From positions 140,652 to 204,651 of the IMG/VR virus record IMGVR_UViG_3300035703_000010: a stretch of DNA of 64,000 nt, one strand, 5' to 3'. The notes beneath the pieces are model-generated. The model made no database searches, was not told where the DNA came from, and was given only the letters and a program-made list of their open reading frames with translations. The position numbers were made by a program, and so were the translations under genes. Shown here in pieces: positions 1-64,000 of the stretch; the stretch's first letter is position 1; each line of letters begins with the position of its first letter.

Positions 1-1
1 A

Positions 2-283
2 CTTGACATGAAATCAAAAACCGGTCAAAAGTTCCTCAAAGGAATTACTCATGAATGTATGCATGAGTTATTTGAAGCTAATCTTCTTTTGAAAAACTCA
101 AAAGACCATAGAGCTACTGACGTAAAAGAATTTAATCGTGAAGATTACATTGAAGAACTTGTCGATGCTCTTCACTACTTTTTTGAAATTGCAATTTGTA
201 GTGGTGTTACTATGGATGAACTTCATGAAGCATACATGAAGAAAGGTAGAATTAACATCAATAGAATTGAAAATGGATATTAA
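2..283 (+). CDS. All-alpha NTP pyrophosphatase (dUTPase/dCTPase, MazG-like superfamily), probably 5' truncated
   Basis: Motif YIEELVDALHYF and a C-terminal AYMKKGRININR; the frame is open to the window edge upstream of ATG 8. Confidence 0.7.
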   Translation, partial: LDMKSKTGQKFLKGITHECMHELFEANLLLKNSKDHRATDVKEFNREDYIEELVDALHYFFEIAICSGVTMDELHEAYMKKGRININRIENGY

Positions 284-381
284 AAAGTTCGTCGCACCCC
301 TTTTCAACTTTAATAAGGTGATTATCATCTTTTTGTAACGATGAAAATTAAATTTTCATCAATTTCTAAAGGAGAAATAAA

Positions 382-744
382 ATGTTGACTAGGTATTATG
401 GTACCGCTCGTACACCCATGTTTGATTTGTTCGATCCATTTAAGGTTTTTGATGATTTTGAAGCCTCTAAACATCGTTCAAGATTAGACACGATTGACGA
501 AGAAGGCATTAAAATCGAACTTCCCGGAGTTAAATCAACTGATGTTGATGTATCCGTTGAAGGTAGAACATTGAAAGTTTCAGGCAAGTCTAGACATGGA
601 AAAGAATTTAGCTATTCTTATAGTTTAAAATCTGTTGTTGATGATTCTGGAATTGTTGCAAAACTTGAAGATGGTCTTTTAACGATTACATTACCTAAAA
701 AGCAAGAAAGCTCTGTAAGAAAGATTCCGGTTTCGTCTACTTAA
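382..744 (+). CDS. Small heat shock protein (Hsp20/alpha-crystallin)
   Basis: IELPGV..DVDVSVEGRTLKVSG, AKLEDGLLTITLPK, C-terminal IPV (IxI/V) motif; SD AAAGGAG. Confidence 0.92.
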   Translation: MLTRYYGTARTPMFDLFDPFKVFDDFEASKHRSRLDTIDEEGIKIELPGVKSTDVDVSVEGRTLKVSGKSRHGKEFSYSYSLKSVVDDSGIVAKLEDGLLTITLPKKQESSVRKIPVSST

Positions 745-765
745 AGTTGTATTTGATGGTGCTCA

Positions 766-799
766 AGGCTCAATAATAAACGTTATTGAGCTTTTTTAT
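766..799 (+). terminator. Intrinsic terminator after hsp20
   Basis: GCTCAATAA (768-776) / TTATTGAGC (783-791) inverted repeat followed by a T run. Confidence 0.8.
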
Positions 800-809
800 T
801 TTCTACGAT

Positions 810-816
810 ATAATTA
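810..816 (+). promoter_or_regulatory. Putative late promoter element ATANNTA (ATAATTA)
   Basis: Member of the recurrent motif upstream of leader-bearing genes; 24 nt before ATG 841. Confidence 0.45.
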
Positions 817-840
817 CTTACATTAACTTTTGGTGATATC

Positions 841-1332
841 ATGAATATAACAGAATCTAAGCTTAGAGAAATAATCAAAGAAGAATACCTCCGTTTAACA
901 CCAGTTTCTGCTGGCGAATTGATGTCTGAACATAGAGCAATGCACCTCGCAGAAGAGTTAATTAATGAAGGACTATGGGACAGCATCAAAGCTTTAGCTG
1001 CTGGAAGTAAAGCAGCTGTAAAAACAGTGGCCGGTGCAGGAGCTGAAGCATTAGGAAGTGCTGCAAATTCAGTTGTTGCTCCGATGATCAAAGCTGGAAC
1101 TGAAGCAGCACAAGCTATTAAGGCAGTAAAAGATGATGCAGTTAAAGCTGCCGCTGCTGCTGCAGCAGAGTCTTTAAAGAAGTCTATTCAGGCAAGTTTA
1201 AAGACATCGATTGCTGATATGATCAAAAAGCTTGTTGCTTCTGGAAAAGATGAAGCGACGGCAAAGAAAGAAGCAGGTCAAGCTATCGGACCAGCGCTAA
1301 GCCAGGCAATTGCATCAGCATTAAATCAATGA
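841..1332 (+). CDS. Ala/Lys-rich putative internal virion protein with the MxITxxxLRxIIxEE leader
   Basis: N-terminus MNITESKLREIIKEEY; paralogous N-terminal region with the next gene. Confidence 0.6.
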   Translation: MNITESKLREIIKEEYLRLTPVSAGELMSEHRAMHLAEELINEGLWDSIKALAAGSKAAVKTVAGAGAEALGSAANSVVAPMIKAGTEAAQAIKAVKDDAVKAAAAAAAESLKKSIQASLKTSIADMIKKLVASGKDEATAKKEAGQAIGPALSQAIASALNQ

Positions 1333-1351
1333 TGAATATTTTAAGGAAAAT

Positions 1352-1927
1352 ATGAAATTAACAAAAGCTTATTTGCAACAAATTATTCGCGAAGAATACG
1401 TAAAAGTTTTGTTTGAATCAAACGGTCAAACGATTTCTGATGAAAAAGCGAGATTGATTGCCGAAAACCTTGAAGAAGGTCTTTTTGGAGATCTTGTTAA
1501 AACTTTTAAAGCAGGAAAAGAAGCTTTCGGTTCTGCGCGTAAAGAATCTTTAGCTTCATCTGCCGCTGCTGCAATGGATTCAATTGCATCAAAACTTGAT
1601 AAGTCCATGAAAGACCTTTTCTCTTCGACAGCTAGAGAGTTACAATCTAAAGCTAATCTTAGCATGGAAGATGCAGCAGAAAAAGCACAATCATTAATGA
1701 CAATTTCTGCATCAAAACTTGTTCCAAGTCTTGAGCCTGTTGCTCAAAAAATGGAAAGAGATATAGAATTAGATTTCACAGATCCAGATACATACGCATG
1801 GCTTCAAACGGGAGAAAGACCTTCTGGCGAGTATCCTGCTGCGAAAAAACAGAAAAAAATGATCGGCCGTCCTGTCCCACGGGTTAGAACAGGGTCTGGC
1901 CAGATGCGTGGCGCTAGCGGATTCTGA
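1352..1927 (+). CDS. Putative internal virion protein, paralog of 841..1332
   Basis: MKLTKAYLQQIIREEY; shares the A..xAExL.xEGLx pattern; SD AAGGA. Confidence 0.6.
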   Translation: MKLTKAYLQQIIREEYVKVLFESNGQTISDEKARLIAENLEEGLFGDLVKTFKAGKEAFGSARKESLASSAAAAMDSIASKLDKSMKDLFSSTARELQSKANLSMEDAAEKAQSLMTISASKLVPSLEPVAQKMERDIELDFTDPDTYAWLQTGERPSGEYPAAKKQKKMIGRPVPRVRTGSGQMRGASGF

Positions 1928-1948
1928 TAGGCATTAGATTAATAGTTT

Positions 1949-1985
1949 AAATCGTGTCATTTATACAAATGACACGATTTTTTTA
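1949..1985 (+). terminator. Intrinsic terminator
   Basis: Perfect 14-bp inverted repeat AAATCGTGTCATTT-ATAC-AAATGACACGATTT followed by a T run. Confidence 0.85.
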
Positions 1986-1996
1986 TTATTATTTAA

Positions 1997-2434
1997 ATGT
2001 CTCCTGACCTTGATAAAGTTCTTTGTGAAAAATACCCAAAGATATTTAAGAACAGAAACGGTTCTATCATGGAAACATGTATGTCATGGGGATTTGAATG
2101 TGAAGATGGATGGTTTGACATCATCGATATTTTATGTCATGAGATTCAGCATCATGTAGATTGGAAATCAAAGGATCTTTCTGAAGAAGAAAGAGAATCA
2201 TTCCAGGTCGTCGCTGATCAAGTAAAAGAAAAGTACGGTACACTTAGGTTTTATTACTACGGTGGAGATGAAGTTATTGAAGGAATGGTATCAATGGCTG
2301 AGTCAATGTCACATAGGACTTGTGAACATTGTGGCTGCCCAGGAGATCATAGGCCTGGCGGGTACATTAAAACCTTGTGCGATTCTTGCGATGACGAATG
2401 GAAAACATCAAGAGGAGTTATTCGGTGCAAATAG
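1997..2434 (+). CDS. Conserved phage hypothetical protein with C-terminal CxxC..CxxC zinc site
   Basis: GWFDII..., QVKEKYGTLRFYY, CEHCG..CDSC. Confidence 0.6.
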   Translation: MSPDLDKVLCEKYPKIFKNRNGSIMETCMSWGFECEDGWFDIIDILCHEIQHHVDWKSKDLSEEERESFQVVADQVKEKYGTLRFYYYGGDEVIEGMVSMAESMSHRTCEHCGCPGDHRPGGYIKTLCDSCDDEWKTSRGVIRCK

Positions 2435-3258
2435 GATGGGCAACTGACATTCACCTAGACATGGCAGGTGATGTTTTAGGAAAAGTAAAAATGTTATCTT
2501 CACAATTAAAAAATTGTGAAGCTTTATTGATAACAGGAGATATATCAGTTTCAGAGATGTTGGTTCCTCATCTTTCTATGCTGGAGACAGTTATAGAAAA
2601 ACCGATATATTTTGTTTTAGGAAATCATGATTATTATGGATCAAATATAGGAATCGTTAGAAGAAAAGTTACGAACATGTGTAATTCTTCTTCATTCCTA
2701 AGATACATGTCCAGCGTTCCTTTTATTAAAATTGACGAAGGGAAATACATTATAGGTCATGATGGGTGGTATGATACGCAAAACGGTAATCCGTACAGTG
2801 ATACATTGTTAATGAATGACTGGATAAGAATTGGAGATTTTAATTCTTCTATTCGAGCTTCCTATGATGGAAGAGCAATAAACAAAAATGTAATCGTTGG
2901 AATATCAAAACAGCTTGCTCAACAATCCGTAAATCATGTTGCTAACGCAATTAAAGCAGTGATAAAAAGCAGCGAGCACATTGTTGTGATGACGCATGTC
3001 CCTCCGTTTAAAGAATCATTTAATGCTTCAGAAAAATATTCTGGTATACCATCGACTGACATTTTACCATGGTACACTTCAAAAGTCATGGGTGATATGT
3101 TGCTGAATGCTGCGAAAACATATCCTCACGTTAAGTTTACAGTATTATCTGGACATGTCCATAGTCATTATGATGATGATTTGCTCAATAACTTAAATGT
3201 GAAAGTTGGAAGAGCAATTTATGGAAATCCGCAGCTAGCAACTTCGATATCTGTTTAA
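2425..3258 (+). CDS. Calcineurin-like metallophosphoesterase
   Basis: Motifs TDIH, TGD, GNHD, H, GHVH; GTG start at 2425 behind SD AGAGGAG (ORF track starts at 2398). Confidence 0.88.
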   Translation: MQIGWATDIHLDMAGDVLGKVKMLSSQLKNCEALLITGDISVSEMLVPHLSMLETVIEKPIYFVLGNHDYYGSNIGIVRRKVTNMCNSSSFLRYMSSVPFIKIDEGKYIIGHDGWYDTQNGNPYSDTLLMNDWIRIGDFNSSIRASYDGRAINKNVIVGISKQLAQQSVNHVANAIKAVIKSSEHIVVMTHVPPFKESFNASEKYSGIPSTDILPWYTSKVMGDMLLNAAKTYPHVKFTVLSGHVHSHYDDDLLNNLNVKVGRAIYGNPQLATSISV

Positions 3259-3274
3259 TTATATAAGGGCGGTT

Positions 3275-3805
3275 ATGAAGAGATCGCTACTACTAAACTC
3301 AAACGGCGAACCACTACAGTTCATTAGTGAAGTAAGGGCAATTAAGCTTGTACTTAGCGGAAGAGCAGATCCGCAAACCGGATCTACTGGTGAACCTTCT
3401 TACTGGGATGATGAATACAATACGTGTTCAAGCGCTTTTAAGCTTCCAGCTGTTTTACGATTGAAGAATTACATTGTTCGCAAAATTGATAGAAAACCTC
3501 CACGATTTCAAAAGCGAGTATTGTTTAATAGAGATTCTTGGTGCTGTCAATATTGTGGTATAGAATTAAGTTATTCTTCTATTACGGTCGACCATGTATT
3601 ACCAATTTGTAAGGGAGGCCCAACAACTTGGAATAATTGTGTTGCGGCTTGCAAGATTTGCAATCGTAAAAAAGGTGGAAAAACATTAGAAGAATCAGGA
3701 ATGAAATTAAAAAAGAGACCAACAGAACCATCGCCACTTCATTTTTGGGATATATCTAAGTCTACTGCATGGCATGATGATTGGTCTATTTTCGTGAATG
3801 TTTAA
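3275..3805 (+). CDS. HNH endonuclease (McrA-like)
   Basis: CQYCG..TVDHVLP..KGG..WNNCVAACKICNRKKG. Confidence 0.92.
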   Translation: MKRSLLLNSNGEPLQFISEVRAIKLVLSGRADPQTGSTGEPSYWDDEYNTCSSAFKLPAVLRLKNYIVRKIDRKPPRFQKRVLFNRDSWCCQYCGIELSYSSITVDHVLPICKGGPTTWNNCVAACKICNRKKGGKTLEESGMKLKKRPTEPSPLHFWDISKSTAWHDDWSIFVNV

Positions 3806-3865
3806 TTACTGACATTTACATAAACTGCGATTGAAGTGAATAGTTATGCTAGGAGTTTTTTACAC

Positions 3866-4918
3866 ATGCGTTTGAAGTTATCTGACTTACAGAAAGTTGT
3901 CAAAGAAACGTTGCAAGAAAAAAAGCAATCTGAAGAATTTTGTAATGAGATAAAAAAAGCTTTTGGTCCTTCTGTAGTTCTAAAAGATGATTTACAATCT
4001 TTAGCAGAAGCAGCAAATGAGCGTTTAGATGTAATCGAATACATGGGAAGAGAGTCAGTTAACTTCTCAAGAAAAGTCGCATTAGCAATGTCTTCTCATG
4101 AATCAGCTGAAGTCAGAAAACTCGCTGCAAGGTTGCTACCTGAAAACGCTTCTACAATCTTATTATTCGATCCGAAACCAAATGTTCGTTTAGCTGCAGC
4201 AAAAAAAGCAAAAGTTGAAGTATTAGAAGAAGCTGTAAAGAAATTTCCGAAAGACGTAGCATTAAAAGATTTATTTGAAGAAAAGAAAAAAGAAAAAGCA
4301 TCTGCAATCGAAGCATCTGCTAGCCATAAAGATGAAGATATGCTTAGCGATGAATGGTATGAAGGAGTAGCAAGAAAATTAATTCAAGATTATGCAAGAA
4401 CCCTAGATACAACATGGCAAGGTTCTGCAGTAAAACAATTTTGTTCTTCAGTTAGAGCAACGACAAGACTCCCAGTAGATCCATCAAAGTTAATGGAAAA
4501 AATGTCAGAACTTCTTAAAAATCATGATGAAGCAAGACAAGAGTATTTAGAAATTAACGAAAGCGTAGAATTTCCAGGTTCTGAGTCTTATGATCCTGTT
4601 GACGACATGATGTGTGAAAATCTCTCTTCACAAAAATTTATCGATCGTTGCAACGAAGTTTTAAACATCAAATATTCTCAACTACCTCCTTCTATAATGA
4701 AATTTAAAATTCAAGAAGGATATACGATTAAAAAAATCCCAGTTTCGTGTACGTTGCCTCACGGCGGAGCTCCCAGACGGATAGATGAAATTGCTTTAGA
4801 TACGTACGTAAAAAGCTGGAATGATAAGCAACGTTTAAATGGTGAACCATTCGAAATTAAGTGGTCTTCTCACCCAGACGCAATAAATAAGATTACATTC
4901 AAGGTGGAATTAAAGTGA
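3866..4918 (+). CDS. Hypothetical protein with leader motif and a HEAT-like helical repeat segment
   Basis: Start moved to ATG 3866 (SD AGGAG); MRLKLSDLQKVVKET; repeats EVRKLAARLL and NVRLAAAKK. Confidence 0.55.
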   Translation: MRLKLSDLQKVVKETLQEKKQSEEFCNEIKKAFGPSVVLKDDLQSLAEAANERLDVIEYMGRESVNFSRKVALAMSSHESAEVRKLAARLLPENASTILLFDPKPNVRLAAAKKAKVEVLEEAVKKFPKDVALKDLFEEKKKEKASAIEASASHKDEDMLSDEWYEGVARKLIQDYARTLDTTWQGSAVKQFCSSVRATTRLPVDPSKLMEKMSELLKNHDEARQEYLEINESVEFPGSESYDPVDDMMCENLSSQKFIDRCNEVLNIKYSQLPPSIMKFKIQEGYTIKKIPVSCTLPHGGAPRRIDEIALDTYVKSWNDKQRLNGEPFEIKWSSHPDAINKITFKVELK

Positions 4919-5478
4919 TGAAAAAGAAAAAGCTTTCTGAGTCTATGGAAATGATGCTTACTGTTGAACCAAACTTAATGGTGATGACTGACAATATGAT
5001 TGCTGAATGGGGCGGAACTCCTTATGCGGCTCTTTCAGTTTTGTTAGTTCATCTTAAGTACCTTTACTCTCTTCACCAAAATCATCATTGGACAGCAATG
5101 GGAGATCCTTACTATGGTGATCATCTTTTATTTCAACGCCTTTACGATGGAATTTTAAAAGAAGTCGATTCAGTTGCCGAAAAAGCAATTGGCCTTGGAT
5201 GCACAGGAAATGTTGATCTTCAATTAGTTAATTCTCAAGTTCTTAAGTTAATCTGCGGACAAGGTTCTGCTAGCATGATTCCTCAATCATCTGATTTAGC
5301 TAAAAAATCTTTGATTGCTGAAATGAACTTTATTAAAGTAATTGATCATGTTATTTCATCACTAGAAGAGTGTGGTCTTTTAACTTCAGGACTTTCAAAT
5401 ATGCTTGAAGGCATTGCAGACGTTCATGAAGGCCATGTATACTTACTGAAGCAAAGAATCTCTAAGCCTTTAGTTTGA
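4915..5478 (+). CDS. dps: Dps/ferritin-like protein
   Basis: HQNHHW, DHLLFQRLY, EVDSVAEK ferroxidase-centre pattern; carries an extra N-terminal segment. Confidence 0.72.
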   Translation: MMKKKKLSESMEMMLTVEPNLMVMTDNMIAEWGGTPYAALSVLLVHLKYLYSLHQNHHWTAMGDPYYGDHLLFQRLYDGILKEVDSVAEKAIGLGCTGNVDLQLVNSQVLKLICGQGSASMIPQSSDLAKKSLIAEMNFIKVIDHVISSLEECGLLTSGLSNMLEGIADVHEGHVYLLKQRISKPLV

Positions 5479-5488
5479 GGAATTTATC

Positions 5489-5722
5489 ATGGATCCAATG
5501 TTAGCAACAATCATGTACTTCGCAGGAAATTTTATCCCTCAAGGATGGATGCCTTGCGACGGTTCTACGTTACAGGCGCAACAAAACGTAGCCTTATTTT
5601 CTTTGCTTGGAAACAGATTTGGCGGTGATGGTATCCACACTTTCTGCCTTCCAAAGATTCCTGATCTAAATGGACTTAAGGCAATAATCTGCGTTGAGGG
5701 TATCTATCCTGCAAGACCATAA
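5489..5722 (+). CDS. Phage tail-collar domain protein
   Basis: FAGNF.P.GW..CDG......N.ALFSLLG..FGGDG..TF.LP and C-terminal IICVEGIYP. Confidence 0.85.
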   Translation: MDPMLATIMYFAGNFIPQGWMPCDGSTLQAQQNVALFSLLGNRFGGDGIHTFCLPKIPDLNGLKAIICVEGIYPARP

Positions 5723-5732
5723 GGAAAACAAC

Positions 5733-5993
5733 ATGAAAATTACAGCAACTCAACTTCGCAAAATTATCAAAGAAGAAGTAAAAAACGCAACTATCCTTGC
5801 AGAAGCTTCATCTGACTCTTACATGAAAGTTCAAGATACAGAAAATGGAAAGCAATATTCTGTTTTTGTTCAAGAAGGAACGACTCCTTATTCTGTTTCA
5901 ATTTCTTTCGGAAATTCTTTCTCTATTAATCTAAACGTTGAAGATGCACAGGCTCTGTGCGATGCAATCTCTAAAGCGTCAATGGAAATTTGA
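5733..5993 (+). CDS. Small putative internal virion protein with leader motif
   Basis: Start ATG 5733 (SD AAGGA); MKITATQLRKIIKEEV...ILAEA. Confidence 0.55.
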   Translation: MKITATQLRKIIKEEVKNATILAEASSDSYMKVQDTENGKQYSVFVQEGTTPYSVSISFGNSFSINLNVEDAQALCDAISKASMEI

Positions 5994-6016
5994 TACAATT
6001 TTATAAAGAGAACAAT

Positions 6017-6553
6017 ATGAAAATCACACCAGCAAAACTTCGTCAAATTATCAAAGAAGAACTTTCACGCGCTCTGAAAGAAGATGAATCGTGCCCCAAA
6101 GACACAATGAATGAAGCAATGTCAAGAATTACACCTGACGAAGTTGAAGCTTGGAAGAGCGGAGACTGGGGTTATGTTTCTGGTGATGAACCGCATCATG
6201 TGGATACGGGCAGTGAAGATCCTAACCGCTTCCTACATGGTAAGGATGGTCATGATGATGAAGGTGCAATGGTTAAGTCTCGTCTTCATTCAATGAAAGA
6301 TATGTCTAAAGACATTTGTGATGTCGTTCAACCTGAGGATCAACTTCCTGGTTGGGTTCAAGATCATATCTCTGTGGCTCATGAGAACCTTCAACAAGTT
6401 CATGGTTACCTTATGGGTAAGCAACATTCAATGGAACATGGCGTGATGGAATCAAAGAAGAATCTTACAGAAGCTCATAACAGAGTTACTCGTGAAGAGA
6501 TGGATGCTTGGATGCGTGGCGATTGGGGATTTGTTTCAGAAGAAAATGAATGA
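6017..6553 (+). CDS. Putative internal virion protein with leader motif, internal repeat and a DxEGxM..LPxWVQ domain
   Basis: MKITPAKLRQIIKEEL; two EA..R.T..E..AW..GDWG.VS repeats; domain shared with 56789..57190. Confidence 0.6.
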   Translation: MKITPAKLRQIIKEELSRALKEDESCPKDTMNEAMSRITPDEVEAWKSGDWGYVSGDEPHHVDTGSEDPNRFLHGKDGHDDEGAMVKSRLHSMKDMSKDICDVVQPEDQLPGWVQDHISVAHENLQQVHGYLMGKQHSMEHGVMESKKNLTEAHNRVTREEMDAWMRGDWGFVSEENE

Positions 6554-6589
6554 TACAAAGATAAGTTAATAGTATATCATTTATTAGAT

Positions 6590-7666
6590 ATGCAAAGAAC
6601 TTTATGCTTTGATGATGTACTATTAGTCCCTCAATACTCTGAAATTGAATCAAGAAAAAATGTTGATTTATCAGTTTCAGGGTTTGACGTTTCTGAAGCA
6701 CAACTGACTACTTCTCATCCTGTTTTAAAGTGTCCAATTGTTGGATCTCCGATGGATACAGTTATCAGTCCTGCTGCAGCTGCAATTCTAGAAGACTTTG
6801 GAGGCTTTGGAGTTCTTCATCGGTACTGTACGATTCAGGAATCAGTTAAAATGTTTTTAGAAACTGTCAGCAAATGCCCTGGCAGTCAAACGCCTAATAT
6901 CATGGTTGCTGTTGGAGCAACTGGCGATTATCTTGAAAGGGCCACTGCATTATACGAAGCAGGTTGTCGAGCTTTTTGTATCGATGTAGCGCATGGTCAT
7001 CATTCTTCTGTAAAGAATGCATTATCAGAAATGCGTTTAAAGTTTGCAAATGAAGTTCACATCATGACAGGAAACGTTGCAACCCTTGAAGCGTTTAACG
7101 ATTTAGCTGATTGGGGGTCAGATTCAATCCGCGTTGGCGTCGGAGGAGGTTCGATGTGTTCGACAAGAATCAGAACCGGTCATGGCGTTCCGACGTTACA
7201 ATCTATTATGGATTGTGCAAAATCTGATAGAGATGTTTTTATCGTTGCTGATGGAGGAATTCGCAATTCTGGCGATGCTGTTAAGGCTCTTGCTGCAGGT
7301 GCTGATATGATTATGCTTGGTTCAGTACTAGCAGGTCATGATGAATCTCCTGGAGAATTGATCGATTCGCACGGATTATCTTATCAAAACAAGCCATTAG
7401 GAATTAGCCTATTTAAAAAATTCAGAGGAATGGCGTCAAGAGAAGCTCAAATTCAATGGAGAGGAAGAGTTTCAGTCGTCGAAGGTGAATCAACAACAAT
7501 ACCTTACAAAGGATCATTATCAAACACAATAACTGATCTATTAGAAGGTATTAGATCTGGTCTTTCTTATTCTGGAGCTAGAACCATTAGAGAACTAAGA
7601 ACCAGCGCTAGATTCATCACAGTGACAGCACAAGGGGTCCGAGAAAACGGACCCCATGGTAAATGA
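6590..7666 (+). CDS. guaB: IMP dehydrogenase / GMP reductase family protein lacking CBS domains
   Basis: LCFDDVLLVP, SPMDTV, IDVAHG, catalytic loop GVGGGSMCSTR, ADGGI, GMAS, GIRSGLSYSGA; IMPDH versus GMPR not resolved. Confidence 0.85.
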   Translation: MQRTLCFDDVLLVPQYSEIESRKNVDLSVSGFDVSEAQLTTSHPVLKCPIVGSPMDTVISPAAAAILEDFGGFGVLHRYCTIQESVKMFLETVSKCPGSQTPNIMVAVGATGDYLERATALYEAGCRAFCIDVAHGHHSSVKNALSEMRLKFANEVHIMTGNVATLEAFNDLADWGSDSIRVGVGGGSMCSTRIRTGHGVPTLQSIMDCAKSDRDVFIVADGGIRNSGDAVKALAAGADMIMLGSVLAGHDESPGELIDSHGLSYQNKPLGISLFKKFRGMASREAQIQWRGRVSVVEGESTTIPYKGSLSNTITDLLEGIRSGLSYSGARTIRELRTSARFITVTAQGVRENGPHGK

Positions 7667-7678
7667 ATCTAAATTATA

Positions 7679-8182
7679 TCATTTTTCTCGTGGCCATTTC
7701 CCTGTAGCTTTATGCATCATCCATGCTGCTGCAGCTGCAGGGTTTTCTGCCCATCCTGATACTTTCTCCATTTTCTTAGCGAAAGTATCAGCTCCTTTTA
7801 ATATTTTCTTTGCCGTTTTTTTGCTTGGGCCTTTTTGCTTTTTCTTTTTTGCTTCAGTCATTGCGCAACCGCATGGTTGTTCGATTTGAGTAGCCATCAT
7901 TCCACATGCTGGGCAAACTCCGCTCATGTCACAAACACATTGTGAAACGGGTAATCCACATCCTTCGCAACTCTGCTCTGATGGCATGCATCCGCACTTT
8001 CCGGCGACGGACATCATTCCGCATGTTGGACAAATGTCACCCATACTATCTTCGTCTAAGTCTCTTGCTCCAATAGCTCCGACAACCTTTATTCCAGGAA
8101 CATCTCCAATTTTTGTTCCCATCTTAGAGTCAATAGGGTCGCCAAACATTTCTAATATTGTTTTTTCTACGTTCTTTTTCAT
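7679..8182 (-). CDS. Cys-rich (CPxCGM..CGC repeats) protein with a basic C-terminal domain
   Basis: Start moved to ATG 8182; three Cys clusters, then TEA-KKKKQKG. Confidence 0.6.
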   Translation of the reverse strand: MKKNVEKTILEMFGDPIDSKMGTKIGDVPGIKVVGAIGARDLDEDSMGDICPTCGMMSVAGKCGCMPSEQSCEGCGLPVSQCVCDMSGVCPACGMMATQIEQPCGCAMTEAKKKKQKGPSKKTAKKILKGADTFAKKMEKVSGWAENPAAAAAWMMHKATGKWPREK

Positions 8183-8216
8183 GAAATTAAATATTCTCAA
8201 TACATAGATTATACAA

Positions 8217-8522
8217 ATGGAATCTGATATTGCTTCTATGAATATCCTTTTATATTTCACCGCGTTTGTTTTAGGATACATCGTAGGGCGTATAACTGGA
8301 AAGCCTGACATCAGCGATCATAGAATCGATGCAAAAGGATCATTTTTTAAACCTGAAATTAGACAAAGAAAGCAAGTTGAAATTGATGAGAAGAAATTTG
8401 TAACATCTGTTTCTACTGATTCTTTAGAACGAAAAGGTAAAGATTTAGGAACGCAAACTATCGTAGAAGATGATCTTGCAACATCTGCATCAAAATTGGC
8501 GATGTTAAAGAAAAACAAGTAG
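8217..8522 (+). CDS. Small single-pass membrane protein upstream of the actin-like gene
   Basis: N-terminal hydrophobic ILLYFTAFVLGYIVG followed by a charged cytoplasmic tail. Confidence 0.6.
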   Translation: MESDIASMNILLYFTAFVLGYIVGRITGKPDISDHRIDAKGSFFKPEIRQRKQVEIDEKKFVTSVSTDSLERKGKDLGTQTIVEDDLATSASKLAMLKKNK

Positions 8523-8547
8523 TATATAATTCATCTAGGAGACAAAC

Positions 8548-9552
8548 ATGGCTAAAGGATTAGACGTCGGTACATCATTTATAGTTCTTGCTGAAGAAGG
8601 CGCAAAAGGAAAAGTTACATACAAAGATTTCCGCGATGCTTTTTATGTCATCAAACCTACAACTCCAATTGCAACAAAGATGATTGAAAAGGGATTAGCA
8701 GGAAAAACTTTCGTTAAGGATGCCGATGGTTCTTTCATCATCCTTGGAAAAGACGCAATTGAGAAGGCAGTCGAGAGAAACGATTCAGCTAAGAGACCGA
8801 TGTATAAAGGCGTAGTTTCTTCAAAAGAAAAAGATGCAAGAAGAATTTTGACTTATATCCTTAAAGAAGTATCAGGAACACCAGCAGAACCAGGAGAAAA
8901 ATTAGTCTTCTGCGTACCAGCTCAACCTGTCGATCAAGAAGATGAGGATTTTGACGTCGGATACCATGAAGACGTAATCGTAAAACTTCTTACAGAAGTT
9001 GGGTATTCAGCACGTGCAATAAATGAGGCCGAAGCTCTTTGTTATTCTGAACTAGAAAAGGATGATTATACTGGAGTGGCTCTATCATGGGGCGCGGGAA
9101 TGGTTAACGTTTGCGTAATGCTCAATGGTGAACCTGTCGTTACTTTCTCTACAACGAAGTCTGGTGACTGGGTTGATCGCATGGCTGCAGTGGCTACTGG
9201 AGAACCTGATTCTATCGTTCAGGCAGAAAAGGAAAATGGAGATTTTACCGTAGGTCAGCCGAATGACAATCAAGTTCTTGCTGCGGTTGCTTCTTATTAT
9301 GATCGTCTAATCGATTACACGACGAAGCAATTGGCATCATCCATGGAAGGACATAAGTCTATTCCAAAGTTCAAGGATCCGCTTCCAGTCGTCGTTGCTG
9401 GAGGAACCTCAAAAGCAAAAGGATTCGTCGATCTTTTTGCAAAGAAACTTAATGAGAATGGTTTTCCGCTTCCTGTCAAAGAAGTTCGTCATGCAGCTGA
9501 TCCACTTCATGCTGTTGCTCGCGGTTGCCTAATCGCTGCGCAAATTATGTAA
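8548..9552 (+). CDS. Actin-like ATPase (MreB/MamK/ParM superfamily)
   Basis: Phosphate-1 GLDVGT, connect-1 INEAEA, phosphate-2 SWGAG, adenosine VAGGTS, connect-2 AVARGCL; SD AGGAG. Confidence 0.88.
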   Translation: MAKGLDVGTSFIVLAEEGAKGKVTYKDFRDAFYVIKPTTPIATKMIEKGLAGKTFVKDADGSFIILGKDAIEKAVERNDSAKRPMYKGVVSSKEKDARRILTYILKEVSGTPAEPGEKLVFCVPAQPVDQEDEDFDVGYHEDVIVKLLTEVGYSARAINEAEALCYSELEKDDYTGVALSWGAGMVNVCVMLNGEPVVTFSTTKSGDWVDRMAAVATGEPDSIVQAEKENGDFTVGQPNDNQVLAAVASYYDRLIDYTTKQLASSMEGHKSIPKFKDPLPVVVAGGTSKAKGFVDLFAKKLNENGFPLPVKEVRHAADPLHAVARGCLIAAQIM

Positions 9553-9573
9553 GTTTATTGTCGAGTTGTTTGG

Positions 9574-9602
9574 AAAGGGCTCCGTGTGGAGCCCTTTTTC
9601 AT
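9574..9602 (+). terminator. Intrinsic terminator after the actin-like gene
   Basis: AAAGGGCTCC-GTGT-GGAGCCCTTT followed by T residues. Confidence 0.85.
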
Positions 9603-9660
9603 TTTAGAATCTTACTGGTGCAAAATATCTTGTCTTTAGGTTACAATATGAAAATAGGTA

Positions 9661-12354
9661 ATGACTACAAAAGTTCCTTCACGATTCGTAGGCCTTCACA
9701 GCCACTCGGGGTTTAGTACCTTTGATGGACTTGATTATCCGCAAGAACACATCGATTACGTTCTAGAGAACGGTATGGATGCCTGGTCGTTGACTGACCA
9801 TGGTCACATGAACGGATTCTGCCATGCATATCTTCATGCCGAGAAGATGAAAAAATCAGGTAAGAACTTCAAGTTCATTCCTGGCTGCGAGATGTACGTC
9901 CATCCTGATCTAAAACAATGGCAGATCGATCTCGATAAGTCGAGAGAAAAACCGATCAAGGACGAATCTATCCTCACACCCCTCGCTGCGATCGTTGACG
10001 GTAACGATGAAACGACTGACATCGGTACCGATGAAGCCGCATTGACCATCGAAAACGAGGAGGAAACAAAATCAGGCAAGTACAACGACCCGATCAAACG
10101 TCGGCATCATCTCGTTGTCCTACCGAAAACATCAATTGGCCTACAAAGGTTATTCCATCTAGTTTCTCGAGGTTATTTGGAGGGCTTCTATAGGTTCCCA
10201 CGAGTTGATTATGCGATGTTGAAGGAAGCCGCAAAGGGAGGTCATCTCATGATTTCAACAGCATGCCTAGGTGGTGTGCTGAGCTATGACGTCTTCTCAA
10301 AGGTTCAACGCGTCAAGTTCGATGACCTATCACACAAACTTCTTGATGATAGGAGCTTGCTTGAGTCAACCTTGCTTGAGATGGGTAACACATATGACAA
10401 ATTGGTTAATGCTGTAGGACGAGACAATGTTTGCCTTGAGCTACAATTCAACAAACTTCCAGCCCAACATCTTGTTAACCGCGCAATTCTTGAATTTGCG
10501 AAGAAGAATTCATTGACTGATCGACTCGTTGTAACTTGCGATTCTCATTATTCTCGTCCAGACAACTGGAAAGAGCGTGAGATCTACAAGAAGCTAGGAT
10601 GGCTTAATTACCAAAACTTCGATCCGAACATGCTGCCGAAGTCGAAGGACGATCTGAAGTGCGAGTTGTATCCAAAGAACGCACCTCAGGTCTGGGATTC
10701 CTACCTGTCCACGTCTGAAGACATGTCATTCTATGATGATGATGTTGTTCGTGAAGCAATCGAGCGGACTCATGACATCGTCCACAATGAAATCGGCGAT
10801 ATCCATCCTGATAAGGAGATGAAGCTACCATCCTACGTCATCCCTGAAGGATTCACTGAAGATAAAGCATTGGTCGATGCATGTAAGAAAGGTCTCATTT
10901 GGCGAGGGCTCGATGACAAGCCTGAGTACATCGAACGTATCAAGTATGAGCTATCGATCATCAAAGGTAAGAAGTTCTCACGCTACTTCTTGACGATGAA
11001 GGCGATCATGGATTTGGCACGAGAACATATGTTGATCGGGCCAGGTCGCGGATCTGCTGCAGGTTCTCTCGTTGCTTATGTTCTTGGTGTTACTAACCTT
11101 GACCCTATTGAATACGACTTATCATTTGAACGCTTCCTTAACCCATCTCGACAAGGCGCTCCTGATATCGATTCTGACATTGGAGATCGCGATAAACTAA
11201 TCGAGCTCATGCGCGAAAACTTTGGTAATAACAATGTTATCCCAATTTCTAACTACAATACTTTTAAGTTAAAGAGCCTCATTAAAGACATCGCGCGGTT
11301 CTACAACATCCCATTTGAAGAAGTCAATGCAGCCTTAGCTCCCGTTGAAGATGACGTAAAGAAAGAGGTCTTTAAGCCAGGAGTTGATAAGAATCTTTTC
11401 GTCTTGACTTATGAAGATGCGATGAAGTATTCAAAGTCGATGCAAGACTTCGTCGCAGCGCATCCAGAGGTTGCAGAACCTATCGAGATCTTATTCAAAC
11501 AAAACCGATCTCTCGGCCGACATGCGGGTGGCGTCATCGTGTCGGAGAACGTTGCAGAGAGGATGCCTCTTATTCTTGCTCGTGGCGAACCTCAAACCCC
11601 ATGGGTCGAAGGTATGCACTATAAACACCTAGAAGAGTTCGGCTGGATCAAATTCGATCTACTAGGTCTTGAAACCCTGCGCATTATCGAACGAGCTATC
11701 TACCTGATTCTGCAACGTCGAGAAGGTGTAGCAAATCCAACATTTAAGGATGTGAAGGCTTGGTTCGACAAGCATATGGATCCTAAGAATATCGATCTCA
11801 ATGATCAAAGGGTGTATGAATACGTTTATCATGAGGGACGATTTGCTGGTGTGTTCCAGTGTACGCAACCTGGTGCTCAACGATTGTTCACTAAGGCAAA
11901 GCCTCGCAGCATCATCGACATTGCAACTTTGACATCGATCTATCGTCCTGGTCCTCTAGCGGCCAATGTCGATAAGATCTATATCGGCGCCAAGAACGAA
12001 CCTGATAAGATCGATTACCAGCACCCTTTGATCAAGAAGGTGCTTGAGTCTACATACGGATGTTTACATGGATCAACTGTTATTACAACTGATATTGGAG
12101 ATATTACGATTGAAAAAATCGTAGAAGATCAGTTAGTCGGAACAAAATTGCCATCTTTTAACGAAGAATCTTGCGAGATTGAACAAGACGAAATTGTTGC
12201 TGCAGTTTGCACTGGCGTTCAAGAGACTCTAACGATTGAACTTGAAGATGGAAAAACTATTCGTTTAACATCAGATCATAGAGTGTACACAACTAGAGGC
12301 TGGGTCGAGGCTGGAGATTTGACTGCAGAAGACGAAATTTTTGGAATTGAATAG
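9661..12354 (+). CDS. dnaE: DNA polymerase III alpha subunit, N-terminal fragment (800 aa) fused to a split intein N-part
   Basis: PHP domain LHSHS..STFDG, LTDHG; GPGRGSAAGSLVAY; catalytic PDIDSD; HAGG; KFDLLGL; extein ends at ..LESTYG. Confidence 0.97.
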   Translation: MTTKVPSRFVGLHSHSGFSTFDGLDYPQEHIDYVLENGMDAWSLTDHGHMNGFCHAYLHAEKMKKSGKNFKFIPGCEMYVHPDLKQWQIDLDKSREKPIKDESILTPLAAIVDGNDETTDIGTDEAALTIENEEETKSGKYNDPIKRRHHLVVLPKTSIGLQRLFHLVSRGYLEGFYRFPRVDYAMLKEAAKGGHLMISTACLGGVLSYDVFSKVQRVKFDDLSHKLLDDRSLLESTLLEMGNTYDKLVNAVGRDNVCLELQFNKLPAQHLVNRAILEFAKKNSLTDRLVVTCDSHYSRPDNWKEREIYKKLGWLNYQNFDPNMLPKSKDDLKCELYPKNAPQVWDSYLSTSEDMSFYDDDVVREAIERTHDIVHNEIGDIHPDKEMKLPSYVIPEGFTEDKALVDACKKGLIWRGLDDKPEYIERIKYELSIIKGKKFSRYFLTMKAIMDLAREHMLIGPGRGSAAGSLVAYVLGVTNLDPIEYDLSFERFLNPSRQGAPDIDSDIGDRDKLIELMRENFGNNNVIPISNYNTFKLKSLIKDIARFYNIPFEEVNAALAPVEDDVKKEVFKPGVDKNLFVLTYEDAMKYSKSMQDFVAAHPEVAEPIEILFKQNRSLGRHAGGVIVSENVAERMPLILARGEPQTPWVEGMHYKHLEEFGWIKFDLLGLETLRIIERAIYLILQRREGVANPTFKDVKAWFDKHMDPKNIDLNDQRVYEYVYHEGRFAGVFQCTQPGAQRLFTKAKPRSIIDIATLTSIYRPGPLAANVDKIYIGAKNEPDKIDYQHPLIKKVLESTYGCLHGSTVITTDIGDITIEKIVEDQLVGTKLPSFNEESCEIEQDEIVAAVCTGVQETLTIELEDGKTIRLTSDHRVYTTRGWVEAGDLTAEDEIFGIE
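12061..12351 (+). mobile_element. Split intein N-fragment (IntN, 97 aa)
   Basis: Begins CLHGST (block A, Cys1); block B TSDHRVYT.RGWVEAGDL; ends at a stop codon with no endonuclease domain. Confidence 0.93.
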
Positions 12355-12364
12355 ACATATGGGT

Positions 12365-12400
12365 ATATTTATCTTCCAAGAAAGAGGCTCTTGGAAGATG
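12365..12400 (+). promoter_or_regulatory. Putative late promoter (ATATTTA) plus start-codon-sequestering hairpin of the endonuclease gene
   Basis: ATATTTA 12365-12371; ATCTTCCAAGA (12371-12381) / TCTTGGAAGAT (12389-12399) perfect 11-bp stem covering the AT of ATG 12398. Confidence 0.75.
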
Positions 12401-13303
12401 AGAACTTGTGAATGTTGTGATAAAAAATTTGTTTATACAGGACCAAAAGGAAAAAATTATCCCGCAAAGACTTGCAGCGCAGAATGTTATAAGATATTAA
12501 GATCAAAAAAAATATCTCAATCAAACATCGATAGAAGGATACACGAAAAAGTAGAAAAGATTTGCGAAATTTGTGGTACGATAATCATAACAAATGATAC
12601 AGAGAACCAACGCATAACTTGCTCTAAGAAATGTCATTCTAAGAGATTATCGAAATTATACGCAGGAAGAAAAATAACTGAAGAGTGGCGACAAAATCAG
12701 AATAAGTCAAAGACTAAAGACAAAATTGTAAAGCATGGAGATTTTTCATGTGATAAATGTCAAAAACATTTTGATACCAACACTTCGCTTAGATCTCATA
12801 GATCATATTGTACTCCTGGAAATGAAGGTCATATTTGTTGCGAAATATGCAATAAGAGTTTTTCTACGCGAGGGTACAAGATCCATTTTAAGAGTCATGA
12901 TTTAATATGGAGATCGAAGACTACAAGTTCTCTTCAAAAATCTCTACTAACAAGAACGAAATGTCAGACTACCTCTAAATCAGAGTTAGAATTTTTTGAA
13001 AAATTAAAGTCTTTGTTGGGTGATGATGTTGTACACAAGTTTAAAATTGAAGGAATTACTCATGAATATGATTTTTTTGTTCCTTCAAAAAATGTTATCA
13101 TAGAGTTTGATGGTGATTATTGGCATGGCAATAAGAAGCTATACGAGTTATCTTCTAGAATGAAACGTCAATATCAGATTGATAAAGTGTGGAATGAAAA
13201 AGCAATAGCTGCTGGGTATAGAATAATAAGAGTTTGGGCATCAGAGTCAAAAGATTTTAAGTTGGAAAATTATGTTAACACCCTTGAAAATAAAGTCGAT
13301 TAA
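12398..13303 (+). CDS. Free-standing homing endonuclease: zinc fingers plus a Vsr/DUF559-like nuclease domain
   Basis: CxxC..TCS..C twice, CxxC..H..C and CxxC..H..H fingers, then SKSELEF..YDF..IIEFDGDYWH..G.RIIRVW; sits between the two intein halves; ATG 12398 preferred over 12341. Confidence 0.85.
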   Translation: MRTCECCDKKFVYTGPKGKNYPAKTCSAECYKILRSKKISQSNIDRRIHEKVEKICEICGTIIITNDTENQRITCSKKCHSKRLSKLYAGRKITEEWRQNQNKSKTKDKIVKHGDFSCDKCQKHFDTNTSLRSHRSYCTPGNEGHICCEICNKSFSTRGYKIHFKSHDLIWRSKTTSSLQKSLLTRTKCQTTSKSELEFFEKLKSLLGDDVVHKFKIEGITHEYDFFVPSKNVIIEFDGDYWHGNKKLYELSSRMKRQYQIDKVWNEKAIAAGYRIIRVWASESKDFKLENYVNTLENKVD

Positions 13304-13385
13304 ACGTGACGTACCTGCAAAAGTTTATGATATTCAAACCAAGAAAAATCATAACTTCATTGCAAATGGCTTCTTAGTTCATAAT
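13272..13385 (+). mobile_element. Split intein C-fragment (IntC, 38 aa)
   Basis: MLTPLKIKSIK..VYDIQT..NHNFIANGFLVHN followed by Cys+1 (TGC 13386-13388). Confidence 0.93.
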
Positions 13386-14555
13386 TGCATAATTTTTCAA
13401 GAGCAAACTATGAAGTTATGTTCTGTCGTTGCTGGGTTCCCGGAGGCTGAAACTGACACGATTCGTAGAAACATCATGAAGCGTTCTGCGTCTAAAAAGG
13501 ATGCAGCTGCTGCAGACGCGAAGAAGGCAAAAGAAGACTTCGTCGCCGGAGCGATGAAGAACGGTGTGCCTGAAAAGGTGGCTGATGAACTATACGAGAA
13601 GATTCTCTTCTTCTCTGGCTACGGCTTTAACGCTTCTCACGCAGTGTCTTACGCAATTGATTCATATTACTGTGCCTGGCTTCTCACCTACTTTGAGGAG
13701 GAATGGCTATGCGCTTACCTCGAGTCGATGTCAGGAAATGATGAAAAGCGTGCTAAGGCATTCTCTGAAGTCAAGGCATTAGGTTACAAGATCGTCAACA
13801 TCGACATCAACTATGCAACGAAGAGCTGGACGATCCTGGATGGTAAACGATTCATGCCTAGCTTCCTTTCATGTAAGGGTGTAGGGGAATCCGCAGTAGA
13901 AGAAATCATGGAAAATCGTCCGTATAAATCAGTGGAAGATATGTTATGGAATGAGGATGGGTCATGGAGGCATTCCAAGTTCAATAAACGTGCCTTGGAG
14001 GCCCTCATTGCAATTAAGGCATTTGATTCTCTTGATTGTATCGGTCATGATAGGACTTTCACCGGATACAAACACATGAGTGAGATCTTGATCAACAGAA
14101 ACGGCGATATCAAGAAACATACAAAGAAGAATCCGACTGCAGGAATCGAAGCATTCCGTGAAGCTTTGATCGATACGAAGAACATGGATGAATGGTCCAG
14201 ATCAGAATTGGTAGATAACAGCATAAAGTATCTCGGTTCATTCAACGCTGCGATGCTGATGCCAGAAGAGATCTTACAAAAGCTTGAGAGCAGAGGAGTC
14301 AAGTCTGTTGATGATTTATCTGAAAGCGACATCTATTGGTTTATCGTTTCTGATACAAAGCCTAAGAAAACGAAGACAGGAAAAAACTATTTGTTGTTAA
14401 CGATTACTGGGCTTGGAGGACAAAACCATAGGTTGTTCTGTTGGGGATGGAATGGCGAAACAGAAATTCCCAAGTACAGCGTTTGCCTTTCAGAAATCAC
14501 CGTAGATGGCTACGGTAATAAAACTTTCATGAGTAAGATTAAAGTCCTTGATTGA
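13272..14555 (+). CDS. dnaE: IntC fused to the DNA polymerase III alpha C-terminal fragment
   Basis: After the intein: CIIFQEQ, FSGYGFNASHAVSYA, helix-hairpin-helix KGVGESA, C-terminal OB-fold-like region. Confidence 0.95.
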   Translation: MLTPLKIKSIKRDVPAKVYDIQTKKNHNFIANGFLVHNCIIFQEQTMKLCSVVAGFPEAETDTIRRNIMKRSASKKDAAAADAKKAKEDFVAGAMKNGVPEKVADELYEKILFFSGYGFNASHAVSYAIDSYYCAWLLTYFEEEWLCAYLESMSGNDEKRAKAFSEVKALGYKIVNIDINYATKSWTILDGKRFMPSFLSCKGVGESAVEEIMENRPYKSVEDMLWNEDGSWRHSKFNKRALEALIAIKAFDSLDCIGHDRTFTGYKHMSEILINRNGDIKKHTKKNPTAGIEAFREALIDTKNMDEWSRSELVDNSIKYLGSFNAAMLMPEEILQKLESRGVKSVDDLSESDIYWFIVSDTKPKKTKTGKNYLLLTITGLGGQNHRLFCWGWNGETEIPKYSVCLSEITVDGYGNKTFMSKIKVLD

Positions 14556-14566
14556 AGAGGTATAAT

Positions 14567-15088
14567 ATGGGAATGGTTATTTTATTTGACGGGCCTGACA
14601 AGGTCGGTAAAACTGAAATGGTCAAAGAACTTTCTAAAAGGCTAAACGTTCCTTCGTTTAAGAATGAATCTGAATGGAAAGCTTTTTCTGATGATCCTGA
14701 TTATTTCGTTAACGCTTTAAGATACGGTGATCCATACTTTTATAATTTTCTAAAATCTACAGGGACATCAGTCATTCTAGATAGATCATATCCTTCAGAA
14801 TGGGTGTACTCTAAAGTTTACGGAAGAAAGACTGATCAAGAAGCGTTGAGGCATATCGACTCTTTGGCTGCATCGTTTGGAGTAAAGATTATTGTTCCAT
14901 ATCGTACTTCTTACGATGGATTGCATGATGATATGCATGACATAGATTCTGAACAAATGAAAAAGATTTCAGACGTTTATATCGAGTTTATTGAATGGAC
15001 GAAGTGTAATGTCCTACGTCTGTGTGTAGATTCAGAAGACCTTGATTGGGAAATGAAAACCATTCTAAAATTTATTGGGAAAAATTGA
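14567..15088 (+). CDS. Deoxynucleoside monophosphate (thymidylate-like) kinase
   Basis: P-loop FDGPDKVGKT and ILDRS..SEWVY. Confidence 0.85.
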   Translation: MGMVILFDGPDKVGKTEMVKELSKRLNVPSFKNESEWKAFSDDPDYFVNALRYGDPYFYNFLKSTGTSVILDRSYPSEWVYSKVYGRKTDQEALRHIDSLAASFGVKIIVPYRTSYDGLHDDMHDIDSEQMKKISDVYIEFIEWTKCNVLRLCVDSEDLDWEMKTILKFIGKN

Positions 15089-15092
15089 TATT

Positions 15093-16118
15093 ATGAAACT
15101 AGGAATCAGTTATTGGGGATTTTGTGAGCCATTTGAAGCATCTAAAGAGGCAAAGACTCCTGATGGTCATCGTTACGGTCGGCCTATCATGGTAGATGCC
15201 TTACTTAATCAAGGGCATGAAGTGTATGCGCTGCAGGAAAGAAGAGAATCTACTCCATATCCTGGAATCACATATGACATGGGATTTCCTGATATTGACG
15301 TTCTATTTGTAGAATGGCGTTGGAAGACATACAAGAATTCTGGACCAAACAAGTTTGAAAAAGATTTGGACAGACAGTTTGAACTATTGACTCATTATCA
15401 TGGAAAGATTCCTGTCGTTATTTGGGATTGTGATTATAAAGTCACACACTTAGATGAAATGATGTGGCCTGAAGCGATTATCGCAGATCCAGCTTTTGAG
15501 CCCAGGTATCTTACAAGAAAACGAGAAAGAATAATGTTCTGGACGGATTGGAAAAAGCTTCTTCCAGCTGTTTCTACATCATTTGAATATGGGTATGTAG
15601 GAAATAACTATGAGCGTCCTCAAGCTTTTGAAAAGTATTATTCTTTTCCGTCGTCGACTCTTCGCAATTATGGAATTCAAACGACAGTTCATGGAAATTG
15701 GTTGGAAGTTTCACCAGAAAGAGAATCTCCGAAAGTATTGATTTCTTCTCACCCTAGTATTTCATTTGCTCAAAGATTGAATTTCTATGAATCGATGAAG
15801 AGATTAAACTCATTTATTTGTACGACACATATTACAAAACCAGAATATGCTCAAAGAGGTTTTGCTTCTCCTAGATATGTTGAGAATATCGTTTCGAACG
15901 TGCCAGCTTTGGTTCCAAAAGAATTTTTGAAGTCGAATCTATTAGGGAAAGACTGGGCAGTTGAAGGTGGAGATTCTGTCATTGAAAAAGTCAAATTAAT
16001 TTTTTCAATGAATTTAGAAGAAAGAAATTCGTTAATTTTAGAACAGGAAAATAATTTAAAATCTAGCGGTGTATTTTCAGTAAGTAATGTTGTAGATTTT
16101 CTTGAGTCGGTTAAGTGA
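15093..16118 (+). CDS. GT-B glycosyltransferase, candidate DNA base glycosyltransferase
   Basis: MKLGISYWGF..TPDG, GFPDIDVLFVEWRW, YVGNNYER, SPRYVE; resembles, from memory, GTs neighbouring modified-base thymidylate synthase homologues; located between the kinase and an epimerase. Confidence 0.65.
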   Translation: MKLGISYWGFCEPFEASKEAKTPDGHRYGRPIMVDALLNQGHEVYALQERRESTPYPGITYDMGFPDIDVLFVEWRWKTYKNSGPNKFEKDLDRQFELLTHYHGKIPVVIWDCDYKVTHLDEMMWPEAIIADPAFEPRYLTRKRERIMFWTDWKKLLPAVSTSFEYGYVGNNYERPQAFEKYYSFPSSTLRNYGIQTTVHGNWLEVSPERESPKVLISSHPSISFAQRLNFYESMKRLNSFICTTHITKPEYAQRGFASPRYVENIVSNVPALVPKEFLKSNLLGKDWAVEGGDSVIEKVKLIFSMNLEERNSLILEQENNLKSSGVFSVSNVVDFLESVK

Positions 16119-16125
16119 GGAAAAA

Positions 16126-17121
16126 ATGAAAGTATTAATTACAGGTATTGCTGGTCTTCTTGGTGCAAACTTTTCTCGTTATTTGCTTGATAAAGGCTAT
16201 AAAGTAGTTGGAATCGATGATTTAAGCGGCGGGTATGAAGATTCAGTACCAAAGGATGCTACTTTTTATAAGCTTGACTTGACCGACCAAAAGAAGGTTG
16301 ACGAGATTTTTAACGCAGAAAAGCCTGATTACGTTTTTCATTTTGCAGCATATGCAGCTGAAGGTCTTAGTCCATTCATAAGAAATTACAATTACACAAA
16401 TAATGTATTAGCTTCAACCAATGTAATCAACGCTTGCGTAAATCATGATGTAAAGAAAATCATCTTTACGTCGTCAATGGCTGTTTATGGAGTAGGAAAT
16501 CCTCCATTTACCGAAGAGCAACTACCAACGCCTGAAGATCCATATGGTATTGCAAAATATGCAGTTGAAATGGATCTGAAGTTGGCTCATGAAATGTTTG
16601 GTCTTCGATACAGCATTGTTCGACCGCACAATGTAGTTGGAATCTACCAGAACATTTGGGATCGTTATCGCAACGTAATTGGAATTTGGATTCGAAAAGC
16701 AATGAATGGCGAACCACTTTCGATTTTTGGAGATGGTACACAAGTTCGAGCATTTTCAGACATTAAGTTTTATTTGGAACCATTTGAAAAATTAATGGAT
16801 TCTTACGATGGAGAAATCTTCAACATCGGTGCTGACAAACATTACACAATTAATGAAGCTGCAGACACAGTAATCGGCGTTGCAAAAGAGCTAGGAATTA
16901 ACGCAACTAAAGTTCATCTAGAAAAGAGGAATGAAGTTCATACAGCATATTGTGATCATACTAAGGCTCATAAGCTCTTGTCTTTTGAGGACAAAACAGA
17001 TTTGCGAGAAACCGTTATGAAGATGTTTAAGTGGGCCATGGAACAGCCAAATCGTCCTACAAAGAGCATGAACTATGAAATTGAAAAGAACATGTATTCT
17101 TTTTGGAAGAACACAAAATGA
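16126..17121 (+). CDS. NAD-dependent NDP-sugar epimerase/dehydratase (extended SDR) 1
   Basis: GIAGLLG, FTSSMAVYG, YGIAK, RPHNVVG; SD GAGGA. Confidence 0.93.
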   Translation: MKVLITGIAGLLGANFSRYLLDKGYKVVGIDDLSGGYEDSVPKDATFYKLDLTDQKKVDEIFNAEKPDYVFHFAAYAAEGLSPFIRNYNYTNNVLASTNVINACVNHDVKKIIFTSSMAVYGVGNPPFTEEQLPTPEDPYGIAKYAVEMDLKLAHEMFGLRYSIVRPHNVVGIYQNIWDRYRNVIGIWIRKAMNGEPLSIFGDGTQVRAFSDIKFYLEPFEKLMDSYDGEIFNIGADKHYTINEAADTVIGVAKELGINATKVHLEKRNEVHTAYCDHTKAHKLLSFEDKTDLRETVMKMFKWAMEQPNRPTKSMNYEIEKNMYSFWKNTK

Positions 17122-17897
17122 TCACGAATTTATCTTTTCCTGAAAATTTAAAAGATAGAGAGAAATTTATTTTTGATCAAGTTTTGTTAGGAAACTTTGA
17201 TGCTTCATGGGTTCCTTTAACCTATGATATTTCTGGTAAAAAAGTTATTTTGAACGTTATGTCAGACGCGCTAAAAGTTGGAGGAATTAGAGTAAACGTC
17301 TCTGCGTTCCTCCAACAACAGCTAGCAGATGTTTTTGATGCTTCTTTGTTAACTGCGTTAGTTGCAGATTTGATGTACGTTCACGCGTCGAATATCCTAA
17401 ATCCAGTTCCACAACCGATATCATCAACAGTGTCTTCTATGATATCTCATGATGATAAAGTGACTAAACAATTGAAGTCTTATAATGGCGGAATAGTTTC
17501 TACAGTGGGAAAACATTGGATTTTAGATAAAAAAATAGATCAGCAACCTAGTAAAGCTTGCAATTATGGATGGCATTTTACAGGATCTAATTTTCAAGGA
17601 ATTAATGGATTTCCTTCTACAACATTACAAAAAACGTTAGATGGTAAACCAATCAAAGTGATTCAGCCGAATGCTACTGCTCATGATGCAAAGCATTCTG
17701 ATTATTCACAAATTTGTCAATTGGTTTCTCAACAATGTTGGATTAATGGAGTAGAACATAGATTTTCTGATCTATTGCAAGATTCTTCATTGTGTAATTT
17801 GGTCAACCACAATGGTACATTAAAAAATACTAGACAACCTGGAGTTCAAAAGATTTCTGGCCAAGTTGTGTTATTTCCAACAACAATTTCACCTTGA
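17118..17897 (+). CDS. Conserved hypothetical protein (..YGWH..IQP..H..H.DYSQ family)
   Basis: SDALKVG..RV, NYGWH, IQP.ATAHD..HSDYSQ; function unknown. Confidence 0.5.
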   Translation: MITNLSFPENLKDREKFIFDQVLLGNFDASWVPLTYDISGKKVILNVMSDALKVGGIRVNVSAFLQQQLADVFDASLLTALVADLMYVHASNILNPVPQPISSTVSSMISHDDKVTKQLKSYNGGIVSTVGKHWILDKKIDQQPSKACNYGWHFTGSNFQGINGFPSTTLQKTLDGKPIKVIQPNATAHDAKHSDYSQICQLVSQQCWINGVEHRFSDLLQDSSLCNLVNHNGTLKNTRQPGVQKISGQVVLFPTTISP

Positions 17898-17904
17898 GGA
17901 TATT

Positions 17905-18102
17905 ATGCCAACTTATGAATATCAATGCGAATCTTGTTCATTTTTTATGGAAAAAGTTCAATCAATAAAGGATGATCCTCTATCTGATTGTCCTCATTGT
18001 AATAAAAACTGCTTAAAACGCTTGATTTCAGTAGGAGGAGGATTTACTTTAAAGGGTGGAGGTTGGTACAAGGATCTTTATTCTTCTACTCCTTCGAAGT
18101 AG
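17905..18102 (+). CDS. FmdB-family zinc ribbon protein
   Basis: MPTYEYQCESC..CPHC..LKRLIS..F.LKGGGWY; SD GAGG. Confidence 0.88.
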   Translation: MPTYEYQCESCSFFMEKVQSIKDDPLSDCPHCNKNCLKRLISVGGGFTLKGGGWYKDLYSSTPSK

Positions 18103-18805
18103 ATCCCAACTTTTTTACGATGTTTCTGCTTGTTCTAGCAGCAGGATGAGATGGTTTAATTAAATTATGTTCGTCTTCATCAATTTTTGACTCAAATTTA
18201 GGTTTGATTTCTCCTGTCTCACAATTCAATATTATGTTGTATCCACCTTTTCCAAGCTTTAAAGGCTCAGTTAATGTGGATAGATAATCATATCTTCCTG
18301 CATTTATCATTTCTTTGTCAAACCATTGTTCTAGAACGAAATTAGAAACGCTGACATTAGTACCATTGACATTAATTTCATATGAATTGCTTTCAACAGG
18401 ATCACATAATTCAACAGCTACAAATGTTTCGTCTCCTCTATGCGACCATAAATTGATATAAGGATTATAAAAAGTTTCAAGTATTTCATGAGAAAGAACT
18501 ACGGAGACGGATTTTGATCCAGATAATACCGTTCCTCCATTGTCTAAAACAGGATTAACAAAAACTCTACCCCAAACTTTTCCATCTGGGTCTTGTGTGT
18601 GGTATCCTAATGCGCTAGCATGATCTGAATCATCCATTATCACCATTGGAAATCCATCGTTGCCTTCTATTTTTATTTCCCATGGTAGTCTTCCTAAAAT
18701 AGGACATGCATGATCTCTAAGTTGAATTCTGCACGCCTCGACCATAAGTTCGACATCTTGAGGAGATATTCTGTTTGATTTGTTTATGACGTTGAAAGTT
18801 TTCAT
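18086..18805 (-). CDS. Putative zinc metallopeptidase-like protein
   Basis: ALGYH, LSHEILE, ELCDPVE, VSVSNFV. Confidence 0.55.
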   Translation of the reverse strand: MKTFNVINKSNRISPQDVELMVEACRIQLRDHACPILGRLPWEIKIEGNDGFPMVIMDDSDHASALGYHTQDPDGKVWGRVFVNPVLDNGGTVLSGSKSVSVVLSHEILETFYNPYINLWSHRGDETFVAVELCDPVESNSYEINVNGTNVSVSNFVLEQWFDKEMINAGRYDYLSTLTEPLKLGKGGYNIILNCETGEIKPKFESKIDEDEHNLIKPSHPAARTSRNIVKKLGSTSKE

Positions 18806-18863
18806 AGATATTCATAATTAACAATGAACTTTTAAAATAAAAAAGCGTAATATAGGAAATGTT

Positions 18864-19832
18864 ATGAAAACCAAGAAAGCACTATTAACAGGCGCAGCTG
18901 GATTTATTGGAAGCAACTTGGCAAAAGAACTTTTGTCTAAAGGCGTAGACTTAGATGTTGTTGATGATCTTTCAAGCGGTCATGTAGAGTTTTTACCTCA
19001 GCAGCTTCAAGAAACGTTAATAAAAGAGGATTTTTCATCACAAAATGTTTTAGATTTGATTAAAAACAAAAAATATGATGCTGTTTTTCACATTGCAGCA
19101 ATTCCTCGAGTCAGCTATTCTGTAGATTTTCCAGTACAAACAAATGACAATAACGTATCTAAGACCCTGTCATTAATTGATGCTTGTAGAGGTAATGTAG
19201 GAAGATTTGTTTTTGCTTCTTCATCATCAGTGTACGGCGATACGAATATTTTACCAACTCCTGTTACATGTGAAAAAAATCCTAAATCTCCATATGCATT
19301 ACAAAAATCTATCATAGAAGATTATTTGAAAATTTATTACAATTTGTATGGATTGGACTCTGCTTGCTTAAGGTTTTTTAACGTATTCGGTCCTCATCAG
19401 CTTGGAAATTCTCCGTATTCTACTGCTTTAGGGGCTTGGTTGACTGCAATCCATTCTGGAAATCAAATGCGATCTGATGGAGACGGATCACAATCCAGAG
19501 ATTTATGTTATGTTGATAACGTTGTTGACGTTTGTATAAGAGCAGCAGAGTCCCAACAAGAATTAAAAGCCGTTAAATTAAACGTAGCTTGCGGAGTAAG
19601 AACTACGAATAAAGAAATTCTTTCTTACCTTTTATCCAAATATCCAAATGCAAAATATTATGATGCACCATGGAGACCAGGTGACGTAATGCATACATTA
19701 GCTGATATTTCTATGACAAAGGAAGTTTTAGGTTATGAGCCTTTAGTCCTTCCTTGGGAAGGGATTGATAAAACCATTAAATGGTATGATGAAAATTGGG
19801 ATATGATTAAAACTCTAGGTCTTTCAAAATGA
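18864..19832 (+). CDS. NAD-dependent NDP-sugar epimerase/dehydratase (extended SDR) 2
   Basis: GAAGFIG, HIAAIPRV, ASSSSVYG, YALQK, RFFNVFG, RPGDV. Confidence 0.93.
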   Translation: MKTKKALLTGAAGFIGSNLAKELLSKGVDLDVVDDLSSGHVEFLPQQLQETLIKEDFSSQNVLDLIKNKKYDAVFHIAAIPRVSYSVDFPVQTNDNNVSKTLSLIDACRGNVGRFVFASSSSVYGDTNILPTPVTCEKNPKSPYALQKSIIEDYLKIYYNLYGLDSACLRFFNVFGPHQLGNSPYSTALGAWLTAIHSGNQMRSDGDGSQSRDLCYVDNVVDVCIRAAESQQELKAVKLNVACGVRTTNKEILSYLLSKYPNAKYYDAPWRPGDVMHTLADISMTKEVLGYEPLVLPWEGIDKTIKWYDENWDMIKTLGLSK

Positions 19833-20830
19833 AAGTTTACGAGAATTTCACTGAAGCTTACGTCGACATTGTCAAAGATGTCTATACAGAGCCTGAATTC
19901 ATTTCGTCTCCTCGCGGAATGAAGATCAAGGAGATCTTGGGATACCAATTCAAGATCCTTAATCCTCGAAACAGAATTCCTTATGTTCCTGGAAGAGAGC
20001 TGTCGATCCACTACATGATCGCAGAGCTTCTTTGGTATTTGAGCGGAAATGATTCAACGGATTGGATCTCGAACTATTCTGCTTTCTGGTCAAAGATCTC
20101 AGATGACGGCAAGACGGCCAACAGCGCTTATGGCGCTCGTATTTTCAAGCCTCATGATAGAATCGCAGCTAAGGTAAAACAGGACTGGACCCAATGGAAT
20201 TATGTCGTAAATGAACTAAAGTCCGACCCTGATTCTCGCCGTGCCGTTGTTCATATCAGGTCTCCGCAGGATTCCATTCTTGCTAGCCTTGATGTGCCGT
20301 GTACTTTATCTCTTCAATTCTTTTTGAGGAATGACAAGGTTCACATGGTAACATCCATGAGATCATCCGATGTTATCCTTGGTTTAGCTTATGATGTTCC
20401 AGCATTTACTATCTTCCAAGAACTTTTGGCTCTTCAACTTACTCTAGAGCTAGGTCGTCCTATTGGTCTTGGGACATACACTCATTTAAGCGCTTCTCTT
20501 CATTTGTACGAGAGGCATTTTAAAATGGCAGAAAAAATACTTGAGGAAGATAAGAAGCAGGATTATAGAAATGTTTTAGAGATGCCTCCTATGCCTTCTA
20601 TGCCTCCGCTTGATGATCTGATGGTAGCGGAACGTGAGATTAAAAAGTGTATGACGGTTCCTGTTCTTTCAAGGGCGATTAATAACATCAACTTGAAAAG
20701 TGATTATTGGAACGATTGGTGTAGAGTTTTAGCATCTCATAAAGCTATTAAACTAAACGATGAACAAGCTTGTAACGAATTACTTTCTAATACAAAATTT
20801 GAAGGATACAGGTATTTCATAAAATCATGA
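19829..20830 (+). CDS. Thymidylate synthase homologue predicted to act on dCMP (dCMP hydroxymethylase-like)
   Basis: AELLWYLSG, SRRAV, catalytic PC (Cys158), MRSSDVILGLAYD with Asp189 at the position of E. coli ThyA Asn177, H.YERH. Confidence 0.8.
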   Translation: MKVYENFTEAYVDIVKDVYTEPEFISSPRGMKIKEILGYQFKILNPRNRIPYVPGRELSIHYMIAELLWYLSGNDSTDWISNYSAFWSKISDDGKTANSAYGARIFKPHDRIAAKVKQDWTQWNYVVNELKSDPDSRRAVVHIRSPQDSILASLDVPCTLSLQFFLRNDKVHMVTSMRSSDVILGLAYDVPAFTIFQELLALQLTLELGRPIGLGTYTHLSASLHLYERHFKMAEKILEEDKKQDYRNVLEMPPMPSMPPLDDLMVAEREIKKCMTVPVLSRAINNINLKSDYWNDWCRVLASHKAIKLNDEQACNELLSNTKFEGYRYFIKS

Positions 20831-21405
20831 CTACGACATTTACTGTATTTTGTGGACCCATGTTTTCTGCTAAGACCACATCTTTGTTGTCTGTTTTAGA
20901 CAGGTTTAAATATCAAGGTAAGAAGATTGCAGTTTTTAAACCCATGCTAGATGATCGATACAGTGTAGATAACATATCAACTCATGGAGGATGGAAAATT
21001 CCTGCAACTTGCGTAAAATTAGGAACCGATATTCTTGAGCATCTTGCAAATATGGATGAAAATCCTAATGTAATTGCAGTAGATGAAGCTTTTATGATTC
21101 CTGGAGTTGCCGATGTTCTTATTTGGTTGTATCGAAGCGGTTATTCTATCGTTGTTTCCAGTTTAGACTTGTCAGCAACTGGAAAGTCATTTAATGAAAT
21201 CGAAAAAATGCTTCCTTGGGCAACTAAGGTCGAAAAACTAAGCGCAGTTTGTACAGTATGTAATAAAGATGCTTTTTACACATATAAAAAGCAAACAGGC
21301 GGAGATGAGATTGAAGTAGGAGGCGTTGAATTGTATGAGCCTAGATGTTCTAGATGCCATCCTATAATTCTAAATCAAGATAGAAATTATGCCATGAAGG
21401 ATTGA
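20827..21405 (+). CDS. tdk: Thymidine kinase
   Basis: GPMFSAKTT, VDEA, C-terminal CxxC..CxxC, IEVGG.E.YEPRC. Confidence 0.95.
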   Translation: MTTTFTVFCGPMFSAKTTSLLSVLDRFKYQGKKIAVFKPMLDDRYSVDNISTHGGWKIPATCVKLGTDILEHLANMDENPNVIAVDEAFMIPGVADVLIWLYRSGYSIVVSSLDLSATGKSFNEIEKMLPWATKVEKLSAVCTVCNKDAFYTYKKQTGGDEIEVGGVELYEPRCSRCHPIILNQDRNYAMKD

Positions 21406-21408
21406 TTT

Positions 21409-21888
21409 ATGTCAAATTCTTTAGAACGTAGTATTCAAAAATTGAGCGTTTTCATGAAAATGTGCAATGAATTGTCTACGCTGTCATATGATGACAAATA
21501 TAAAGTTGCTTCTATAATAATAACGAAGGATTATAGAGAAGTTTGTGCTATAGGATATAATGGAGGATACAAAGGCGGTCCTAATAAAAGATCATCTTTA
21601 GAACAAGGAAAATCAGGGTTTTTGCATGCTGAAGAGAATGCATTGTTCCATTTATGCAAACCTTATGAACTTAGAGGTGATCTTTTGATGCTATGCACTC
21701 ATAAACCATGTTCAATGTGCGCAAGAAGAATTGTCAATAGTGGGATTAAGAACATTATCTATTATTCTGATTATATTGATGCAGAAGCCGCTTCCGATGA
21801 TATTTTTAAGGTTACTGGAACTTCTTGTGTTAAATTTGATCAACTTTTGCAGAATCCAGCTATTATCCTGAATATTCTAGAGTCCTGA
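21409..21888 (+). CDS. dCMP deaminase
   Basis: IGYNG, HAEENA, PCSMC, IVNSGI. Confidence 0.93.
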   Translation: MSNSLERSIQKLSVFMKMCNELSTLSYDDKYKVASIIITKDYREVCAIGYNGGYKGGPNKRSSLEQGKSGFLHAEENALFHLCKPYELRGDLLMLCTHKPCSMCARRIVNSGIKNIIYYSDYIDAEAASDDIFKVTGTSCVKFDQLLQNPAIILNILES

Positions 21889-21916
21889 TCGATAATTACT
21901 TAGAAGCGGAGTTGTT

Positions 21917-22282
21917 ATGAAGCATAAGCTTACAGAAAATTACATTATCAATATTATGAGAGAAGAATGGCAAAAAAAAATTAATTCTTTAATCTCAGAA
22001 TCAAAGAAAGAAAAGCCGCGTGGTCTTCGCATGCAGGTTGATGTTGACGGCGACGGAAATAAAGAAAACGTTATAGACGTTGGATTACGAGTTCAAAAAA
22101 AGAAGCCTGACGATAAAAGGATCAATGTAAAAAGTGATCCTTCCATGGGTTTAGTATATACGGTTGTTTCAGTAAATGAACGAGATGGTACAATAACGTT
22201 AGGACGTCCAGGATCAGGAGACGGAGATAAAACAATAGTTATAACTAAACAAGCTTTTGAAAGCGAATACGAAAGAAAGTGA
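21917..22282 (+). CDS. Hypothetical protein with leader motif
   Basis: MKHKLTENYIINIMREEW; ATAATTA at 21892-21898; SD GCGGAG. Confidence 0.55.
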   Translation: MKHKLTENYIINIMREEWQKKINSLISESKKEKPRGLRMQVDVDGDGNKENVIDVGLRVQKKKPDDKRINVKSDPSMGLVYTVVSVNERDGTITLGRPGSGDGDKTIVITKQAFESEYERK

Positions 22283-22292
22283 TAATAACATC

Positions 22293-23024
22293 ATGAACAT
22301 TAAATCTTTAGGCGTAGATTTAGATAACATCTTAAAAGATGTTGTGAAAAATTCTATTAAAACACAAACAAATCAGTTACCAACTATTGAAAAGTTAGAT
22401 GAAGCTTATGTTGCTGAACCAAAGGTTTTTAAGCAAGTATCAGAATTTTCTACACAAAAAACTAAAGATTCACATGATGCGTTATACAAAGGTTATGTAG
22501 AGTCATTAAACAAAATTTCTGCCGAATTAGATTCAGCCGATCGATCTTCTGCTGATTCAAAGCATTCTCAATATCGTTCTTTAAAGCTTGATGAAGTTTA
22601 TAATTTAAATGCAACATGGCTTCATGAACTATATTTTGCAAATGCATTTGATCCTCATTCTGAAATTACCATGGATTCTTTATCATACATGAGGCTTGAA
22701 CGCGATTTCGGAACTTTTGAAGATTGGCAAAGAGATTTTATGGCATGTGCAATGTCAGCCGGTAGCGGATGGGCAGTTTGCGGATATCACATGTTTCTTC
22801 AACGATACGTTAATACAGTAATAAGCAATCACAGTGATAATGTAATGTTGGGACTTTATCCCATTATCGTTGTAGACATGTGGGAACATGCTTATTATCG
22901 TGATTATCTAAATGACAAAAAGAGTCATTTAGTTGCAAGAATGAGAGAATTTGATTGGGAAGTTATCGAAGAAAGAATTAAAAAAGCAGAACTATTCGCC
23001 CAGACGCTAAAGGTGAACCGATGA
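22293..23024 (+). CDS. Fe/Mn superoxide dismutase
   Basis: Ligand pattern SHDALY.GYV, LHELYF, GSGWAV, DMWEHAYY; extra N-terminal segment; start moved to ATG 22293. Confidence 0.9.
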   Translation: MNIKSLGVDLDNILKDVVKNSIKTQTNQLPTIEKLDEAYVAEPKVFKQVSEFSTQKTKDSHDALYKGYVESLNKISAELDSADRSSADSKHSQYRSLKLDEVYNLNATWLHELYFANAFDPHSEITMDSLSYMRLERDFGTFEDWQRDFMACAMSAGSGWAVCGYHMFLQRYVNTVISNHSDNVMLGLYPIIVVDMWEHAYYRDYLNDKKSHLVARMREFDWEVIEERIKKAELFAQTLKVNR

Positions 23025-23575
23025 CTCGAAAATTAGACGTTTTTAAATTAAAGAAAATAATTCAGGAACAAGTAAAGCTAGTTCTTGAACAAAAAGAAAA
23101 AAAAGAAATTGAAGATTCTTTAGATCAACAAGTTGATGATCTGCTAGCATCCTATGAATCTGAATCAAGATCAAAGAAAAATGAAGGTTTAGATTTTAGA
23201 ATGATGACTCGCAGGTTTTTATCTTCAACAACTCGTACTTTAGTAGAAGCACAAGATGAAGATAAAAAAGAAGAAGAACCTTCAGAAGAAAAGAAAAAAT
23301 TAACAATTGAAGATATTGATGTTGAAGAATTTGCTTCAAACGTGGCAAGAATGATTGAGAATTATGATTCTTTGCTTGAAGTAAGAAATACTCTTGCTAG
23401 AAGAGCTGTCAATTTTTTAATTGAAAACTATGAAGAAGACGTCGTTAATCAATTCAAAGACGTATTAGAAGAAGTACACGATATTGAAATAGGAAAGTCA
23501 AAAGCAGAAATTGAAGATGAGAATTTTCAAGCACCACCAGCTGATCGTGCCGGAGGTGGTGGAGGTGCCGCTTGA
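23021..23575 (+). CDS. Acidic hypothetical protein with leader motif
   Basis: MTRKLDVFKLKKIIQEQV; LVEA site; GGGGG tail. Confidence 0.55.
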   Translation: MTRKLDVFKLKKIIQEQVKLVLEQKEKKEIEDSLDQQVDDLLASYESESRSKKNEGLDFRMMTRRFLSSTTRTLVEAQDEDKKEEEPSEEKKKLTIEDIDVEEFASNVARMIENYDSLLEVRNTLARRAVNFLIENYEEDVVNQFKDVLEEVHDIEIGKSKAEIEDENFQAPPADRAGGGGGAA

Positions 23576-23874
23576 TTCGTACTGATATTCTTTACGATAA
23601 AAAGTGCATTCATGTTAAGTTAACGAAAAATACTCATTTAAAATTAAGAGAAAAATTATTTCAGTATCAACTTTCAATGCAATCAGTTTTTGATGAATTT
23701 GCAAGACTGATAATAGAAGATGATAAAGTTGCAATTAAAGTATTAGAAGATCTTTGCTTAAGACGAGCAAAATTAGAACTTGAAAAACCTATAAAAAAGA
23801 CAACTTCATATAATAGAGATCGCATTAATGAACTAGATCATAATACGTTGTATAATATGATCAACGATGACTGA
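23572..23874 (+). CDS. Hypothetical protein, possible ribbon-helix-helix DNA binder
   Basis: CIHVKL (strand) followed by two helices; translationally coupled. Confidence 0.45.
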   Translation: MIRTDILYDKKCIHVKLTKNTHLKLREKLFQYQLSMQSVFDEFARLIIEDDKVAIKVLEDLCLRRAKLELEKPIKKTTSYNRDRINELDHNTLYNMINDD

Positions 23875-24166
23875 AGAAAAAAAACAAAAAGAAGATAGAC
23901 CAAAGATAAAATTATTTGATTATATCTTTGAGTCTTCAATCAAGTCTTCAAAAACAATACAAGGTATTGTTGCTGAGTTAGTCTTATTGACTGAAGACAT
24001 ACGTTCATTACGCGATACACTATTGGCACTATCAAAGGTCATACAAGTTCATCAAGGTATCATAGAAGATATTTGCATTGCATTTGAGCATGCTGCGAAG
24101 CAAGCTAAAAAAGATGAAATTTTATTACCTACGATTAAAGACGCAAAAAAGGATAAACTTAACTAA
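23867..24166 (+). CDS. Coiled-coil hypothetical protein
   Basis: Heptad-like helix; coupled ORF. Confidence 0.5.
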   Translation: MTEEKKQKEDRPKIKLFDYIFESSIKSSKTIQGIVAELVLLTEDIRSLRDTLLALSKVIQVHQGIIEDICIAFEHAAKQAKKDEILLPTIKDAKKDKLN

Positions 24167-24556
24167 ATGACTTGGAATAAAGTTTTAAAAACTGCAAAAA
24201 AATATTGGCAATATGTTGCTTTATTTTTTGTTGGTATTTTTGGATTTATAATTTTTAGAAAAAAAGAAGTTGCTTCTGATGATCAAAAATCTTCTAGAGA
24301 TTCAAAAAACAATCAATTAGACCAAATTGACGTTATAAGAAAAGATGAACGAGATCAACAAGATGCAGTTGATAAAACTCTTGAAGATGGATTAAAAGTT
24401 GTTGAACAGCAGTATGAGCAACAAAAGAAAGAATTGACGCAAAAGAAAAAAGAAGAAATAAAGAACGTTTTAGAAATGCACAAAAATGATCCAGTCGGAT
24501 TAGCAAAAAAACTGTCAGAGGTGACTGGATTTAAAATTATAATGCCAGAAGAATGA
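24167..24556 (+). CDS. N-terminal TM plus coiled-coil protein (possible spanin-like)
   Basis: YVALFFVGIFGFIIF then a long charged helix. Confidence 0.5.
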   Translation: MTWNKVLKTAKKYWQYVALFFVGIFGFIIFRKKEVASDDQKSSRDSKNNQLDQIDVIRKDERDQQDAVDKTLEDGLKVVEQQYEQQKKELTQKKKEEIKNVLEMHKNDPVGLAKKLSEVTGFKIIMPEE

Positions 24557-25128
24557 GATATATGAAAAATAAATTAATTAATTTAGTTGTAGCTTTGTCT
24601 ATTACGATGTCTTCAGTCTCTAATGCAGATGATTATTCTTTGAGTCCAGACCCTGAAGAAGCAATAGACATTAACGTCGTTCCAAAAACAACGACGTTAA
24701 CATTTCCAGAAATTCCAGAAATTCCAGAATCAGAACCTGATGTTGGTGAAGCAATTTCTCCAATGAAAAGATGGCAAAGGGCTCCTTTTACGGGCTTATT
24801 GCTTTCTCCAAGAGCTATTGCTTCTATCATGTATGATCTTCAAGAAAAACAAGATTTAATTGAAATTGAAGTCAATAAAGTAACAAAGAAGCTTAATTTA
24901 TTGCACAATCACGAAATATCAATTTTAAAGATTAGAAATGAATCAGATTCAAAAATTGATAAACTAAGAATTGAAGAACAGAAGAAAGAAATTGAAAAGC
25001 TTGATCTTCAAATAAAAAAAGAAAGAGAAAGCCGTCCTGATCCACTACTATGGGCATCAATCGGAGCAGGGGCAGGAATTGTATTAACAACACTAACGGC
25101 TGCAGTTATTGTTTCAGTTGGAAAATAA
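24553..25128 (+). CDS. Secreted coiled-coil protein with a C-terminal TM anchor
   Basis: Signal-peptide-like N-terminus ending SNA; C-terminal LLWASIGAGAGIVLTTLTAAVIVSV. Confidence 0.55.
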   Translation: MRYMKNKLINLVVALSITMSSVSNADDYSLSPDPEEAIDINVVPKTTTLTFPEIPEIPESEPDVGEAISPMKRWQRAPFTGLLLSPRAIASIMYDLQEKQDLIEIEVNKVTKKLNLLHNHEISILKIRNESDSKIDKLRIEEQKKEIEKLDLQIKKERESRPDPLLWASIGAGAGIVLTTLTAAVIVSVGK

Positions 25129-25138
25129 ATGAAATAGA

Positions 25139-25459
25139 ATGGTGGAAAAAATGGTAAAAAAATCGCAAGAAGATAAAAAAGTTCAAGACGCTCAGCAAAA
25201 AGAAAATAAAGTTCCTTGGTGGTGGATGAGAAATGATAAGGGACTTCAGTCTGTTTCAGTTACGTTTTCAGCTGTTTCTTTTATTGTTACCACTTTAATT
25301 TACTTAGGATCTGCATTTGAAAAAATAGGTCCAATCACGTTTAGGCCGTTTGACGTATCTGCAGCAATGACATATTTTATTCCTGTATTATCTTTGTATT
25401 TCGGCAGAAGACTTACTGATGCAAAATACAACGTTACGAATAAAAATGACGCAGTCTGA
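25139..25459 (+). CDS. Small two-TM membrane protein (holin-like topology)
   Basis: Two hydrophobic segments and a basic C-terminus. Confidence 0.45.
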   Translation: MVEKMVKKSQEDKKVQDAQQKENKVPWWWMRNDKGLQSVSVTFSAVSFIVTTLIYLGSAFEKIGPITFRPFDVSAAMTYFIPVLSLYFGRRLTDAKYNVTNKNDAV

Positions 25460-25480
25460 TAATACTTATCGACATTCGAC

Positions 25481-26338
25481 ATGCATCATATTTTAATAAC
25501 AGAATCATCTCTACGAGAATTGTTAAAAGAAATAATGGACTCATCTGCTCCTGTTAATGTAAACCCAGTAGTAGATCCACAGGCAGCAGAAACAAATCCT
25601 ACAAATCAAAATTTTTCTCCTGACAATAAAATAGAATTAATGTCTGCATTAAGAATGTTGGTAAATTCTGTAAATGATGAAGATGCTAACGATGTATACG
25701 TCGCAATTAAAGATGCAATAGAAGAAAAGGAAGATGAAATGAAAAAGGCTAACGTTGAAGAAGCAATTCGTATGACAATTAGAAAGATGCTAACTGAAGT
25801 GAACGATGATGATAGTGAAGACGATCTTCCAGGTCTTCCACCAGTAACAAAAATTCCAGCTGGACAACATGGTTCAGAGTTCATGAAAAGATTTGAGAAG
25901 TCAAAAGCAGGATTACAAAAAACGTTTTCATCCATGAGAGATGAAGATTATGAACAACCTAGAGCAGATGAGCCTGCAGCTGGTAGAGGAAGAAAAAACG
26001 TAATGATGACAGACGTTAGCGGTGCATCATTTAAAGATATAGCAAAAGAGATGGGTTTTGCAGCTGAGTCAGGGGCAAAACAAGCTGTAGAGAAAGCATT
26101 ATCAAAAGCAAAATTCGTTATGAAAATGGATTTAATGGATCCAGAACAATTAGAAATTATCGTTCTTCAAAGCATGAAAGATTACATTGATGTATTGAAG
26201 AATACAGGAGAACTTGACACAGCAGAAGTCAAGATATTAAAAGATAACCCAGGAATAGTTCGAGAATTAGATGGATTCAGAGAATTTTTGGATAAAGAAT
26301 TAAGAAAAGTAAGAAAATCCAACGAAGGCGAAGAATGA
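25481..26338 (+). CDS. Hypothetical protein with leader motifs and a C-terminal helix-turn-helix
   Basis: ITESSLRELLKEI; internal EEAIRMTIRKMLTE; ASFKDIAKEMGF..GAKQAVEKAL. Confidence 0.55.
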   Translation: MHHILITESSLRELLKEIMDSSAPVNVNPVVDPQAAETNPTNQNFSPDNKIELMSALRMLVNSVNDEDANDVYVAIKDAIEEKEDEMKKANVEEAIRMTIRKMLTEVNDDDSEDDLPGLPPVTKIPAGQHGSEFMKRFEKSKAGLQKTFSSMRDEDYEQPRADEPAAGRGRKNVMMTDVSGASFKDIAKEMGFAAESGAKQAVEKALSKAKFVMKMDLMDPEQLEIIVLQSMKDYIDVLKNTGELDTAEVKILKDNPGIVRELDGFREFLDKELRKVRKSNEGEE

Positions 26339-26342
26339 TAAT

Positions 26343-27101
26343 ATGAATGTTCAAGAAGCCATAGTAGCAGCCGTTCAGTTTGAACCTAAAATACTTAAAG
26401 TTCATGAAAACCTTGGTACGGCAGTTCAGCTTGTTCATGAAGCAGCTGCTAAAGGAGCTTCTGTTATCGTTCTTCCTGAACTTTGTATTAGCGGATACGC
26501 TTTAAGAAATTCTTCTGAGGCAATGGAATGTGCTCAAACAAGAGATGGGTATCAAACTCAAGCCTTTAAAAGAATTGCTGAAAATTATAATTGTCATGTA
26601 GTTTTAGGATACGTAGAACTTAGAGACGGTAATCTTTATAATTCTGCTGGAGTAATAGGTCCTACTGGGTTGGTTTCAAACCATCAAAAACATAATCTTT
26701 GGGGTAGTGATTATCTTTGGGCAACCCCATCTGATGCAATCAATCCAGTAGTGATTACAAGAGCTGGAAGATTAGGCACACTTATTTGCCGCGACGCGAT
26801 GAACAATTATAGAAATTCTTATAAGTTTTTTAATGAAAACCATCGTTTCTATAAAAAAGGATCTATAGATACATTAGCACTATTAACCAACTGGAGCGGT
26901 GAGTATGGCTATCCAGATAATAACTGGGTTGATTTAGCTGAAGAAACATGTTCAAACGTCATCGTTTCTAACAGGGTTGGCAAAGAAAGAGACTTAAGTT
27001 TCAAAGGCGGATCATGCATCATCGATAAAAATCGAAAGATTTGGTCTAATGGTTCATCATTTACCGAATCAGCAGTCGTCGGTGGAGTCATTCTTTTATG
27101 A
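26343..27101 (+). CDS. Carbon-nitrogen hydrolase (nitrilase superfamily)
   Basis: AAVQF, VLPEL (Glu), HQKHNL (Lys), LICRD (Cys), SNRVG. Confidence 0.93.
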   Translation: MNVQEAIVAAVQFEPKILKVHENLGTAVQLVHEAAAKGASVIVLPELCISGYALRNSSEAMECAQTRDGYQTQAFKRIAENYNCHVVLGYVELRDGNLYNSAGVIGPTGLVSNHQKHNLWGSDYLWATPSDAINPVVITRAGRLGTLICRDAMNNYRNSYKFFNENHRFYKKGSIDTLALLTNWSGEYGYPDNNWVDLAEETCSNVIVSNRVGKERDLSFKGGSCIIDKNRKIWSNGSSFTESAVVGGVILL

Positions 27102-27469
27102 AGCTAGTTGATTTAAATAGAGATTTTATAGAAAGAACAGTTAAACCTGTCGTTTCTGGTCTACCGATTAAGGTCTCAAATCCTGACAAATTAATCATTC
27201 CAATAGAAAAATGGAAGATTGATAAAGATAAGAAACTTACAAAAAAGTTTATCTTTGAATCGTACGAAGACAGAAATAGATTTCTTACTTCGATGTTATC
27301 GTACGAATTTCAATTAGGCCATCATGCATCTTTTGAGATGCATGAGCTTGAAATAAAAATATCTTTGTTGACTAAAGGCGTAGAAAAAATAACTGAACTT
27401 GATAAAGAATATGCTAAGTATGCGGACACGGTCCGAAGAGATTTAGTATATAAATTTAAAAATGATTGA
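27098..27469 (+). CDS. Pterin-4-alpha-carbinolamine dehydratase-like protein
   Basis: LTKKF.F.., GHHAS, ITELD..YA..D. Confidence 0.7.
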   Translation: MKLVDLNRDFIERTVKPVVSGLPIKVSNPDKLIIPIEKWKIDKDKKLTKKFIFESYEDRNRFLTSMLSYEFQLGHHASFEMHELEIKISLLTKGVEKITELDKEYAKYADTVRRDLVYKFKND

Positions 27470-27836
27470 CATAGACGATAAGCTAATGATGAGTGAGGAA
27501 TTAATAGGCTTAATTCCAGATCTTGAAGAATATCATAAAGAAAATAAGCCGTTTATTTCTTATAAACTTTTAGGAAATGAATCTGCTTTTAGTTTCTACT
27601 TAAATTCAATTTCGGCAGGAAATACATTTTTTATAGAATATTTCTGCGACTTGAAATCTTCATTAGAAATTACAAAAAATTATAATGAAATTGTAATAGA
27701 AGAATTTAATTTAATTTATAATGAGTTCATTTCTTCATTCGAAGGGCCATTTAAGATTTTAAACGTATCGTTAAAACCAAGTAGCCAATCTGATAAGTCA
27801 TTCTTATTACGTTTAGATTTAATCAAAGACGTGTAA
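27462..27836 (+). CDS. Hypothetical protein
   Basis: Coupled ORF, 124 aa. Confidence 0.5.
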   Translation: MIDIDDKLMMSEELIGLIPDLEEYHKENKPFISYKLLGNESAFSFYLNSISAGNTFFIEYFCDLKSSLEITKNYNEIVIEEFNLIYNEFISSFEGPFKILNVSLKPSSQSDKSFLLRLDLIKDV

Positions 27837-27880
27837 GTTATGTTTTTGTTTGTTCATCCTATTTATTAAAGGAGCGTATC

Positions 27881-28060
27881 ATGTCACAAGACAACGACAA
27901 CGAAGATCTTACTTTCACATTTGATAAATTCATGGATGATATCTTGATAAAAGAATCTGCACAAAAGCCAGTTCTTTTAGAAGAAACTCCATCACGCAAG
28001 TACGTAAAGCGTTACATTGAAAAAGCAGCGAATAGAATCAAATACACAAAGGTGACGTGA
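27881..28060 (+). CDS. Small hypothetical protein (59 aa, not in the ORF track)
   Basis: MSQDNDNEDLTFTFDKFMDDILIKES..; strong SD AAAGGAG; stop overlaps the next start. Confidence 0.7.
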   Translation: MSQDNDNEDLTFTFDKFMDDILIKESAQKPVLLEETPSRKYVKRYIEKAANRIKYTKVT

Positions 28061-28554
28061 TGTTGAAACGTGATGTGATTACAACTAAAATAGATTTAAA
28101 AGATTTTTTAAGCGGTGTAATTAAAGAATCTCTTCATTCAACGAAAAAAGTGATCAAAGAAGATGAAGAGAAAGAAGCTTTAAAAACTGGCGATGTGTCC
28201 GTAGAAGAAGTCATTGATAAGCTAAATACAATTAGAGCTGGAAAGTCTTTTAAAAGTGAAGAGATAAAATCTGCGATGGAATCTTATTTAAATGATTTAA
28301 ATTCTGCAGAGAAAACAGCTTTATTTGCATTTCTAAAAGGAATTTCTCAAGTTGTTGGTGGCGAGGTTGAAGGAAGCAAAGCCGTAGAACCTCAAGATTC
28401 ACCAGCAAATGTAAAAATGGAAAAGAAACCGTCTTCACAGAAAGTTACAGTTAAGCCAGTCGTAATTAAGAAACCAGAAGCGCAACCAGGTTCTGGCGCG
28501 AAAGGCAAAGAAGATACGACTCCTCCTGTGCCTATTGCACCCAAGAAAAAGTAA
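28057..28554 (+). CDS. Hypothetical protein with a leader-like motif
   Basis: LKDFLSGVIKES; Pro/Lys-rich tail. Confidence 0.55.
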   Translation: MMLKRDVITTKIDLKDFLSGVIKESLHSTKKVIKEDEEKEALKTGDVSVEEVIDKLNTIRAGKSFKSEEIKSAMESYLNDLNSAEKTALFAFLKGISQVVGGEVEGSKAVEPQDSPANVKMEKKPSSQKVTVKPVVIKKPEAQPGSGAKGKEDTTPPVPIAPKKK

Positions 28555-28576
28555 AGTCTAATAAACTTGGTGTATA

Positions 28577-28771
28577 TTGTTATACATGAATACCGATAGC
28601 ACCAAGTTTATTAAACTTCCTAATGGAAACACGTTAGAAGTTTCTATTTTTCCAGGTTTTTTAGAAAAAGTTAAAGAACATTTTTCTTTGAGTAATGTCG
28701 AAGAAGTCAATGATGATCATGTTAGAATGTATATTTATGGTGCATTTAAAAGCGCATTAGATAAGCAATAG
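28577..28771 (+). CDS. Small hypothetical protein
   Basis: 64 aa ORF filling an intergenic gap. Confidence 0.5.
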   Translation: MLYMNTDSTKFIKLPNGNTLEVSIFPGFLEKVKEHFSLSNVEEVNDDHVRMYIYGAFKSALDKQ

Positions 28772-28791
28772 CATGAAAGGAATCATTATAC

Positions 28792-29079
28792 ATGACCACT
28801 CCGATGTTGCAAGAGCTGATAAAACTTATTATCTTACAAGAATCTCGGATTAGAGAAGCTGAAATAACTGGTGATCGCAAGGTTCCATGGGGATCTGAAG
28901 ATCACGTTTCTGACTTAGAGAATCGCTGCGCAAATGTTGAGTATTGGAGAAATAAGTACCCAAGAGGTTCTGCAAAAAGAGATCATTACGGTACAGTTCT
29001 CAAACACCTAAAAAATGAATTAAAATCTGCAAAGAAAGCTGCGCAACATAGACAACTTCACGAAAAAGAAGAGGAATAA
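28792..29079 (+). CDS. Small hypothetical protein with leader motif
   Basis: MLQELIKLIILQES..REAE. Confidence 0.55.
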   Translation: MTTPMLQELIKLIILQESRIREAEITGDRKVPWGSEDHVSDLENRCANVEYWRNKYPRGSAKRDHYGTVLKHLKNELKSAKKAAQHRQLHEKEEE

Positions 29080-29082
29080 ATC

Positions 29083-30315
29083 ATGGGTGGTGCCGTTGGG
29101 CATTTGCAGCACTTGTATGACGATCGTAATCTCACATTCGATGAGATACAAGACATTCTTACTTCTGCCGCTACAGGCAAGCTTGAAAAAGTTTCAGAAA
29201 AGTTAGATGGATTAAACCTAGTTTTTTCTTGGGATGTTTCTTCAAATCTTTTAAAGGTTGCTAGGGCGGGAGGAGACATCAAGCGTGGAGGAATGGATGC
29301 AAAAGCATTAGCTTCTAAGTTTGCTGGAAGGGGTAATCTTACAGAGGCTTTTACTTTTGCATTTCATGTTCTAAATGAATCTCTTGTTGGATTGCCAAAA
29401 AAAGTAAAGTTGAAAATTTTTGGACCTCGCTCCAACAGATGGTATTCTGTTGAGATCATTTATGCAGCCAATCCTAACGTCATCAATTACAATTCTAACA
29501 ACGTAGTGTTTCACAGATGGCCTGTATTTTCTGTTAGCAAAAGCGGAAAAGTGCAGATGACCACTGATGACCTTGGTGGCTTTGACCTTTTGACAAAACA
29601 TATTGATAGAATGCAAAAGTCTATCAGCATGAAGGATTGGAACATTCAAGGTCCAACTTCTGTCAAACTTAAAAACTTTTCCAACTTAGCTTTTTTAAAT
29701 AATGTTCTTGTAAAGATTAAAGATGAGTTATCTACGGTGGGATTATCAGGTAATTCTACGATTAGAGAATATCTAGGAGAAAAGATTAGACGTGATGCGG
29801 AACGTCTAAATCTTCAGCCTCACGTCGTTGGTATGTTGATTGAACGATGTCTTGCAGAACCTGGTTCTCCGACCCTTGTTCAAATTAAAAAAAATGCTAA
29901 TAAATCAGACCATGATACAATCAACGATTTTGTTCGTAATTCTCTTGAAAGGATGAAGAGTTACGTGTTGCCAATTGAATTGGCTATCAACGATTTTGCT
30001 ATTGAGCTTTTAAAAGGCCTTGAGTCAACGTTCGTTAATAACGCTGAAGAAGAAGTGTTACGACTACGTAATCAAGTTGCAAAAGCGATTTCTACTATCG
30101 AATCATCTGGTGATGAAACAGCCATGAGTATTTTAAAAAACCAGATGAATAAATTGAAGTCGTTGGAAAATATCACATCACCAGTTGAGGGTGTAGTATT
30201 CATCTATAAAGGTAATGCATACAAATTTACAGGAAGTTTTAGTTCAGCGAATCAGATTTTAGGTCTATTCAAATATGGAAGAAAAGGTTCAGTCTTAAAC
30301 CCTGAATCAATCTAA
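29083..30315 (+). CDS. Ligase-like nucleotidyltransferase-fold protein (KxDG)
   Basis: GHLQHLYD, motif I SEKLDG, late EGVVF and KFTG motifs. Confidence 0.6.
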   Translation: MGGAVGHLQHLYDDRNLTFDEIQDILTSAATGKLEKVSEKLDGLNLVFSWDVSSNLLKVARAGGDIKRGGMDAKALASKFAGRGNLTEAFTFAFHVLNESLVGLPKKVKLKIFGPRSNRWYSVEIIYAANPNVINYNSNNVVFHRWPVFSVSKSGKVQMTTDDLGGFDLLTKHIDRMQKSISMKDWNIQGPTSVKLKNFSNLAFLNNVLVKIKDELSTVGLSGNSTIREYLGEKIRRDAERLNLQPHVVGMLIERCLAEPGSPTLVQIKKNANKSDHDTINDFVRNSLERMKSYVLPIELAINDFAIELLKGLESTFVNNAEEEVLRLRNQVAKAISTIESSGDETAMSILKNQMNKLKSLENITSPVEGVVFIYKGNAYKFTGSFSSANQILGLFKYGRKGSVLNPESI

Positions 30316-30319
30316 AATG

Positions 30320-31300
30320 TCATCCCCAGGTTTCTTTCCCTGATCGTCCTTTAACAGGTACTTTAAACTTTGGTTTGCCTTGCGATATCCTGCTGAATTT
30401 TATTTTGTCTTTATACGGGCTTTTAATCATCATAAATCCTTCAGGGGTGACTAAAATGATGCCTGTTAAATCAAATACATCTTCTGCTAAAATAGTTTTT
30501 TCCCATTGAGACTTTAAAATATCTGGATTTGAAAAAACAGGACTGTTTAGTATTGATAGAGCTGCAGCTATGCTTGAAACGTCGCCTAGTTTACTTGAAG
30601 CTTCATCTTCATCGATGCCTAACAATCTAAGTATTTTCAACATGTTCGTTGGAGCAACTTTATATGTTTTATCGTTTATTTTGACATTCATCACTTTGCT
30701 TTCTGCAATTTTGATTATGCTTGAAGCGGCCATAATGATTTTCATAATGTCATTGAAACGTGCAGCAGTTATCTCTCCGCTTTGTAACAAATCATAATTG
30801 CTTTTACCTGATTTTGTGACGGCGTCTTTCATAAAAGACACAATTTGATTGTATTCTGATGACATTCCGTTACTTTTTACAATTTCTTCAATGCCTGGAA
30901 AATCTATGAATTCTTGTAATTCATCAAACGCTATTCTTAGAGTCTTATTTATAGCACCTACAGCTAGATTTCCTTCCGTACCAGGTCTAATTTCGCTGTC
31001 TTTATCAGGGGCTTTTACTTCCCATTTTCCGCTGAATGGACCATCTGGGATGTCTAAATCATATGATTCTGATTGACCTTGTACTTTTCCGCCTAAAATA
31101 TCAGCTAGGCGATTTTCACCTGGTCCAACGCCTGTTTCTCCACTCAGCGGAACATCACTAGGAAAATCAACCCATTTATTTAATTCATCAAATTTAGGAG
31201 CATTATTAGGAGACTGTTCAGTTAATTTTTTTTCGAAGATCATCTTAGACAGCTCTTCATTTATTATGCTTCGTAATTCTTTAATACGCATCTTCATCAT
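30320..31300 (-). CDS. Leader-bearing protein with a possible PD-(D/E)XK nuclease core
   Basis: MKMRIKELRSIINEE; G.GE..L..YDL..WEVK. Confidence 0.5.
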   Translation of the reverse strand: MMKMRIKELRSIINEELSKMIFEKKLTEQSPNNAPKFDELNKWVDFPSDVPLSGETGVGPGENRLADILGGKVQGQSESYDLDIPDGPFSGKWEVKAPDKDSEIRPGTEGNLAVGAINKTLRIAFDELQEFIDFPGIEEIVKSNGMSSEYNQIVSFMKDAVTKSGKSNYDLLQSGEITAARFNDIMKIIMAASSIIKIAESKVMNVKINDKTYKVAPTNMLKILRLLGIDEDEASSKLGDVSSIAAALSILNSPVFSNPDILKSQWEKTILAEDVFDLTGIILVTPEGFMMIKSPYKDKIKFSRISQGKPKFKVPVKGRSGKETWG

Positions 31301-31367
31301 CTTAATTATACTTCTTGCTTGAGTACGACACTGCGTATTTTCGATAAAATAGGAATATTTTGACTTC

Positions 31368-32246
31368 CTACTTTACTTCAGGATCGCTACAACATCTAAA
31401 TCCTTGCTGGTAAAACGTGTGTAATTCTCCATGAGTTCTAATTGAACTTCTACATTGGGCTTTGGTACCAGACCAATATCCTCCTTTTAATATCGACCGG
31501 TATTTGTTTGAAATTGACGTCACAGTCCATTCTTCAACGTTTCCTATCATGTCATGAACGTTGAATGGGCTTGCACACTTAGTTCGTGATCCTGAAAGAT
31601 ACCCTTGCCATAAGTGGTTTAACTCTATGCCACTTTTCATCGTTCCCCTTGGGAACATTAATCTATTATCATAAGCCTTCCATGGTTTGTCGATATTGCA
31701 ACTTTCAGCATCTCGAATGTATCCATTCGGAAAAGGTAACATTTCTTCACCTTCGCATGCAAATGTCCATTCGTCTTCTGAACACAATCTTTTTCCTTTT
31801 AATTCGCACAATTCTTTTGATTCTTCCCATGTTGTCATAACCCATGGCGCTGCACCGTCACGGTTTGGCCATTCGTATGGGTCGATACAAAAATGCATAT
31901 CTTTTCTAGGAAGATCTTTTTTTATTTTTTCCCATTTTGCTTGATCAAATTCAAGACAATATTCTTTTTTTTCTGACCATTTTTTACATGTAGATTTTTG
32001 CAAATTTTCTATATTGTCATATGAAAATGGATTGGAATCACGGGTTATTCCCATTTTTCCTTTAATTTCTATCATATCATTTCCAGGACAATTTTGTGAA
32101 CCTTCATGAACAATTCCTGGATCTTTTTCAGCAATCCAGTATTTCTTATCGATAAACTTCCAATTTATAATGTTTGATTCGATTCGAGGGCAGTTTTCTG
32201 TGCATTCTGCAAATAGAAGTTGTGATAGAACAATAACAAAATTCAT
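31368..32246 (-). CDS. Formylglycine-generating enzyme (SUMF1) domain protein, secreted
   Basis: FCIDPYEWP, GKRLCSEDEW.FAC, FPNG, DMIGNVEEW, LKGGYW, GFRCC; N-terminal signal-like segment. Confidence 0.85.
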   Translation of the reverse strand: MNFVIVLSQLLFAECTENCPRIESNIINWKFIDKKYWIAEKDPGIVHEGSQNCPGNDMIEIKGKMGITRDSNPFSYDNIENLQKSTCKKWSEKKEYCLEFDQAKWEKIKKDLPRKDMHFCIDPYEWPNRDGAAPWVMTTWEESKELCELKGKRLCSEDEWTFACEGEEMLPFPNGYIRDAESCNIDKPWKAYDNRLMFPRGTMKSGIELNHLWQGYLSGSRTKCASPFNVHDMIGNVEEWTVTSISNKYRSILKGGYWSGTKAQCRSSIRTHGELHTFYQQGFRCCSDPEVK

Positions 32247-32250
32247 AGCT

Positions 32251-32508
32251 TTATTTTTTTACGTTATCGACCATACTGTACGGCACCCATCCCATTTCAG
32301 AATTACCTGTTAGGATTTTTATCCAAACTTGTGCGCCATGCCCTAGTCGTGATTCAATAATTATACCAATTTGGCCAGGTTCTAAATTTTCTATTCTAGA
32401 AAAAACGTATCCTGGTCCTATTCTCAGGACAACAGGAAATTTTCTTTTAGGTAAGATTACGATTAAGTCGCCTATGTCAAATTTTTTATCAAAAGATTCA
32501 TCATTCAC
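32251..32508 (-). CDS. Small SH3-like beta-barrel hypothetical protein
   Basis: FDIGDLIV..IGIII..IKILT..GWV; resembles 50138..50410 and 33106..33396. Confidence 0.5.
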   Translation of the reverse strand: MNDESFDKKFDIGDLIVILPKRKFPVVLRIGPGYVFSRIENLEPGQIGIIIESRLGHGAQVWIKILTGNSEMGWVPYSMVDNVKK

Positions 32509-33068
32509 ATTATAATTTCATCTACACAACCCCACTTTAGGGAGTCTTTAGCACTTAAATACCAGTCTTTCTTTTTGTTGTAGACTTTTTGTAGTTTTTC
32601 TTTAGTAATTTTTGTGCTTTCTAATGTCATCTCTTCAATTTTCTTTTGAAGTCGTTTTGTTTCAATGACATCCTCTTCTATTTCCTTTAGCTTCCCCCAG
32701 GCGGCAGAGCTAACTTGATGATACATCATTGTACCATGTTTATGAATAGAACGATGGTCACCATGGATCGCTATCATAAATCCGCAAGACATAGCGCAAC
32801 CAGTCACCACGGTGTTAACAGGTGTTCCTTTATCTTTCATAATTGAAAGAAGTCCAAAGCATTGATAAACAGCCCCACCATATGAATCGATGTGAATTAC
32901 GATGGGCTTTGGTTCATAAGATATTCCGTATATTGGATAAAACTTTTTTAGAAATTCGTCATGTTGCCTGATTTCTAAAATGCTTTTTGAAAGTTGATTC
33001 ATCGAATCTTGATCGACTTGTTGCGCAAGGAAAAGACTGCGTGGAAATGGTTTTTCTAAATCAGCCAT
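32505..33068 (-). CDS. clpP: ClpP-family serine protease
   Basis: IDSYGG.V, G.AMSCG (Ser), MMYHQ (His), DWYLSA.D.LKWG.VD.I. Confidence 0.85.
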   Translation of the reverse strand: MADLEKPFPRSLFLAQQVDQDSMNQLSKSILEIRQHDEFLKKFYPIYGISYEPKPIVIHIDSYGGAVYQCFGLLSIMKDKGTPVNTVVTGCAMSCGFMIAIHGDHRSIHKHGTMMYHQVSSAAWGKLKEIEEDVIETKRLQKKIEEMTLESTKITKEKLQKVYNKKKDWYLSAKDSLKWGCVDEIIM

Positions 33069-33105
33069 AATAAAATAACGTACTATACTATTTGATAGTT
33101 GTATA

Positions 33106-33396
33106 TTACGCTATTAAGCTGCTAAGGTATTTTGCACTAACCCAGCCTACTATGTTTCTTTCAGTGCATATCTTTGCGCCGACGGATCCTTTTAAGGGGC
33201 TATAAATTTCTAAAAGAACAGCAATTTCATTTTTATTAAATTTGCCAATAATTTTAGGCCAAAAATTTTCAAATAATTCTTCATGGCCTTCCCAAGTTTC
33301 CCAGATGGCTAATCCATTAGGCTGTCCAAAATCGACTAGAACGACAAGATCGCCTGGATTTAATAGATTTTCGTTTATTGAATTAAACTTCTTTAT
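33106..33396 (-). CDS. Probable 96-aa SH3-like protein with a non-canonical (ATA) start
   Basis: Open frame IKKFNSINENLLNPGDLVVL..AKICTERNIVGWV..; no ATG/GTG/TTG in the 5' part; not in the ORF track. Confidence 0.5.
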   Translation of the reverse strand: MKKFNSINENLLNPGDLVVLVDFGQPNGLAIWETWEGHEELFENFWPKIIGKFNKNEIAVLLEIYSPLKGSVGAKICTERNIVGWVSAKYLSSLIA

Positions 33397-33559
33397 ATTC
33401 TTCTATTTCCTTATCTTGTTCTAGGTTGTCTAATTCTATGATTAATTTAATTAATTCTTGAACTTCTTGAGAACAGTCTTTGCCAATACTTCGCAAGTGT
33501 CGAATGAGATCATTTAATTGATTGATCTCTTCGACAAGAGATTCGCGTTTGCTCGTCAT
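33383..33559 (-). CDS. Small helical hypothetical protein (58 aa, not in the ORF track)
   Basis: MTSKRESLVEEINQLNDLIRHLRSIGK..; SD-like AGGT upstream. Confidence 0.55.
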   Translation of the reverse strand: MTSKRESLVEEINQLNDLIRHLRSIGKDCSQEVQELIKLIIELDNLEQDKEIEEYKEV

Positions 33560-33765
33560 AACGTTACCTACGCGATTTTAAATATCAAGTAAGTTTGATA
33601 AAAACAAAAAATAAAAAAGAGCAAAAAAGTTGCAATGTATAAGATACATTATCTTATATGCAGCAATTTGCCCTAGAGATATTAAAAAAAGTTTTAGACT
33701 TTTTCTGGAAATTTCTCTTTTTTTCTGGATTTCTTGTTAAGTTTTTTGATTTTTTATACCTTTAA

Positions 33766-34017
33766 TCAATCGTCTAAACAAATATTAGAATCAAGTTCAT
33801 GATACGTTTGATCGCTTTGCAAGATTTCTTGCAGGCTTACTTTTTTAGTTTCATCTTTAGAAAAGTAGCAAGATCCTTCTTCTAATTCATTAATTTTTTC
33901 TTCGAAAAGAGATAATTGATTTTGTGGTTCATCATAAGAAACGTTCTTCATTTTAGGAACGTTGGGTAAGATGCAAATTGCGAAAGATGCTACGTATAAA
34001 ACTTTTAAAATTTGCAT
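33766..34017 (-). CDS. Small hypothetical protein with a hydrophobic N-terminus
   Basis: Follows aceA directly; signal-like start. Confidence 0.4.
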   Translation of the reverse strand: MQILKVLYVASFAICILPNVPKMKNVSYDEPQNQLSLFEEKINELEEGSCYFSKDETKKVSLQEILQSDQTYHELDSNICLDD

Positions 34018-34018
34018 A

Positions 34019-35269
34019 TCAACCCTTATTGATAAATTGTTGCATTTCAGTTGAATGTTCTAACGCTAGAGTTGATGAAGTTCCTCCTGAAATTACTTTT
34101 GATACTTCATCAAAGTAACCTGTTCCAACTTCTCTTTGATGCTTTGTTGCAGTATATCCAAATTCCTCTGAAGCAAATTCAGCTTGTTGCAATTCAGAAT
34201 AAGCCGCCATACCATGATCGCGATACTTTCTTGCTAACTCAAACATTCCATGATTCAATGAATGGAAGCCTGCCAAAGTAACGAATTGGAACTTGTAACC
34301 CATAGCGCCAAGTTCTCTCTGAAACTTTGCAATTGTCGTATCATCAAGCTTCTTCTTCCAGTTGAATGACGGTGAACAATTGTATGCAAGAGGCTTACCT
34401 GGGAATTTTGCATGGATGCCTTCTGCAAATGTTTTAGCCTCTTCAAGATCTGGTGTTGACGTTTCCATCCAGATCATATCTGCATAAGGCGCGTATGCAA
34501 GCCCTCTAGCAATAGAACGCTCCATTCCTGTCCTACATAGGTAATGGAATCCTTCTGGAGTTCTCTTTCCAGATTCGATGTAATCGTGATCATATGGATC
34601 AACGTCGCTAGTGATAAGATTTGCCGATTCAGCATCTGTTCTAGCAATGATAATCGTTGGAACATCCATGACGTCAGCAGCAAGACGAGCTGCAGTTAGT
34701 GTGCGAATAAATTGAGATGTTGGGACAAGAACCTTTCCTCCTAAATGACCACATTTCTTTTCTGATGCAAGTTGATCTTCCCAATGAACGGCTGCTGCAC
34801 CTGCTTCAATCATCGCTTTCATTAATTCAAAAGCATTAAGAGGACCTCCAAAACCAGCTTCTGCATCAGCTACGATAGGAGCCATCCAGTGTTTATCATT
34901 ATTCGGATTTTCAGCATGATCAATTTGTTCTGCGCGTAACAATGCATTATTGATTCTTTTAACGATTGCTGGTACGCTGTTTGCTGGATAAAGACTTTGG
35001 TCAGGATATGTGTTTCCAGAAAGATTTGCGTCAGCTGCGACCTGCCACCCAGATAGATAGATAGCTTCTAGACCTGCTTTAACTTGCTGTACGGCCATAG
35101 CTCCAGTCGACGCTCCAAGAGCATTGATATATGGTTTTTCGTTAATTAGCTTCCATAATCTTTCAGCTCCAAGCCGAGCAATAGTATGTTCTACCTTAGT
35201 TTTTCCTCTAAGTTTTTCAACGTCTGCTTGAGTATAAAGTTTTTTAATATTCGCAAATCTGTCATCCAT
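34019..35269 (-). CDS. aceA: Isocitrate lyase
   Basis: [33 protein letters not shown], catalytic [30 protein letters not shown]. Confidence 0.98.
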
Positions 35270-35333
35270 AAGTCACCTATAAAAGAATGTGGGAATAAAT
35301 CTATCTACTTCATTAAAAGTTTTTACAAGTTTT

Positions 35334-35987
35334 TTAACTTTTTATTAGGACTTGACGAACATATTTGCGGATCAATGATTCACCAATAATGTCATTCTTT
35401 AATATATCGAATATTTCATTGCCATGTTTTTGAATTGACTTTGGCAAAAAAGAAATGAATAGTTCTTTATTGTCATTTTCTTCTTCGACATCATCTTCGT
35501 CGTCAAATTCATTTTCATCTTCTTCAGCTGCATCTTCTAAGAAATCTCTCATTTGAGTTCCACTGATGTCAATCGTTTCTTGCCTGCTGATGCCTCTTGG
35601 AATAATCTGGCCATTCTTTAATAAATTTGGTGCAGATTCAATTAAGCTTTTTTCATTATAATTTCTGATGATGTCTTCATCATCAGAATAAATTGTGTAC
35701 ACATCTGTTGATGCTTCAGATTCAGCACGTTCTAATTCATTATAAACTTTTGCGACAGGAGAAGTACGATCATAATCTGGCGTTACGTTACTAGGTAACG
35801 TATCTTGAATATACGTTAACCAAATGTACAGCATCGTATCTCCACTTATTCCTATGTCATCTTCTCTTCTATCTGCAGTAGAAACATATAATTTAACTTG
35901 ATCATTTTCTTTTGCTGCAATTCTAACGAGCATATCATGACCAGCATGGTATGGTTTTGCAGCCATTGGAACTAAACCTATTTTCAT
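35334..35987 (-). CDS. Cytidylyltransferase-like (HxGH) nucleotidyltransferase
   Basis: KPYHAGH, ISGTQMR (KMSKS-equivalent); C-terminal ESLIRKYVRQVL. Confidence 0.8.
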   Translation of the reverse strand: MKIGLVPMAAKPYHAGHDMLVRIAAKENDQVKLYVSTADRREDDIGISGDTMLYIWLTYIQDTLPSNVTPDYDRTSPVAKVYNELERAESEASTDVYTIYSDDEDIIRNYNEKSLIESAPNLLKNGQIIPRGISRQETIDISGTQMRDFLEDAAEEDENEFDDEDDVEEENDNKELFISFLPKSIQKHGNEIFDILKNDIIGESLIRKYVRQVLIKS

Positions 35988-36026
35988 AATCCTATATTTA
36001 TCCTGAAATAATAATAAGTTTATGTT

Positions 36027-36449
36027 ATGTTAAAAACCGTAATATCATGCGGAGCAGTTGTTTATAAAAAAGAGGAAGAAAAAACTTACGTTCTTCTTGT
36101 AAAACAATCTGGACCGGTTCCTGGGTGGGGAATTCCTAAGGGACATATGGAACCAGGGGAAACTTACATAAAAACAGCGATTAGAGAAGTAAAAGAAGAG
36201 ACAGGAGCAGACGTAAAAATTTTGACGAGACTTCCTCACGTCGTTTTAGAAAAAAGGAACTATAGAAAAATCGTTATTCCTTACTTGGCAATTCAAGCAA
36301 AAAATTCAATTCCTCGTTGCGATCATAAAATGAGTGAAGTTGTTGATGTAAAGTGGTTTGATATCGAAAATCTTCCTCAAATATATTCTTATCAAAAGCC
36401 AATCATCGATGCAGCAATGCTTATTTTGGGAGGATACCTCGATGGATAA
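36027..36449 (+). CDS. NUDIX hydrolase (Ap4A hydrolase-like)
   Basis: Nudix box GHMEPGETYIKTAIREVKEETG. Confidence 0.93.
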   Translation: MLKTVISCGAVVYKKEEEKTYVLLVKQSGPVPGWGIPKGHMEPGETYIKTAIREVKEETGADVKILTRLPHVVLEKRNYRKIVIPYLAIQAKNSIPRCDHKMSEVVDVKWFDIENLPQIYSYQKPIIDAAMLILGGYLDG

Positions 36450-36675
36450 AAGAATTTTAGATGAAGCCATTGAAGCTGTGTCTTCATACGTTGGAAAAAC
36501 AGATAATTGGATTATTATAAAAAAAGAGCTTTTAAAGTCGTTGTCTTCTCAAGATAGAATGTATTTTTCCACGAGAGACCCTATCACAAAAAAGCAGTCT
36601 ATGAATGACTTTGAAAAAATTGTGGCAGAAAAATGGTATAAAAAAACAGGAATACGTCCTATACTTATCGAATGA
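36442..36675 (+). CDS. Small hypothetical protein
   Basis: ATG 36442 behind SD GGAGG. Confidence 0.55.
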   Translation: MDKRILDEAIEAVSSYVGKTDNWIIIKKELLKSLSSQDRMYFSTRDPITKKQSMNDFEKIVAEKWYKKTGIRPILIE

Positions 36676-36676
36676 A

Positions 36677-37609
36677 ATGAATGTCCAAGAAAAAATTATA
36701 AGAGAGTTTATAAGAGAATCTTTGCTTTCTAATGAAATTATTGTTGAAAGCTCTTTTACTTCTGGCGTGAAATCTGCTGTTTCAGATTTGGGGAAAGTCG
36801 TTGCTGGATCTGCTGCAACTATATTAGCTTCAGTGAAACAATTAACAGGTTTAACGTATCAAGCTATAAAAGAAGTAGGTTCGTTGGGGATATTTAAAGC
36901 TGACTACGATAAAGTAAAAAGTCAATATCACCAAAACTTGGCAGAGATACAAAAAGAATATGGAGCTGAAATTGATGCAGCTGAAAAAACTTTTTCAAAA
37001 GCCTTGTTCCCTTTAACTTCTGCAGCAAAAATAGGATTAGGAGCAACAGCTACAGCATTTTTCTTTGCAAACCCATTAGCGTTTATTGCCTTAGAAGGCA
37101 CGGCTACTGGAACATCTAAAAAAATAAAAGGTGAAGTTGTGCCAAAGATTAAAGATCTAAAATCTCAGGCACAAAAAGCCATTGATAAGTGGTCTGGTTA
37201 TGAAGAACAAAGTGAAACTAAAAATAAAGGTAATGACCTTTTAAGACAAGATTGGGTAAGAGAAGGACAACAAAAGTTTAAACAATCTACAGAGTTGTAT
37301 TTTAAACAAATAAATGATAAGATTAAAAAAATTTCATCTGCTGCAGATGTTAAAAGTCTTGGAATTCCTGATAAGATAGTTCAGCAGCTTTCGAAAGATT
37401 CAAAAAATCAAGCGGAAATATTAAAAGCTTGTAAAGCTTTAGCATTGAATGAAATTCTTAATACTGTAAAAGTCGACAAAGAAAAACAAATAGCTGATGC
37501 AAAAAAAGCTAACGTTCCTGAGTCTGCAATAACTGGATCTAAAAGTTTCATTAAATTATACGATAAGATCATAGTGACAATTAACGAAAAAATTTCATCA
37601 TTAAAATGA
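36677..37609 (+). CDS. Helical hypothetical protein with leader motif
   Basis: MNVQEKIIREFIRESLL; ATACTTA at 36661-36667. Confidence 0.55.
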   Translation: MNVQEKIIREFIRESLLSNEIIVESSFTSGVKSAVSDLGKVVAGSAATILASVKQLTGLTYQAIKEVGSLGIFKADYDKVKSQYHQNLAEIQKEYGAEIDAAEKTFSKALFPLTSAAKIGLGATATAFFFANPLAFIALEGTATGTSKKIKGEVVPKIKDLKSQAQKAIDKWSGYEEQSETKNKGNDLLRQDWVREGQQKFKQSTELYFKQINDKIKKISSAADVKSLGIPDKIVQQLSKDSKNQAEILKACKALALNEILNTVKVDKEKQIADAKKANVPESAITGSKSFIKLYDKIIVTINEKISSLK

Positions 37610-37651
37610 AATGTTCTAAACATGTGATCGACATCTTGTATAGTTTACATT

Positions 37652-37957
37652 ATGCCGAAACGACAACAAAAAAGTTATAATGTTGATTTGATGCAGCCAG
37701 ATGAACTAGGTGAAGTCAAAAAACTTGTAAAAGAGTTCGTGTCTAGAATTGAAAACGTTGATAATGAAATTGAACTCTTAAAGCAAGATAGAAAAGAAAT
37801 TATTGAAGAATATTCTACAAAGTTAGACTTAAAAGTACTCCAAGCTGCAATGAGGGTTGTTAAGATTAAGCAAGGAGTCGCTCATAAAGATACGTTTGAT
37901 CTCTTTTTGGAAGTTTTAGACCCAGAATTGGGATCATCATCAGAAGGTGATACATGA
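37652..37957 (+). CDS. GapR/DUF2312-like (T4 DsbA-like) DNA-binding protein
   Basis: EFVSRIENVDNEIELLKQDRKEI..D.KVL..AMR. Confidence 0.65.
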   Translation: MPKRQQKSYNVDLMQPDELGEVKKLVKEFVSRIENVDNEIELLKQDRKEIIEEYSTKLDLKVLQAAMRVVKIKQGVAHKDTFDLFLEVLDPELGSSSEGDT

Positions 37958-38337
37958 GTAAATCTCCTAAAAAAACGCAACCTCAGCAGGAAGTCGAATT
38001 GAAGCCAAAGAAAAGTTTTTCTTTAAAGCTTTCCAAGCAAGAGCTTGTTCACTTGCGAGATTTATTTGGTGTGATGCTACCTGCAGACATGAAGTCAACA
38101 GTCAGTCAATCTCTTGCTTCTAGCCAGGATAGACAATTGGTCGAATCAAAGCTCTGGAATAAGGTTATTTCTTTATGTTCTGAGGCTGAAATTCCAATGG
38201 GAGAATATGCTCCTGATTTCGTCATAAGCATATCTGCTCCACCTCAACTTAATGTTTTTGAAATGATTTCTGACGATGAAGCCGTGGCTGCTACAGTAGT
38301 TCAACAGATGTTAGAAGAAGATGATTCGGAGGAGTAA
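37954..38337 (+). CDS. Hypothetical protein
   Basis: Coupled ORF. Confidence 0.5.
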   Translation: MSKSPKKTQPQQEVELKPKKSFSLKLSKQELVHLRDLFGVMLPADMKSTVSQSLASSQDRQLVESKLWNKVISLCSEAEIPMGEYAPDFVISISAPPQLNVFEMISDDEAVAATVVQQMLEEDDSEE

Positions 38338-38750
38338 TGAAGTACTCTATAGGTCAAGTCTTATATGTTTTGATGAACCGTGAAACAAAAATTTGTCCAG
38401 TTCAAGTCGTAGAAGAAATTACTAAAAAGAGTTTAAACGGAGAAACTACAAATTACGTTGTTCGTACAGGAGCTAAGGGAGAAACTATTTCTTTGTCTGA
38501 TTTAGACGGACAAATATTTGATTCGATAGATACATTGAAGCAAACTTTACATGAAAAAGTAGTAAAGATGATTGATATTGTAGTAGAAAATTCAGAAAAA
38601 AGAGCAAAACAGTGGTTCTTCAATGAAGAGAAAAGTCTTGAAACTAATGTTGAAGAGATTCAAAACACATCAACGAATACTGATGATGCAATCGTAATTT
38701 TGCCTGATGGAACAAAAGCAAAAGTAAAAATACCTCTTTCGGGAACATGA
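38337..38750 (+). CDS. Hypothetical protein
   Basis: Coupled ORF; YSIGQVLY start. Confidence 0.5.
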   Translation: MKYSIGQVLYVLMNRETKICPVQVVEEITKKSLNGETTNYVVRTGAKGETISLSDLDGQIFDSIDTLKQTLHEKVVKMIDIVVENSEKRAKQWFFNEEKSLETNVEEIQNTSTNTDDAIVILPDGTKAKVKIPLSGT

Positions 38751-38753
38751 TCT

Positions 38754-39020
38754 ATGATAGAGCAAAGAAGTGATGAATACGATAATGTCTATAAGACATT
38801 AAATGAAATTAAGAAAAAACTGACGGAGTTATCACTTACTGATTTATCAAAAATTCATGTAGGCATTGAATGGACATGGATGCCTTATGTAAAAGATCAT
38901 ATAGATTTTTTGATAGAGCAAACAGACGGAATATTACAAAACATTCATGATTCTCCGCCTCCTGTAGCTAAAAATATCGATGCTGCAATCGATAACGATA
39001 ATTTATCGATGAATGAATGA
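38754..39020 (+). CDS. Hypothetical protein
   Basis: 88 aa ORF in operon. Confidence 0.5.
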   Translation: MIEQRSDEYDNVYKTLNEIKKKLTELSLTDLSKIHVGIEWTWMPYVKDHIDFLIEQTDGILQNIHDSPPPVAKNIDAAIDNDNLSMNE

Positions 39021-39024
39021 AAAA

Positions 39025-39058
39025 TCCATCACCTATGTGTTATCATATAGGTGATGGA
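39025..39058 (+). promoter_or_regulatory. Hairpin sequestering the RBS and start of the SpoU gene
   Basis: TCCATCACCTAT (39025-39036) / ATAGGTGATGGA (39047-39058) perfect 12-bp inverted repeat. Confidence 0.7.
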
Positions 39059-39635
39059 CTCGTTAGAAATCAAGCATGATCAAGAAAGCCCTTATTCTCT
39101 ATGGGCTAGAAACGTTATTGATGAATTTAAAAACCTGACAAATGATGAAATTTGTAAGCGAATTCAAGAACGTTCAAACGGATTTGCTGTTCTTATGACA
39201 CATGTTAATGGAGACTTTAACATTGGAACAGTTCTAAGGTCTGCAAACTCGCATGGAGTTAAAGACTTTTTCTACTATGGTCGTAAGAAATTTGATCGTA
39301 GAGGATGTGTAGGGGTTCATAACTATACTCAAATGCAATTTTTAAGAGATCTTGATGAAGTTATCAAGATCAAAAACGACTATTGTTTTGTCGCTTTAGA
39401 GAACAATATTGATGGTGTCGTATCATTACCAGATTTTGATTGGAATTTAAGTAAACCACCTTGCATTATCGTAGGAGAAGAATGCAACGGTATTCCAAAA
39501 GAAATTCTTGATCTTTGTGATGCGTTTGTAGAAATTCCTAGTTTTGGATCTGTAAGAAGCATGAATGTCGGTTCTGCTTCTTCAATTGCGATGTATGATT
39601 ATGTAAGTAAAAAACGAAAGATTAAATCTCAGTAG
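39051..39635 (+). CDS. SpoU/TrmH-family RNA 2'-O-methyltransferase (SPOUT)
   Basis: FNIGTVLRSA, VGEECNGI, VEIPSFGSVRSMNVGSA. Confidence 0.93.
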   Translation: MMDSLEIKHDQESPYSLWARNVIDEFKNLTNDEICKRIQERSNGFAVLMTHVNGDFNIGTVLRSANSHGVKDFFYYGRKKFDRRGCVGVHNYTQMQFLRDLDEVIKIKNDYCFVALENNIDGVVSLPDFDWNLSKPPCIIVGEECNGIPKEILDLCDAFVEIPSFGSVRSMNVGSASSIAMYDYVSKKRKIKSQ

Positions 39636-39660
39636 TTTAAACGTACTAAAAAACTGATTT

Positions 39661-40404
39661 TTATTTATCAAGAAATTTTCTTGTTACGCTAGGAAAATTT
39701 TTCTCAGCATATAAAATCCATGAATTTCTAATGTCTTCAATTGTTTTGTCAATCATTTGTTGATCATTTATCCCATGATTGATGAATGATCTTTCAATTT
39801 TTTGTAACATTTCATCTATGATCTCATAAAATGATTTTTTTTGTTTCTTTGACTGTTGTCTTGCTCCGGCAACAAATGCTGGTATTTCAGAAGGATCAGT
39901 ATAGTATTTTTTCTTTTTTTCTATGTCTTTTTTATCTTGCATCATTTCATATCCTGTCTGTATCGAAGAAACAGCTAATTCAGGACCTTGAGATGAATGT
40001 TCTAATTCATGTCTGATAGCGTTGTGTAGGTAAGGCTGAATCATTCTTAGATGAATAGGCATGAGCATTCCAGTAGTTGATTGAACCGTGATTGAAATGT
40101 TCAATTCATTTAATTGCCAGTCCCATGATGCTTCTGCTAAAGCTTTATCGTTCTTAGTATGAAGAACTTTAACGATCATACTTAATGAAATTTTTTCAGA
40201 AGTCTGTGGTGCAATATCATTGCTTATTTCTATAAGAAATTTTGCAATTCTAACAATGAAATTTCCTTCTTTCATTCTTGGAAGATCATTGATTTTTTCA
40301 ATAGAAGAAGCAAGTTTCTTCATTGCAATTCTACTGATCTTGCTAGCAAGAGAATCAAGCTTCGACTCTAAAAGTAAACGTCTAATTATCGACTCATAAA
40401 TCAT
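39661..40404 (-). CDS. HExxH-containing hypothetical protein with a leader-like start
   Basis: MIYESIIRRLLLES; IRHELEH; YY..PSEIPAF; start moved to ATG 40404. Confidence 0.55.
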   Translation of the reverse strand: MIYESIIRRLLLESKLDSLASKISRIAMKKLASSIEKINDLPRMKEGNFIVRIAKFLIEISNDIAPQTSEKISLSMIVKVLHTKNDKALAEASWDWQLNELNISITVQSTTGMLMPIHLRMIQPYLHNAIRHELEHSSQGPELAVSSIQTGYEMMQDKKDIEKKKKYYTDPSEIPAFVAGARQQSKKQKKSFYEIIDEMLQKIERSFINHGINDQQMIDKTIEDIRNSWILYAEKNFPSVTRKFLDK

Positions 40405-40467
40405 AAAGTAAATATTTGTTGAAATGCTATAATGCAATTTTTATTGTCTATGTAATATGATTGTTTA

Positions 40468-41157
40468 ATGAGCAAAACATTACTTTCAAGAATTTCTGCA
40501 TCTATGTTGAAAGACGGATTGTCTCCAACATTAGAGATGATATCATACGCATTAGTTTGTGATGAATACGCAGCAGGAGTTGCCGATGAAGATCAATTAC
40601 AGTTTGCTATGTGCAATTATCTCGATCAATCAGCAAGAAGATCAAGATCGCTTTCAGAAGTAATCAATAGAGTTAAAGAACCTCCTATTTCAGAGATTTT
40701 TACTGAATGCACGATCATGATGGTTGATGCGGTTATCAGATCACCAAAATTTATTCATAGATCACTTCACGTTTCATCAGAAAATAATATCAAAATAGGG
40801 GATGGGAAATACATCAAACCAGATGTAGCAATTTGGAATGACGATAAGATAATTGGAGTGATTGAATGTAAGACTAGTTTAGGAAGAGCTAGGAAAGAAT
40901 GGAAAAATGATTTTGAACAAAGAGTTGAGATTTTTAAAGGAGTTGGCATTAAGCCTGACTCGGTGTTCTTTGTAGTTGCAACAGAAAATTCTTGGCAAGG
41001 TTTTCCAGCAGATGATCCAAATACATTAAATTCGTGGTTTTCCTTATGCCCTAAAGGAACTTGGTTCGGAGGAGGAAAGCAAGGTGAACTTAAACTTTCA
41101 GATAAAATGAATCAAGGATGCTTGAAAAAATTAATTCAAAAATTAGAAAATCTATGA
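40468..41157 (+). CDS. Restriction-endonuclease-like PD-(D/E)XK nuclease
   Basis: IKPDVAIW..IGVIECKTSLG. Confidence 0.65.
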   Translation: MSKTLLSRISASMLKDGLSPTLEMISYALVCDEYAAGVADEDQLQFAMCNYLDQSARRSRSLSEVINRVKEPPISEIFTECTIMMVDAVIRSPKFIHRSLHVSSENNIKIGDGKYIKPDVAIWNDDKIIGVIECKTSLGRARKEWKNDFEQRVEIFKGVGIKPDSVFFVVATENSWQGFPADDPNTLNSWFSLCPKGTWFGGGKQGELKLSDKMNQGCLKKLIQKLENL

Positions 41158-41523
41158 TTTTTTGTCTTCAAACGTATCACGTTCATCTGGTCTTTTAGAC
41201 AATTTTTTATCTGATTCTTGTTCTTTTCTTTCTTCGTCTTGAAACTTATCTTGAGCTCTCTGTAGCTTTGAAGACATATTGATATAATCGTACATTCTTC
41301 TTATGCTGATTCCAAGGGTTTTTGCAGCTTCTCTTGCATTACCATCAGAAGCTGCAAGAGCTTTCATTGCATCAGCAATTGCATCTGATCTTTCTATTTT
41401 ATATTCTGCGCCGAATTTAGTTAGACCACCACCTGGCTTATCATCTTCATTTAATAAAGATTCTTTTACAAATTCTCTAATGAGAACCTTTAAATTTGAT
41501 AGTGTTCTTTTATTGCTCATCAT
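41152..41523 (-). CDS. Fis-type helix-turn-helix protein with leader motif
   Basis: LKVLIREFVKESLLNE; ALAASDGNAREAAKTLGISIRRMY. Confidence 0.7.
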   Translation of the reverse strand: MMSNKRTLSNLKVLIREFVKESLLNEDDKPGGGLTKFGAEYKIERSDAIADAMKALAASDGNAREAAKTLGISIRRMYDYINMSSKLQRAQDKFQDEERKEQESDKKLSKRPDERDTFEDKKS

Positions 41524-41582
41524 TTTTATTCATGATAATTATCTATCGATAGCCTTTTTTAAACTACTCGATACATATTACC

Positions 41583-44435
41583 GTGACTACGACGCAAATA
41601 AAAGGAAGCCAAATTCAAGATGGTTCTATCAAATCAGAAGATGTTGATGATTCTCTTGAAAAAGATTTTACCAGAGTTAGAGTAACAACAGGTGATTCGT
41701 CACCAGACTTTCTTTCTACGAAGATCATAGCTGGTGATAATATCACGCTCAACATTGTCGGTTCTTCTGGATCGATTCAATATCTCGCCATATCTGGATC
41801 AGCAGGTGGTGGTGGTGGGGGAGGCAGCGGCGACATAACCTCAGTTTCTGCAGGAACTGGATTGAGCGGTGGTGGGACAAGCGGCGACGTTACTTTAGCG
41901 ATAAATGATTCTATCGTTGCGACCGTTTCAGGAACAACATTTATAGGACGAACAGTTCATTTAAATGGACTGAGCGGATCATTAACAACGCTTGCTGACG
42001 GAACTTCTTATCTAATCGCTGGTAATAACGTTGTTATAACATCTGGATCAGCTGGATCAATCACGATATCTAGCCTTGGAGGTTTCGTCGGTGGGAATGG
42101 GACTAATAACAACTTAGTTACCGCTGATGGAAGCGGAGCAATTGTCGCTGAATCAAACTTAAACTTTAACGGATCTATCCTTGACGTAACAGGAAGTATC
42201 ATTGCTTCTAATTTAAGCCTGTCAGACAAGGTATTGATTACTTCTGGTTCGACTAGAACGATATCTCAAGCTTCGAATTTGACATGGGATAGTACAAACA
42301 GCTATCTTGGTATCAACGTTCCAACGGCTGCAAGAAACTTACACGTTCCAGCTGGAATCAGGGTTGGGACTACAAACTATCTTGAATGGGTTCAAGTTAG
42401 TTCTGCAGTACAAAGATTTACAGGAGGAGGTTCAACAACAACTTTAGAATCCAACGCAGACATTTTGTTGCCTCCTGGGAAAACTTTAGGATTTCAACCA
42501 GGATTAGGCCAAACAAAAGATGCAGGATTTATTAGAGCTGGAGCTGGAATTATAAACGTTAGCGGTTCTGCTCCCGGTGTAGTTCTAAGATTTAATGATT
42601 CCTCTACCCCATTAGCCGCTGGTGATCTTGGGATGAATGTATCTACAGGCCGCCCATCTGCTTTCATAGGAGGAGCTGTAAGATCCCTGGCTCACACAGA
42701 TGAAATGGGAAATGTAGTAGGGCCAGCTTCAGCGACTGACAATGCTGTAGTACGTTTCGATCTTACAACTGGAAAACTAATCCAAGATTCGGTCGTAACA
42801 ATTGCAGACACGACTGGCAACATTACAACACCAGGAGATCTTGCAGTTAATGGCGGAGATATAACAACAACGGCTGCTTCGTTTAATCTTCTGAACGGTG
42901 CTAGCACGTTAAACATTGGCACTTCGAACATCGCAAGAACTATTAACGTTGGAACGCCGTCGTCAGAAGCGCAATCGATTAACATAGGTAGCAACTCTTC
43001 TCCAAATTCAATCATTATTGGAAACACGACGACAGCGACGACCACAAGAATTCGAGCTGGTGATTTGTACTTAAATGACCTCAGCAGCGGTCTTGTGACT
43101 GTAGGAAGCACGACCAGCACTGGAAGTATAACAATCGGTCGTTCTACTGCAAGCAACTCAATATCGATAGGAGCTTCTGGAAACAACACTTCGAATACAC
43201 AAACGATCAACATTGGTTCTGGAACTGGAACTTCTGCAATCATGATCGGATCGAAGTCAGGGGCTTCTCCTGTCGTTATTCAAGCTGGAACTTCAGGACT
43301 ATCCATCAGCGGATCAGCAAGGTTTAATCAAGGATTCAGTGGTTCATTGACACAGTTAACTGACGGAACCCCATACCTTCTTGCAGGATCTAATATTACA
43401 TTGTCAACTGGATCAAACGGAGCAGTGACAATATCGTCTACGGCTTCTGGCGGATCTGGAGCGCCGACAGATGCTTCATATGTAGTTCTTTCCAGCAATG
43501 GAACATTAACATCAGAAAGAGTTCTTACTGCTGGATCTGGTATCAGCATCACAGATGGAGGTGCAGGAGGTAATGTTACTATCGCCGCTACAGGAGCTGG
43601 TGGGGGATCAGGAGGAATAAACTACTTTGATTCAACTGCAGCTGGATCAATTTTTACATCAGGATCGACTGCATTTAAAGGCAACGAATTAGTTAGCTCA
43701 CCGCGAAACAAGGGCTCTGATGTATTTTTCTATGTAAGCGGATCATCTGCTGATAAAACTTTGTTTGGTGGAGACGTTAGGATAAGTGGATCATTGACGA
43801 TAGGATCAGGTTCTATAACGCTTACGTCGAATGACATTCAGTTCGGTTCGTCTGCTAACAGAATACAATTGAATGGTTCTGATCTAACGTTCGTAGATGT
43901 TTCAAACCCGAGCGGTAGGACGTTATCAAATATCTCAGATCTTATCTTAATTGAAAGTAAATATATTGAAAGTAATACGCAGTCAGTCGTATTTTCTAAC
44001 CTAGATGGGAACAGAGATAGAAATTATTACTTAGTTGGTAGAAGAATCAACGGAGTCAATACGGTAACTTACGAAGTTAGACCGAACCAGTCAAATGCGA
44101 ATCTTTTCGCGGTTTACCACATAATTGCGACCAACGGTTCGACTGTAACACACGCTGCATCTACTGCTTATGGAGCAAATTTTTACTGGGGTTCTTCTTT
44201 ATCATCAGGATCTGTCGGAGATATCGAGATGTTTTTTAATGCCGAAAGTAGTAGGAATAGATTTTTTACATTAAAATCTCGTTATACTTCTGTATCTTCT
44301 TTGTATAATAATTTAGAAGTTTTTACTCGATGGACAAGTTCCGATAACTTTACTTCCCTTGAGATTAGAGGAAGCGCAGCAGATTCCTTTGTTTCAGGTT
44401 CTGAGTTCCATCTATATAGACTTAGAAGAGGTTAA
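41583..44435 (+). CDS. Long tail fibre / virion appendage protein
   Basis: 950 aa, Gly/Ser/Thr-rich; internal repeat SGSLT.L.DGT.YL.AG.N..; C-terminal domain shared with the collagen-like proteins. Confidence 0.8.
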   Translation: MTTTQIKGSQIQDGSIKSEDVDDSLEKDFTRVRVTTGDSSPDFLSTKIIAGDNITLNIVGSSGSIQYLAISGSAGGGGGGGSGDITSVSAGTGLSGGGTSGDVTLAINDSIVATVSGTTFIGRTVHLNGLSGSLTTLADGTSYLIAGNNVVITSGSAGSITISSLGGFVGGNGTNNNLVTADGSGAIVAESNLNFNGSILDVTGSIIASNLSLSDKVLITSGSTRTISQASNLTWDSTNSYLGINVPTAARNLHVPAGIRVGTTNYLEWVQVSSAVQRFTGGGSTTTLESNADILLPPGKTLGFQPGLGQTKDAGFIRAGAGIINVSGSAPGVVLRFNDSSTPLAAGDLGMNVSTGRPSAFIGGAVRSLAHTDEMGNVVGPASATDNAVVRFDLTTGKLIQDSVVTIADTTGNITTPGDLAVNGGDITTTAASFNLLNGASTLNIGTSNIARTINVGTPSSEAQSINIGSNSSPNSIIIGNTTTATTTRIRAGDLYLNDLSSGLVTVGSTTSTGSITIGRSTASNSISIGASGNNTSNTQTINIGSGTGTSAIMIGSKSGASPVVIQAGTSGLSISGSARFNQGFSGSLTQLTDGTPYLLAGSNITLSTGSNGAVTISSTASGGSGAPTDASYVVLSSNGTLTSERVLTAGSGISITDGGAGGNVTIAATGAGGGSGGINYFDSTAAGSIFTSGSTAFKGNELVSSPRNKGSDVFFYVSGSSADKTLFGGDVRISGSLTIGSGSITLTSNDIQFGSSANRIQLNGSDLTFVDVSNPSGRTLSNISDLILIESKYIESNTQSVVFSNLDGNRDRNYYLVGRRINGVNTVTYEVRPNQSNANLFAVYHIIATNGSTVTHAASTAYGANFYWGSSLSSGSVGDIEMFFNAESSRNRFFTLKSRYTSVSSLYNNLEVFTRWTSSDNFTSLEIRGSAADSFVSGSEFHLYRLRRG

Positions 44436-44438
44436 TCC

Positions 44439-44747
44439 ATGAATCATCCTTGTAATTGTAATCCACCTGCAGTCGTATCTACTATAGTCGGTGATAGATG
44501 CCACATCACTAATGAAAGAGGAGAATGGTGCGCAATAATAAACAAAGATGGAGTTTACTTACAAAACCTATTAGTTCCATCATCAGAAGAAATAACCAGA
44601 GAACAGGAACATCAACAAAAAATTCTTGCTGAACAATCAATTGCTGAATCACGTGAAGCAAGAAAACAAGAGTTAAAAGCTAAATTAGACAGTGGCGAAA
44701 CTTTAACTCTTCAAGAACTCACAGAATTATTAAAATTAGCATTATAA
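44439..44747 (+). CDS. Small protein, possible fibre chaperone/assembly factor
   Basis: Position directly after the fibre gene; C-terminal coiled coil; SD GAGG. Confidence 0.45.
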   Translation: MNHPCNCNPPAVVSTIVGDRCHITNERGEWCAIINKDGVYLQNLLVPSSEEITREQEHQQKILAEQSIAESREARKQELKAKLDSGETLTLQELTELLKLAL

Positions 44748-44759
44748 TTGGAGAAAACA

Positions 44760-45005
44760 ATGCCTTTAGATATTACGCCAAACACAGTTACATTAGACAA
44801 AGTTCGTATTGAACAGTTTACCGTCAGCCCTCAGTTAAACGCCGTTATGGTTCAATACTCAAAAGGTTATGATGATGCAAATGGACAGTATGTTCCAAAG
44901 GAATATACTCATGTTAATTTTACAGACGTATCATTCGATCAAACACTTTATGAACAAGTGAAAAATACCTTATACTCTATGTTGAGCTCTCATCTCAATC
45001 AATGA
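44760..45005 (+). CDS. Small hypothetical protein in the fibre cluster
   Basis: ATG 44760 behind SD GGAG. Confidence 0.5.
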   Translation: MPLDITPNTVTLDKVRIEQFTVSPQLNAVMVQYSKGYDDANGQYVPKEYTHVNFTDVSFDQTLYEQVKNTLYSMLSSHLNQ

Positions 45006-45131
45006 TTTTGAAGTAAAATAAAAATAAATTACGAACTTTAAAAAAATCGCCGCGGAATTTGATAAATATTTAGACGGCGAATTCGCCATCGCACGCCTTT
45101 CGCTTGAACATAAAAAGAAAGGGCCTTAAGA

Positions 45132-46655
45132 ATGGCAATCTTATCAATAAGAAACTTCGGCAATATACAAATATTGAGAGTTGATTCTAATCCAGAGGGT
45201 ATATCTGCTCCTACAAATTCACTTGCGACAGTATCCACTAGTCGAAACGTTTACAGAAACGTCGGAGGGACTAGCTGGCAATTATTGAATTCTGTTTCTA
45301 TATTACCTCCAGTTGTTCCGAAGCCAGGTTCCGGATCTGGTTCAGGTTCCGGAGGCGCACAAGGTGCTCAAGGAAGAGTTGGGCATCAAGGTCTTCAAGG
45401 CCTTCAAGGATATCAAGGAAGCCAAGGTACTATGGGCACACAAGGTGTTCAAGGTGCACAAGGCGCTTTTGGGTATGGACCTCAAGGAAATAGAGGTCCT
45501 CAAGGCCTTCAAGGCGTCCAAGGTGATGATGGTGTCCAAGGACCTCAAGGTGTTCCAGGATCTCAAGGAGCAACTGGTATTGGAGCTCAAGGATATCAAG
45601 GCCGACCTGGAAATAAAGGAGAAGATGCAACTGAACCTGGTCCTCAAGGTTATCAAGGTCCTCAAGGTAATACAGGACCTGCAGGAACGTCAGGAACTCA
45701 AGGCCTTCAAGGAGCTCAAGGCGTTCAAGGAGCTCAAGGAAGAGTAGGCCCTAACGGGTCTATTGGTCCTCAGGGTCTTCAAGGTGCCCAAGGACGACAA
45801 GGATCAGGCGGAATCGGTCAACAAGGTTCACAAGGATATGATGGTGCGCAAGGTAGATCTGGATCAGCTGGATCTCAAGGTACTCAAGGCGCTCAAGGAC
45901 ATCCTGGATCTGACGAAATTGGAGCTCAAGGTGCTCAAGGAGTTCAAAGCGTAGTTGCAGGCCCTCGAGGATATGCTGGATTAATTGGCCCACAAGGTGG
46001 GATAGGCCCACAAGGCGATACTGGAGCTCAAGGATACGGAATACCAGGTCCTCAAGGTGACGTTGGTGCTCAAGGGCATCAAGGTAGAATCGGTTCGAAT
46101 GGGTTATCAGGAAATACTGGAGATTCTAACGGGTCAGCTTTGATTCTAGTTGAAGCAAAACAAATCAGCACTGGAGTTCAAACAGTAACATTCGAAAATC
46201 TAGATGGAGATTCTGATAGAATTTATTTTATTAGAGGAAGAGTGTTAAGACCAGCAGGATCTGCAGGAACTACATTTACTTATTCAGTTCGTCCTAATGG
46301 ATTAACAACTAATTTAGCTTATATAAGCTACGGTGGATATTATAGCACCGCTGCAGGATCAAACGCTATCTCAACCAGCGCAGGATCTAGTGGGTATTTG
46401 ATAGGTAGCAGCACTTCTACAACAAGATTTGATCTTCAGATGTGGATTTCTGCTGAAAAAACGTTGCCTAGACTCTTCGACATCGCTATTAGCAGAAGAG
46501 TTTTTGATGGATCAAACCAACAATTTGATGTTTGGAGAAGCGGGGTTCGTTGGAATGAAACTACAACGAATTTAACATCAATAGAAATTAACTGTGATAG
46601 ATCTGGCGGTCTTGCTGCTGGAACTGAGCTTTACCTTTATAAATTAGTATGCTGA
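45132..46655 (+). CDS. Collagen-like fibre protein 1 (Gly-X-Gln)
   Basis: Long G-X-Y run dominated by GAQ/GPQ; shared N-domain (LRVD..P.G..NVGGTSW) and C-domain. Confidence 0.88.
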   Translation: MAILSIRNFGNIQILRVDSNPEGISAPTNSLATVSTSRNVYRNVGGTSWQLLNSVSILPPVVPKPGSGSGSGSGGAQGAQGRVGHQGLQGLQGYQGSQGTMGTQGVQGAQGAFGYGPQGNRGPQGLQGVQGDDGVQGPQGVPGSQGATGIGAQGYQGRPGNKGEDATEPGPQGYQGPQGNTGPAGTSGTQGLQGAQGVQGAQGRVGPNGSIGPQGLQGAQGRQGSGGIGQQGSQGYDGAQGRSGSAGSQGTQGAQGHPGSDEIGAQGAQGVQSVVAGPRGYAGLIGPQGGIGPQGDTGAQGYGIPGPQGDVGAQGHQGRIGSNGLSGNTGDSNGSALILVEAKQISTGVQTVTFENLDGDSDRIYFIRGRVLRPAGSAGTTFTYSVRPNGLTTNLAYISYGGYYSTAAGSNAISTSAGSSGYLIGSSTSTTRFDLQMWISAEKTLPRLFDIAISRRVFDGSNQQFDVWRSGVRWNETTTNLTSIEINCDRSGGLAAGTELYLYKLVC

Positions 46656-49150
46656 TGAAAGGAACATGATATGGCTGTTTTATTAAGAAAAAAATTTGGC
46701 ATCATAGACTTGTTAAGAGTTGATGCTGTTCCTGATGGAATAACGGCTCCTGTTAATTCATTGGCAACGTTGTCGACTAATGGAAGCATCTATAAAAACG
46801 TAGGAGGGACTTCATGGCAATTAGTGAGTTCTTCAACGTTACTTCTTCCTTCTAATGATGAAGGTGGACAAGAAGGAGGCGGAGGAGCGGGTTCTCAAGG
46901 CGCTCAAGGAGCAAGAGGCGTACAAGGTGCTCAAGGTGCTCAAGGACCAGTCGGAAATGAAGGTTCAAAAGGAACTTCTGGATTAGGTGGGCCAGGAGGT
47001 GATTCTGGTTCCGGAGCGCAAGGTTTACAAGGGCCTCAAGGATTATTAGGACCACAAGGTCGTCCTGGGATGGTCGGCGCGCAAGGACATCAAGGAGTCC
47101 AAGGAGCAAACGGCGATACTACCCAACAAGGGCCGCAAGGAAATCCTGGAATCAAAGGTGCAGATGGTTCAGATAGCATTGGGTCAATTGGCCCGCAAGG
47201 GTTGCCTGGATCGCAAGGACCTCAAGGACAAAGTTATGCTGGTTATGCTGGACATAGAGGCATGTCAGGAGATACTGGTCCTCAGGGATCTTCTAATAAT
47301 TCTCCAGGATTAACTGGACATACTGGATCACCAGGGCTTCCTGGAGATGGTGTACAAGGACCAGCAGGAAGCCCTGGTGATCCAGGGCCTCAAGGCGAAC
47401 CTGGTAATTCTGGATCTAGAGGTCATCAAGGAGCCCAGGGTATTCAAGGAAATGGAATCCAAGGGCAACAAGGAGCTCAAGGGGATAGAGGACCTCAAGG
47501 AACTATAGGGGTCATAGGGTCGCAAGGATCAATCGGCCCACAGGGCATAATAGGATCTCAAGGAGCTCAAGGTCCAATACTTCAAGGCGCTCAAGGTGTT
47601 CAAGGAAACGTTGGAGCTCAAGGTGATGTTGGAAATCAAGGATCAGCAGGATCTTCAGGAGTTCCAAATAGCGGATTGATATTGATAGAAAGCAAGTATG
47701 TTACTGACTCTGCAGCTTCATCTTTAACATTTTCAGATTTAGATGGAGATGTCGAAAAGAGTTACCTTCTAGTGTATAGATTATATGTTGAAGGATCTTC
47801 CTCAACGTTGTTCAATATTGATCTTAGACCTAACGGACAAACGACAGATATTTCAGGCGTTTACAGAACATCATATTCTTCAACGACGACAAACGGAAGT
47901 TTGTCTTCTCCATTGATCACTTCCGTTAGAGGAACTGGGTATGCTTTCGGAACATTTAGAATTTCAGGAAAAACAGGAATTCCTAGGTTCCTTTTTTCAA
48001 ACTATGTAGGTTATTCTCCTGCTCTTTCTGCTTTCTTTTCAGCCGAAAATGCGGTCTACTGGAATGAAACGACAACAAACTTGACTTCTCTAGTCGTTTT
48101 TGGTTCAAGTTCAGGGGTAGAAAGCTCATGTATAGGAGTTGGTAGCGAGTTTCATCTTTACAAATATGAGGTAGCATAATGTCAGTCTTATCTAGAAGAA
48201 GTTTTGGTAACATTGAATTATTAAGAGTTAATTCAAACCCAGATGGATCTGTAAGTTCTACCGTCGGATCTCTAGCAATAGTTGCATCCACTGGAATTAC
48301 TTACAAAAACGTAGGAGGAACTAGCTGGATAGCGACAAACTCTTCTGGTGTCGGAGGGTCAGGTGCACAAGGTGCGCAAGGAGCACAAGGTTTCATCGGA
48401 CTTCCTGGTGACAGAGGGACTCAAGGAGTTCAAGGTGTTCAAGGTGACGTCGGTTCTCAAGGAGCTCAAGGTGATACAGGAAGCGGTGCTCAAGGCGTTC
48501 AAGGAGACATAGGCCCTCAAGGGGCTCAAGGAATTAGTCCAACAGGAGCCCAAGGCGCTAGAGGATATCAAGGAAATGATGGCTCATATTCACCTCCAGA
48601 GAACATGAGAGGACCACAAGGCGTTCAAGGAGCTCAAGGAAGTTCTGGAGTAAGCCAAAGAGGAACTCAAGGTGTGATTGGGCAAACCGGTCCACAAGGC
48701 GATCCATCTGATGGAGAAATTGGCGCGCAGGGAGCTCAAGGGCTTCCTGGATTTCAAGGCGCTCAGGGATTACCTGGAGAATCTTCGAACGTTCAAGGTC
48801 CTCAAGGTTCTCAAGGCGCTCAAGGATATCAAGGATATGCAGATGGTCCAATGGGTGCCCAAGGCACTCAAGGTTCGCAAGGATCTCCTGGTGCAGCTGG
48901 GCCTCAAGGATATCAAGGCTATCAAGGGTTCGGAGGCGTAGTTGGCCCGCAAGGGCACCAGGGAGCATCAGGCCCACAAGGATATCAAGGTGCTCAAGGT
49001 GTACAAGGACTTACTGGACCTGATGGAAATCCAGGATTCCAAGGGTATCAAGGTCCAGAAGGAGTACAAGGTCCTCAAGGATTACAGGGGCATCAAGGAG
49101 CACAAGGCGTCCAAGGAACAATAGGGTTACAAGGAGTACAAGGATCTGGG
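45350..49150 (+). repeat. Three blocks of 9-nt periodic coding repeats (..CAAGG..)
   Basis: Recurrent GCTCAAGG/CCTCAAGG/TTCAAGG from Gly-X-Gln codons at about 45350-46130, 46890-47660 and 48360-49150. Confidence 0.85.
46671..48179 (+). CDS. Collagen-like fibre protein 2
   Basis: Same tripartite architecture. Confidence 0.88.
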   Translation: MAVLLRKKFGIIDLLRVDAVPDGITAPVNSLATLSTNGSIYKNVGGTSWQLVSSSTLLLPSNDEGGQEGGGGAGSQGAQGARGVQGAQGAQGPVGNEGSKGTSGLGGPGGDSGSGAQGLQGPQGLLGPQGRPGMVGAQGHQGVQGANGDTTQQGPQGNPGIKGADGSDSIGSIGPQGLPGSQGPQGQSYAGYAGHRGMSGDTGPQGSSNNSPGLTGHTGSPGLPGDGVQGPAGSPGDPGPQGEPGNSGSRGHQGAQGIQGNGIQGQQGAQGDRGPQGTIGVIGSQGSIGPQGIIGSQGAQGPILQGAQGVQGNVGAQGDVGNQGSAGSSGVPNSGLILIESKYVTDSAASSLTFSDLDGDVEKSYLLVYRLYVEGSSSTLFNIDLRPNGQTTDISGVYRTSYSSTTTNGSLSSPLITSVRGTGYAFGTFRISGKTGIPRFLFSNYVGYSPALSAFFSAENAVYWNETTTNLTSLVVFGSSSGVESSCIGVGSEFHLYKYEVA

Positions 49151-49645
49151 TTTTCTGACCAGGACTTAGTTTTATTAGAAAGCATATACGTTACTGGATC
49201 TGCGGCATCTTCAGTTACGTTTTCTAACTTAGATGGAAACACGGATAGAATGTATCTCATGGTCTACACAATAAAAGTTGGTGGCCCTTCAACGGGAGTC
49301 AACTATGACATTTCGATAAGGCCAAACAATTTAACCACAAATCAAGTTAGCTTCTTTAACGTAGCTTCTTCTGCAGGAATAGGACGTGGTTATTATTCTC
49401 CTATATTATTATCTAGAAACGCAAAAGGTACGACGCTGTTCGGAATGGTCGAAATAGCTGCGCAAACATCAGCGCAAAGAATATTCTCTATTAGATACAC
49501 TGCAACAACAGCAGTTACTGGCACGGCTTTTGGACATTGGAATGAAACTTCTACAAATTTGACTTCATTAGTCATCACGTCGGGTACATCCAGCACTTTA
49601 GACGTTGGTAGCGAATTCCACCTGTACAAGTATGCCACTGCATGA
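48179..49645 (+). CDS. Collagen-like fibre protein 3
   Basis: Same tripartite architecture; start overlaps the previous stop. Confidence 0.88.
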   Translation: MSVLSRRSFGNIELLRVNSNPDGSVSSTVGSLAIVASTGITYKNVGGTSWIATNSSGVGGSGAQGAQGAQGFIGLPGDRGTQGVQGVQGDVGSQGAQGDTGSGAQGVQGDIGPQGAQGISPTGAQGARGYQGNDGSYSPPENMRGPQGVQGAQGSSGVSQRGTQGVIGQTGPQGDPSDGEIGAQGAQGLPGFQGAQGLPGESSNVQGPQGSQGAQGYQGYADGPMGAQGTQGSQGSPGAAGPQGYQGYQGFGGVVGPQGHQGASGPQGYQGAQGVQGLTGPDGNPGFQGYQGPEGVQGPQGLQGHQGAQGVQGTIGLQGVQGSGFSDQDLVLLESIYVTGSAASSVTFSNLDGNTDRMYLMVYTIKVGGPSTGVNYDISIRPNNLTTNQVSFFNVASSAGIGRGYYSPILLSRNAKGTTLFGMVEIAAQTSAQRIFSIRYTATTAVTGTAFGHWNETSTNLTSLVITSGTSSTLDVGSEFHLYKYATA

Positions 49646-49705
49646 TTTTAGAAAAAAATCGATAAAATGTCTTCAGTACAACAATAAACAAATTATTTCA
49701 ATTTT

Positions 49706-50122
49706 ATGAGAGGCATTTCCGAGGTACATGGATATGACTTGATAAAAAGAGTTGCCAACGAAAAGCTCAATGAAAAGAATAATAAGTCAAGAGTTTGGTC
49801 TGAAGAGATGCAAAGTTGGGGGTTTTTTTCTAAAAACCCCAATGAAAATGACGTTTTTTTGATAATCGGATGTTGTAGTCCTGGGGATATGTTTATTCCC
49901 ACGATGGAAAATCCTCATTTGTTTTTATTCAGCGTTCCGGATTGTAATTTTGTAGAAAGCGTAAATCAAAATAATCCTCACATTATCTTGAAATTAACTG
50001 AATTTTTTTCAAATGGATCTCATGTGTATGGTCTTGAAATGTTAGGATCAAATCCACCAAAAGTCGTGCAGCTCTTGGCATATCATAAAACTTTATTTAA
50101 GATCGCTTGGGAGTCTTTGTGA
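49706..50122 (+). CDS. Hypothetical protein
   Basis: 138 aa ORF. Confidence 0.5.
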   Translation: MRGISEVHGYDLIKRVANEKLNEKNNKSRVWSEEMQSWGFFSKNPNENDVFLIIGCCSPGDMFIPTMENPHLFLFSVPDCNFVESVNQNNPHIILKLTEFFSNGSHVYGLEMLGSNPPKVVQLLAYHKTLFKIAWESL

Positions 50123-50137
50123 GAAATAATTACCCCT

Positions 50138-50410
50138 ATGGATGAAGCTTTGCATCCTGGTCTTCGTTTTTGTGTTGGAGACATCGTCATTCCGTCTAAA
50201 CGATCTTATCCAATTTTGCTTAGATCAGGGCCATACGAAAAAATTTCTAATTGGGAATCATGTCCATCATGGGTTTATGGTACGACTGCTGTCATTGTCG
50301 ATATAAAAATTGATATGCAAAGCATAGGAGAAGTCATGGTAAAGATCATGACTCCTACAGCGACGGGGTGGACTGATTGGTGGAATTTGTCTCACTGCTT
50401 AGACATGTGA
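50138..50410 (+). CDS. Small SH3-like hypothetical protein
   Basis: FCVGDIVI..AVIV..VKIMT..GW; ATAATTA 5 nt upstream. Confidence 0.55.
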   Translation: MDEALHPGLRFCVGDIVIPSKRSYPILLRSGPYEKISNWESCPSWVYGTTAVIVDIKIDMQSIGEVMVKIMTPTATGWTDWWNLSHCLDM

Positions 50411-50787
50411 ATTCTTCTTGCTTTAATTTCTTCGGTTAAAAACTTACGATGATCAGGGTTTTTTAAGAAGTTTTTTGCATCATCTTTTACTTTAGGATTG
50501 TAACATCTCCAAGAGTCTCCATGTCCTATTTCTAAATGACACTCATTTTTTCCCATGCATAAAGTTATTAAATTATCTTCTTCAAGTTCTAAACTTTCAT
50601 CTACATGAAATGGAATTATATGATGAACTTGTAGTTTTTCTGTTCCTCCGCATGCAGCACAATTTGGGTGTAATAACAGGAAATTGTCTCTTACTTCTGC
50701 CCATTCAGAAGATCTTTGTTTTTCTTTCTTCTTTTCTCTGATTCTTGAAGAGAAAACTCTAAAATTATGTTTTAATTTTAAAAACAT
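50392..50787 (-). CDS. HNH endonuclease
   Basis: CAACG..LQVHHIIP..NLITLC..CH..IGH. Confidence 0.88.
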   Translation of the reverse strand: MFLKLKHNFRVFSSRIREKKKEKQRSSEWAEVRDNFLLLHPNCAACGGTEKLQVHHIIPFHVDESLELEEDNLITLCMGKNECHLEIGHGDSWRCYNPKVKDDAKNFLKNPDHRKFLTEEIKARRIHMSKQ

Positions 50788-50793
50788 AACTCT

Positions 50794-51108
50794 TTATCTT
50801 CTATGGTCTGCTTTGGGCGTGACATGCCAATTTGTTGTATAGGGATCTATAAAGACCCCTGGTTCTTCTGCAGTCGGAGGAACTGGACCATAGCAATCTT
50901 CCATGTCGGCTTCTGGTTCCATTAAGTGAGCAGATATTTCATCTTCTTCTTTTTTTCTTTTTTTTCCTAAATAAGGAATTTCATCTCTTTGAGCAAGATG
51001 AGTTGACATTACGTTTGATACATGGGGACCATCTATATTACTAGCATATGCTTCTTTTAAGAAGCATCTTATGTAATGTCGTAAGACTGATTCACTTAAT
51101 TTTTTCAT
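50794..51108 (-). CDS. Small hypothetical protein with leader motif
   Basis: MKKLSESVLRHYIRCFLKEA. Confidence 0.55.
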   Translation of the reverse strand: MKKLSESVLRHYIRCFLKEAYASNIDGPHVSNVMSTHLAQRDEIPYLGKKRKKEEDEISAHLMEPEADMEDCYGPVPPTAEEPGVFIDPYTTNWHVTPKADHRR

Positions 51109-51113
51109 CAAGA

Positions 51114-51248
51114 TTAACTATTGCAGTTATTCATCTTTTTATGTTGTTTTGACTCTGCGATTTTTGAAACGCAAACATTGACTGAAGTTATCGCATACAT
51201 CAATAAAATCATAAACATGTAAGGATGATGTTCGATCCATGCATTCAT
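51114..51248 (-). CDS. Small membrane protein (44 aa, not in the ORF track)
   Basis: MNAWIEHHPYMFMILLMYAITSVNVCV..; fills the gap after infA. Confidence 0.45.
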   Translation of the reverse strand: MNAWIEHHPYMFMILLMYAITSVNVCVSKIAESKQHKKMNNCNS

Positions 51249-51254
51249 GTTTAA

Positions 51255-51473
51255 TTACCTTCTTCTCATGATCCGTCCACGCGTCGTATCATATGGAGAA
51301 ACTTCAATAATAACCTCATCACCAGGAAGTACCATAATGTGGTTTTGCCTCATTTTACCTGATAATGTTGCTAAAACAGTCTGTCCTGTTGTCGTTTTTA
51401 CTTCAAATAATGTTCCTGGTAACGATTCGACGACGTGCCCAATCAATTCCATTCTATCTTCACGATCATTCAT
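51255..51473 (-). CDS. infA: Translation initiation factor IF-1
   Basis: G.VVESLPGTLF.V..LATLSGKMR.N.I.VLPGD.V..EVSPYD.TRGRI..R; 72 aa from ATG 51473. Confidence 0.95.
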   Translation of the reverse strand: MNDREDRMELIGHVVESLPGTLFEVKTTTGQTVLATLSGKMRQNHIMVLPGDEVIIEVSPYDTTRGRIMRRR

Positions 51474-51699
51474 GTCCTGATAACGACCACTCTTTTTCAT
51501 ATTTTGTTTCTTCATTCTCCTTATCAATATCATTTTCATCACCAGAATCTGATCCTAGACCTGGTGGAACACCGTAGTTTATTCCCTTGCTGGGTTTATT
51601 AAGTTTTGCACCATCAGCTGAGATACCAGCAGACCATCTAAGGTTTCTCTCAACTTCTTCCCTTATCATCTTTCTCAGATTTGACATTCTTATTTTCAT
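51466..51699 (-). CDS. Small protein with leader motif
   Basis: MKIRMSNLRKMIREEV. Confidence 0.6.
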   Translation of the reverse strand: MKIRMSNLRKMIREEVERNLRWSAGISADGAKLNKPSKGINYGVPPGLGSDSGDENDIDKENEETKYEKEWSLSGHE

Positions 51700-52051
51700 G
51701 ATTCATACCTATTTCAAGATTCATGAGTTGTAATTCTTTTGAAGAATTTAAAATGTCTTCTGAATCGACTGTAACAATCATGTCATCTAAAATAAATTCT
51801 AAAATAGAACCATTGTTCACTGGATAAACTTCTAGAATATTTTTCTTGCAATTAAAAAATTGATCAGTATTCATTTCCTTTAAACGTCCAGAAGAAGTAA
51901 GAATGATTAATTCTTGGGTTTTAGGATGTATACCGCACGAAACAATTGCGCTGTTTCCATCATCATAAAAAACTTCTAATGTATTCATATATGAAGGAAG
52001 ATCAATTTCGCAATTTCCATGGATAGAATATGAAGGACTATTTTCTGACAT
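51650..52051 (-). CDS. Hypothetical protein
   Basis: 133 aa ORF in operon. Confidence 0.45.
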   Translation of the reverse strand: MSENSPSYSIHGNCEIDLPSYMNTLEVFYDDGNSAIVSCGIHPKTQELIILTSSGRLKEMNTDQFFNCKKNILEVYPVNNGSILEFILDDMIVTVDSEDILNSSKELQLMNLEIGMNHENKNVKSEKDDKGRS

Positions 52052-52275
52052 TAAACTACCTTTGATAACTCGCTTGAAAGAAAAGGACCTTCTATTAAAT
52101 CTTCAAAAAGAACATAATGATTCCAACAATAACTTTCAGAAACATTTTCTACATGTTTACTAGGATAATTGTTTGATGGTTTCGAAGACACAACAATACC
52201 ACATTTAGGTTTAAAGATATGATATACTAAGTCTCCGTTGTTTATTTTGCTTAACAAATTATACCTTAGAATCAT
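52051..52275 (-). CDS. Small hypothetical protein
   Basis: NGDLVYH..GIVV; coupled. Confidence 0.45.
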   Translation of the reverse strand: MILRYNLLSKINNGDLVYHIFKPKCGIVVSSKPSNNYPSKHVENVSESYCWNHYVLFEDLIEGPFLSSELSKVV

Positions 52276-53869
52276 TTAAAACTACGGCGTCTAAAGTCAT
52301 GAAAAGTTTTGCTACAGAAGTTGAATTTTTCAATGCTGTCTTAGTCACTTTTGCTGGATCAATAATTCCTGCTGAAATTAAATTGATAAACTTTCCTGTA
52401 GATGCATCATATCCTAGTCTTTGTTCTTTGTTTCTTGCCATTTCTTCTTCAACGACGTCAGCAGACTTATCTGAATTTTCAACAATTCTTCTTAAAGGCG
52501 CCTTACAAGCCTTAAGAACAACTTCTATACCAGCAAGAATATCTCTATCATAATCATTCTGCAATAGAACTGTCTTTGCTTCTTCTGCTGCGTAAAAAAG
52601 AGCTGAACCGCCGCCTGGAACAATTCCATCTTCAGCTGCTGCTCTTGTTGCATGTAAAGCATCTTCAATTCGATACTTTCTTTCAATCATTTCAATTTCT
52701 GTTGCACCACCGACCTTAATGATAGCAACACCAGAAGCTAATCTCGCAATTCTCATTTTTAAAATTGAAAGTTCTTCTTGGCTTAGCGTAATATCAGCCG
52801 ATCTGTTTCTTAGATCTTCTACATAAGAACTTACGTTTTCTTGAGTTGATTCGACACCAACAATAGTCGTTGATTTTGCATCAACGATAACTTTTTTCAT
52901 TTTGCCGAGTTCATTTAATGTCGTTTTTTCAAGAGAAGTTCCGTTTGTGCTCGAAATTAAAGTTGCTCCAGTTAGGACGCAAATGTCATTCAAGTAATCT
53001 GTTTTTGATGGACCGAATCCAGGAGCTTTGATTGCAATCACTTGAAGCTGAGTTTTTACTCTATTCAAAACCAATCCTTGTAGAGCTTCTCCTTCTACAT
53101 CATCAGCGATGATTAATAGAGGTTTTCTTGCTTCTAAAGTTCTTTCTAGAACTGGAAGGATGTCTTTAATCGTCGAGATTTTCTTGTCAGTAACTAGAAC
53201 ATATGCATCGTTATAACATGCATGCATTTTTTCATTATTTGTTACGAAATAAGGCGATAGATACCCTCTATCAAATTGCATGCCGTCGACGACATCAAGA
53301 GCAGTTGTCGTTCCTTTTGCGTCCTCTACAGTAATGATTCCGTCTCTTCCAACCTTTTCCATTGCCGAAGCGAGGATTTCTCCTATTTTTTCATCACCGT
53401 TTGCACTGATCGTGCCAATTTGTTTAATTTTTTCTGATGATTCTACTGGAGTTGACATTACTGACAAAAAGCTAGTTATCGTTTTAGTAGCTATGTCTAA
53501 TCCTTCGCATAACTTTTTAGAGTTATACCCAGCATCTAGAAGTTTCATTCCTTCTTTTACTAACGCGTGAGTAAGAACAGTAGAAGTAGTTGTACCATCG
53601 CCAGCAACATCATTGGTTTGAGAAGCTGCTTCTCTAAGTAGCTGAGCTCCCATCATTTCAAGAGGATCTGATAGTTTTACTGATTTGCTTACAGTAACTC
53701 CATCTTTAGTGACGATAGGAGAATTATTGCCGTTTTGGATTAGAACAGTCTTTCCGTTGGGTCCTAGCGTGCAGCTTACTGCTTCTGCAGCTAATCTCAA
53801 TCCATTATAAAGCTTTTTTCTTGCGTCTTTAGAAAAGACAATTCCTTCTACTTTAGTTTCAACATTCAT
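52259..53869 (-). CDS. groEL: Chaperonin GroEL (group I)
   Basis: TLGPNG, VTKDGVTV, AGDGTTTST, GMQFDRGYLSPYF, KVGGATE, VPGGG, GIIDPAKV; no GGM tail; start moved to ATG 53869. Confidence 0.97.
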   Translation of the reverse strand: MNVETKVEGIVFSKDARKKLYNGLRLAAEAVSCTLGPNGKTVLIQNGNNSPIVTKDGVTVSKSVKLSDPLEMMGAQLLREAASQTNDVAGDGTTTSTVLTHALVKEGMKLLDAGYNSKKLCEGLDIATKTITSFLSVMSTPVESSEKIKQIGTISANGDEKIGEILASAMEKVGRDGIITVEDAKGTTTALDVVDGMQFDRGYLSPYFVTNNEKMHACYNDAYVLVTDKKISTIKDILPVLERTLEARKPLLIIADDVEGEALQGLVLNRVKTQLQVIAIKAPGFGPSKTDYLNDICVLTGATLISSTNGTSLEKTTLNELGKMKKVIVDAKSTTIVGVESTQENVSSYVEDLRNRSADITLSQEELSILKMRIARLASGVAIIKVGGATEIEMIERKYRIEDALHATRAAAEDGIVPGGGSALFYAAEEAKTVLLQNDYDRDILAGIEVVLKACKAPLRRIVENSDKSADVVEEEMARNKEQRLGYDASTGKFINLISAGIIDPAKVTKTALKNSTSVAKLFMTLDAVVLNDSKV

Positions 53870-53911
53870 ATAATGTGATAATAGTAAGGTCTTTATCAAT
53901 CTTGTACACGG

Positions 53912-54235
53912 TTATGCTTTAGTTACTTGAATATAAACCGGTTGACCTCTTCTCCATGCCAGTGCGACATCACCTTTCATATAGTCATGTAATAAAGCGT
54001 AAAGAACCATCTTTTGTTGAGCATCATCAATAGTGTCGATATAGCGCTCAAGCTTTTTTTGTGAATAATCAATTAAATTCTTTCTTTTTCCAGAAAGAAT
54101 TGTCTGCTGACTAACATGCAAAGTAAACTCAGTGCATGAACCAAGTTTTGTATTTTGACCTTTAATGCCGTTAGTTCTCATTTTAAGCTTATTATCTACT
54201 GAAGCTTGTTCATAAGTAGTATTCGTTCCAAACAT
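53912..54235 (-). CDS. Hypothetical protein
   Basis: 107 aa, with SD GGAG and an upstream promoter. Confidence 0.55.
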   Translation of the reverse strand: MFGTNTTYEQASVDNKLKMRTNGIKGQNTKLGSCTEFTLHVSQQTILSGKRKNLIDYSQKKLERYIDTIDDAQQKMVLYALLHDYMKGDVALAWRRGQPVYIQVTKA

Positions 54236-54267
54236 TTATATTAAATCTCCATCCTCTATAGAAGATG

Positions 54268-54296
54268 ATTATAAACTAAATCAATGTTAGTAACAA
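54268..54296 (-). promoter_or_regulatory. Sigma70-like promoter driving the 53912/groEL unit
   Basis: TTGTTA-N17-TATAAT on the minus strand. Confidence 0.65.
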
Positions 54297-54316
54297 TTAC
54301 ACTAAATAAAAAATAT

Positions 54317-55210
54317 TTATTTTTTATCATATTTTCGTGACATTTTATATGCTTTTTCCTTTGGAATGCCACCAGAAACATATACTCTCATCTTATAATC
54401 AGCAGAATCTACATCACCATCTTTATCGATATCTAATTCATCATTATGCTTACTGTCTGATAATTCTTTTTCTTCTTCAACAATTTCTTTGATCATCTTT
54501 CTAAGATCACTAATGCTTATTGATTCTAAAAACTTTGGAGTTTGTTTCGAATACATGGGAACTTGAAGTTCAGGAGCAATCTCAGTTTGTTTTCCATATC
54601 CTGCAATATATTTTGAAGGCTGTTCAATTTCTTGTTGATATAACCCGTTTATAGTATCACGAATAAACTTTTTTAATTTTAACTCGTGTCCACCGCTCGT
54701 GCCTTCACCACGTCCAGGATCGACTGACATATGCCATTGAACAACTTTTTCTTCGATGTATCTTCTGAACTCAGGATCTAATTTTAATGGTGAATCTTTT
54801 TTAAGATTGTCATCACGAACAAGCATGTTTTCGAGAGTATCATACAATAAGTCATCGTCATATCCACCGGGGATTGAAAAAACATGCTTTTCTAATTCAT
54901 CTTTTGACAAAAAAAACTTTGCATCTTTTTTTGTTGGAGCAGCAAGAAATGCAGCTTCTTTACCTTCGGGGCTCATTAAAGTTGTAATAGCTTCTCTAAT
55001 TAACTGGCGTAATTCTGATAAACGAATTTGCATGGTTGAATTTCTTTCTACACTTTCTGCTTCTATTGCCGCGATTTGCCCTCTAGCTTTTTTGCGAGAC
55101 GTATGACAAGCTCTGTGCTTTTTCCCCTTTTTATCAGTATAAGATAGAACGTGGGTTCCTCTTTTTCCTGAAGACTGCTTACATTTCTGTTTTCTTATCT
55201 TATAAGGCAT
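54317..55210 (-). CDS. Multi-module hypothetical protein with two internal leader motifs and an EF-hand-like loop
   Basis: Basic N-domain; MQIRLSELRQLIREA (55033); ISISDLRKMIKEI; DIDKDGDVDSAD. Confidence 0.6.
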   Translation of the reverse strand: MPYKIRKQKCKQSSGKRGTHVLSYTDKKGKKHRACHTSRKKARGQIAAIEAESVERNSTMQIRLSELRQLIREAITTLMSPEGKEAAFLAAPTKKDAKFFLSKDELEKHVFSIPGGYDDDLLYDTLENMLVRDDNLKKDSPLKLDPEFRRYIEEKVVQWHMSVDPGRGEGTSGGHELKLKKFIRDTINGLYQQEIEQPSKYIAGYGKQTEIAPELQVPMYSKQTPKFLESISISDLRKMIKEIVEEEKELSDSKHNDELDIDKDGDVDSADYKMRVYVSGGIPKEKAYKMSRKYDKK

Positions 55211-55217
55211 AGGGTAA

Positions 55218-55433
55218 TTATTTCTTGCTAGTCGATAGACCCATATCTTTTGCCCACTTTTTTATTTTCTTTTTTATATCGTCTGGAACGTAAACGCTTC
55301 CAGCATTAAAAGCAGAATCATCTAATAGTTCTTCATCATATTGTTCTTCAGGATGTGAACCACCCCTAGATTTATGCGCAGTTACAAACTCTCTTATTAA
55401 TTTTCTTAACATAAGCTCTTCTTTTAAATTCAT
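55218..55433 (-). CDS. Small protein with leader motif
   Basis: MNLKEELMLRKLIREFV; SVYVPDDIK..I.KW..DMGL. Confidence 0.6.
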   Translation of the reverse strand: MNLKEELMLRKLIREFVTAHKSRGGSHPEEQYDEELLDDSAFNAGSVYVPDDIKKKIKKWAKDMGLSTSKK

Positions 55434-55462
55434 GTGGATACTTATGTTTGAGGTGCGGACAA

Positions 55463-55780
55463 ATGAAAAAACATCGCATCATTATAGGGTTTTTGATTCT
55501 TAGCACTGGAATGTCTTGCGCAGAAGAAACAGCAATGGATGAAAACCCTGCATCTTCTTCATCAGGAATGGAGGGGTATGGTCCATATCCGAATGTTATC
55601 AATTATGATAAACACGAAGATGAAAAACAAGAACCTTGGGTATGTGGATATGAATTGATTGAATCAATTGGGCCACAGGGAGAAATATTTTTAATAGAAG
55701 TTCAGGTTCCGTGCGATCCTTCGGCTGACGTATACAAGGGATGTCCACAACCCGACATAAAAAACAAGAAAGCCCCGTAA
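55463..55780 (+). CDS. Putative lipoprotein
   Basis: MKKHRIIIGFLILSTGMS-C; SD GAGGTG. Confidence 0.55.
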   Translation: MKKHRIIIGFLILSTGMSCAEETAMDENPASSSSGMEGYGPYPNVINYDKHEDEKQEPWVCGYELIESIGPQGEIFLIEVQVPCDPSADVYKGCPQPDIKNKKAP

Positions 55781-55795
55781 CTACGGGGCTTTCTT
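55766..55795. terminator. Bidirectional terminator between convergent genes
   Basis: AAGAAAGCCCCGTA-AC-TACGGGGCTTTCTT 14-bp inverted repeat. Confidence 0.85.
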
Positions 55796-55815
55796 TACTG
55801 ATTATAAAGATCTAA

Positions 55816-56118
55816 TCAAGTCCCGCCAGCACCACCGGCACCAGGAGATCCGCCAGTTCCTGGAGCGCCTCCAGCTCCAACACTGCTAGAAGCTGAAGAA
55901 CTATCTACGCTAGACATTCCGCCTGTACCTTGTTGACCTCCAGAAGAAGCTGTAGAACCTCCTTGACCAGACTCAGAAGTCCCACCAGCTCCTCCTTGAC
56001 CAGATGCTGAGGAAGCGACGACTGATGAAGGTGAAGACTCATCTGTATCGCACTTTTTCTCTTCGCACCCAACAACTAGAGAAGCCAAACAAATAAAAGC
56101 AAAAGTATTCTTAAACAT
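55816..56118 (-). CDS. Lipoprotein with a Gly/Ser-rich low-complexity tail
   Basis: MFKNTFAFICLASLVVG-C then SSASGQGGAGGT.. repeats; SD AAAGGA. Confidence 0.7.
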   Translation of the reverse strand: MFKNTFAFICLASLVVGCEEKKCDTDESSPSSVVASSASGQGGAGGTSESGQGGSTASSGGQQGTGGMSSVDSSSASSSVGAGGAPGTGGSPGAGGAGGT

Positions 56119-56193
56119 TTTATATCCTTTCATCTCACAAGAGATGAAAACATTATACAACACTATAAAACGATTTTTTACTTAATTAAAGCT

Positions 56194-56754
56194 TTATTTT
56201 CCTTTAAGAATTTTAGAAACTGGTTTTCTAGACCACATTCTGCAACTCCAGTAAGCTGCTTTTGTTCTATTAGAAGCTCTTGGTGTACCACACCCATGCC
56301 TTGCTCGGAAAGATTTTCTGGCTTTTGGATTATCTCTACGAATTTCCATGTTTGGATCACCAAACTCTACCTTTTTAACGTTTCCTGTCTTAGGATCTTT
56401 GACGTATACTTTGTATTTTTTTACGTCACCTTTCATAGGTTTTCCTAACTTGACTTCTCTTCCTTTGTATTTTGCTTCAACGATACATTCTCTTACTGAT
56501 TCATAATCAAGTTCAAATTGTTCAAAAACGTTCAAGTTTTGTAACATGATTCCTTCAGCAACGATTTGTTCTACTACTTCTTCAGGAAGATCTTCTTCTT
56601 CTATTCCATCTGGAAACCCCGCATAATAAAGCTGGTCAAGCTCGTCTGGTTCTAATGGTTCTCCAGTGGATGGTTCGTATCGACCAGGAGGATAGTTAAT
56701 TTGAGACAAAGACTCTCTAATTAATTGCTTTAAATTTGTGATTGATATCTTCAT
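56194..56754 (-). CDS. Leader-bearing protein with a basic C-terminal domain
   Basis: MKISITNLKQLIRES; IVEA-KYKGREV..SFRARH.C..AAYWSCRMW. Confidence 0.65.
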   Translation of the reverse strand: MKISITNLKQLIRESLSQINYPPGRYEPSTGEPLEPDELDQLYYAGFPDGIEEEDLPEEVVEQIVAEGIMLQNLNVFEQFELDYESVRECIVEAKYKGREVKLGKPMKGDVKKYKVYVKDPKTGNVKKVEFGDPNMEIRRDNPKARKSFRARHGCGTPRASNRTKAAYWSCRMWSRKPVSKILKGK

Positions 56755-56788
56755 ACGATATTTGATATATATCCTTTAAGGTAAAGAT

Positions 56789-57190
56789 ATGCACGATAAC
56801 ATGAATGGAAAAGACTGGAATGAAGGTCATCCAGACCATGAAGGAGAAATGGCTGTTTCTCAGCTTCATCGGTTGGTTGATATGGCGCAAATGTTACTAG
56901 ACGTCATTGGAGAAAATGATGAGTTACCTGCTTGGGTACAATACAAGTTAGGTAGATCTTATACTGATTTATCTGATGTTTTCGGATATATTGAGTCAGA
57001 ATCTCATCAAGGAATTCAATACGATCAACATGGAATGATGTTGCCAAACATCGATTCTCAAGTTTCTGAAGCGAAAAAAAGAGGTCTTTGGTATAACATT
57101 CACAAAAGACGAAAAGCAGGGAAAAAACGTCGCAAACCAGGCGAAAAGGGATATCCTGACGCAAAAGCTTGGAAAAAATTGACCAAATAA
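56789..57190 (+). CDS. DHEGEM..LPAWVQ domain protein with a basic tail
   Basis: Paralogous domain with 6017..6553; SEA-KKRGLWYNIH. Confidence 0.6.
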   Translation: MHDNMNGKDWNEGHPDHEGEMAVSQLHRLVDMAQMLLDVIGENDELPAWVQYKLGRSYTDLSDVFGYIESESHQGIQYDQHGMMLPNIDSQVSEAKKRGLWYNIHKRRKAGKKRRKPGEKGYPDAKAWKKLTK

Positions 57191-57221
57191 GTTAAGTTAA
57201 TTAAATTTTGAGAATTATTAC

Positions 57222-57377
57222 ATGATTATGATAGCATGTCATATGATCATTGCTACTCTAGCAATTGGTCTATTCGTTTGCACGTTAAAAATAAAGTCTA
57301 ATCCAAAGATTCCAAAGCCATCATTTTCTAGCAGCAGAAGCGTTGACTTTCCCGACGATTTTGATTTTTGGAATTAA
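57222..57377 (+). CDS. Small membrane protein (51 aa, not in the ORF track)
   Basis: MIMIACHMIIATLAIGLFVCTL..DFDFWN. Confidence 0.4.
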   Translation: MIMIACHMIIATLAIGLFVCTLKIKSNPKIPKPSFSSSRSVDFPDDFDFWN

Positions 57378-57431
57378 TGTTATTTATCGAATATTCATTT
57401 TGCTGATAGGTACTTATAATCAAGGTATCTA

Positions 57432-58598
57432 ATGAGTATTTTTAGAGAACACAAGACAGTCGCTGATCGTACGGCTTCTGACCGTAGAAGACATAAGCAT
57501 AAGATTGAAAAAGCCATACGAGAAGGTATTCATCATATCGTTGCTGATGAAAGCATTATCAGCAAAGATGGAAAACAAAAATATCGTATCCCAGTAAGAG
57601 GAATAAAAGAATATCGTTTCGTATACGGAAGTAACGGTAAACAAGTTGGATCTGCTCCTGGGAGAGATGTAAAACGAGATCAAAAAATTGGTGATCCTCC
57701 GCCTCAAGGCCAGGGAGGGCAACCAAACAAGGCAGGTGGCGATAAAGGTGAAGAATATTATGATGTTGAAATTACGCACGAAGAGTTAGCTGAATATCTC
57801 TTTGCGGAATTAAAACTTCCAGAACTTCAAAGAAGACAATTAAAAAACATTGAATCAGAAAAGCTGAAAAGAAAAGGTTATCGTCCACAAGGAATCATGC
57901 CGAGGTTGGACAGGAAGAAGTCTGCAATTGCTCGCATCAAGCGAATGAAGGCTGCTGGATTTGATCCTGAAAAAGCCGAAGACGGAGAAACCTTCTCTTT
58001 TCATGAAGATGATCTTGTTTATCGACACTACAAGATGAAGAAAAAGCCATGCACAAATGCCGTTATTTTCTTCGTCATGGATGTTAGCGGATCGATGTCA
58101 CAAGAAAAGAAGTTTCTCGCAAGATCGTTCTTCTTCCTTCTATACCAATTTCTTCGTCTTAAGTATGAAACGATTGACATCGTCTTCATATCTCATGATA
58201 CCGAAGCTAAAGAAGTTGAAGAAAAAGAATTTTTTACAAAGGCTTCGACAGGAGGAACTAGAGCTTCTTCAGCTATATCAATGACGAACGATATTATAGA
58301 GAAGAGATATCATCCTTCATCATGGAACATTTATTTGTTTCAATGTTCTGATGGTGATAATTTTTCCGATGATAATGAGAAATTTATACAAGAAGTTCAA
58401 AAAGCTATGTCAGTTTCGCAGCTATATGGTTATTGCGAAATTGAACCTGAAACAAGCTGGATGTCAGAACCTGGAAGATTGTATGGGTTATTGCGGCCTC
58501 TTCAAGGAAACGTTTTAAAAGAAGTTAGAATTCAAAAACGAGAAGATGTGTGGCCAGCATTCATGAGTTTAATGAACGGCGCGAAGGAGGATGAGTGA
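57432..58598 (+). CDS. yeaH: YeaH/YhbH-family (DUF444) von Willebrand A domain protein
   Basis: D..RH..I..AI, IPVRGIKEYRFVYG, MIDAS FFVMDVSGSM, GGT..SSA, WNIY.FQCSDGDN. Confidence 0.93.
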   Translation: MSIFREHKTVADRTASDRRRHKHKIEKAIREGIHHIVADESIISKDGKQKYRIPVRGIKEYRFVYGSNGKQVGSAPGRDVKRDQKIGDPPPQGQGGQPNKAGGDKGEEYYDVEITHEELAEYLFAELKLPELQRRQLKNIESEKLKRKGYRPQGIMPRLDRKKSAIARIKRMKAAGFDPEKAEDGETFSFHEDDLVYRHYKMKKKPCTNAVIFFVMDVSGSMSQEKKFLARSFFFLLYQFLRLKYETIDIVFISHDTEAKEVEEKEFFTKASTGGTRASSAISMTNDIIEKRYHPSSWNIYLFQCSDGDNFSDDNEKFIQEVQKAMSVSQLYGYCEIEPETSWMSEPGRLYGLLRPLQGNVLKEVRIQKREDVWPAFMSLMNGAKEDE

Positions 58599-59905
58599 TG
58601 GATTATAAATTAGAAGACCTAAAAGTGTGGGATGAAAGAATCGTCGCTCTAGCTAAAAAGCACAATCTAGATTGGTTTGAACTAGATTACGAGGTCATCG
58701 ATTATCATGAAATGATCGGTGCCATGGTCCATCATGGCATGCCATCCATGTATTCTCATTGGTCGTTTGGAAAGTCTTTCGAACAAACGATGAATCGTTA
58801 TAATCTCGGAGCCGAAGGACTACCTTACGAGCTAATCATCAACAGTGATCCTTCTCTTGCTTATCTCATGAGAGAAAATCCGTTATACCTCCAGATTCTC
58901 ATCATGGCTCACTGCGTTGGACATTCAGATTTCTTCAAGAACAACAGAATGTTCAAGAACACACGTCCAGAATCCGTGATCCAACGTTTGCGTTCTGCCA
59001 AGAAGAGAATTCAAAAGTACGTGGAAGATCCCCACATCGGAATTGATGCAGTAGAAAGAACGTTAGACGCATGTCAGGCTCTTCAGTTTCAAACGACAAA
59101 GTATGGTCAAGTTCGTCGCCCTCATGCCGAGATAAAAGCAGAATACATCGAATTGATCAACAACGATAAAGACGGAAAATACAAAAACTTCAACATCGAT
59201 ATCGTTCCACTAGAACCAGACTACGATCTTCTTGGATTCATCGAAGAAAACGCTAGGATTCCAGAGTGGAAGCGCGATATCATCCATGTTTGCCGAGAAG
59301 AAGGTCAGTATTTCTGGCCACAAATTCAAACGAAGATCATGAATGAAGGTTGGGCTTCATACTGGCATTACACGCTTTGCCACGAGCTCGAGCTTCCTGG
59401 TGAACTTCACCTTCCAATCGTCAAGATGCACAATGCCGTCGTCAGACCACACATCGGAGCAATTAATCCTTACCACCTTGGATTCCATCTTTTCCAAAAG
59501 ATAAAGGAACGTCATGGAATTGAAGAGTGCTTCTTGGCTCGCGAGGTTTGTTACGACTCATCGTTCTTGCGTCAGTATCTTACTGAAGAAGATTGCATCG
59601 ATTTAAATCTTTTTTCTTATTCTTTCAAGAAAAAGATTGGAATCACGGTTGATGACGTTTCTGACGAAAGAGGATGGAAACAAGTAAAAGAAGATTTAAT
59701 TTCAAACGTTGCGGGAGGATCAATTCCTGTCGTATATGTAGATGAAGTAAAAAAAGATAGAATGCTAATTGTTCGTCATGAACATGAAGGTAGAGATTTA
59801 GACATAAAGCATGCAAATGAAGTAGTTGAACACATAAAAAATTTATGGGATGGTCAGGTTAAGTTTTATACGATGTTAGAAGACGAACCTTGGGAAATTG
59901 ATTAA
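58595..59905 (+). CDS. spoVR: SpoVR/YcgB-family protein
   Basis: GMPSMYSHWSFGK, YELIINSDP, AHCVGHSDFFKNN, TKIMNEGWASYWH, NPYHLG. Confidence 0.95.
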   Translation: MMDYKLEDLKVWDERIVALAKKHNLDWFELDYEVIDYHEMIGAMVHHGMPSMYSHWSFGKSFEQTMNRYNLGAEGLPYELIINSDPSLAYLMRENPLYLQILIMAHCVGHSDFFKNNRMFKNTRPESVIQRLRSAKKRIQKYVEDPHIGIDAVERTLDACQALQFQTTKYGQVRRPHAEIKAEYIELINNDKDGKYKNFNIDIVPLEPDYDLLGFIEENARIPEWKRDIIHVCREEGQYFWPQIQTKIMNEGWASYWHYTLCHELELPGELHLPIVKMHNAVVRPHIGAINPYHLGFHLFQKIKERHGIEECFLAREVCYDSSFLRQYLTEEDCIDLNLFSYSFKKKIGITVDDVSDERGWKQVKEDLISNVAGGSIPVVYVDEVKKDRMLIVRHEHEGRDLDIKHANEVVEHIKNLWDGQVKFYTMLEDEPWEID

Positions 59906-59936
59906 CTCTAGCCTTAGAAGAGGATACATATAAATT

Positions 59937-61874
59937 ATGAGCAGCATCAAGAAACAACTTTTACAACAAATTAAAACAGCACGCGAAGAATCTAGCAAGA
60001 CCAAAAAGTTTTCTGGAAACTTAATGGACTACATCGAGATGGTCGAAAAAGATCCATCCGTCGTCAAGTCCGCCCACAAACGTCTTCATGACGCTATCGA
60101 AGAACACGGCTCCTACGTGTTGCCGGATTCAGATCCAAGAAAGTTTAAGATTTTTGATGGCGAGAACATCAAGATTCACAAATACTTCGAAGGCGAGTTC
60201 TTCGGAATGGAAACCGTCATCGAGAAGGTCATGAGCTTCTTGTCATCCGCAGCTCACAAAGGTGAAGAGTCACGTCAGGTTCTTCTCCTCATGGGACCAG
60301 TCGGCGCTGGTAAGTCTGCCCTAACAGAGCACATCAAGAAGTCTCTTGAAGGCAAGAAGTACTACACACTAAAGGGTGATCCCCATCGTGGCGAACCTCT
60401 TCAGTTAATTCCAAGATCTCTTCGTCCTTCAGTAGAGTCAGCCATCAATGTGAAGATCGATGGTGACATCTCACCTGTCGCCCGTCACAAGCTTCTCAAC
60501 GATTACGCTGGCAAGTACGAGGACTTCGAGGTTGAAGAAGTTACCTTCTCGCAACGTGGTCGTCGTGGTGTAGCTTCTGTTCCTCCGATGGATGCTAACT
60601 CTCAAGACGTTTCCGTTCTCATCGGATCAGTCGATATTTCAAAGCTTGATAAGTTTGCAGAGGATGATCCAAGAGCTCTTTCTCTTAATGGTGCATTCAA
60701 CGTTGGTAATCGTGGCATCGTTGAACTCGTCGAGGTCTTCAAGAACGAGATTGAGTTCCTCCACACGATCATCACCGCGACCCAAGAGAAGCGCGTCCCA
60801 TCACCAGGCAAGTCAGACATGCTTCACTTCGATGGTGTCATCCTCGCACACTGTAACGAGGCTGAGTGGAATCGTTTCCAGTCAGAACACACCAATGAAG
60901 CCATCATGGATCGTATCGTAAAGATCTCAGTTCCTTACTGCCTTGAGCTTAACCAAGAGGTTAAGATCTATGAGAAGATGCTGGGTAAGTCAGAGTTTAA
61001 GTCACACATCGCTCCACACACCTTGAAGATTGCCTCAATGTTCTCCGTCATGAGTCGACTCAAGGATTCGGCTAAGTGTGACCTTCTCACCAAGATGAAG
61101 ATCTACAACGGTGAAGACGTCCTTGAAAAGGGACGCGTTCGTAAGGTCGACATCAAGGATCTCAGAGAAGAAGCTAAGCATGAAGGAATGGATGGAATTT
61201 CAACACGCTTCATTACGAAGGCTCTTGACAATGCTCTTACTGCATCCGACAAGAACATGATCACACCAATCTCTGTCATGGATTCTTTGACCAAGATGGT
61301 GAAAGAACAATTAATCGATGAACAATTTAAGTCAAAGTGCCTTGAGCTTCTTCAGAAGACTATCCGCGAAGAATATCTAAAGATTTTAGAGACAGAGATA
61401 GCAAAAGCTTTCATTACTGCTTATGAAGAACAAGCTCAATCTTTGTTTGAATCTTATTTAGATAACGCAGAGGCTTACACAACTCGTGCAAAGCTTAAGG
61501 ATAGAGTTACTAAAGAAGAAAGAAAGCCTGATGAACAATTTATGACTTCTATCGAAGAGCAAATTGGAGTTACAGGTTCTTCTCGTGACGGATTCCGCTC
61601 TGACGTTACTGCATACATGTTTGCAAAGATGCGCAGAGGAGAAAAGGTTTCTTATGCTACGTATGAACCTTTGAAGAATGCAATTGAATCATATTTGATT
61701 TCTTCAGTTCGCTCTATGGCACGAATTGTCACTAAGTCCAAGACTCGTGACGAAGATCAACAAAAGAAATACAGCGACATGGTTCAAACTATGATCAAAG
61801 ATTATGGTTATTCTGCAGAATCAGCAGAAGAGATTTTAGTCTTCGCTTCAAATAACCTTTGGAGAGACTCTTGA
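59937..61874 (+). CDS. prkA: PrkA/YeaG-family AAA+ ATPase/serine kinase
   Basis: FFGME, Walker A GPVGAGKS, NRGIVELVEVFK, ILAHCNEAEW, EGMDGISTRF, YSAESA. Confidence 0.96.
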   Translation: MSSIKKQLLQQIKTAREESSKTKKFSGNLMDYIEMVEKDPSVVKSAHKRLHDAIEEHGSYVLPDSDPRKFKIFDGENIKIHKYFEGEFFGMETVIEKVMSFLSSAAHKGEESRQVLLLMGPVGAGKSALTEHIKKSLEGKKYYTLKGDPHRGEPLQLIPRSLRPSVESAINVKIDGDISPVARHKLLNDYAGKYEDFEVEEVTFSQRGRRGVASVPPMDANSQDVSVLIGSVDISKLDKFAEDDPRALSLNGAFNVGNRGIVELVEVFKNEIEFLHTIITATQEKRVPSPGKSDMLHFDGVILAHCNEAEWNRFQSEHTNEAIMDRIVKISVPYCLELNQEVKIYEKMLGKSEFKSHIAPHTLKIASMFSVMSRLKDSAKCDLLTKMKIYNGEDVLEKGRVRKVDIKDLREEAKHEGMDGISTRFITKALDNALTASDKNMITPISVMDSLTKMVKEQLIDEQFKSKCLELLQKTIREEYLKILETEIAKAFITAYEEQAQSLFESYLDNAEAYTTRAKLKDRVTKEERKPDEQFMTSIEEQIGVTGSSRDGFRSDVTAYMFAKMRRGEKVSYATYEPLKNAIESYLISSVRSMARIVTKSKTRDEDQQKKYSDMVQTMIKDYGYSAESAEEILVFASNNLWRDS

Positions 61875-61906
61875 GATTCTGAGTAATTTAAAATAATCTA
61901 AAATAA

Positions 61907-61930
61907 AAGGCCAATGGAAACGTTGGCCTT
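61907..61930. terminator. Terminator-like hairpin after prkA
   Basis: AAGGCCAA-TGGAAACG-TTGGCCTT flanked by A/T runs between convergent genes. Confidence 0.7.
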
Positions 61931-62036
61931 ATTTATTTCTATTTTTTAAACGCCTATAGGCATAGGCAATCCCAGGTATAACGAATGTCCACGGTGTTGC
62001 TAGCACTATAAAAATTAAAATAGATTTATAGTTCAT
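61929..62036 (-). CDS. Possible 35-aa membrane peptide
   Basis: MNYKSILIFIVLATPWTFVIPGIAYAYRRLKNRNK. Confidence 0.35.
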   Translation of the reverse strand: MNYKSILIFIVLATPWTFVIPGIAYAYRRLKNRNK

Positions 62037-62043
62037 TATAAGA

Positions 62044-63348
62044 TTAAATATATTTTGCGCCTGGTTGTCGTTGGTCTTTTAATGCAACAAGGTCTGCAAC
62101 AACATAAGGTACTTCGTAAGAAAACGGACTGGGACCCATAATCCTAGTTTCTTTGTATAATCTTACAGGTTGAAATCTTGATTTTGCTGGCGGGTATGCA
62201 GATTCAAGGAACGGTCTTAGACCTTTGTGGCACCAGTACAAAAATCTTCTCTCATCCCATTTTGATCTATGAGACGGATCGCAGGTTGCTCCTATTCCTA
62301 ATGCATGAGGAGTATATGATAAAAACCATCCTCCTGGAACCAAGCATCTATAAATTTCATCCATCAGCCAGAAAGCATCAAGATCTTCGCCATGCTCAAG
62401 AAAATCAAATGCCCTGAAAGCGCCGATAGAGTTATCTTCAAAAGGAAGTTTTTTTGAACCAAAAACGTCATGAAACACGTCTGGATTTCCAGATATGTCT
62501 AGCGTTTTCCATCCAGGAGCTCCAAAGATACCGCCGCCTAGATCAAATTTAGGCAATCCTTTTACGTCACACTCTCTTGCGACTAAGTCATGTATGTACT
62601 TGTCGCGGAGCAACATAGGTTGAGCCTCGGCAGGTATTTCTAAGTTTTTTCCTTGGCCGCAAAGTCTTTGAATTTCATCACAGTTTTTAAGCCAAGTATT
62701 TTCGCCGTCTGCCCGTCTACGATAACCATAAAGAGGCTTTTCTATATATCGAAATTTTGTTTTTAAATACGTTCTTGCGATTAAATCAAAGTCATCAGCA
62801 ACGTTCAAAGTAACGTCATGACCTCCGACTTCATCATATACTGATTTTCTCCAAGCCCTGAAATGGTTAGGAGCATAAAGTATTTGACATATAGATCTAG
62901 CAGTGGGATGAAATGACCTTGTAGCAAGAAGATTTCTGCCTCTTATTTCACAAGGATAAGATTCCCATCCATACGCTTCACCGTATGTGAAGGGTTCTCC
63001 TGTAGCATCTACCCATTCTGCACAATCTGAATAAGCAAATCCGACTTCAGGATCTTCAAATGCCTTTTCTGCTTCAAGAAGAGCATTTTCAGCTAAAATG
63101 TCATCATGATCTAACTCAAGAAGAATTTCTCCATGAGCAGATTGGCATAGTTGCTTTTTTGCATCTCCTACGCCTTTCCATTCTCCTGTACTAATAATCC
63201 TAACTCTAGGATCTTTAGGAATATTATCTAAGTCAGGATTTCCATTAATTCCTATCAACCATTCAAATTCGACAGGTTGATCAACTAATGATTCCCATGC
63301 ATCTTTTAACCAAGTTGTATTATTAGTAGGAGTAAAAATTGATATCAC
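62044..63348 (-). CDS. GT2 glycosyltransferase fused to a class I SAM methyltransferase-like domain
   Basis: ISIFTPT, LELDHDD (DxD), DDFDL; C-terminal DLGGG..LPF..NSI..DFLEH..LVPGG. Confidence 0.85.
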   Translation of the reverse strand: MISIFTPTNNTTWLKDAWESLVDQPVEFEWLIGINGNPDLDNIPKDPRVRIISTGEWKGVGDAKKQLCQSAHGEILLELDHDDILAENALLEAEKAFEDPEVGFAYSDCAEWVDATGEPFTYGEAYGWESYPCEIRGRNLLATRSFHPTARSICQILYAPNHFRAWRKSVYDEVGGHDVTLNVADDFDLIARTYLKTKFRYIEKPLYGYRRRADGENTWLKNCDEIQRLCGQGKNLEIPAEAQPMLLRDKYIHDLVARECDVKGLPKFDLGGGIFGAPGWKTLDISGNPDVFHDVFGSKKLPFEDNSIGAFRAFDFLEHGEDLDAFWLMDEIYRCLVPGGWFLSYTPHALGIGATCDPSHRSKWDERRFLYWCHKGLRPFLESAYPPAKSRFQPVRLYKETRIMGPSPFSYEVPYVVADLVALKDQRQPGAKYI

Positions 63349-63364
63349 TCTGACATTTTATACA

Positions 63365-63673
63365 CTATTTTCCAGGTGGAAAATGTAATCCATCATCAGA
63401 AGGATATGAAAAATCAAATTTTTGATTCTTTAGTTTGGATAAATCTTGAGTTAATTGAGAAATTTTCTTTTCTTCATTTTTTACCCAAGTCGAAAGCTTC
63501 TCTTTGTTTTGATTTTGGTACAACTTTTCTAATGAATCTTGGATCGTTTCAGATAATTTTTCTCTAATTTGAACCAGAGATTCACGTTTTGAAGATGCAT
63601 TAGAAGAAAAAGACGCGCTTGAAACTAGCTCGTATAATACTACAAATTGTTCGGGTGTAAGTTGCAAGTTCAT
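63365..63673 (-). CDS. Hypothetical protein
   Basis: 102 aa, coupled to tilS. Confidence 0.5.
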   Translation of the reverse strand: MNLQLTPEQFVVLYELVSSASFSSNASSKRESLVQIREKLSETIQDSLEKLYQNQNKEKLSTWVKNEEKKISQLTQDLSKLKNQKFDFSYPSDDGLHFPPGK

Positions 63674-63999
63674 AGAGTTTTATCAATATACTTCTTGTCT
63701 AAAAGAATATTCAACCCATCGAGATATTTCTTCTTAATAACCTTGTGCAAACCTGGATTAACACGTAAGGCTTCTGGCACGATACGATGTCTAATCAAGT
63801 TACGCATGAATCGTAGATCGCAATTTGAACTATCCTCGATCCATCGAAGTTTCTTCCTCTCACACCAAGAGATAAACTCTGCCTTCGGTGTGATGAGGAA
63901 CGGATGAACCACGTTTCCACTTGCATATGGAATCAATCGTGATTCACCATGCAGAGAAGTAAAGATCCAGGTCTCTACAGCGTCATCTAGATGATGTGC
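63670..63999 (-). CDS. tilS: tRNA(Ile)-lysidine synthetase, 3' part (truncated by the window edge)
   Basis: Frame open to the edge: AHHLDDAVETW..HPFL..IEDSSN..MRNLIRH.IVP. Confidence 0.85.
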   Translation of the reverse strand, partial: AHHLDDAVETWIFTSLHGESRLIPYASGNVVHPFLITPKAEFISWCERKKLRWIEDSSNCDLRFMRNLIRHRIVPEALRVNPGLHKVIKKKYLDGLNILLDKKYIDKTL

Positions 64000-64000
64000 T

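What the first reader, a model, noticed from the sequence alone, without database searches (positions are those of the whole stretch)
12365..12400. Endonuclease start codon locked in a hairpin directly behind a putative late promoter
Seen: a perfect 11-bp stem ATCTTCCAAGA/TCTTGGAAGAT with AAGAGGC in the loop covers the AT of ATG 12398, and ATATTTA abuts the 5' arm. Established: T4 I-TevI and related homing endonucleases are silenced on early read-through transcripts by such hairpins and are translated only from late promoters that start inside the 5' arm. Inference: dnaE read-through mRNA yields both polymerase halves but not the toxic nuclease, and a late transcript starting near 12376-12378 truncates the arm and frees the RBS. 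This also supports ATANNTA as the late promoter.
Basis: partly seen in the sequence, partly recalled or inferred. Interest (0 to 1): 0.75.

Follow-up and report, generated by a model that had tools for sequence, protein, structure and literature searches.

The report
Hairpin-gated homing endonuclease in split dnaE
A selfish nuclease gene that splits a phage DNA polymerase gene has its start codon buried in a conserved RNA hairpin directly behind a phage promoter motif. This is a new example of a control already known from phage T4, and its leader also copies the nuclease's own target site.

Summary
A perfect 11-bp stem (12371-12381 / 12389-12399, extendable to 14 bp) buries ATG 12398. GAGG sits in the loop and ATATTTA (12365-12371) abuts the 5' arm.

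The gene is a free-standing Vsr-like homing endonuclease between the two halves of a split intein in dnaE. Intein-less alleles exist.

Twenty metagenomic versions keep the hairpin: 95% of positions are paired, three pairs change on both sides, and G-U pairs are tolerated.

ATAnnTA is a real signal:
- It is 8.6-fold enriched upstream of genes here and 11.4-fold in a 59% GC relative.
- It is conserved before tail sheath genes in five phages.
- It lies about 12 nt before SD-less ATGs, which places the transcript start near 12377, inside the 5' arm.

The I-TevI-like reading is therefore well supported by computation, but no transcript data exist.

Caveats:
- The SD is not sequestered.
- Some relatives translate through the hairpin.
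- Late timing is inferred.

This feature class was already described for fractured genes (Dassa 2009), so this is a new member of a known kind.

One thing appears new: the leader copies the empty dnaE homing site, as the I-TevI operator does.

The parts
9573..9600 (+). Terminator-like hairpin with a T run (GGGCTCC-GTGT-GGAGCCC-TTTTT) upstream of dnaE. It implies that dnaE starts its own transcription unit.
   Evidence: Read directly; function not tested.
9661..12060 (+). N-extein of DNA polymerase III alpha (DnaE), ending ...STYG.
   Evidence: Pfam PHP, DNA_pol3_alpha and finger domains. Junction fixed by intein-less relatives and by the joint in run X2.
12061..12354 (+). N-terminal half of the split intein (CLHGST...FGIE) and its stop codon TAG 12352-12354.
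   Evidence: Sub-threshold Pfam Intein_splicing and HINT hits. It is absent, precisely, from alleles L081, L083, L084, L089 and L092.
12355..12382 (+). Leader stretch ACATATGGGTATATTTATCTTCCAAGAA, which resembles the uninterrupted dnaE homing site (ACNTAYGGN|TGYATHATHTTYCARGAR). The central 7 nt of the target are replaced by the heptamer.
   Evidence: A PWM of the leaders ranks the empty junction 1st to 8th of about 22,000 positions in six intein-less loci, always in the same register.
12365..12371 (+). ATATTTA, an instance of the ATAnnTA promoter-like heptamer. The inferred transcript start is near 12377 (12375-12378).
   Evidence: Conserved in the same register in the homologous elements.
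12368..12402 (+). RNA hairpin: 5' arm 12371-12381, loop 12382-12388 (SD GAGG 12384-12387), 3' arm 12389-12399. It extends to 14 bp, including G12400 of the AUG.
   Evidence: (covariation).
12398..13303 (+). Free-standing homing endonuclease, 301 aa: N-terminal CxxC repeats, tandem C2H2 zinc fingers (residues 116-168) and a C-terminal Vsr-like nuclease domain (EFDGDYWHGN).
   Evidence: PHROG homing or HNH endonuclease families. Zinc-finger matches. AF2 model whose best PDB matches are the I-Bth0305I catalytic domain and Vsr. Single copy in the genome.
13272..13385 (+). C-terminal half of the split intein (MLTPLK...LVHN). It overlaps the last 32 nt of the endonuclease gene.
13386..14555 (+). C-extein of DnaE, starting CIIFQEQTMKL.

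Best explanation
The 43-nt spacer between the intein-N stop and the endonuclease ATG is a two-part control element that travels with the mobile endonuclease. On mRNA that starts upstream and reads through dnaE, the 11-14 bp hairpin forms and holds the AUG and the SD-to-AUG spacer in a stem of about -17 kcal/mol. Ribosomes therefore initiate poorly, even though the SD is displayed in the loop. The heptamer ATATTTA that abuts the stem belongs to this phage group's own compact promoter class, ATAnnTA. This class has no -35 element, shows the same register as the T4 late box, and is probably read by a phage-encoded sigma factor. It drives tail sheath and tail tube genes, among others. Transcripts from it would begin about 6 nt downstream, near 12377. 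They would carry only the last 4-5 nt of the 5' arm and so leave the AUG free. The endonuclease would then be made mainly when that promoter class is active, most likely late, while dnaE mRNA can supply both polymerase halves without it. Shown here: the structure, its covariation, the motif's genome-wide behaviour and its fixed register to the stem. Inferred: the transcript start, the timing and the effect on translation.
For: Structure. Rarity. Conservation: in 20 distinct homologous elements, 95% of cells are paired against 56% or less when the partner is slid. Three of 11 pairs show changes on both sides (UA/CG, UA/UG/CG, AU/GC), and U-G occurs in 8 sequences, which argues for RNA rather than a DNA palindrome. 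All 20 fold at -10.5 to -19.4 kcal/mol with the AUG in the stem. When started at the 6th nt after the heptamer, 19 of the 20 drop to -0.3 to -7.2 with the AUG unpaired; for L111 the script misplaced the start (window). Motif: ATA..TA is enriched 8.6-fold in the 60 nt upstream of genes, against 0.8-3.0-fold for 31 composition-matched patterns, and it is the rarest of the 32 genome-wide. ATATTTA is the top 7-mer. Unambiguous hits run 29 sense to 12 antisense. No flanking or -35 conservation. The motif lies before three tail sheath paralogues, the tail tube, the terminase operon and a structural protein. It is absent before the helicase, PhoH and GroEL genes. Footprint: the heptamer is kept before sheath orthologues in four other phages, including two of much higher GC content. 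Replication in a 340-kb, 59% GC relative: 27 of 67 genomic copies lie within 60 nt upstream of genes (11.4-fold), and spacing again peaks at 12. Start calibration: 14 genes have the motif 9-13 nt (mode 12) before the first ATG, 11 of them with no SD call. This matches the register of the T4 late box, recalled from knowledge of T4 as TATAAATA at -13 to -6 and not verified here. The endonuclease's heptamer follows each phage's dialect: ATATTTA is the commonest in this genome and ATACCTA the second commonest in the relative. There are no indels between heptamer and stem in 20 elements, while loops vary. Sigma-like phage protein. No + strand terminator between dnaE-N and the endonuclease. Precedent: I-TevI, I-TevII, I-TevIII, segB and Aeh1 mobE (PMC2988022), and hairpins with late-promoter boxes before endonucleases of fractured genes, including DnaE loci (PMC2677866).
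Against: There is no transcript 5' end, no time course and no translation measurement. The genome is an uncultured, roughly 60% complete metagenomic phage record, and the only RNA-labelled run holds next to none of this stretch and is itself marked by read laying as probably DNA. The SD is in the loop and unpaired, so the block depends on AUG and spacer pairing alone, unlike I-TevI and mobE. Six of 20 elements do not fit ATAnnTA: four have G and one has T at position 1, one of them with a 100% identical protein, and L111 and L112 deviate elsewhere. In six or seven homologues the intein-N frame runs through the hairpin and stops +5 to +56 nt (one at +131) after the ATG, so upstream ribosomes would melt it. 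The major head and portal genes lack the motif, and portal has TATAAT, so 'late' is not proven. The heptamer could be conserved for another reason, since the leader as a whole mimics the homing site. The sigma assignment is weak (E 1e-5; Foldseek E 0.02-0.3; mean pLDDT 63).
Confidence: 0.6

Rival explanations
1. The hairpin is a constitutive attenuator or coupling device, with no internal promoter. It keeps independent initiation low at all times. The endonuclease is made only at a trickle, or when ribosomes finishing or traversing the intein-N frame open the stem (translational coupling). The heptamer is conserved for another reason.
For: In L107, L110, L113, L115, L005, L007 and perhaps L009, the upstream frame reads through the hairpin and ends +5 to +56 nt (L009: +131) after the ATG. 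L107 has the overlap ATGAATAA, typical of termination-reinitiation. L002, L004 and L108 have no hairpin, and their stop lies 4 nt before the ATG. Six of 20 heptamers are imperfect. The SD in the loop would allow standby binding.
Against: In the window and ten other elements the stop lies 44-46 nt (32-35 in a few) before the ATG, and 13 nt or more before the base of the stem. That is outside the reach of a terminating ribosome (footprint size from general knowledge). The heptamer is an independently validated upstream signal in two genomes, it follows each phage's preferred variant, and it keeps a fixed register to the stem. Homologues without a hairpin (L008, L117) still carry ATACTTA before the gene.
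Confidence: 0.2
2. The leader is an operator. The endonuclease binds its own 5' region on DNA because that region mimics the empty dnaE homing site, and so represses the overlapping promoter, as I-TevI does. This can coexist with the hairpin mechanism. Alone, it would make the hairpin secondary.
For: A PWM of nine leaders ranks the TYG|CIIFQE junction of intein-less relatives 1st (L081, L083), 2nd, 3rd, 6th and 8th of about 22,000 positions, always at offset -11. Both halves score independently. L113's leader is 27/33 identical to its own C-extein start, with 0 of 3000 shuffles reaching that score. L115 gives 0 of 1000 and the window 9 of 1000. The non-pairing upstream part (ACATAYGG, resembling the N-extein end) is kept among elements whose proteins are only 51-87% identical. 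The centre of the target is replaced, which might prevent cleavage. I-TevI precedent: PMC2988022.
Against: Binding is untested and the target of this enzyme is unknown. L109/L003, whose intein sits at another dnaE site, keeps the IIFQE-type leader and shows no likeness to its own site. That fits an inherited remnant better than a tuned operator. G-U-tolerant covariation shows selection at the RNA level.
Confidence: 0.3
3. The repeat has no regulatory role for the endonuclease. It is a neutral remnant of a target-site duplication, a DNA palindrome for a dimeric protein, an intrinsic terminator or an RNase III site.
For: The leader derives from, or mimics, the homing site, whose sequence is itself weakly self-complementary (TTTCA...TGGAA).
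Against: Compensatory changes and 95% pairing across elements whose proteins are down to 37% identical. U-G pairs do not fit a DNA palindrome. No U tract follows the stem, and the essential dnaE C-half lies downstream. At 11-14 bp the stem is short for RNase III (general knowledge). No Rfam family matches.
Confidence: 0.05

Closest known systems
Hairpins with late-promoter boxes before free-standing endonucleases of 'fractured genes' (Dassa, London, Stoddard, Pietrokovski 2009, PMC2677866)
   Same: The architecture matches: a host gene split by a split intein, a free-standing Vsr-like endonuclease between the halves, its 3' end overlapping the downstream half, and an RNA hairpin in its 5' leader. 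DnaE loci are among those described, and the paper made the same comparison with I-TevI and mobE.
   Different: The paper reports TATAAATA boxes inside 10 of the hairpins. Here the box is ATATTTA (class ATAnnTA), TATAAATA is rare in the genome (5 copies), and the box abuts the stem rather than lying within it. Three things are not in the parts of that paper read here: covariation, genome-wide validation of the motif, and likeness of the leader to the homing site. Its figures and supplements were not available.
T4 I-TevI (also I-TevII, I-TevIII, segB and Aeh1 mobE): late promoter placed so that late transcripts lack the inhibitory hairpin (PMC2988022)
   Same: An endonuclease gene embedded in an earlier transcription unit. 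A stable hairpin over the initiation region. A compact -10-only promoter whose inferred start lies within the 5' arm. For I-TevI, also a homing-site look-alike overlapping that promoter.
   Different: In T4 the RBS itself is sequestered. Here only the AUG and spacer are, and the SD sits in the loop. The host element is a split intein, not a group I intron, so the T4 rationale of protecting intron folding does not apply. The enzyme family is Vsr-like rather than GIY-YIG or HNH. Nothing is measured here.
T4-type late promoters read by gp55 (TATAAATA, no -35 element)
   Same: ATAnnTA is the T4 core ATAAATA with two free positions. The inferred register to the transcript start is the same, there is no -35 element, and it precedes tail genes. 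A sigma-like phage protein whose only PHROG hit is the gp55 family is encoded.
   Different: The consensus is looser. The candidate sigma has 250 aa, and its model resembles two-domain sigma-70-family factors rather than gp55 specifically. The phage replicates with DnaE, not a T4-type polymerase. No gp33 or gp45 counterpart was sought.

Membership tests
Fractured gene: split intein plus free-standing endonuclease (Dassa 2009) | Host gene interrupted exactly at an intein site, with N- and C-intein halves on separate reading frames | tested here: met
   Five intein-less relatives read ...TYG|CIIFQEQ... without a break, and run X2 carries a joint from 12059 to 13386. The intein starts with C, has TSDH, and ends HN followed by C. 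The Pfam intein hits are below the curated cut-off.
Fractured gene: split intein plus free-standing endonuclease (Dassa 2009) | Free-standing Vsr-like endonuclease between the halves, its 3' end overlapping the downstream half | tested here: met
   The AF2 model's best PDB matches are the I-Bth0305I catalytic domain (E 9e-4, TM 0.57 by target) and Vsr. The motif EFDGDYWHGN is invariant in 9 homologues. The overlap is 32 nt, 13272-13303.
Fractured gene: split intein plus free-standing endonuclease (Dassa 2009) | RNA hairpin in the endonuclease 5' leader | tested here: met
I-TevI/mobE-type temporal translational control | Stable structure sequesters the ribosome binding site on long transcripts | tested here: inconclusive
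   The AUG is paired with probability 0.99-1.00 on long leaders, but the SD GAGG is unpaired in the loop.
I-TevI/mobE-type temporal translational control | A promoter placed so that its transcripts lack the 5' arm | tested here: inconclusive
   The heptamer is validated as an upstream signal, and its spacing to SD-less ATGs puts the start near 12377. No 5' end has been mapped.
I-TevI/mobE-type temporal translational control | That promoter is late, and the surrounding unit is early or middle | not testable with these tools
   Indirect evidence only. The motif precedes tail sheath, tail tube and terminase genes and is absent before the helicase and PhoH, but it is also absent before the major head and portal genes.
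T4-type gp55 late promoter | Consensus TATAAATA | tested here: not met
   The box here is ATATTTA. TATAAATA occurs 5 times in 204 kb on both strands. The enriched class is ATAnnTA.
T4-type gp55 late promoter | A gp55-family sigma factor is encoded | tested here: inconclusive
   phrog_234 is the only PHROG hit of the 250-aa protein (E 1.2e-5). All 50 best Foldseek matches are sigma factors, but at E 0.02-0.3. T4 gp55 itself gives no match.
Intrinsic terminator | G+C-rich stem followed by a U tract | tested here: not met
   The stem has only 4 G-C pairs among its 11 perfect pairs and is followed by GAGAACUUGUG. The terminator scan does not list it.
I-TevI-type operator (homing-site mimic over the endonuclease's own promoter) | Leader DNA overlapping the promoter resembles the homing site | tested here: met
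   (rank 1-8 of about 22,000, fixed register).
I-TevI-type operator (homing-site mimic over the endonuclease's own promoter) | The endonuclease binds it and represses transcription | not testable with these tools
   No binding data. The case of L109 argues for caution.

The most novel reading that the evidence does not exclude
The endonuclease's leader is a maintained copy of the uninterrupted dnaE homing site (N-extein end plus C-extein start) in which the central 7 nt have been turned into the phage's promoter heptamer. One 28-nt stretch would then serve as promoter, as 5' arm of the translational lock, and as an uncleavable operator through which the enzyme represses itself. That would be an I-TevI-like triple control that arose independently in a Vsr-like endonuclease riding a split intein. 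It would also give a direct sequence read-out of the enzyme's recognition site.
Probability: 0.3. Interest if true: 0.6.

Novelty: new member of a known kind. Interest (0 to 1): 0.4.

Why it matters
The finding extends the T4 rule that selfish nucleases are kept off early messages by a hairpin and released by a late promoter. It now covers an uncultured group of freshwater jumbo phages with a different replication apparatus and a different promoter dialect, and it adds covariation evidence that earlier descriptions lacked.

As by-products it yields:
- a candidate promoter class, ATAnnTA, often giving leaderless messages, for this phage group;
- a candidate phage sigma factor;
- a likely recognition sequence for an uncharacterised Vsr-like homing endonuclease linked to a dnaE split intein.

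These may interest people who use split inteins and homing endonucleases as tools. It does not change the known picture of how such elements are regulated.

Tried and rejected
- A nucleotide search of the locus against deposited phages found nothing. The protein searches found only distant relatives.
- A home-made EM motif search of upstream regions returned only weak SD-like and AT-rich motifs. The composition-matched pattern test replaced it.
- The sigma-70-type scan found fewer sites than shuffles did: 18 against 26.7. TTGGAA-17-TATATT at 12341-12369 is one of them, but it is not conserved in relatives, so a host-type promoter here was rejected.
- Rfam gave no family.
- A covariance model of the element found no second copy in the genome, in intein-less relatives or in about 90 other endonuclease loci. 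The one weak hit (L020, E 0.72) lies inside a coding region and was dismissed.
- Sequencing runs gave no usable RNA. The single run labelled RNA-Seq holds only scraps of this stretch and is itself marked as probably DNA.
- T4 gp55 as a query, phrog_12791, and a PDB sequence search with the sigma-like protein all gave nothing.
- An early impression from one pairwise alignment, that the heptamer is not conserved, was withdrawn once 20 elements were available.
- The upstream ATG 12359 and TTG 12341 were rejected as starts.

Full report
THE OBSERVATION. ATCTTCCAAGA (12371-12381) and TCTTGGAAGAT (12389-12399) are perfectly complementary across the 7-nt loop AAGAGGC. RNAfold adds three pairs, two of them G-U, so all of AUG 12398-12400 is paired. 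The element alone folds at -17.0 kcal/mol. ATATTTA is at 12365-12371 and shares its last A with the stem. The genome is one 204,651-bp contig of 36% GC, and the window is its last 64 kb. It holds 14 perfect stems of 11 bp or more with short loops, against about one expected. Among 209 called genes this start region is the third most stable, and one of only three with such a stem over the start codon. The SD GAGG (12384-12387) lies in the loop.

WHAT THE LOCUS IS. ORF 9661-12354 is the N-part of DNA polymerase III alpha followed by an intein N-half. ORF 13272-14555 is an intein C-half followed by the rest of DnaE. Between them lies a 301-aa protein with CxxC repeats, two C2H2 zinc fingers and the motif EFDGDYWHGN. 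Its predicted fold is closest to the I-Bth0305I homing endonuclease catalytic domain and to Vsr. Five related viral contigs read ...TYG|CIIFQEQ... without interruption. One metagenome (run X2) contains both the interrupted allele and a contig that joins 12059 to 13386. This is therefore a 'fractured gene' in the sense of Dassa et al. 2009: a split intein with a free-standing Vsr-like endonuclease, whose 3' end overlaps the downstream half by 32 nt. The record is an uncultured IMG/VR phage estimated at about 60% complete. Relatives reach 340 kb.

THE HAIRPIN IS A SELECTED RNA STRUCTURE. Scans of viral and metagenomic contigs with the endonuclease gave about 20 distinct versions of the leader, from proteins 37-100% identical.
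- All place the ATG in the 3' arm of a 9-14 bp stem.
- On the alignment, 95% of cells form a standard pair, against 56% or less when the partner is slid.
- Three of the eleven pairs change on both sides (UA/CG, UA/UG/CG, AU/GC).
- U-G occurs in eight sequences.

Wobble tolerance speaks for RNA and not for a DNA palindrome. Loop length and sequence vary, but most loops keep an SD-like GGAG, GAGG or AAGG. A few family members lack the hairpin (L002/L004/L108, L008, L010, L117). A covariance model finds no other copy in this genome or in the intein-less relatives. No Rfam family matches.

THE HEPTAMER IS A REAL SIGNAL.
- ATATTTA is the most enriched 7-mer in upstream regions.
- ATA..TA is 8.6-fold enriched in the 60 nt before genes, against 0.8-3.0-fold for 31 composition-matched patterns. 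It is the rarest of the 32 in the genome as a whole.
- Unambiguous hits run 29 sense to 12 antisense.
- Nothing around it is conserved, so there is no -35 element.
- It precedes the three tail sheath paralogues, the tail tube, the terminase operon and a structural protein. It is missing before the helicase, PhoH and GroEL genes, but also before the major head and portal genes.
- Before the sheath orthologues of four other phages, two of them much richer in G+C and otherwise unalignable, a heptamer of this class sits at a similar distance.
- In the complete 340-kb, 59% GC relative, 27 of only 67 genomic copies lie within 60 nt upstream of genes, an 11.4-fold enrichment.

WHERE TRANSCRIPTS WOULD START. 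In both genomes the distance from motif to ATG peaks at 12 nt. Here 14 genes carry the motif 9-13 nt before the first ATG of the frame, 11 of them without any SD call. Read as leaderless messages, these put the start at the 6th nt after the motif. From my knowledge of T4, not verified here, that is the register of the T4 late box TATAAATA (-13 to -6). For the endonuclease this gives about 12377, within the 5' arm. The heptamer-to-stem register never varies among the 20 elements. The heptamer variant follows each phage's own preference: ATATTTA here, ATACCTA in the 59% GC relative.

A CANDIDATE SIGMA FACTOR. A 250-aa phage protein has the gp55 'late sigma' family as its only PHROG hit (E 1e-5). 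It has more than 1,500 unannotated, highly conserved homologues. The 50 best structural matches of its model are all sigma factors, though weakly.

FOLDING.
- On long leaders the AUG is paired with probability 0.99-1.00, while the SD is free.
- Starting at 12374-12377, the local stem shrinks to 5-8 pairs and AUG pairing falls to 0.24-0.40.
- Across the variants, starting at +6 lowers stability from between -10.5 and -19.4 to between -0.3 and -7.2 kcal/mol, and frees the AUG in 19 of the 20. For L111 the script misplaced the start.
- dnaE has a terminator-like hairpin with a T run (9573-9600) and a TACAAT box just upstream.
- No + strand terminator separates it from the endonuclease, so read-through is plausible.

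CAVEATS.
- Nothing about transcripts or translation is measured. The single RNA-labelled run holds next to none of this stretch and is marked as probably DNA.
- Unlike I-TevI and mobE, the SD is not sequestered.
- Six of 20 heptamers deviate from ATAnnTA, one of them in the element with an identical protein.
- In six or seven homologues the intein-N frame continues through the hairpin and stops +5 to +56 nt (one at +131) after the ATG. There, upstream ribosomes would open the stem, which suggests coupling in that subgroup.
- 'Late' rests on tail genes only.

AN UNEXPECTED FEATURE. The leader resembles the empty dnaE homing site. In the endonuclease frame the leaders read (I)LIFQEQ, like the C-extein CIIFQEQ.
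- A PWM of nine leaders (consensus TAACATACGGAATACTTATCTTTCAAGAA) was scanned over about 11-kb loci of six intein-less relatives on both strands. It ranks the TYG|C junction 1st, 1st, 2nd, 3rd, 6th and 8th of about 22,000 positions, always at the same offset.
- The part before the heptamer matches the N-extein end and the 5' arm matches TTYCARGAR, each on its own.
- L113's leader is 27/33 identical to its own C-extein start. None of 3000 shuffles reaches that score. For the window, 9 of 1000 do.
- The target's central TGCATYA is what the heptamer replaces.

This parallels the I-TevI operator, a homing-site look-alike over its late promoter (PMC2988022). Against a tuned operator: the element at a second dnaE site (L003/L109, VFQ|CTGQ) keeps the IIFQE-type leader and does not resemble its own site. 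Whether this is a maintained operator or an inherited remnant that was recruited as promoter and stem is open.

COMPARISON WITH WHAT IS KNOWN. The mechanism is established for T4 I-TevI, I-TevII, I-TevIII, segB and Aeh1 mobE, and for the T4 genes e, soc and others. Dassa et al. 2009 reported hairpins in 15 of 16 leaders of endonucleases in fractured genes, DnaE loci included. Ten of those hairpins carried TATAAATA, and the authors drew the same analogy. No later paper on the point was found. The present case is a new member of that kind. It has a different promoter dialect and an SD-in-loop geometry, and it adds covariation and genome-wide motif evidence. The homing-site likeness is not mentioned in the parts of that paper I could read.

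VERDICT. Novelty is low to moderate.

Noticed in passing
window 12355-12382: The endonuclease leader is a diverged copy or mimic of the uninterrupted dnaE homing site (N-extein end plus C-extein start), with the central 7 nt replaced by the promoter-like heptamer. This is reminiscent of the I-TevI operator.
   Followed up: partly
whole genome, e.g. window 39661-40404 (-), 50138-50410 (+), 54317-55210 (-), 59937-61874 (+): Fourteen genes carry ATAnnTA 9-13 nt (mode 12) before the first ATG of the frame, 11 of them without any SD call, which suggests a class of leaderless messages. The same peak at 12 nt appears in a 340-kb, 59% GC relative.
   Followed up: partly
outside the window: G000 28140-28892, minus strand (L178:10143-10892): A 250-aa protein with more than 1,500 highly conserved, unannotated homologues. 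Its only PHROG hit is the gp55 'late sigma' family, and all the best structural matches of its model are sigma factors. It is a candidate reader of ATAnnTA.
   Followed up: partly
window 12059/13386; run X2: One metagenome holds both the interrupted allele and a contig that joins 12059 to 13386. The intein-plus-endonuclease element is therefore polymorphic in a natural population.
   Followed up: yes
window 39024-39060: A 15-bp hairpin (TCCATCACCTATGTG / CATATAGGTGATGGA) buries the SD and ATG 39054 of a SpoU-type methylase gene. It is stronger than the endonuclease hairpin and no ATAnnTA lies nearby. An alternative start at 39077 is possible.
   Followed up: no
outside the window: G000 93719-93765 (L182:3719-3765): This is the strongest start-region hairpin in the genome (-29.4 kcal/mol). 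A heptamer ATATGTA lies in its loop, so a transcript from it would lack the whole 5' arm. The 70-aa GTG-started frame behind it is doubtful.
   Followed up: no
L099, L100, L102, L103 (stop 45 nt before the ATG); L107, L110, L113, L115, L005, L007: In four relatives the intein-N stop is in frame with the endonuclease ATG, with no further stop between them. In six others (possibly L009 as well) the intein-N frame runs through the hairpin and ends after the ATG, with ATGAATAA in L107. Different relatives may therefore use coupling or read-through.
   Followed up: partly
L003 / L109: The same endonuclease family, with the same type of leader, sits in a split intein at a second dnaE site (VFQ|CTGQGAQ). 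That site is uninterrupted in the window's own dnaE.
   Followed up: partly
window 9573-9663: dnaE is preceded by a terminator-like hairpin with a T run and by a TACAAT box ending 13 nt before its ATG, with no SD. dnaE itself may have a very short leader. ATAGGTA abuts its ATG.
   Followed up: no
outside the window: G000 102281-111697: Three tandem tail sheath paralogues of about 1,016-1,039 aa, each with its own ATAnnTA box. The arrangement is kept in related phages.
   Followed up: partly
window 52259-53869 (-) and G000 47967-49166: The phage encodes a full-length GroEL-like chaperonin and a second, shorter GroEL-like protein.
   Followed up: no
window 45132-49645: Three consecutive collagen-like tail fibre genes of about 490-507 aa each.
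   Followed up: no

Follow-up and report, generated by a model that had tools for sequence, protein, structure and literature searches.

A conserved set of genes beside a DnaE-type DNA polymerase in an uncultured aquatic phage of approximately 205 kb is predicted to convert cytosine to 5-hydroxymethylcytosine (5hmC) and then to attach a sugar to it. We consider a T4-type pre-replicative replacement of cytosine, followed by glycosylation of the DNA, to be the likely function of these genes in this jumbo phage, which probably replicates with DnaE. Glycosylated hydroxymethylcytosine DNA is a known anti-restriction strategy of the T4 type; the part that is new is the family of the glycosyltransferase (GT), which is previously undescribed. 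Our analysis covered 74 of the 205 kb of the source contig, and all coordinates refer to the window, a stretch of 64,000 nt (Table 1).

Gene cluster downstream of dnaE

The genes that follow dnaE encode, in order, a Tmk-like kinase, a GT-B glycosyltransferase, the short-chain epimerases SDR1 and SDR2, a ThyA homologue, thymidine kinase, and dCMP deaminase. A sequence-only reading of the window had listed the same genes, and both the ORFs and their domains were found where it had placed them; the two NDP-sugar epimerases that it named are present, but it had overlooked three ORFs lying between them. Metagenomic homologues of each cluster gene number from tens to thousands and the cluster is syntenic across related viral contigs, so the genes are considered real.

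Table 1. Features of the cytosine modification locus and its surroundings (window coordinates).
Feature	Coordinates	Strand	Evidence
All-alpha NTP pyrophosphohydrolase, 3' part; candidate dCTPase/dUTPase (substrate inferred)	1..283	+	
dnaE N-terminal piece: PHP, Pol III alpha, finger, then N-terminal split-intein half from CLHGS	9661..12354	+	
Free-standing homing endonuclease gene between dnaE pieces, different frame	12341..13303	+	phrog_559 at 3.6e-13
C-terminal split-intein half (end VHN, then C), followed by dnaE C-terminal piece (finger end, HHH_6)	13272..14555	+	
Tmk-like P-loop nucleotide kinase; predicted 5hm-dCMP kinase	14567..15088	+	phrog_761 thymidylate kinase, 1.6e-13
GT-B fold glycosyltransferase, virus-only family; predicted 5hmC-DNA glycosyltransferase	15093..16118	+	AlphaFold2, Foldseek
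SDR1, GalE-like UDP-hexose 4-epimerase	16126..17121	+	PF01370 at 1e-50
Conserved protein with many invariant His/Asp/Cys	17118..17897	+	196 homologues
FmdB-family CxxC zinc-ribbon protein	17905..18102	+	PF09723 at 3e-13; TIGR02605 at 2e-18
Conserved protein, motif SHE..E	18086..18805	-	2829 representatives at E<=1e-3
SDR2, UDP-HexNAc/hexose 4-epimerase-like, WbgU/WbpP group	18864..19832	+	PF01370 at 8e-50
ThyA-superfamily enzyme, MilA-type C-terminal helical domain; predicted dCMP 5-hydroxymethylase	19829..20830	+	PF00303 at 6e-31
Codon GAT for Asp189 (equivalent of E. coli ThyA Asn177)	20393..20395	+	
Thymidine kinase (salvage)	20827..21405	+	PF00265 at 1.7e-38
dCMP deaminase; dUMP source for upstream ThyX	21409..21888	+	PF00383 at 1.2e-16; phrog_174 at 1.2e-26

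The dnaE gene is distributed over three ORFs in three reading frames, with the halves of a split intein flanking a homing endonuclease gene. The N-terminal piece matches PF07733 (2e-56), PF02811, and PF17657 and has an Intein_splicing domain at residues 815-893, whereas the C-terminal ORF has Intein_splicing at residues 6-38, PF17657, and PF14579; the ORF between them also matches the homing endonuclease families phrog_3339 and phrog_9084. DnaE is located directly upstream of the cluster in those relatives whose locus extends far enough, and no other polymerase was seen within the 74 of 205 kb covered, which together favor the earlier proposal that DnaE, rather than a family-B polymerase, incorporates the modified nucleotide.

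Glycosyltransferase and sugar-supply genes

The GT has no Pfam match. Its AlphaFold2 model (pLDDT 93.9) was compared with the PDB by Foldseek, and all of the matches listed are GT-B enzymes, the highest TM-score belonging to T4 BGT (1qkj; TMq 0.66, E 1e-9) and a lower one to T4 AGT (1y6g; TMq 0.61). The assignment to the GT-B enzymes made in the sequence-only reading is thus borne out, while its remark that the protein does not resemble T4 BGT holds for the sequence but not for the fold. The family-invariant R267 and E270 are paired by hhalign with R269 and E272 of BGT in an alignment whose probability (16%) does not reach significant homology. The sequence of the GT is not significantly homologous to that of any proven DNA glycosyltransferase, hhalign gave no similarity to the RB69 GT1 pieces, and members of its family were found by sequence neither among cultured phages nor in GTDB genomes, which were scanned by pattern.

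Both SDR proteins are nearest to 4-epimerases rather than dehydratases. The best PDB match of SDR1 is the Thermotoga GalE (4zrm, 9e-46), and SDR2 matches 6dnt (1.6e-55), WbgU (1e-47), and WbpP (7.5e-43). The attached sugar is probably galactose or GalNAc, yet since both proteins score below the NCBIfam equivalog cutoffs (145 bits for SDR1 against TIGR01179, with a cutoff of 262), the identity of the sugar is a guess. In almost every relative an SDR gene adjoins that of the ThyA homologue. Two of the three ORFs between the epimerase genes encode other conserved proteins: the first, present in GT-type relatives and missing in the variant with a carbamoyltransferase (see below), gave an AlphaFold2 model (pLDDT 89.7) with no fold match in the PDB or BFVD at E<0.2, and the third has no match in Pfam or the PDB. 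Also present in the window are genes for a GT2 and for three proteins with collagen repeats, all of them potential consumers of NDP-sugars.

As a GT-B fold by itself leaves the acceptor unspecified, the GT and both epimerases might act on a target other than DNA (for instance a small molecule, glycans of the host envelope, or proteins, either of the virion or collagen-like), and the DNA would then carry bare 5hmC. Such a role would fit the GT's lack of significant sequence similarity to proven DNA glycosyltransferases, the small-molecule and lipid enzymes SenB, BshA, and PimA among its top Foldseek matches, the collagen-repeat and GT2 genes, and the retention of SDR2 in the variant with the carbamoyltransferase, in which a GT was not recognized, so that the link of SDR2 to DNA glycosylation is not strict. 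We nonetheless regard it as unlikely. The proven DNA glycosyltransferases of RB69 and DLP3 also match BshA and PimA (PMC13326640), and the enzyme with the highest TM-score is T4 BGT. Moreover, the genes for the kinase, SDR, and ThyA homologue stay with that of the GT even in phage contigs whose GT is only 51-57% identical, one relative having added a UDP-galactopyranose mutase. In other relatives the GT slot is occupied by an enzyme of the T4 alpha-GT family, by a carbamoyltransferase of the NodU type, or by a member of a third family, 428 aa long. The first type is represented in relative L015 by a PF11440 protein, 38% identical to the alpha-GT gp313 of phage G, and the second was found in a close relative; a carbamoyltransferase acting on the hydroxymethyl group of 5hmC is already known (MetaGPA, PMC8670742). 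From the model and this exchange of slot occupants, the GT is predicted to act on 5hmC DNA, in line with the glycosylation step proposed earlier, and it is possible that the resulting base has not been described so far.

ThyA homologue

The best solved match of the ThyA homologue is MilA (5jnh/5b6d, 4e-45), compared with 1e-19 for ThyA and 1e-12 for T4 gp42. The catalytic cysteine is present (Cys158). Residues 177-189 (MRSSDVILGLAYD) end in Asp189, which aligns with Asn177 of E. coli ThyA, as the sequence-only reading had stated, and with Asp179 of T4 gp42. Compared with ThyA, the enzyme has Asp189 for Asn177, Asp155 for Leu143, and Thr159 for His147, as do T4 gp42 and MilA, and it retains Asp181 (Asp169 in ThyA), where RB69 gp48 has Asn. 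Ser179 (Ser167) and Arg137 (Arg126) are of the deoxyribose type, whereas the CMP-preferring MilA has Ala176 and Lys133 at these positions. At each of the twelve positions compared, 121/121 homologues have the same residue. The residue rules for positions 177, 143, and 169 were taken from PMC13326640 and PMC8670742, those for Asp143 and Asp169 being derived from few characterized enzymes. Judged by these residues, the ThyA homologue carries the signature of a dCMP hydroxymethylase, with Asp177 as the residue for cytosine, and the combination of Asp177, Asp143, Thr147, Asp169, and Ser167/Arg126 narrows the expected substituent to hydroxymethyl.

The kinase, GT, and ThyA homologue follow each other as in RB69, DLP3, and RL38J1, whose flavin-dependent 5-hydroxy-dCMP synthases (RB69 gp48, DLP3 gp80, and RL38J1 gp216) also match MilA best by structure. 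An enzyme of this type would lead to glycosyl-5-hydroxycytosine, an O-glycoside at C5, and the homology of the kinase to RB69 gp45 and the UDP-galactopyranose mutase of one relative, as in RL38J1, would agree with it. However, Asp169 is replaced by Asn in all tested 5-hydroxy-dCMP synthases (PMC13326640), whereas the window protein and 121/121 homologues all retain Asp, which argues against a flavin-dependent synthase; the NodU-type carbamoyltransferase of a relative, with a known family member that acts on the 5hmC hydroxymethyl (PMC8670742), speaks against it as well, and we find this alternative quite improbable. It is very improbable that the ThyA homologue forms 5-methyl-dCMP as a dCMP methylase, or that it is a thymidylate synthase, whether ordinary or inactive, with the sugar genes in either case unrelated to DNA: Asn177Asp by itself converts ThyA to a dCMP methylase (PMC8670742) and source annotations read "thymidylate synthase", but position 143 holds Asp instead of the bulky hydrophobic residue that keeps water out in methyl-forming enzymes (PMC13326640), ThyX is encoded upstream, and the adjoining transferases of the window and its relatives require a hydroxyl acceptor.

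Nucleotide supply

Just upstream, the same contig encodes ThyX, as a gene of its own, and a canonical Tmk; together with the NTP pyrophosphohydrolase there, they indicate that the ThyA homologue is not the thymidylate synthase of the phage; its dispensability for dTMP and its invariant signature uphold the dCMP specificity assigned to it in the sequence-only reading. The kinase after dnaE, distinct from this Tmk, is homologous to RB69 gp45 (BLASTP E 1e-8), a nucleotide kinase adjoining GT1 and a ThyA homologue. It is unrelated to T4 gp1, which rules out a gp1-type dNMP kinase; the earlier assignment is right as to a nucleotide kinase, but the protein is Tmk-like. The full pyrophosphohydrolase ORF (L013:10498-10866) starts 86 nt ahead of the window and matches PF08761 dUTPase_2 (4e-6 and 1.3e-5) and the nucleotide pyrophosphohydrolase family phrog_12184 (1.3e-13). 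The genes for thymidine kinase and dCMP deaminase have a general role in salvage.

Comparison with known systems

The set follows the same logic and roles as that of T4, which comprises the dCMP hydroxymethylase gp42, dNMP kinase gp1, dCTPase gp56, alpha- and beta-glucosyltransferases, cd, tk, and td. In both, a ThyA homologue with Asp177 and Asp143 lies near a GT-B transferase (T4 beta-gt abuts gene 42), and both also have a dedicated kinase along with dCMP deaminase, thymidine kinase, an NTP pyrophosphohydrolase, and a thymidylate synthase distinct from the ThyA homologue. The phage differs from T4 in its MilA-like ThyA homologue with an extra C-terminal helical domain (28% identical to gp42), its Tmk-like rather than gp1-like kinase, dTMP from ThyX rather than td, a GT without significant sequence similarity to BGT, and a polymerase of family C (DnaE) rather than B. 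Its own 4-epimerases point to a sugar that, unlike in T4, is not glucose.

The gene order is that of RB69 gp45-48, DLP3 gp78-80, and RL38J1 214-216, for which glycosyl-5-hydroxycytosine pathways were described (Lee et al., NAR 2026, PMC13326640), and the shared components are a Tmk-like kinase, a first GT, a MilA-like ThyA homologue, and a phage-encoded NDP-sugar supply. Those systems use Asp169Asn enzymes with flavin-based C5 hydroxylation, an arabinose-5-P isomerase/kinase/uridylyltransferase route instead of 4-epimerases, and GTs of dissimilar sequence. Epimerase-dependent phage GTs acting on 5hmC were shown experimentally, and GT-B matches in metaviromes are often associated with ThyA homologues (Pyle et al., bioRxiv 10.1101/2023.12.21.572611). 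The clusters tested by Pyle et al. likewise combine BGT-like GT-B folds with partner epimerases, there needed for activity, but form 5hmC after replication by a methyltransferase and TET-like oxidation, whereas the present cluster is predicted to act at the nucleotide level. MilA, the CMP 5-hydroxymethylase of mildiomycin biosynthesis (PDB 5jnh, 5b6d), aligns with residues 4-311, a range that takes in the C-terminal helical domain, and shares Asp at 177 and 143 and the retained Asp169; its Ala176 and Lys133 favor CMP, whereas the present protein, part of a phage replication module, has the Ser and Arg seen in enzymes specific for the deoxy form.

The nearest cultured relative of the ThyA homologue is gp319 of Bacillus phage G (Donellivirus), with 32% identity over 98% of the length, the same signature residues, and the C-terminal domain. 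In phage G it is encoded near an alpha-GT (gp313), Tmk (gp315), a deaminase (gp317), and a DnaE-like polymerase (gp329); thus, the pairing of DnaE with an alpha-GT and a ThyA homologue carrying Asp177 is not new. The GT of phage G belongs to the T4 alpha-GT family, the present GT has no homologue there, and no epimerases were seen around gp313-gp329. We found no report in the literature on the chemistry of phage G DNA.

Proposed pathway

Read from the observed gene content, active-site signatures, fold, and synteny, all of the chemistry would proceed as follows. The ThyA homologue would convert dCMP and methylene-tetrahydrofolate to 5-hydroxymethyl-dCMP, which the adjoining Tmk-like kinase would phosphorylate to the diphosphate, with 5hm-dCTP then formed by an NDP kinase of the host. 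The upstream NTP pyrophosphohydrolase probably depletes dCTP/dUTP, and dTTP would be supplied separately by dCMP deaminase, ThyX, and the canonical Tmk. 5hm-dC would probably be incorporated by the trans-spliced DnaE polymerase, after which the GT-B enzyme would transfer a sugar onto the 5-hydroxymethyl group in DNA, the donor being UDP-galactose (via SDR1) and/or UDP-GalNAc (via SDR2) made by the phage 4-epimerases. Every step of the route suggested in the sequence-only reading, from a 5-substituted dCMP through DnaE incorporation to glycosylation, has support at the computational level. If this pathway operates, the modified DNA would be shielded from host nucleases.

Gene Content and Setting of the Locus

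The window constitutes the final 64 kb (positions 140,652-204,651) of the 204,651-bp IMG/VR viral contig IMGVR_UViG_3300035703_000010 (GC ~36%), and locus L007 matches it at 100% identity. The preceding 10.6 kb of the same contig (L013) encode a gp32-like SSB, RecA, a 5'-3' exonuclease (FEN), DnaB helicase, and ribonucleotide reductase, followed, ~1-2 kb ahead of the window start, by ThyX, a canonical thymidylate kinase (Tmk), and an NTP pyrophosphohydrolase; the flagged cluster thus lies among the replication and nucleotide genes of a jumbo phage. The gene order downstream of dnaE that had been proposed by the sequence-only reading, namely a kinase, a glycosyltransferase (GT), two epimerases (SDR1 and SDR2), a ThyA homologue, thymidine kinase (TK), and dCMP deaminase, proved right, with Pfam or PHROG matches for every member but the GT. 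The two epimerases are separated by three further ORFs and dnaE is spread over three ORFs, each in a different frame, both of which had gone unmentioned. A DNA search of GenBank phages with the cluster yielded a sole match (750 nt, 67%), to a marine single-cell virus, so that the cluster has no cultured relative at the DNA level. No tRNA genes were found, and a promoter and terminator scan gave fewer sites than were counted in shuffled sequence.

Coordinates of the features described in the window and in the loci compared with it
Feature	Position	Match or remark
GMP reductase/IMPDH	6590-7666	
Volactin-family actin-fold protein	8548-9552	PF25216, 1.1e-66
dnaE, fractured gene	9661-14555	N-extein + N-intein half, homing endonuclease ORF, C-intein half + C-extein
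Free-standing homing endonuclease	12341-13303	phrog_559, 3339, 9084
Tmk-like kinase	14567-15088	phrog_761, 1.6e-13
GT candidate	15093-16118	outside all Pfam and PHROG families
SDR1, extended SDR, epimerase family	16126-17121	PF01370, ~1e-50
ORF between SDR1 and SDR2	17118-17897	
Zinc ribbon, between SDR1 and SDR2	17905-18102	
ORF between SDR1 and SDR2	18086-18805	minus strand
SDR2, extended SDR, epimerase family	18864-19832	PF01370, ~1e-50
ThyA homologue	19829-20830	PF00303, 6e-31
Thymidine kinase	20827-21405	PF00265
dCMP deaminase	21409-21888	PF00383
Fe/Mn superoxide dismutase (SOD)	22257-23024	
C-N hydrolase	26343-27101	
FGE-sulfatase domain protein	31368-32246	
Isocitrate lyase	34019-35269	
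950-aa ORF, then three collagen-repeat proteins	45132-49645	
GroEL-type chaperonin	52259-53899	
DUF444(YeaH)-SpoVR-PrkA trio	57432-61874	
GT2 + methyltransferase fusion	62044-63348	minus strand
ThyX	L013:8858-9517	upstream, after RNR/DnaB/FEN/RecA/SSB genes
Canonical thymidylate kinase	L013:9514-10110	upstream of window
All-alpha NTP pyrophosphohydrolase	L013:10498-10866	3' end = window 1-283
Carbamoyltransferase slot	L005:5584-7999	
PF11440-protein slot	L015:2900-6022	
UDP-galactopyranose mutase beside GT	L018:5393-7473	
Bacillus phage G gene set	L012:227448-240461	

The window also holds genes outside the cluster. The full-length Volactin-family protein lies directly upstream of dnaE; this family is known from archaea, and its occurrence within a phage replication module is surprising. 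The phage encodes a full DUF444(YeaH)-SpoVR-PrkA trio, a bacterial module associated with stress and sporulation, and small ORFs match ClpP, IF-1, SpoU methylase, NUDIX, Hsp20, and pterin-4a-carbinolamine dehydratase.

Signature Residues of the ThyA Homologue

The subtype of the ThyA homologue was assigned from the signature residues of characterised enzymes, and by these residues it bears the signature of a dCMP hydroxymethylase rather than that of a methylase or a 5-hydroxylase. The catalytic Cys158 (E. coli Cys146) and the framework of Glu58, Arg126/127, Arg166, His207, and Tyr209 are all present, and all twelve checked positions are invariant in 121/121 homologues, among them the 120 closest metagenomic ones (55-95% identical). 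The earlier claim of an Asp in place of E. coli Asn177 was confirmed: residues 177-189 read MRSSDVILGLAYD, Asp189 is encoded by GAT at 20393-20395, and upon alignment with ThyA and T4 gp42 it faces Asn177 of the former and Asp of the latter, the CMP 5-hydroxymethylase MilA likewise having Asp. Replacement of Asn177 by Asp leads to the choice of cytosine as the base (PMC13326640, PMC8670742). At position 143, three residues ahead of the catalytic Cys, is Asp155 (SLDVPC), placed as in T4 gp42 and MilA; an acidic residue at Leu143 accompanies non-methyl products (PMC13326640), as it lets in water and so leads to hydroxymethyl in place of methyl. The deoxy-determining sites are occupied by Ser179 (position 167) and Arg137 (position 126), within MRSSD and DPDSRR versus MRAND and DPDSKR in MilA; the ribonucleotide preference of MilA rests on Ala176 and Lys133, and deoxy-specific enzymes have Ser and Arg. 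MilA is the best solved relative (4e-45, residues 4-311, including the C-terminal helical domain), and the matches to canonical ThyA (~1e-19) and T4 gp42 (1e-12) are weaker. Folate-dependent hydroxymethylation of dCMP is the activity predicted from these residues.

Two other identities were considered and are unlikely. The flavin-dependent 5-hydroxy-dCMP synthases of RB69, DLP3, RL38J1, and others are marked by replacement of Asp169 by Asn (PMC13326640). RB69 gp48 reads RSQN at this point, whereas the window protein retains Asp181 (RSSD) at position 169, as do 121/121 homologues, and the diagnostic Asn is absent. A canonical ThyA is disfavored by Asp, Asp, and Thr in place of Asn177, Leu143, and His147 (the last being Thr159), by a top score among NCBIfam ThyA models of 93 bits, where the cutoff is 327, and by the upstream ThyX, which together with the canonical Tmk makes the ThyA homologue and the second kinase dispensable for dTTP synthesis. 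The signature thus remains that of a hydroxymethylase. A pattern-based scan of GTDB genomes, limited in sensitivity, gave zero matches to the ThyA homologue. The kinase of the cluster is present as proposed and resembles RB69 gp45 (E 1e-8) and phrog_761, but is unrelated to the dNMP kinase T4 gp1 (BLASTP E 1.7), which the sequence-only reading had not mentioned.

Exchange of Group-Transfer Enzymes among Relatives

The strongest support for reading the cluster as a 5hmC-decoration pathway comes from comparative evidence. Eight loci from IMG/VR and another six contigs keep the block of dnaE and the ThyA homologue-TK-deaminase-SOD genes but differ in the stretch from dnaE to the ThyA homologue (the slot). 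The GT family of the window is present in L002-L004 (L008 left out), as well as in three divergent contigs with GTs 51-57% identical, where a small kinase-sized ORF always precedes the GT, an SDR and the ThyA homologue flank it, and, in one contig, a UDP-galactopyranose mutase lies beside it. An unrelated 428-434-aa protein fills the slot in four cases (L001, L006, L014, and L016); this family has no Pfam, PHROG, or PDB match and no BLASTP kinship to the alpha-GT of Bacillus phage G or to the protein of the T4 alpha-glucosyltransferase (AGT) family PF11440 that is found in L015. The latter, 38% identical to phage G gp313 (annotated as an alpha-GT), is accompanied by a C5 DNA methyltransferase and a small cytidylyltransferase-like nucleotidyltransferase. 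The slot of L005 holds a NodU/TobZ-type carbamoyltransferase and a 221-aa protein.

Four unrelated group-transfer enzymes take turns in the slot beside an invariant hydroxymethylase-type enzyme, and two of the four come from families with established activity on the 5hmC hydroxyl. Conversion of 5hmC into 5-carbamoyloxymethylcytosine was shown for a NodU-family carbamoyltransferase whose gene lies beside ThyA homologues with Asp177 on contigs with modified cytosine (PMC8670742). This alternation, together with the two 5hmC-acting families, is as expected if the slot encodes a 5hmC-decorating enzyme.

A Virus-Only GT-B Family

The GT represents a previously undescribed, virus-only GT-B family of 220 metagenomic members located on contigs of up to 288 kb, a few of which match PF13524 weakly. 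Its earlier assignment to GT-B was upheld by a fold model, but sequence profiles gave no family match: Pfam, PHROG, and NCBIfam searches returned nothing, and a PDB sequence search gave chance-level matches only. Zero matches were obtained by tblastn against 50,697 phage records, as well as by a pattern-based scan of GTDB genomes, the sensitivity of which is limited. With a confident AlphaFold2 model based on 28 members of the family (pLDDT 93.9, pTM 0.91), Foldseek against PDB found GT-B enzymes throughout the 50 matches listed, among which T4 BGT (1qkj) had the top TM-score (TMq 0.66, E 1e-9); T4 alpha-glucosyltransferase with DNA bound (1y6g) had a TM-score of 0.61 to the GT model. Since the proven DNA GTs of RB69 and DLP3 also match BshA, PimA, and sucrose-phosphate synthase (PMC13326640), matches of this type are no argument against a DNA substrate.

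Profile comparison (hhalign) of the GT family with T4 BGT gave a weak alignment of the C-terminal 78 columns (probability 16%, E 0.0016), in which the family-invariant R267 and E270 face BGT R269 and E272. We take BGT Arg269 and Glu272 to be UDP-binding residues, for which the open literature gave no confirmation. No similarity was detected by hhalign between the GT family and either both RB69 GT1 pieces or the 428-aa slot family. The median pI of the GT family is 6.0, as compared with 9.05 for T4 BGT, 6.3 for the AGT-family protein of L015, and 5.0-5.4 for the RB69 GT1 pieces; the last two are not basic either, so pI is uninformative as a proxy for DNA binding. Synteny and the slot exchange with the PF11440 AGT, the two grounds for this assignment, lead to the prediction that the GT acts on 5hmC in duplex DNA.

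Epimerases and the Sugar Donor

The best match of SDR1 is Thermotoga maritima GalE (4zrm, 9e-46), and SDR2 is nearest to UDP-GlcNAc/GalNAc 4-epimerases (6dnt, 1.6e-55; WbgU, 1e-47; WbpP, 7.5e-43); for both proteins, dehydratases and decarboxylases score much lower than 4-epimerases. Both fall below the NCBIfam equivalog cutoffs, with 145 and 143 bits versus 262 for GalE (TIGR01179), and the TviC model yields 153 bits versus 760. It is about an even chance that the sugar donor is UDP-galactose and/or UDP-GalNAc. Phage GTs with an obligatory partner epimerase were shown to add hexose, HexNAc, or hexuronate to 5hmC, and GT-B matches in metaviromes are associated with ThyA homologues and epimerases (bioRxiv 10.1101/2023.12.21.572611). 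A homologue of SDR2 persists in the carbamoyltransferase variant L005, where no GT was recognised. Elsewhere in the window, a 950-aa ORF is followed by three collagen-triple-helix-repeat proteins in a row, and a GT2 domain is fused to a methyltransferase; these possibly concern virion fibre glycoproteins and might also consume NDP-sugars.

Two of the ORFs between the SDRs are conserved. The 259-aa protein adjoining SDR1 has many invariant His, Asp, and Cys residues, and its AlphaFold2 model (pLDDT 89.7) gave zero fold matches in PDB or BFVD; it is kept in relatives with glycosyl-type slots and missing from the carbamoyltransferase variant. The minus-strand ORF encodes a 239-aa protein with a conserved SHE..E motif, from an unannotated family with 2829 representatives at 50% clustering, for which a PDB profile search and a Pfam scan of 26 members gave zero matches.

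Fractured dnaE and Comparison with Bacillus Phage G

The first part of dnaE comprises the N-extein and an N-terminal intein half running from CLHGS to a stop at 12354, the second is a free-standing homing endonuclease in another frame, and the third begins with a 38-residue C-terminal intein half (...VHN/C, the slash marking the junction) followed by the C-extein, an arrangement of the 'fractured gene' type. The exteins, summed from the separate ORFs without reading through stops, amount to ~1190 aa versus 1177-1199 aa for the uninterrupted DnaE of relatives. The interruption is shared with L001 and L014, whereas dnaE is uninterrupted in L015, L017, and L019. Judged by its position, and with 74 of the 205 kb of the contig covered, DnaE is plausibly the replicase.

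The pairing of DnaE with a hydroxymethylase-type ThyA homologue is not unique, since a DnaE-like polymerase, a ThyA homologue, Tmk, deaminase, and alpha-GT lie within 13 kb of one another in Bacillus phage G, a cultured phage. Its ThyA homologue is 32% identical to that of the window, with Asp177, Asp143, and Asp169 and the C-terminal domain in common. This gene set implies that a cultured phage with DnaE has glucosyl-5hmC in its DNA; no report on phage G DNA chemistry was found.

Significance

The evidence supports the interpretation of the locus as an uncultured T4-type pre-replicative 5hmC pathway with DNA glycosylation, in which functions are assigned by inference. The initial proposal of a 5-substituted dCMP and DNA glycosylation gained support from the signature residues, the GT-B fold, and the slot exchange, and the substituent was narrowed to hydroxymethyl. 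What sets the locus apart is a GT-B family with no earlier description, along with epimerases of its own. It does not open a new category, as published work already covers the pathway logic, the signature residues, GTs that depend on an epimerase, and the GT-B clusters linked to ThyA in metaviromes.

A fuller joint reading is possible, if on the unlikely side. The virion DNA of this clade of widespread aquatic jumbo phages would contain a structurally uncharacterised cytosine derivative, e.g., 5-(galactosyl- or N-acetylgalactosaminyl-oxymethyl)cytosine, which the 259-aa and 239-aa proteins might tailor further; it would be installed by a GT family with no described member, in DNA copied by a trans-spliced DnaE, and the slot would be an exchange point for at least four unrelated 5hmC-modifying families among close relatives.

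Hypermodification shields phage DNA from restriction enzymes and from many CRISPR nucleases. Enzymes of DNA hypermodification have become tools, T4 BGT serving for 5hmC mapping. Since pathways of this general type are established, the locus adds breadth rather than a new principle. It contributes a GT-B family confined to viruses, with over 200 members in metagenomes, and the epimerases encoded by the phage itself could feed a transferase whose sugar specificity on 5hmC would be new. It is a second example, uncultured, after the phage G gene set, of a family-C replicase adjoining a cytosine-replacement pathway, and its close relatives with differing slot transferases provide a convenient natural series for studying how modification chemistry diversifies.

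What the first reader, a model, noticed from the sequence alone, without database searches (positions are those of the whole stretch)
16126..19832. Two distinct NDP-sugar epimerases in the base-modification cluster suggest a non-glucose sugar
Seen: two intact extended SDRs (YGIAK and YALQK catalytic motifs) lie between the GT and the TS homologue. Established: T4 glucosylation uses host UDP-glucose and needs no sugar-remodelling enzyme. Inference: the donor is remodelled (for example to a galacto-configured, amino or pentose sugar), or a disaccharide is built.
Basis: partly seen in the sequence, partly recalled or inferred. Interest (0 to 1): 0.62.

Follow-up and report, generated by a model that had tools for sequence, protein, structure and literature searches.

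The report
Two sugar epimerases beside phage DNA-modification genes
An uncultivated large aquatic phage carries two genuine sugar-nucleotide epimerase genes among its genes for making and glycosylating hydroxymethylcytosine DNA. Relatives keep the same epimerases without those DNA genes or inside ordinary glycan clusters, so a special DNA sugar is plausible but not shown.

Summary
Two intact extended-SDR genes lie at 16126-17121 (SDR1, YGIAK) and 18864-19832 (SDR2, YALQK), each matching Pfam Epimerase at E about 1e-50. They sit between a GT-B glycosyltransferase (15093-16118, best fold match T4 beta-glucosyltransferase) and a ThyA homologue (19829-20830). That homologue carries the T4 gp42/MilA dCMP-hydroxymethylase signature, not the 5-hydroxycytosine one.

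Both SDRs read as 4-epimerases. SDR1 is GalE-like; SDR2 resembles the WbpP/WbgU UDP-HexNAc epimerases.

A preprint shows phage DNA glycosyltransferases that need an adjacent epimerase. Against it:
- SDR2 orthologues stay in the same DnaE-to-TK slot in at least seven related loci that lack both hydroxymethylase and glycosyltransferase.
- SDR1 orthologues (69-73% identical) lie inside glycan clusters of other phages, the counterpart of an 18-kb glycan cluster elsewhere in this genome.
- Three unrelated passenger genes separate the two SDRs.

The SDRs therefore look like the phage's general UDP-sugar supply. Whether the DNA glycosyltransferase draws on it, and which sugar results, remains open. 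This is a new member of a known kind.

The parts
14552..15088 (+). Tmk-like P-loop nucleotide kinase (178 aa), candidate 5hm-dCMP kinase
   Evidence: PHROG 761 'thymidylate kinase' E 1.6e-13. Weak dTMP-kinase and AAA_28 hits. 32% identical over 92 aa to RB69 gp45, the kinase of the RB69 cytosine-modification cluster. Travels with the GT in relatives, but a 48% relative also sits beside ThyX in loci without the module.
15093..16118 (+). GT-B fold glycosyltransferase of an unnamed marine phage family ('ORF347'; start taken as Met7 of the 15075 ORF), candidate 5hmC-DNA glycosyltransferase
16126..17121 (+). SDR1: GalE-like extended SDR, predicted NDP-hexose 4-epimerase
   Evidence: PF01370 E 1.2e-50. 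Best NCBIfam model is GalE TIGR01179 at 145 bits, below the 262 cut-off. Best PDB sequence match is 4zrm, titled UDP-glucose 4-epimerase, at 8.6e-46. Keeps Ser124, Tyr149, Lys153 and Asn179, has no dehydratase Asp-Glu pair, and has Ala at the Tyr299 gatekeeper position. Forms its own clade. Orthologues lie mostly in glycan clusters.
17118..17897 (+). Passenger gene 'ORF264', function unknown, not part of the sugar chemistry
17866..18102 (+). Zn_ribbon_8 small protein, always paired with ORF264
   Evidence: PF09723 E 3.3e-13; co-occurrence shown.
18086..18805 (-). Passenger gene 'ORF239' on the opposite strand, function unknown
   Evidence: No family hit. The protein atlas returns only hypothetical viral and bacterial clusters. 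Often accompanies ORF264 and the zinc ribbon elsewhere.
18864..19832 (+). SDR2: WbpP/WbgU/TviC-like extended SDR, predicted UDP-HexNAc (or UDP-hexose) 4-epimerase
   Evidence: PF01370 E 7.6e-50. Best NCBIfam models are TviC at 152.8 bits (cut-off 760) and GalE at 142.6. Best PDB matches are 6dnt 1.6e-55, WbgU 1e-47 and WbpP 7.5e-43. Has the 'FFNVFGPHQ' motif with Gln201 and Thr at the WbgU Ser306 gatekeeper position. Its stop overlaps the TS-homologue start by 4 nt.
19829..20830 (+). ThyA homologue with a C-terminal extension, predicted dCMP 5-hydroxymethylase
   Evidence: Best PDB match is MilA CMP 5-hydroxymethylase, E 4e-45 over the full length. Aligned with E. coli ThyA, T4 gp42 and RB69 gp48 it has Cys146, Asp143, Asp169 retained and Asp177. 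The published signature is in PMC13326640. The genome also encodes ThyX for dTMP.
20827..21888 (+). Thymidine kinase (20827-21405) and dCMP deaminase (21409-21888), conserved backbone genes downstream of the module
   Evidence: PF00265 E 1.7e-38 and PF00383 E 1.2e-16. Conserved in all related loci, with or without the module.

Best explanation
The window comes from a 204.6-kb fragment of an uncultivated jumbo phage. Between its DnaE polymerase and thymidine kinase sits a pre-replicative cytosine-hypermodification module.

Proposed pathway:
- A ThyA homologue makes 5-hydroxymethyl-dCMP (inferred from active-site residues).
- A Tmk-like kinase phosphorylates it (inferred).
- After replication, a T4-beta-GT-like GT-B enzyme puts a sugar on 5hmC in the DNA (inferred from fold and synteny).

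The two SDRs are NAD-dependent nucleotide-sugar 4-epimerases. SDR1 is GalE-like. SDR2 is WbpP/WbgU-like and most plausibly interconverts UDP-GlcNAc/UDP-GalNAc or UDP-Glc/UDP-Gal.

They belong to the phage's own general UDP-sugar supply rather than to a dedicated DNA pathway. They convert host gluco-configured UDP-sugars into galacto-configured ones. That pool is most likely shared between the DNA glycosyltransferase next door and the phage's 18-kb glycan cluster. On this reading the DNA sugar is probably a galacto-configured hexose or HexNAc rather than glucose. SDR2 is the better candidate donor-maker, because it accompanies the glycosyltransferase in nearly every relative, whereas SDR1 does so only in the closest ones.
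For: - Enzyme class: Pfam, NCBIfam and PDB matches, and catalytic and gatekeeper residues.
- Hydroxymethylase signature: with criteria from PMC13326640. ThyX is present, so the ThyA homologue is free for another role.
- GT fold.
- Tight packing of GT-SDR1 and SDR2-TS homologue.
- Synteny: the kinase/GT/TS homologue plus an SDR2-clade gene recur together in about 30 distinct loci at 40-80% identity, despite local rearrangements.
- Records G010, G013, G014, G015 and G016 (120-190 kb) show the GT and an SDR but no PF00534, PF00535 or PF01041 gene.
- The kinase-GT-TS-homologue architecture matches RB69, DLP3 and RL38J1.
- Experimental precedent for epimerase-dependent phage 5hmC glycosyltransferases.
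- Shared-pool part: the glycan cluster in this genome and SDR1 orthologues inside its counterparts elsewhere.
Against: - No direct evidence links either SDR to the DNA glycosyltransferase.
- SDR2 orthologues are retained in the same slot where the TS homologue and GT are absent, needing at least 2-3 independent changes on the SDR2 tree.
- SDR1 orthologues are mostly glycan-cluster genes.
- L182/L183 keep both SDRs with no GT in the slot.
- Most ORF347 loci lack SDR1, yet ORF347 is well conserved (53% mean column identity). So SDR1 is unlikely to be required for its donor.
- Neither SDR reaches any NCBIfam equivalog cut-off, so substrates are guesses.
- All related virus records are incomplete (8-84%), so absences are weak evidence.
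Confidence: 0.45

Rival explanations
1. The two epimerases serve only the phage's conventional glycan pathway: the 18-kb cluster of GT2/GT4 enzymes, nucleotidyltransferase, PseB-like dehydratase, aminotransferase, acetyltransferase and UDP-sugar dehydrogenase, plus the GT2-methyltransferase at 62044-63348. That pathway would glycosylate virion proteins or remodel the host envelope. The DNA glycosyltransferase takes an unmodified host donor such as UDP-Glc or UDP-GlcNAc, as T4 does. On this reading the position of the SDRs beside the DNA genes is genomic mosaicism at a hot spot.
For: - The glycan cluster in this genome has no 4-epimerase of its own.
- In L184, L186 and L188-L193 the SDR1 orthologue sits inside the counterpart of that cluster: GT2-GT2-SDR1-PDDEXK-UGDH-GT1-GT1.
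- At least 574 viral stretches encode SDR1 relatives, mostly beside other sugar SDRs, GTs and methyltransferases.
- SDR2 is retained where the module is absent.
- Passenger genes interrupt the supposed operon.
- The DnaE-TK interval holds at least four alternative gene sets.
Against: - SDR2-clade genes lie next to the GT, kinase or TS homologue in nearly all module-bearing loci, even after rearrangement.
- Several large records have the GT and an SDR but no detectable GT1, GT2 or DegT gene.
- There is published precedent for epimerase-dependent DNA glycosyltransferases.
Confidence: 0.35
2. SDR2 is a host-takeover enzyme, not a supplier for any phage glycosyltransferase. By epimerising UDP-GlcNAc (or UDP-Glc) it drains or rebalances host cell-wall and envelope precursors during infection. 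That would explain why it is a fixed backbone gene among nucleotide-metabolism genes, with or without the DNA module. SDR1 is the only true glycan or DNA sugar enzyme.
For: SDR2 is present in all variants of the DnaE-TK interval, including those with no GT. Its closest solved relatives include WbgU and WbpP, which I recall as UDP-HexNAc 4-epimerases.
Against: This is pure inference. A reversible epimerase is a poor sink without a consumer, and no precedent was found in the papers searched.
Confidence: 0.08
3. One SDR is not a 4-epimerase but another extended-SDR activity, such as a decarboxylase making UDP-xylose or a 4-keto intermediate, or a 2-, 3- or 5-epimerase. With the genome's UDP-sugar dehydrogenase the pair would then act in series to give a pentose (UDP-GlcA to UDP-Xyl to UDP-Ara) for the DNA.
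For: The genome encodes a UDP-Glc/GDP-Man dehydrogenase. SDR1 orthologues lie two genes from that dehydrogenase in other phages. Pentose-modified cytosines are known in phages (PMC13326640, PMC12838424). UDP-glucuronate decarboxylase structures appear among the SDR2 hits at E about 1e-19.
Against: Both SDRs align best to 4-epimerases by 20-35 orders of magnitude. At the position of E. coli GalE Ser124 they read TSSMAVYG and ASSSSVYG. That lacks the Glu of the UXS 'TSE' motif as I recall it. Both keep Asn179 instead of the Thr I recall in UDP-GlcA 4-epimerases.
Confidence: 0.07

Closest known systems
Metavirome 'subclass II' 5hmC glycosylation pathways: a GT with an adjacent sugar epimerase (bioRxiv 10.1101/2023.12.21.572611)
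   Same: A phage DNA glycosyltransferase sits directly beside an extended-SDR-type sugar epimerase. In that study the GT needs the epimerase to put Hex, HexNAc or HexA on 5hmC. The same study noted GT-B enzymes next to thymidylate-synthase homologues and epimerases in IMG/VR.
   Different: In the tested pathways 5hmC was made post-replicatively by a methyltransferase plus a TET-like dioxygenase. Here a ThyA homologue and a kinase imply a pre-replicative route. There are two epimerases of different subfamilies, both also found outside DNA-modification contexts. Nothing has been tested experimentally for this lineage.
T4 dCMP hydroxymethylase (gp42) plus beta-glucosyltransferase
   Different: T4 uses host UDP-glucose and encodes no sugar-nucleotide enzyme. 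ORF347 shares only about 13% identity with BGT and does not match its Pfam family. The hydroxymethylase is MilA-like with a C-terminal extension of about 90 aa. The polymerase is DnaE type, so this is not a Straboviridae phage.
RB69 / DLP3 / RL38J1 glycosyl-5-hydroxycytosine clusters (PMC13326640)
   Same: The same three-gene core: a Tmk-like kinase, a GT-B glycosyltransferase and a MilA-like ThyA homologue, with phage-encoded enzymes that make the special sugar donor (UDP-arabinose route; UDP-galactopyranose mutase). The kinase is homologous to RB69 gp45.
   Different: Those ThyA homologues carry Asn169 and make 5-hydroxy-dCMP with a flavin. The window's enzyme keeps Asp169, so 5-hydroxymethyl is predicted. 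The donor enzymes here are 4-epimerases, not an isomerase, kinase, uridylyltransferase or mutase.
WbpP / WbgU / TviC (for SDR2) and GalE-family epimerases such as PDB 4zrm (for SDR1)
   Same: Catalytic Ser/Thr-Tyr-Lys, Asn179 and the Rossmann motif are kept. SDR2 shares the 'FNVFG..Q' motif and a small gatekeeper residue. These are the best PDB sequence matches.
   Different: Both score far below the NCBIfam equivalog cut-offs. SDR2 has Pro where WbgU has Gly102 and Thr where it has Ser306. Substrates are unknown.

Membership tests
Extended SDR, NDP-sugar 4-epimerase (GalE-like) - SDR1 and SDR2 | N-terminal GxxGxxG Rossmann motif and a full-length match to PF01370 | tested here: met
   PF01370 E 1.2e-50 (SDR1, 1-240/240) and 7.6e-50 (SDR2, 1-236/240). 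The translations show GIAGLLG and GAAGFIG.
Extended SDR, NDP-sugar 4-epimerase (GalE-like) - SDR1 and SDR2 | Catalytic Ser/Thr124, Tyr149, Lys153 and Asn179 (E. coli GalE numbering) | tested here: met
   In the alignment with E. coli GalE (A3), Tyr149, Lys153 and Asn179 are invariant, and position 124 is Ser in both window SDRs.
Extended SDR, NDP-sugar 4-epimerase (GalE-like) - SDR1 and SDR2 | Absence of the Asp/Glu acid-base pair of 4,6-dehydratases after the catalytic Ser/Thr | tested here: met
   The sequences read TSSMAVYG (SDR1) and ASSSSVYG (SDR2). The dehydratase 'TDE' motif is recalled from knowledge of RmlB/Gmd and was not aligned here.
Extended SDR, NDP-sugar 4-epimerase (GalE-like) - SDR1 and SDR2 | Score above the curated NCBIfam GalE equivalog cut-off (TIGR01179, 262.3 bits) | tested here: not met
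   SDR1 scores 145.2 bits and SDR2 142.6 bits. They are related to GalE but not equivalogs of it.
Extended SDR, NDP-sugar 4-epimerase (GalE-like) - SDR1 and SDR2 | Measured C4 epimerisation of a nucleotide sugar | not testable with these tools
   Needs an enzyme assay.
UDP-HexNAc 4-epimerases (WbpP/WbgU/TviC) - SDR2 | Closest sequence relatives are WbpP/WbgU-type enzymes (which I recall as UDP-HexNAc 4-epimerases); small gatekeeper at WbgU Ser306; Gln201 | tested here: met
   6dnt 1.6e-55, WbgU 1.1e-47, 6wjb 7e-45, WbpP 7.5e-43. The pairwise alignment shows Thr at the Ser306 position and Gln201 conserved.
UDP-HexNAc 4-epimerases (WbpP/WbgU/TviC) - SDR2 | Gly102 and Ala209 of the substrate 'box'; TviC equivalog cut-off of 760 bits | tested here: not met
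   Pro at the Gly102 position and Ser-Thr-Ala where WbgU has Ala-Ala-Val. TviC score is 152.8 bits. The residue roles are recalled from the WbpP/WbgU literature, not tested.
dCMP/CMP 5-hydroxymethylase branch of the thymidylate synthase family (T4 gp42, MilA) - 19829-20830 | Catalytic Cys146; Asp in place of Asn177 (cytosine substrate); Asp/Glu in place of Leu143 (hydroxymethyl product) | tested here: met
   Alignment A4 with E. coli ThyA, T4 gp42 and RB69 gp48 shows 'LDVPCT' and 'GLAYDV'. Criteria are from PMC13326640. MilA E 4e-45.
5-hydroxy-dCMP synthase branch (RB69 gp48, DLP3 gp80) | Asn in place of Asp169 (E. coli ThyA numbering), the published diagnostic residue | tested here: not met
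   The window enzyme and all ten aligned marine relatives keep Asp169 ('MRSSD'), whereas RB69 gp48 has Asn ('MRSQN'). Criterion.
Phage DNA glycosyltransferases of GT-B fold (T4 BGT / AGT) - 15093-16118 | Two-Rossmann-domain GT-B fold superposing on T4 BGT over most of its length | tested here: met
   [not shown]
Phage DNA glycosyltransferases of GT-B fold (T4 BGT / AGT) - 15093-16118 | Sequence membership of the T4 BGT family | tested here: not met
   No Pfam hit at E <= 0.01. hhalign of the family profile against T4 BGT gives probability 10%, E 0.003, over the C-terminal 78 residues only.
Phage DNA glycosyltransferases of GT-B fold (T4 BGT / AGT) - 15093-16118 | Transfer of a sugar to 5hmC in DNA | not testable with these tools
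   Inferred only from synteny with the hydroxymethylase and kinase.
GT plus partner-epimerase DNA hypermodification pathways (subclass II of 10.1101/2023.12.21.572611) | GT and sugar epimerase genes adjacent within a base-modification cluster | tested here: met
   GT stop at 16118, SDR1 start at 16126. Conserved in L001-L011 and L040.
GT plus partner-epimerase DNA hypermodification pathways (subclass II of 10.1101/2023.12.21.572611) | The epimerase is tied to the GT: it co-occurs with it and is functionally required | tested here: inconclusive
   Every GT locus with enough flank has an SDR nearby. But SDR2 persists without GT or TS homologue in at least 7 loci, and SDR1 orthologues sit in glycan clusters. 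Functional dependence is not testable here.

The most novel reading that the evidence does not exclude
A widespread lineage of uncultivated aquatic jumbo phages replaces cytosine with 5hmC carrying a galacto-configured sugar (for example GalNAc or galactose). A previously unnamed, T4-beta-GT-like glycosyltransferase family would install it from a donor made by the phage's own WbpP-like epimerase. This would be a DNA base not yet described. It would sit in a DnaE-TK hot spot where the decorating enzyme is swapped between lineages (ORF347, a 428-aa protein, an O-carbamoyltransferase set, or nothing).
Probability: 0.3. Interest if true: 0.6.

Novelty: new member of a known kind. Interest (0 to 1): 0.4.

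Why it matters
If the DNA glycosyltransferase really uses an epimerase-made donor, these abundant aquatic phages would carry a cytosine sugar adduct other than glucose. That bears on three things:
- which restriction, CRISPR and type IV systems they evade;
- how well their DNA is recovered by sequencing libraries;
- new enzymes for labelling 5hmC.

The comparative result is useful in its own right. It shows that an epimerase lying inside a base-modification cluster is not enough to infer a modified donor, because the same genes are shared with, or borrowed from, conventional phage glycan clusters.

Tried and rejected
- **DNA search of phage genomes.** A blastn of the region against 50,697 phage genomes gave only one short unannotated hit. 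A tblastn of ORF347 gave none. No cultured relative was found.
- **5-hydroxycytosine pathway.** I first suspected one because of the RB69-like kinase-GT-TS architecture. I rejected it because Asp169 is retained.
- **Genome-wide absence of GT and TS homologue in module-less relatives.** This cannot be settled. Those records are 8-17% complete and L035 is not held.
- **Promoter and terminator scan.** Fewer sites than in shuffled sequence, so uninformative.
- **MazG-type dCTPase.** Not found.

Full report
**Setting.** The window is bases 140652-204651 of a 204,651-bp IMG/VR virus record that CheckV rates about 60% complete. Its GC content is about 36%. The genes around the finding are those of a large tailed phage with its own replication and nucleotide metabolism:
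- a DnaE-type polymerase split by an intein and an HNH/Vsr-like endonuclease ORF (9661-14555);
- IMP dehydrogenase/GMP reductase and a 'volactin' actin homologue;
- thymidine kinase, dCMP deaminase and an Fe/Mn superoxide dismutase;
- ThyX just upstream of the window.

**The observation.**
- SDR1 (16126-17121) and SDR2 (18864-19832) each match the Pfam Epimerase family over its whole length at E about 1e-50.
- They carry the YGIAK and YALQK motifs and a GxxGxxG Rossmann motif.
- They are only about 34% identical to each other.

- It has no Pfam, NCBIfam or PHROG match and no relative in 50,697 phage genomes.
- It has 220 metagenomic homologues.
- A confident AlphaFold model (pLDDT 93.6) is a GT-B glycosyltransferase.

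**The TS homologue** (19829-20830) matches MilA, a CMP 5-hydroxymethylase, over its full length at E 4e-45. A 2026 paper (PMC13326640) showed that MilA-like ThyA homologues in kinase-GT-TS clusters of RB69, DLP3 and RL38J1 make 5-hydroxy-dCMP, and that Asn at ThyA position 169 is diagnostic. So I aligned the window protein with E. coli ThyA, T4 gp42 and RB69 gp48.
- It has Cys146, Asp143 and Asp177.
- It keeps Asp169, like T4 gp42 and unlike RB69 gp48. So do all ten aligned relatives.
- By the published criteria it is a dCMP hydroxymethylase, and the base is predicted to be 5hmC.

The 178-aa kinase upstream of the GT is Tmk-like and homologous to RB69 gp45. The core module therefore has a known architecture.

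**What the SDRs are.** Aligned to E. coli GalE, both keep Ser124, Tyr149, Lys153 and Asn179. Both lack the acidic pair of 4,6-dehydratases.
- SDR1: its best solved relative is PDB 4zrm, titled UDP-glucose 4-epimerase (8.6e-46). Its best curated model is GalE, at 145 bits against a 262-bit cut-off. It has Ala at the Tyr299 gatekeeper position.
- SDR2: its best relatives are 6dnt, WbgU, 6wjb and WbpP, at 1e-55 to 1e-43. I recall these as UDP-HexNAc 4-epimerases. It has Gln201 and Thr at the Ser306 position, but Pro at the Gly102 position.

Both are therefore best read as 4-epimerases able to take bulky (N-acetylated) substrates. Neither reaches an equivalog threshold, and the substrate cannot be fixed from sequence.

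**Comparative genomics of the module.** Using the ORF347 family as a probe I fetched 34 IMG/VR loci and mapped the window's genes onto them.
- The block DnaE - kinase - GT - (SDR) - TS homologue - TK - dCMP deaminase - SOD recurs at 40-80% protein identity, with local rearrangements.
- An SDR2-clade gene lies next to the TS homologue, kinase or GT in nearly all loci with enough flank.
- SDR1 follows the GT only in the window's nearest relatives (L001-L011, L040). A distant SDR1-like gene precedes the GT in L017 and L018.
- A tree of the SDRs gives three well-supported clades: SDR1, SDR2 and a third type upstream of DnaE.

**Evidence that cuts the other way.**

*1. The passenger genes.* The three genes between the SDRs (ORF264, a zinc ribbon and ORF239) form an autonomous cassette. 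It is found in about 40 viral contigs with no SDR, DnaE or TS homologue nearby. They are passengers, not pathway members.

*2. SDR2 without the module.* Following that cassette led to L035, L065 and L067. There the interval reads DnaE - ORF264 - Zn - (ORF239) - SDR2 - TK, with ThyX, a DNA N6/N4-methyltransferase and a kinase relative upstream, and no TS homologue or GT. A search starting from SDR2 itself added L095, L096, L097 and L099 with DnaE - SDR2 - TK. On the SDR2 tree these module-less loci are nested among module-bearing ones. They need at least 2-3 changes, while the deeper branches all carry the module. So SDR2 was kept when the module was lost.

Apart from the window's own clade, the 62-73% identical orthologues lie among other sugar SDRs, glycosyltransferases and methyltransferases. 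In L184, L186 and L188-L193 the SDR1 orthologue lies in the order GT2 - GT2 - SDR1 - PD-(D/E)XK - UDP-sugar dehydrogenase - GT1 - GT1.

*4. This genome's own glycan cluster.* That arrangement is the counterpart of an 18-kb cluster in this phage's own genome at G000 29-47 kb, outside the window; the shared genes are 38-57% identical. It contains:
- a nucleotidyltransferase;
- three GT2 and four GT1/GT4 enzymes;
- a PseB/PglF-like dehydratase, a DegT aminotransferase and a GNAT acetyltransferase;
- a UDP-Glc/GDP-Man dehydrogenase.

That cluster has no 4-epimerase of its own, so SDR1 and SDR2 have an obvious alternative consumer.

*5. A swap hot spot.* The DnaE-TK interval exchanges its contents between lineages.
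- ORF347 is replaced by an unrelated 428-aa protein in L040, L046 and L100.
- In L182/L183 it is replaced by a kinase, an ORF whose C-terminal part matches PDB 1xpj, and a TobZ/NovN-type O-carbamoyltransferase. SDR1, SDR2 and the TS homologue stay in place.

**Evidence that still favours a link.**
- The gene packing described above.
- The near-universal company of an SDR with the GT.
- Five sizeable records (G010, G013-G016; 120-190 kb; 35-67% complete) show the GT and an SDR but no PF00534, PF00535 or PF01041 gene.
- In metavirome-derived clusters, 5hmC glycosyltransferases with a neighbouring epimerase depend on it, giving Hex, HexNAc or HexA adducts (10.1101/2023.12.21.572611). The same study reports ThyS-associated GT-B enzymes with epimerases in IMG/VR.

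**Conclusion.** The two genes are real 4-epimerase-like SDRs lying in a genuine 5hmC-type hypermodification module. They are not dedicated to it. They behave as the phage's general UDP-sugar supply: SDR2 as a backbone gene, and SDR1 as a gene that moves between the glycan cluster and the GT's side.

| Reading | Estimate |
|---|---|
| At least one SDR (more likely SDR2) feeds the DNA GT, so the adduct is galacto-configured rather than glucose | about 0.45 |
| The SDRs serve only the glycan pathway and the DNA GT uses a host donor | about 0.35 |
| Host-takeover role for SDR2 | about 0.08 |
| One SDR has a non-epimerase chemistry (pentose route) | about 0.07 |
| None of these | remainder |

The kind of system is already known, so novelty is modest. 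The unnamed, T4-BGT-like GT family and the swap hot spot are the more interesting leads.

**Limits.** All relatives are metagenomic fragments, so absences are weak evidence. The residue-role statements for WbpP/WbgU, UXS and the UDP-GlcA epimerases come from my knowledge of those families, not from tests here. The trees are quick searches with SH-aLRT support only.

Noticed in passing
G000:C1:29191-47175 (outside the window; locus L088): An 18-kb minus-strand glycan-biosynthesis cluster in the same phage genome. It holds an NTP-sugar transferase, three GT2 and four GT1/GT4 glycosyltransferases, a PseB/PglF-like SDR, a DegT aminotransferase, a GNAT, a UDP-Glc/GDP-Man dehydrogenase and a PD-(D/E)XK nuclease. 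Its target (virion proteins or host envelope) is unknown.
   Followed up: partly
window 9661-14555: The DnaE polymerase is in three frames. The N-part ends in the first half of an intein splicing domain. A 320-aa HNH/Vsr-like endonuclease ORF follows (12341-13303). The C-part begins with the last intein block. Relatives such as L008, L035 and L182 have an uninterrupted DnaE of 1167-1206 aa. This is either a split intein with a free-standing homing endonuclease or frameshifts in the assembly.
   Followed up: no
[not shown]
   Followed up: partly
L040:7683-8969, L046:12928-14232, L100 about 7675: A 428-434-aa protein with no Pfam, PHROG or PDB sequence match takes the place of the ORF347 glycosyltransferase next to the kinase and hydroxymethylase. 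The copies are 73% identical to each other. It may be an alternative DNA-modifying enzyme.
   Followed up: partly
L182:5817-9990 (also L183): In this variant of the module the GT slot holds four genes: a Tmk-like kinase; a 424-aa ORF whose C-terminal part matches PDB 1xpj (the structure that was the top hit for RB69 gp51); a TobZ/NovN/GdmN-type O-carbamoyltransferase (E 4.5e-20); and a 217-aa ORF. SDR1-SDR2-hydroxymethylase follow. This suggests a carbamoylated rather than, or as well as, a glycosylated base.
   Followed up: partly
L035, L065/L092, L067, L095-L099: Relatives without the hydroxymethylase and GT carry ThyX and a kinase relative; the upstream stretch of L065 (L092) also carries an N6/N4 DNA methyltransferase. 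A nucleoside-deoxyribosyltransferase-like gene lies upstream of DnaE in L035. This may be a different DNA-modification strategy in the same lineage.
   Followed up: no
window 8548-9552: A full-length match to 'volactin' (PF25216, E 1e-66), which I recall as an actin-family protein described from haloarchaea. It is conserved at 92-97% identity among the closest phage relatives, far higher than the neighbouring genes.
   Followed up: no
Homologues are present in related records G006 and G009.
   Followed up: partly
window about 107-280 and G000:C1:138968-139510: A dUTPase_2-family NTP pyrophosphatase (I recall T4 dCTPase belonging to this family) lies at the window's start, with ThyX just upstream of the window. 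The phage therefore has a separate true thymidylate synthase and a candidate dCTP/dUTP-clearing enzyme.
   Followed up: partly
L198:3671-16050: A distant SDR1 orthologue (64% identical) lies in a cluster with two other SDRs, three methyltransferases and GT17-, GT61- and RXYLT1-like glycosyltransferases, with a 6-phosphogluconate dehydrogenase gene upstream. Phages with 200-284-kb contigs thus carry eukaryote-like GT families.
   Followed up: no
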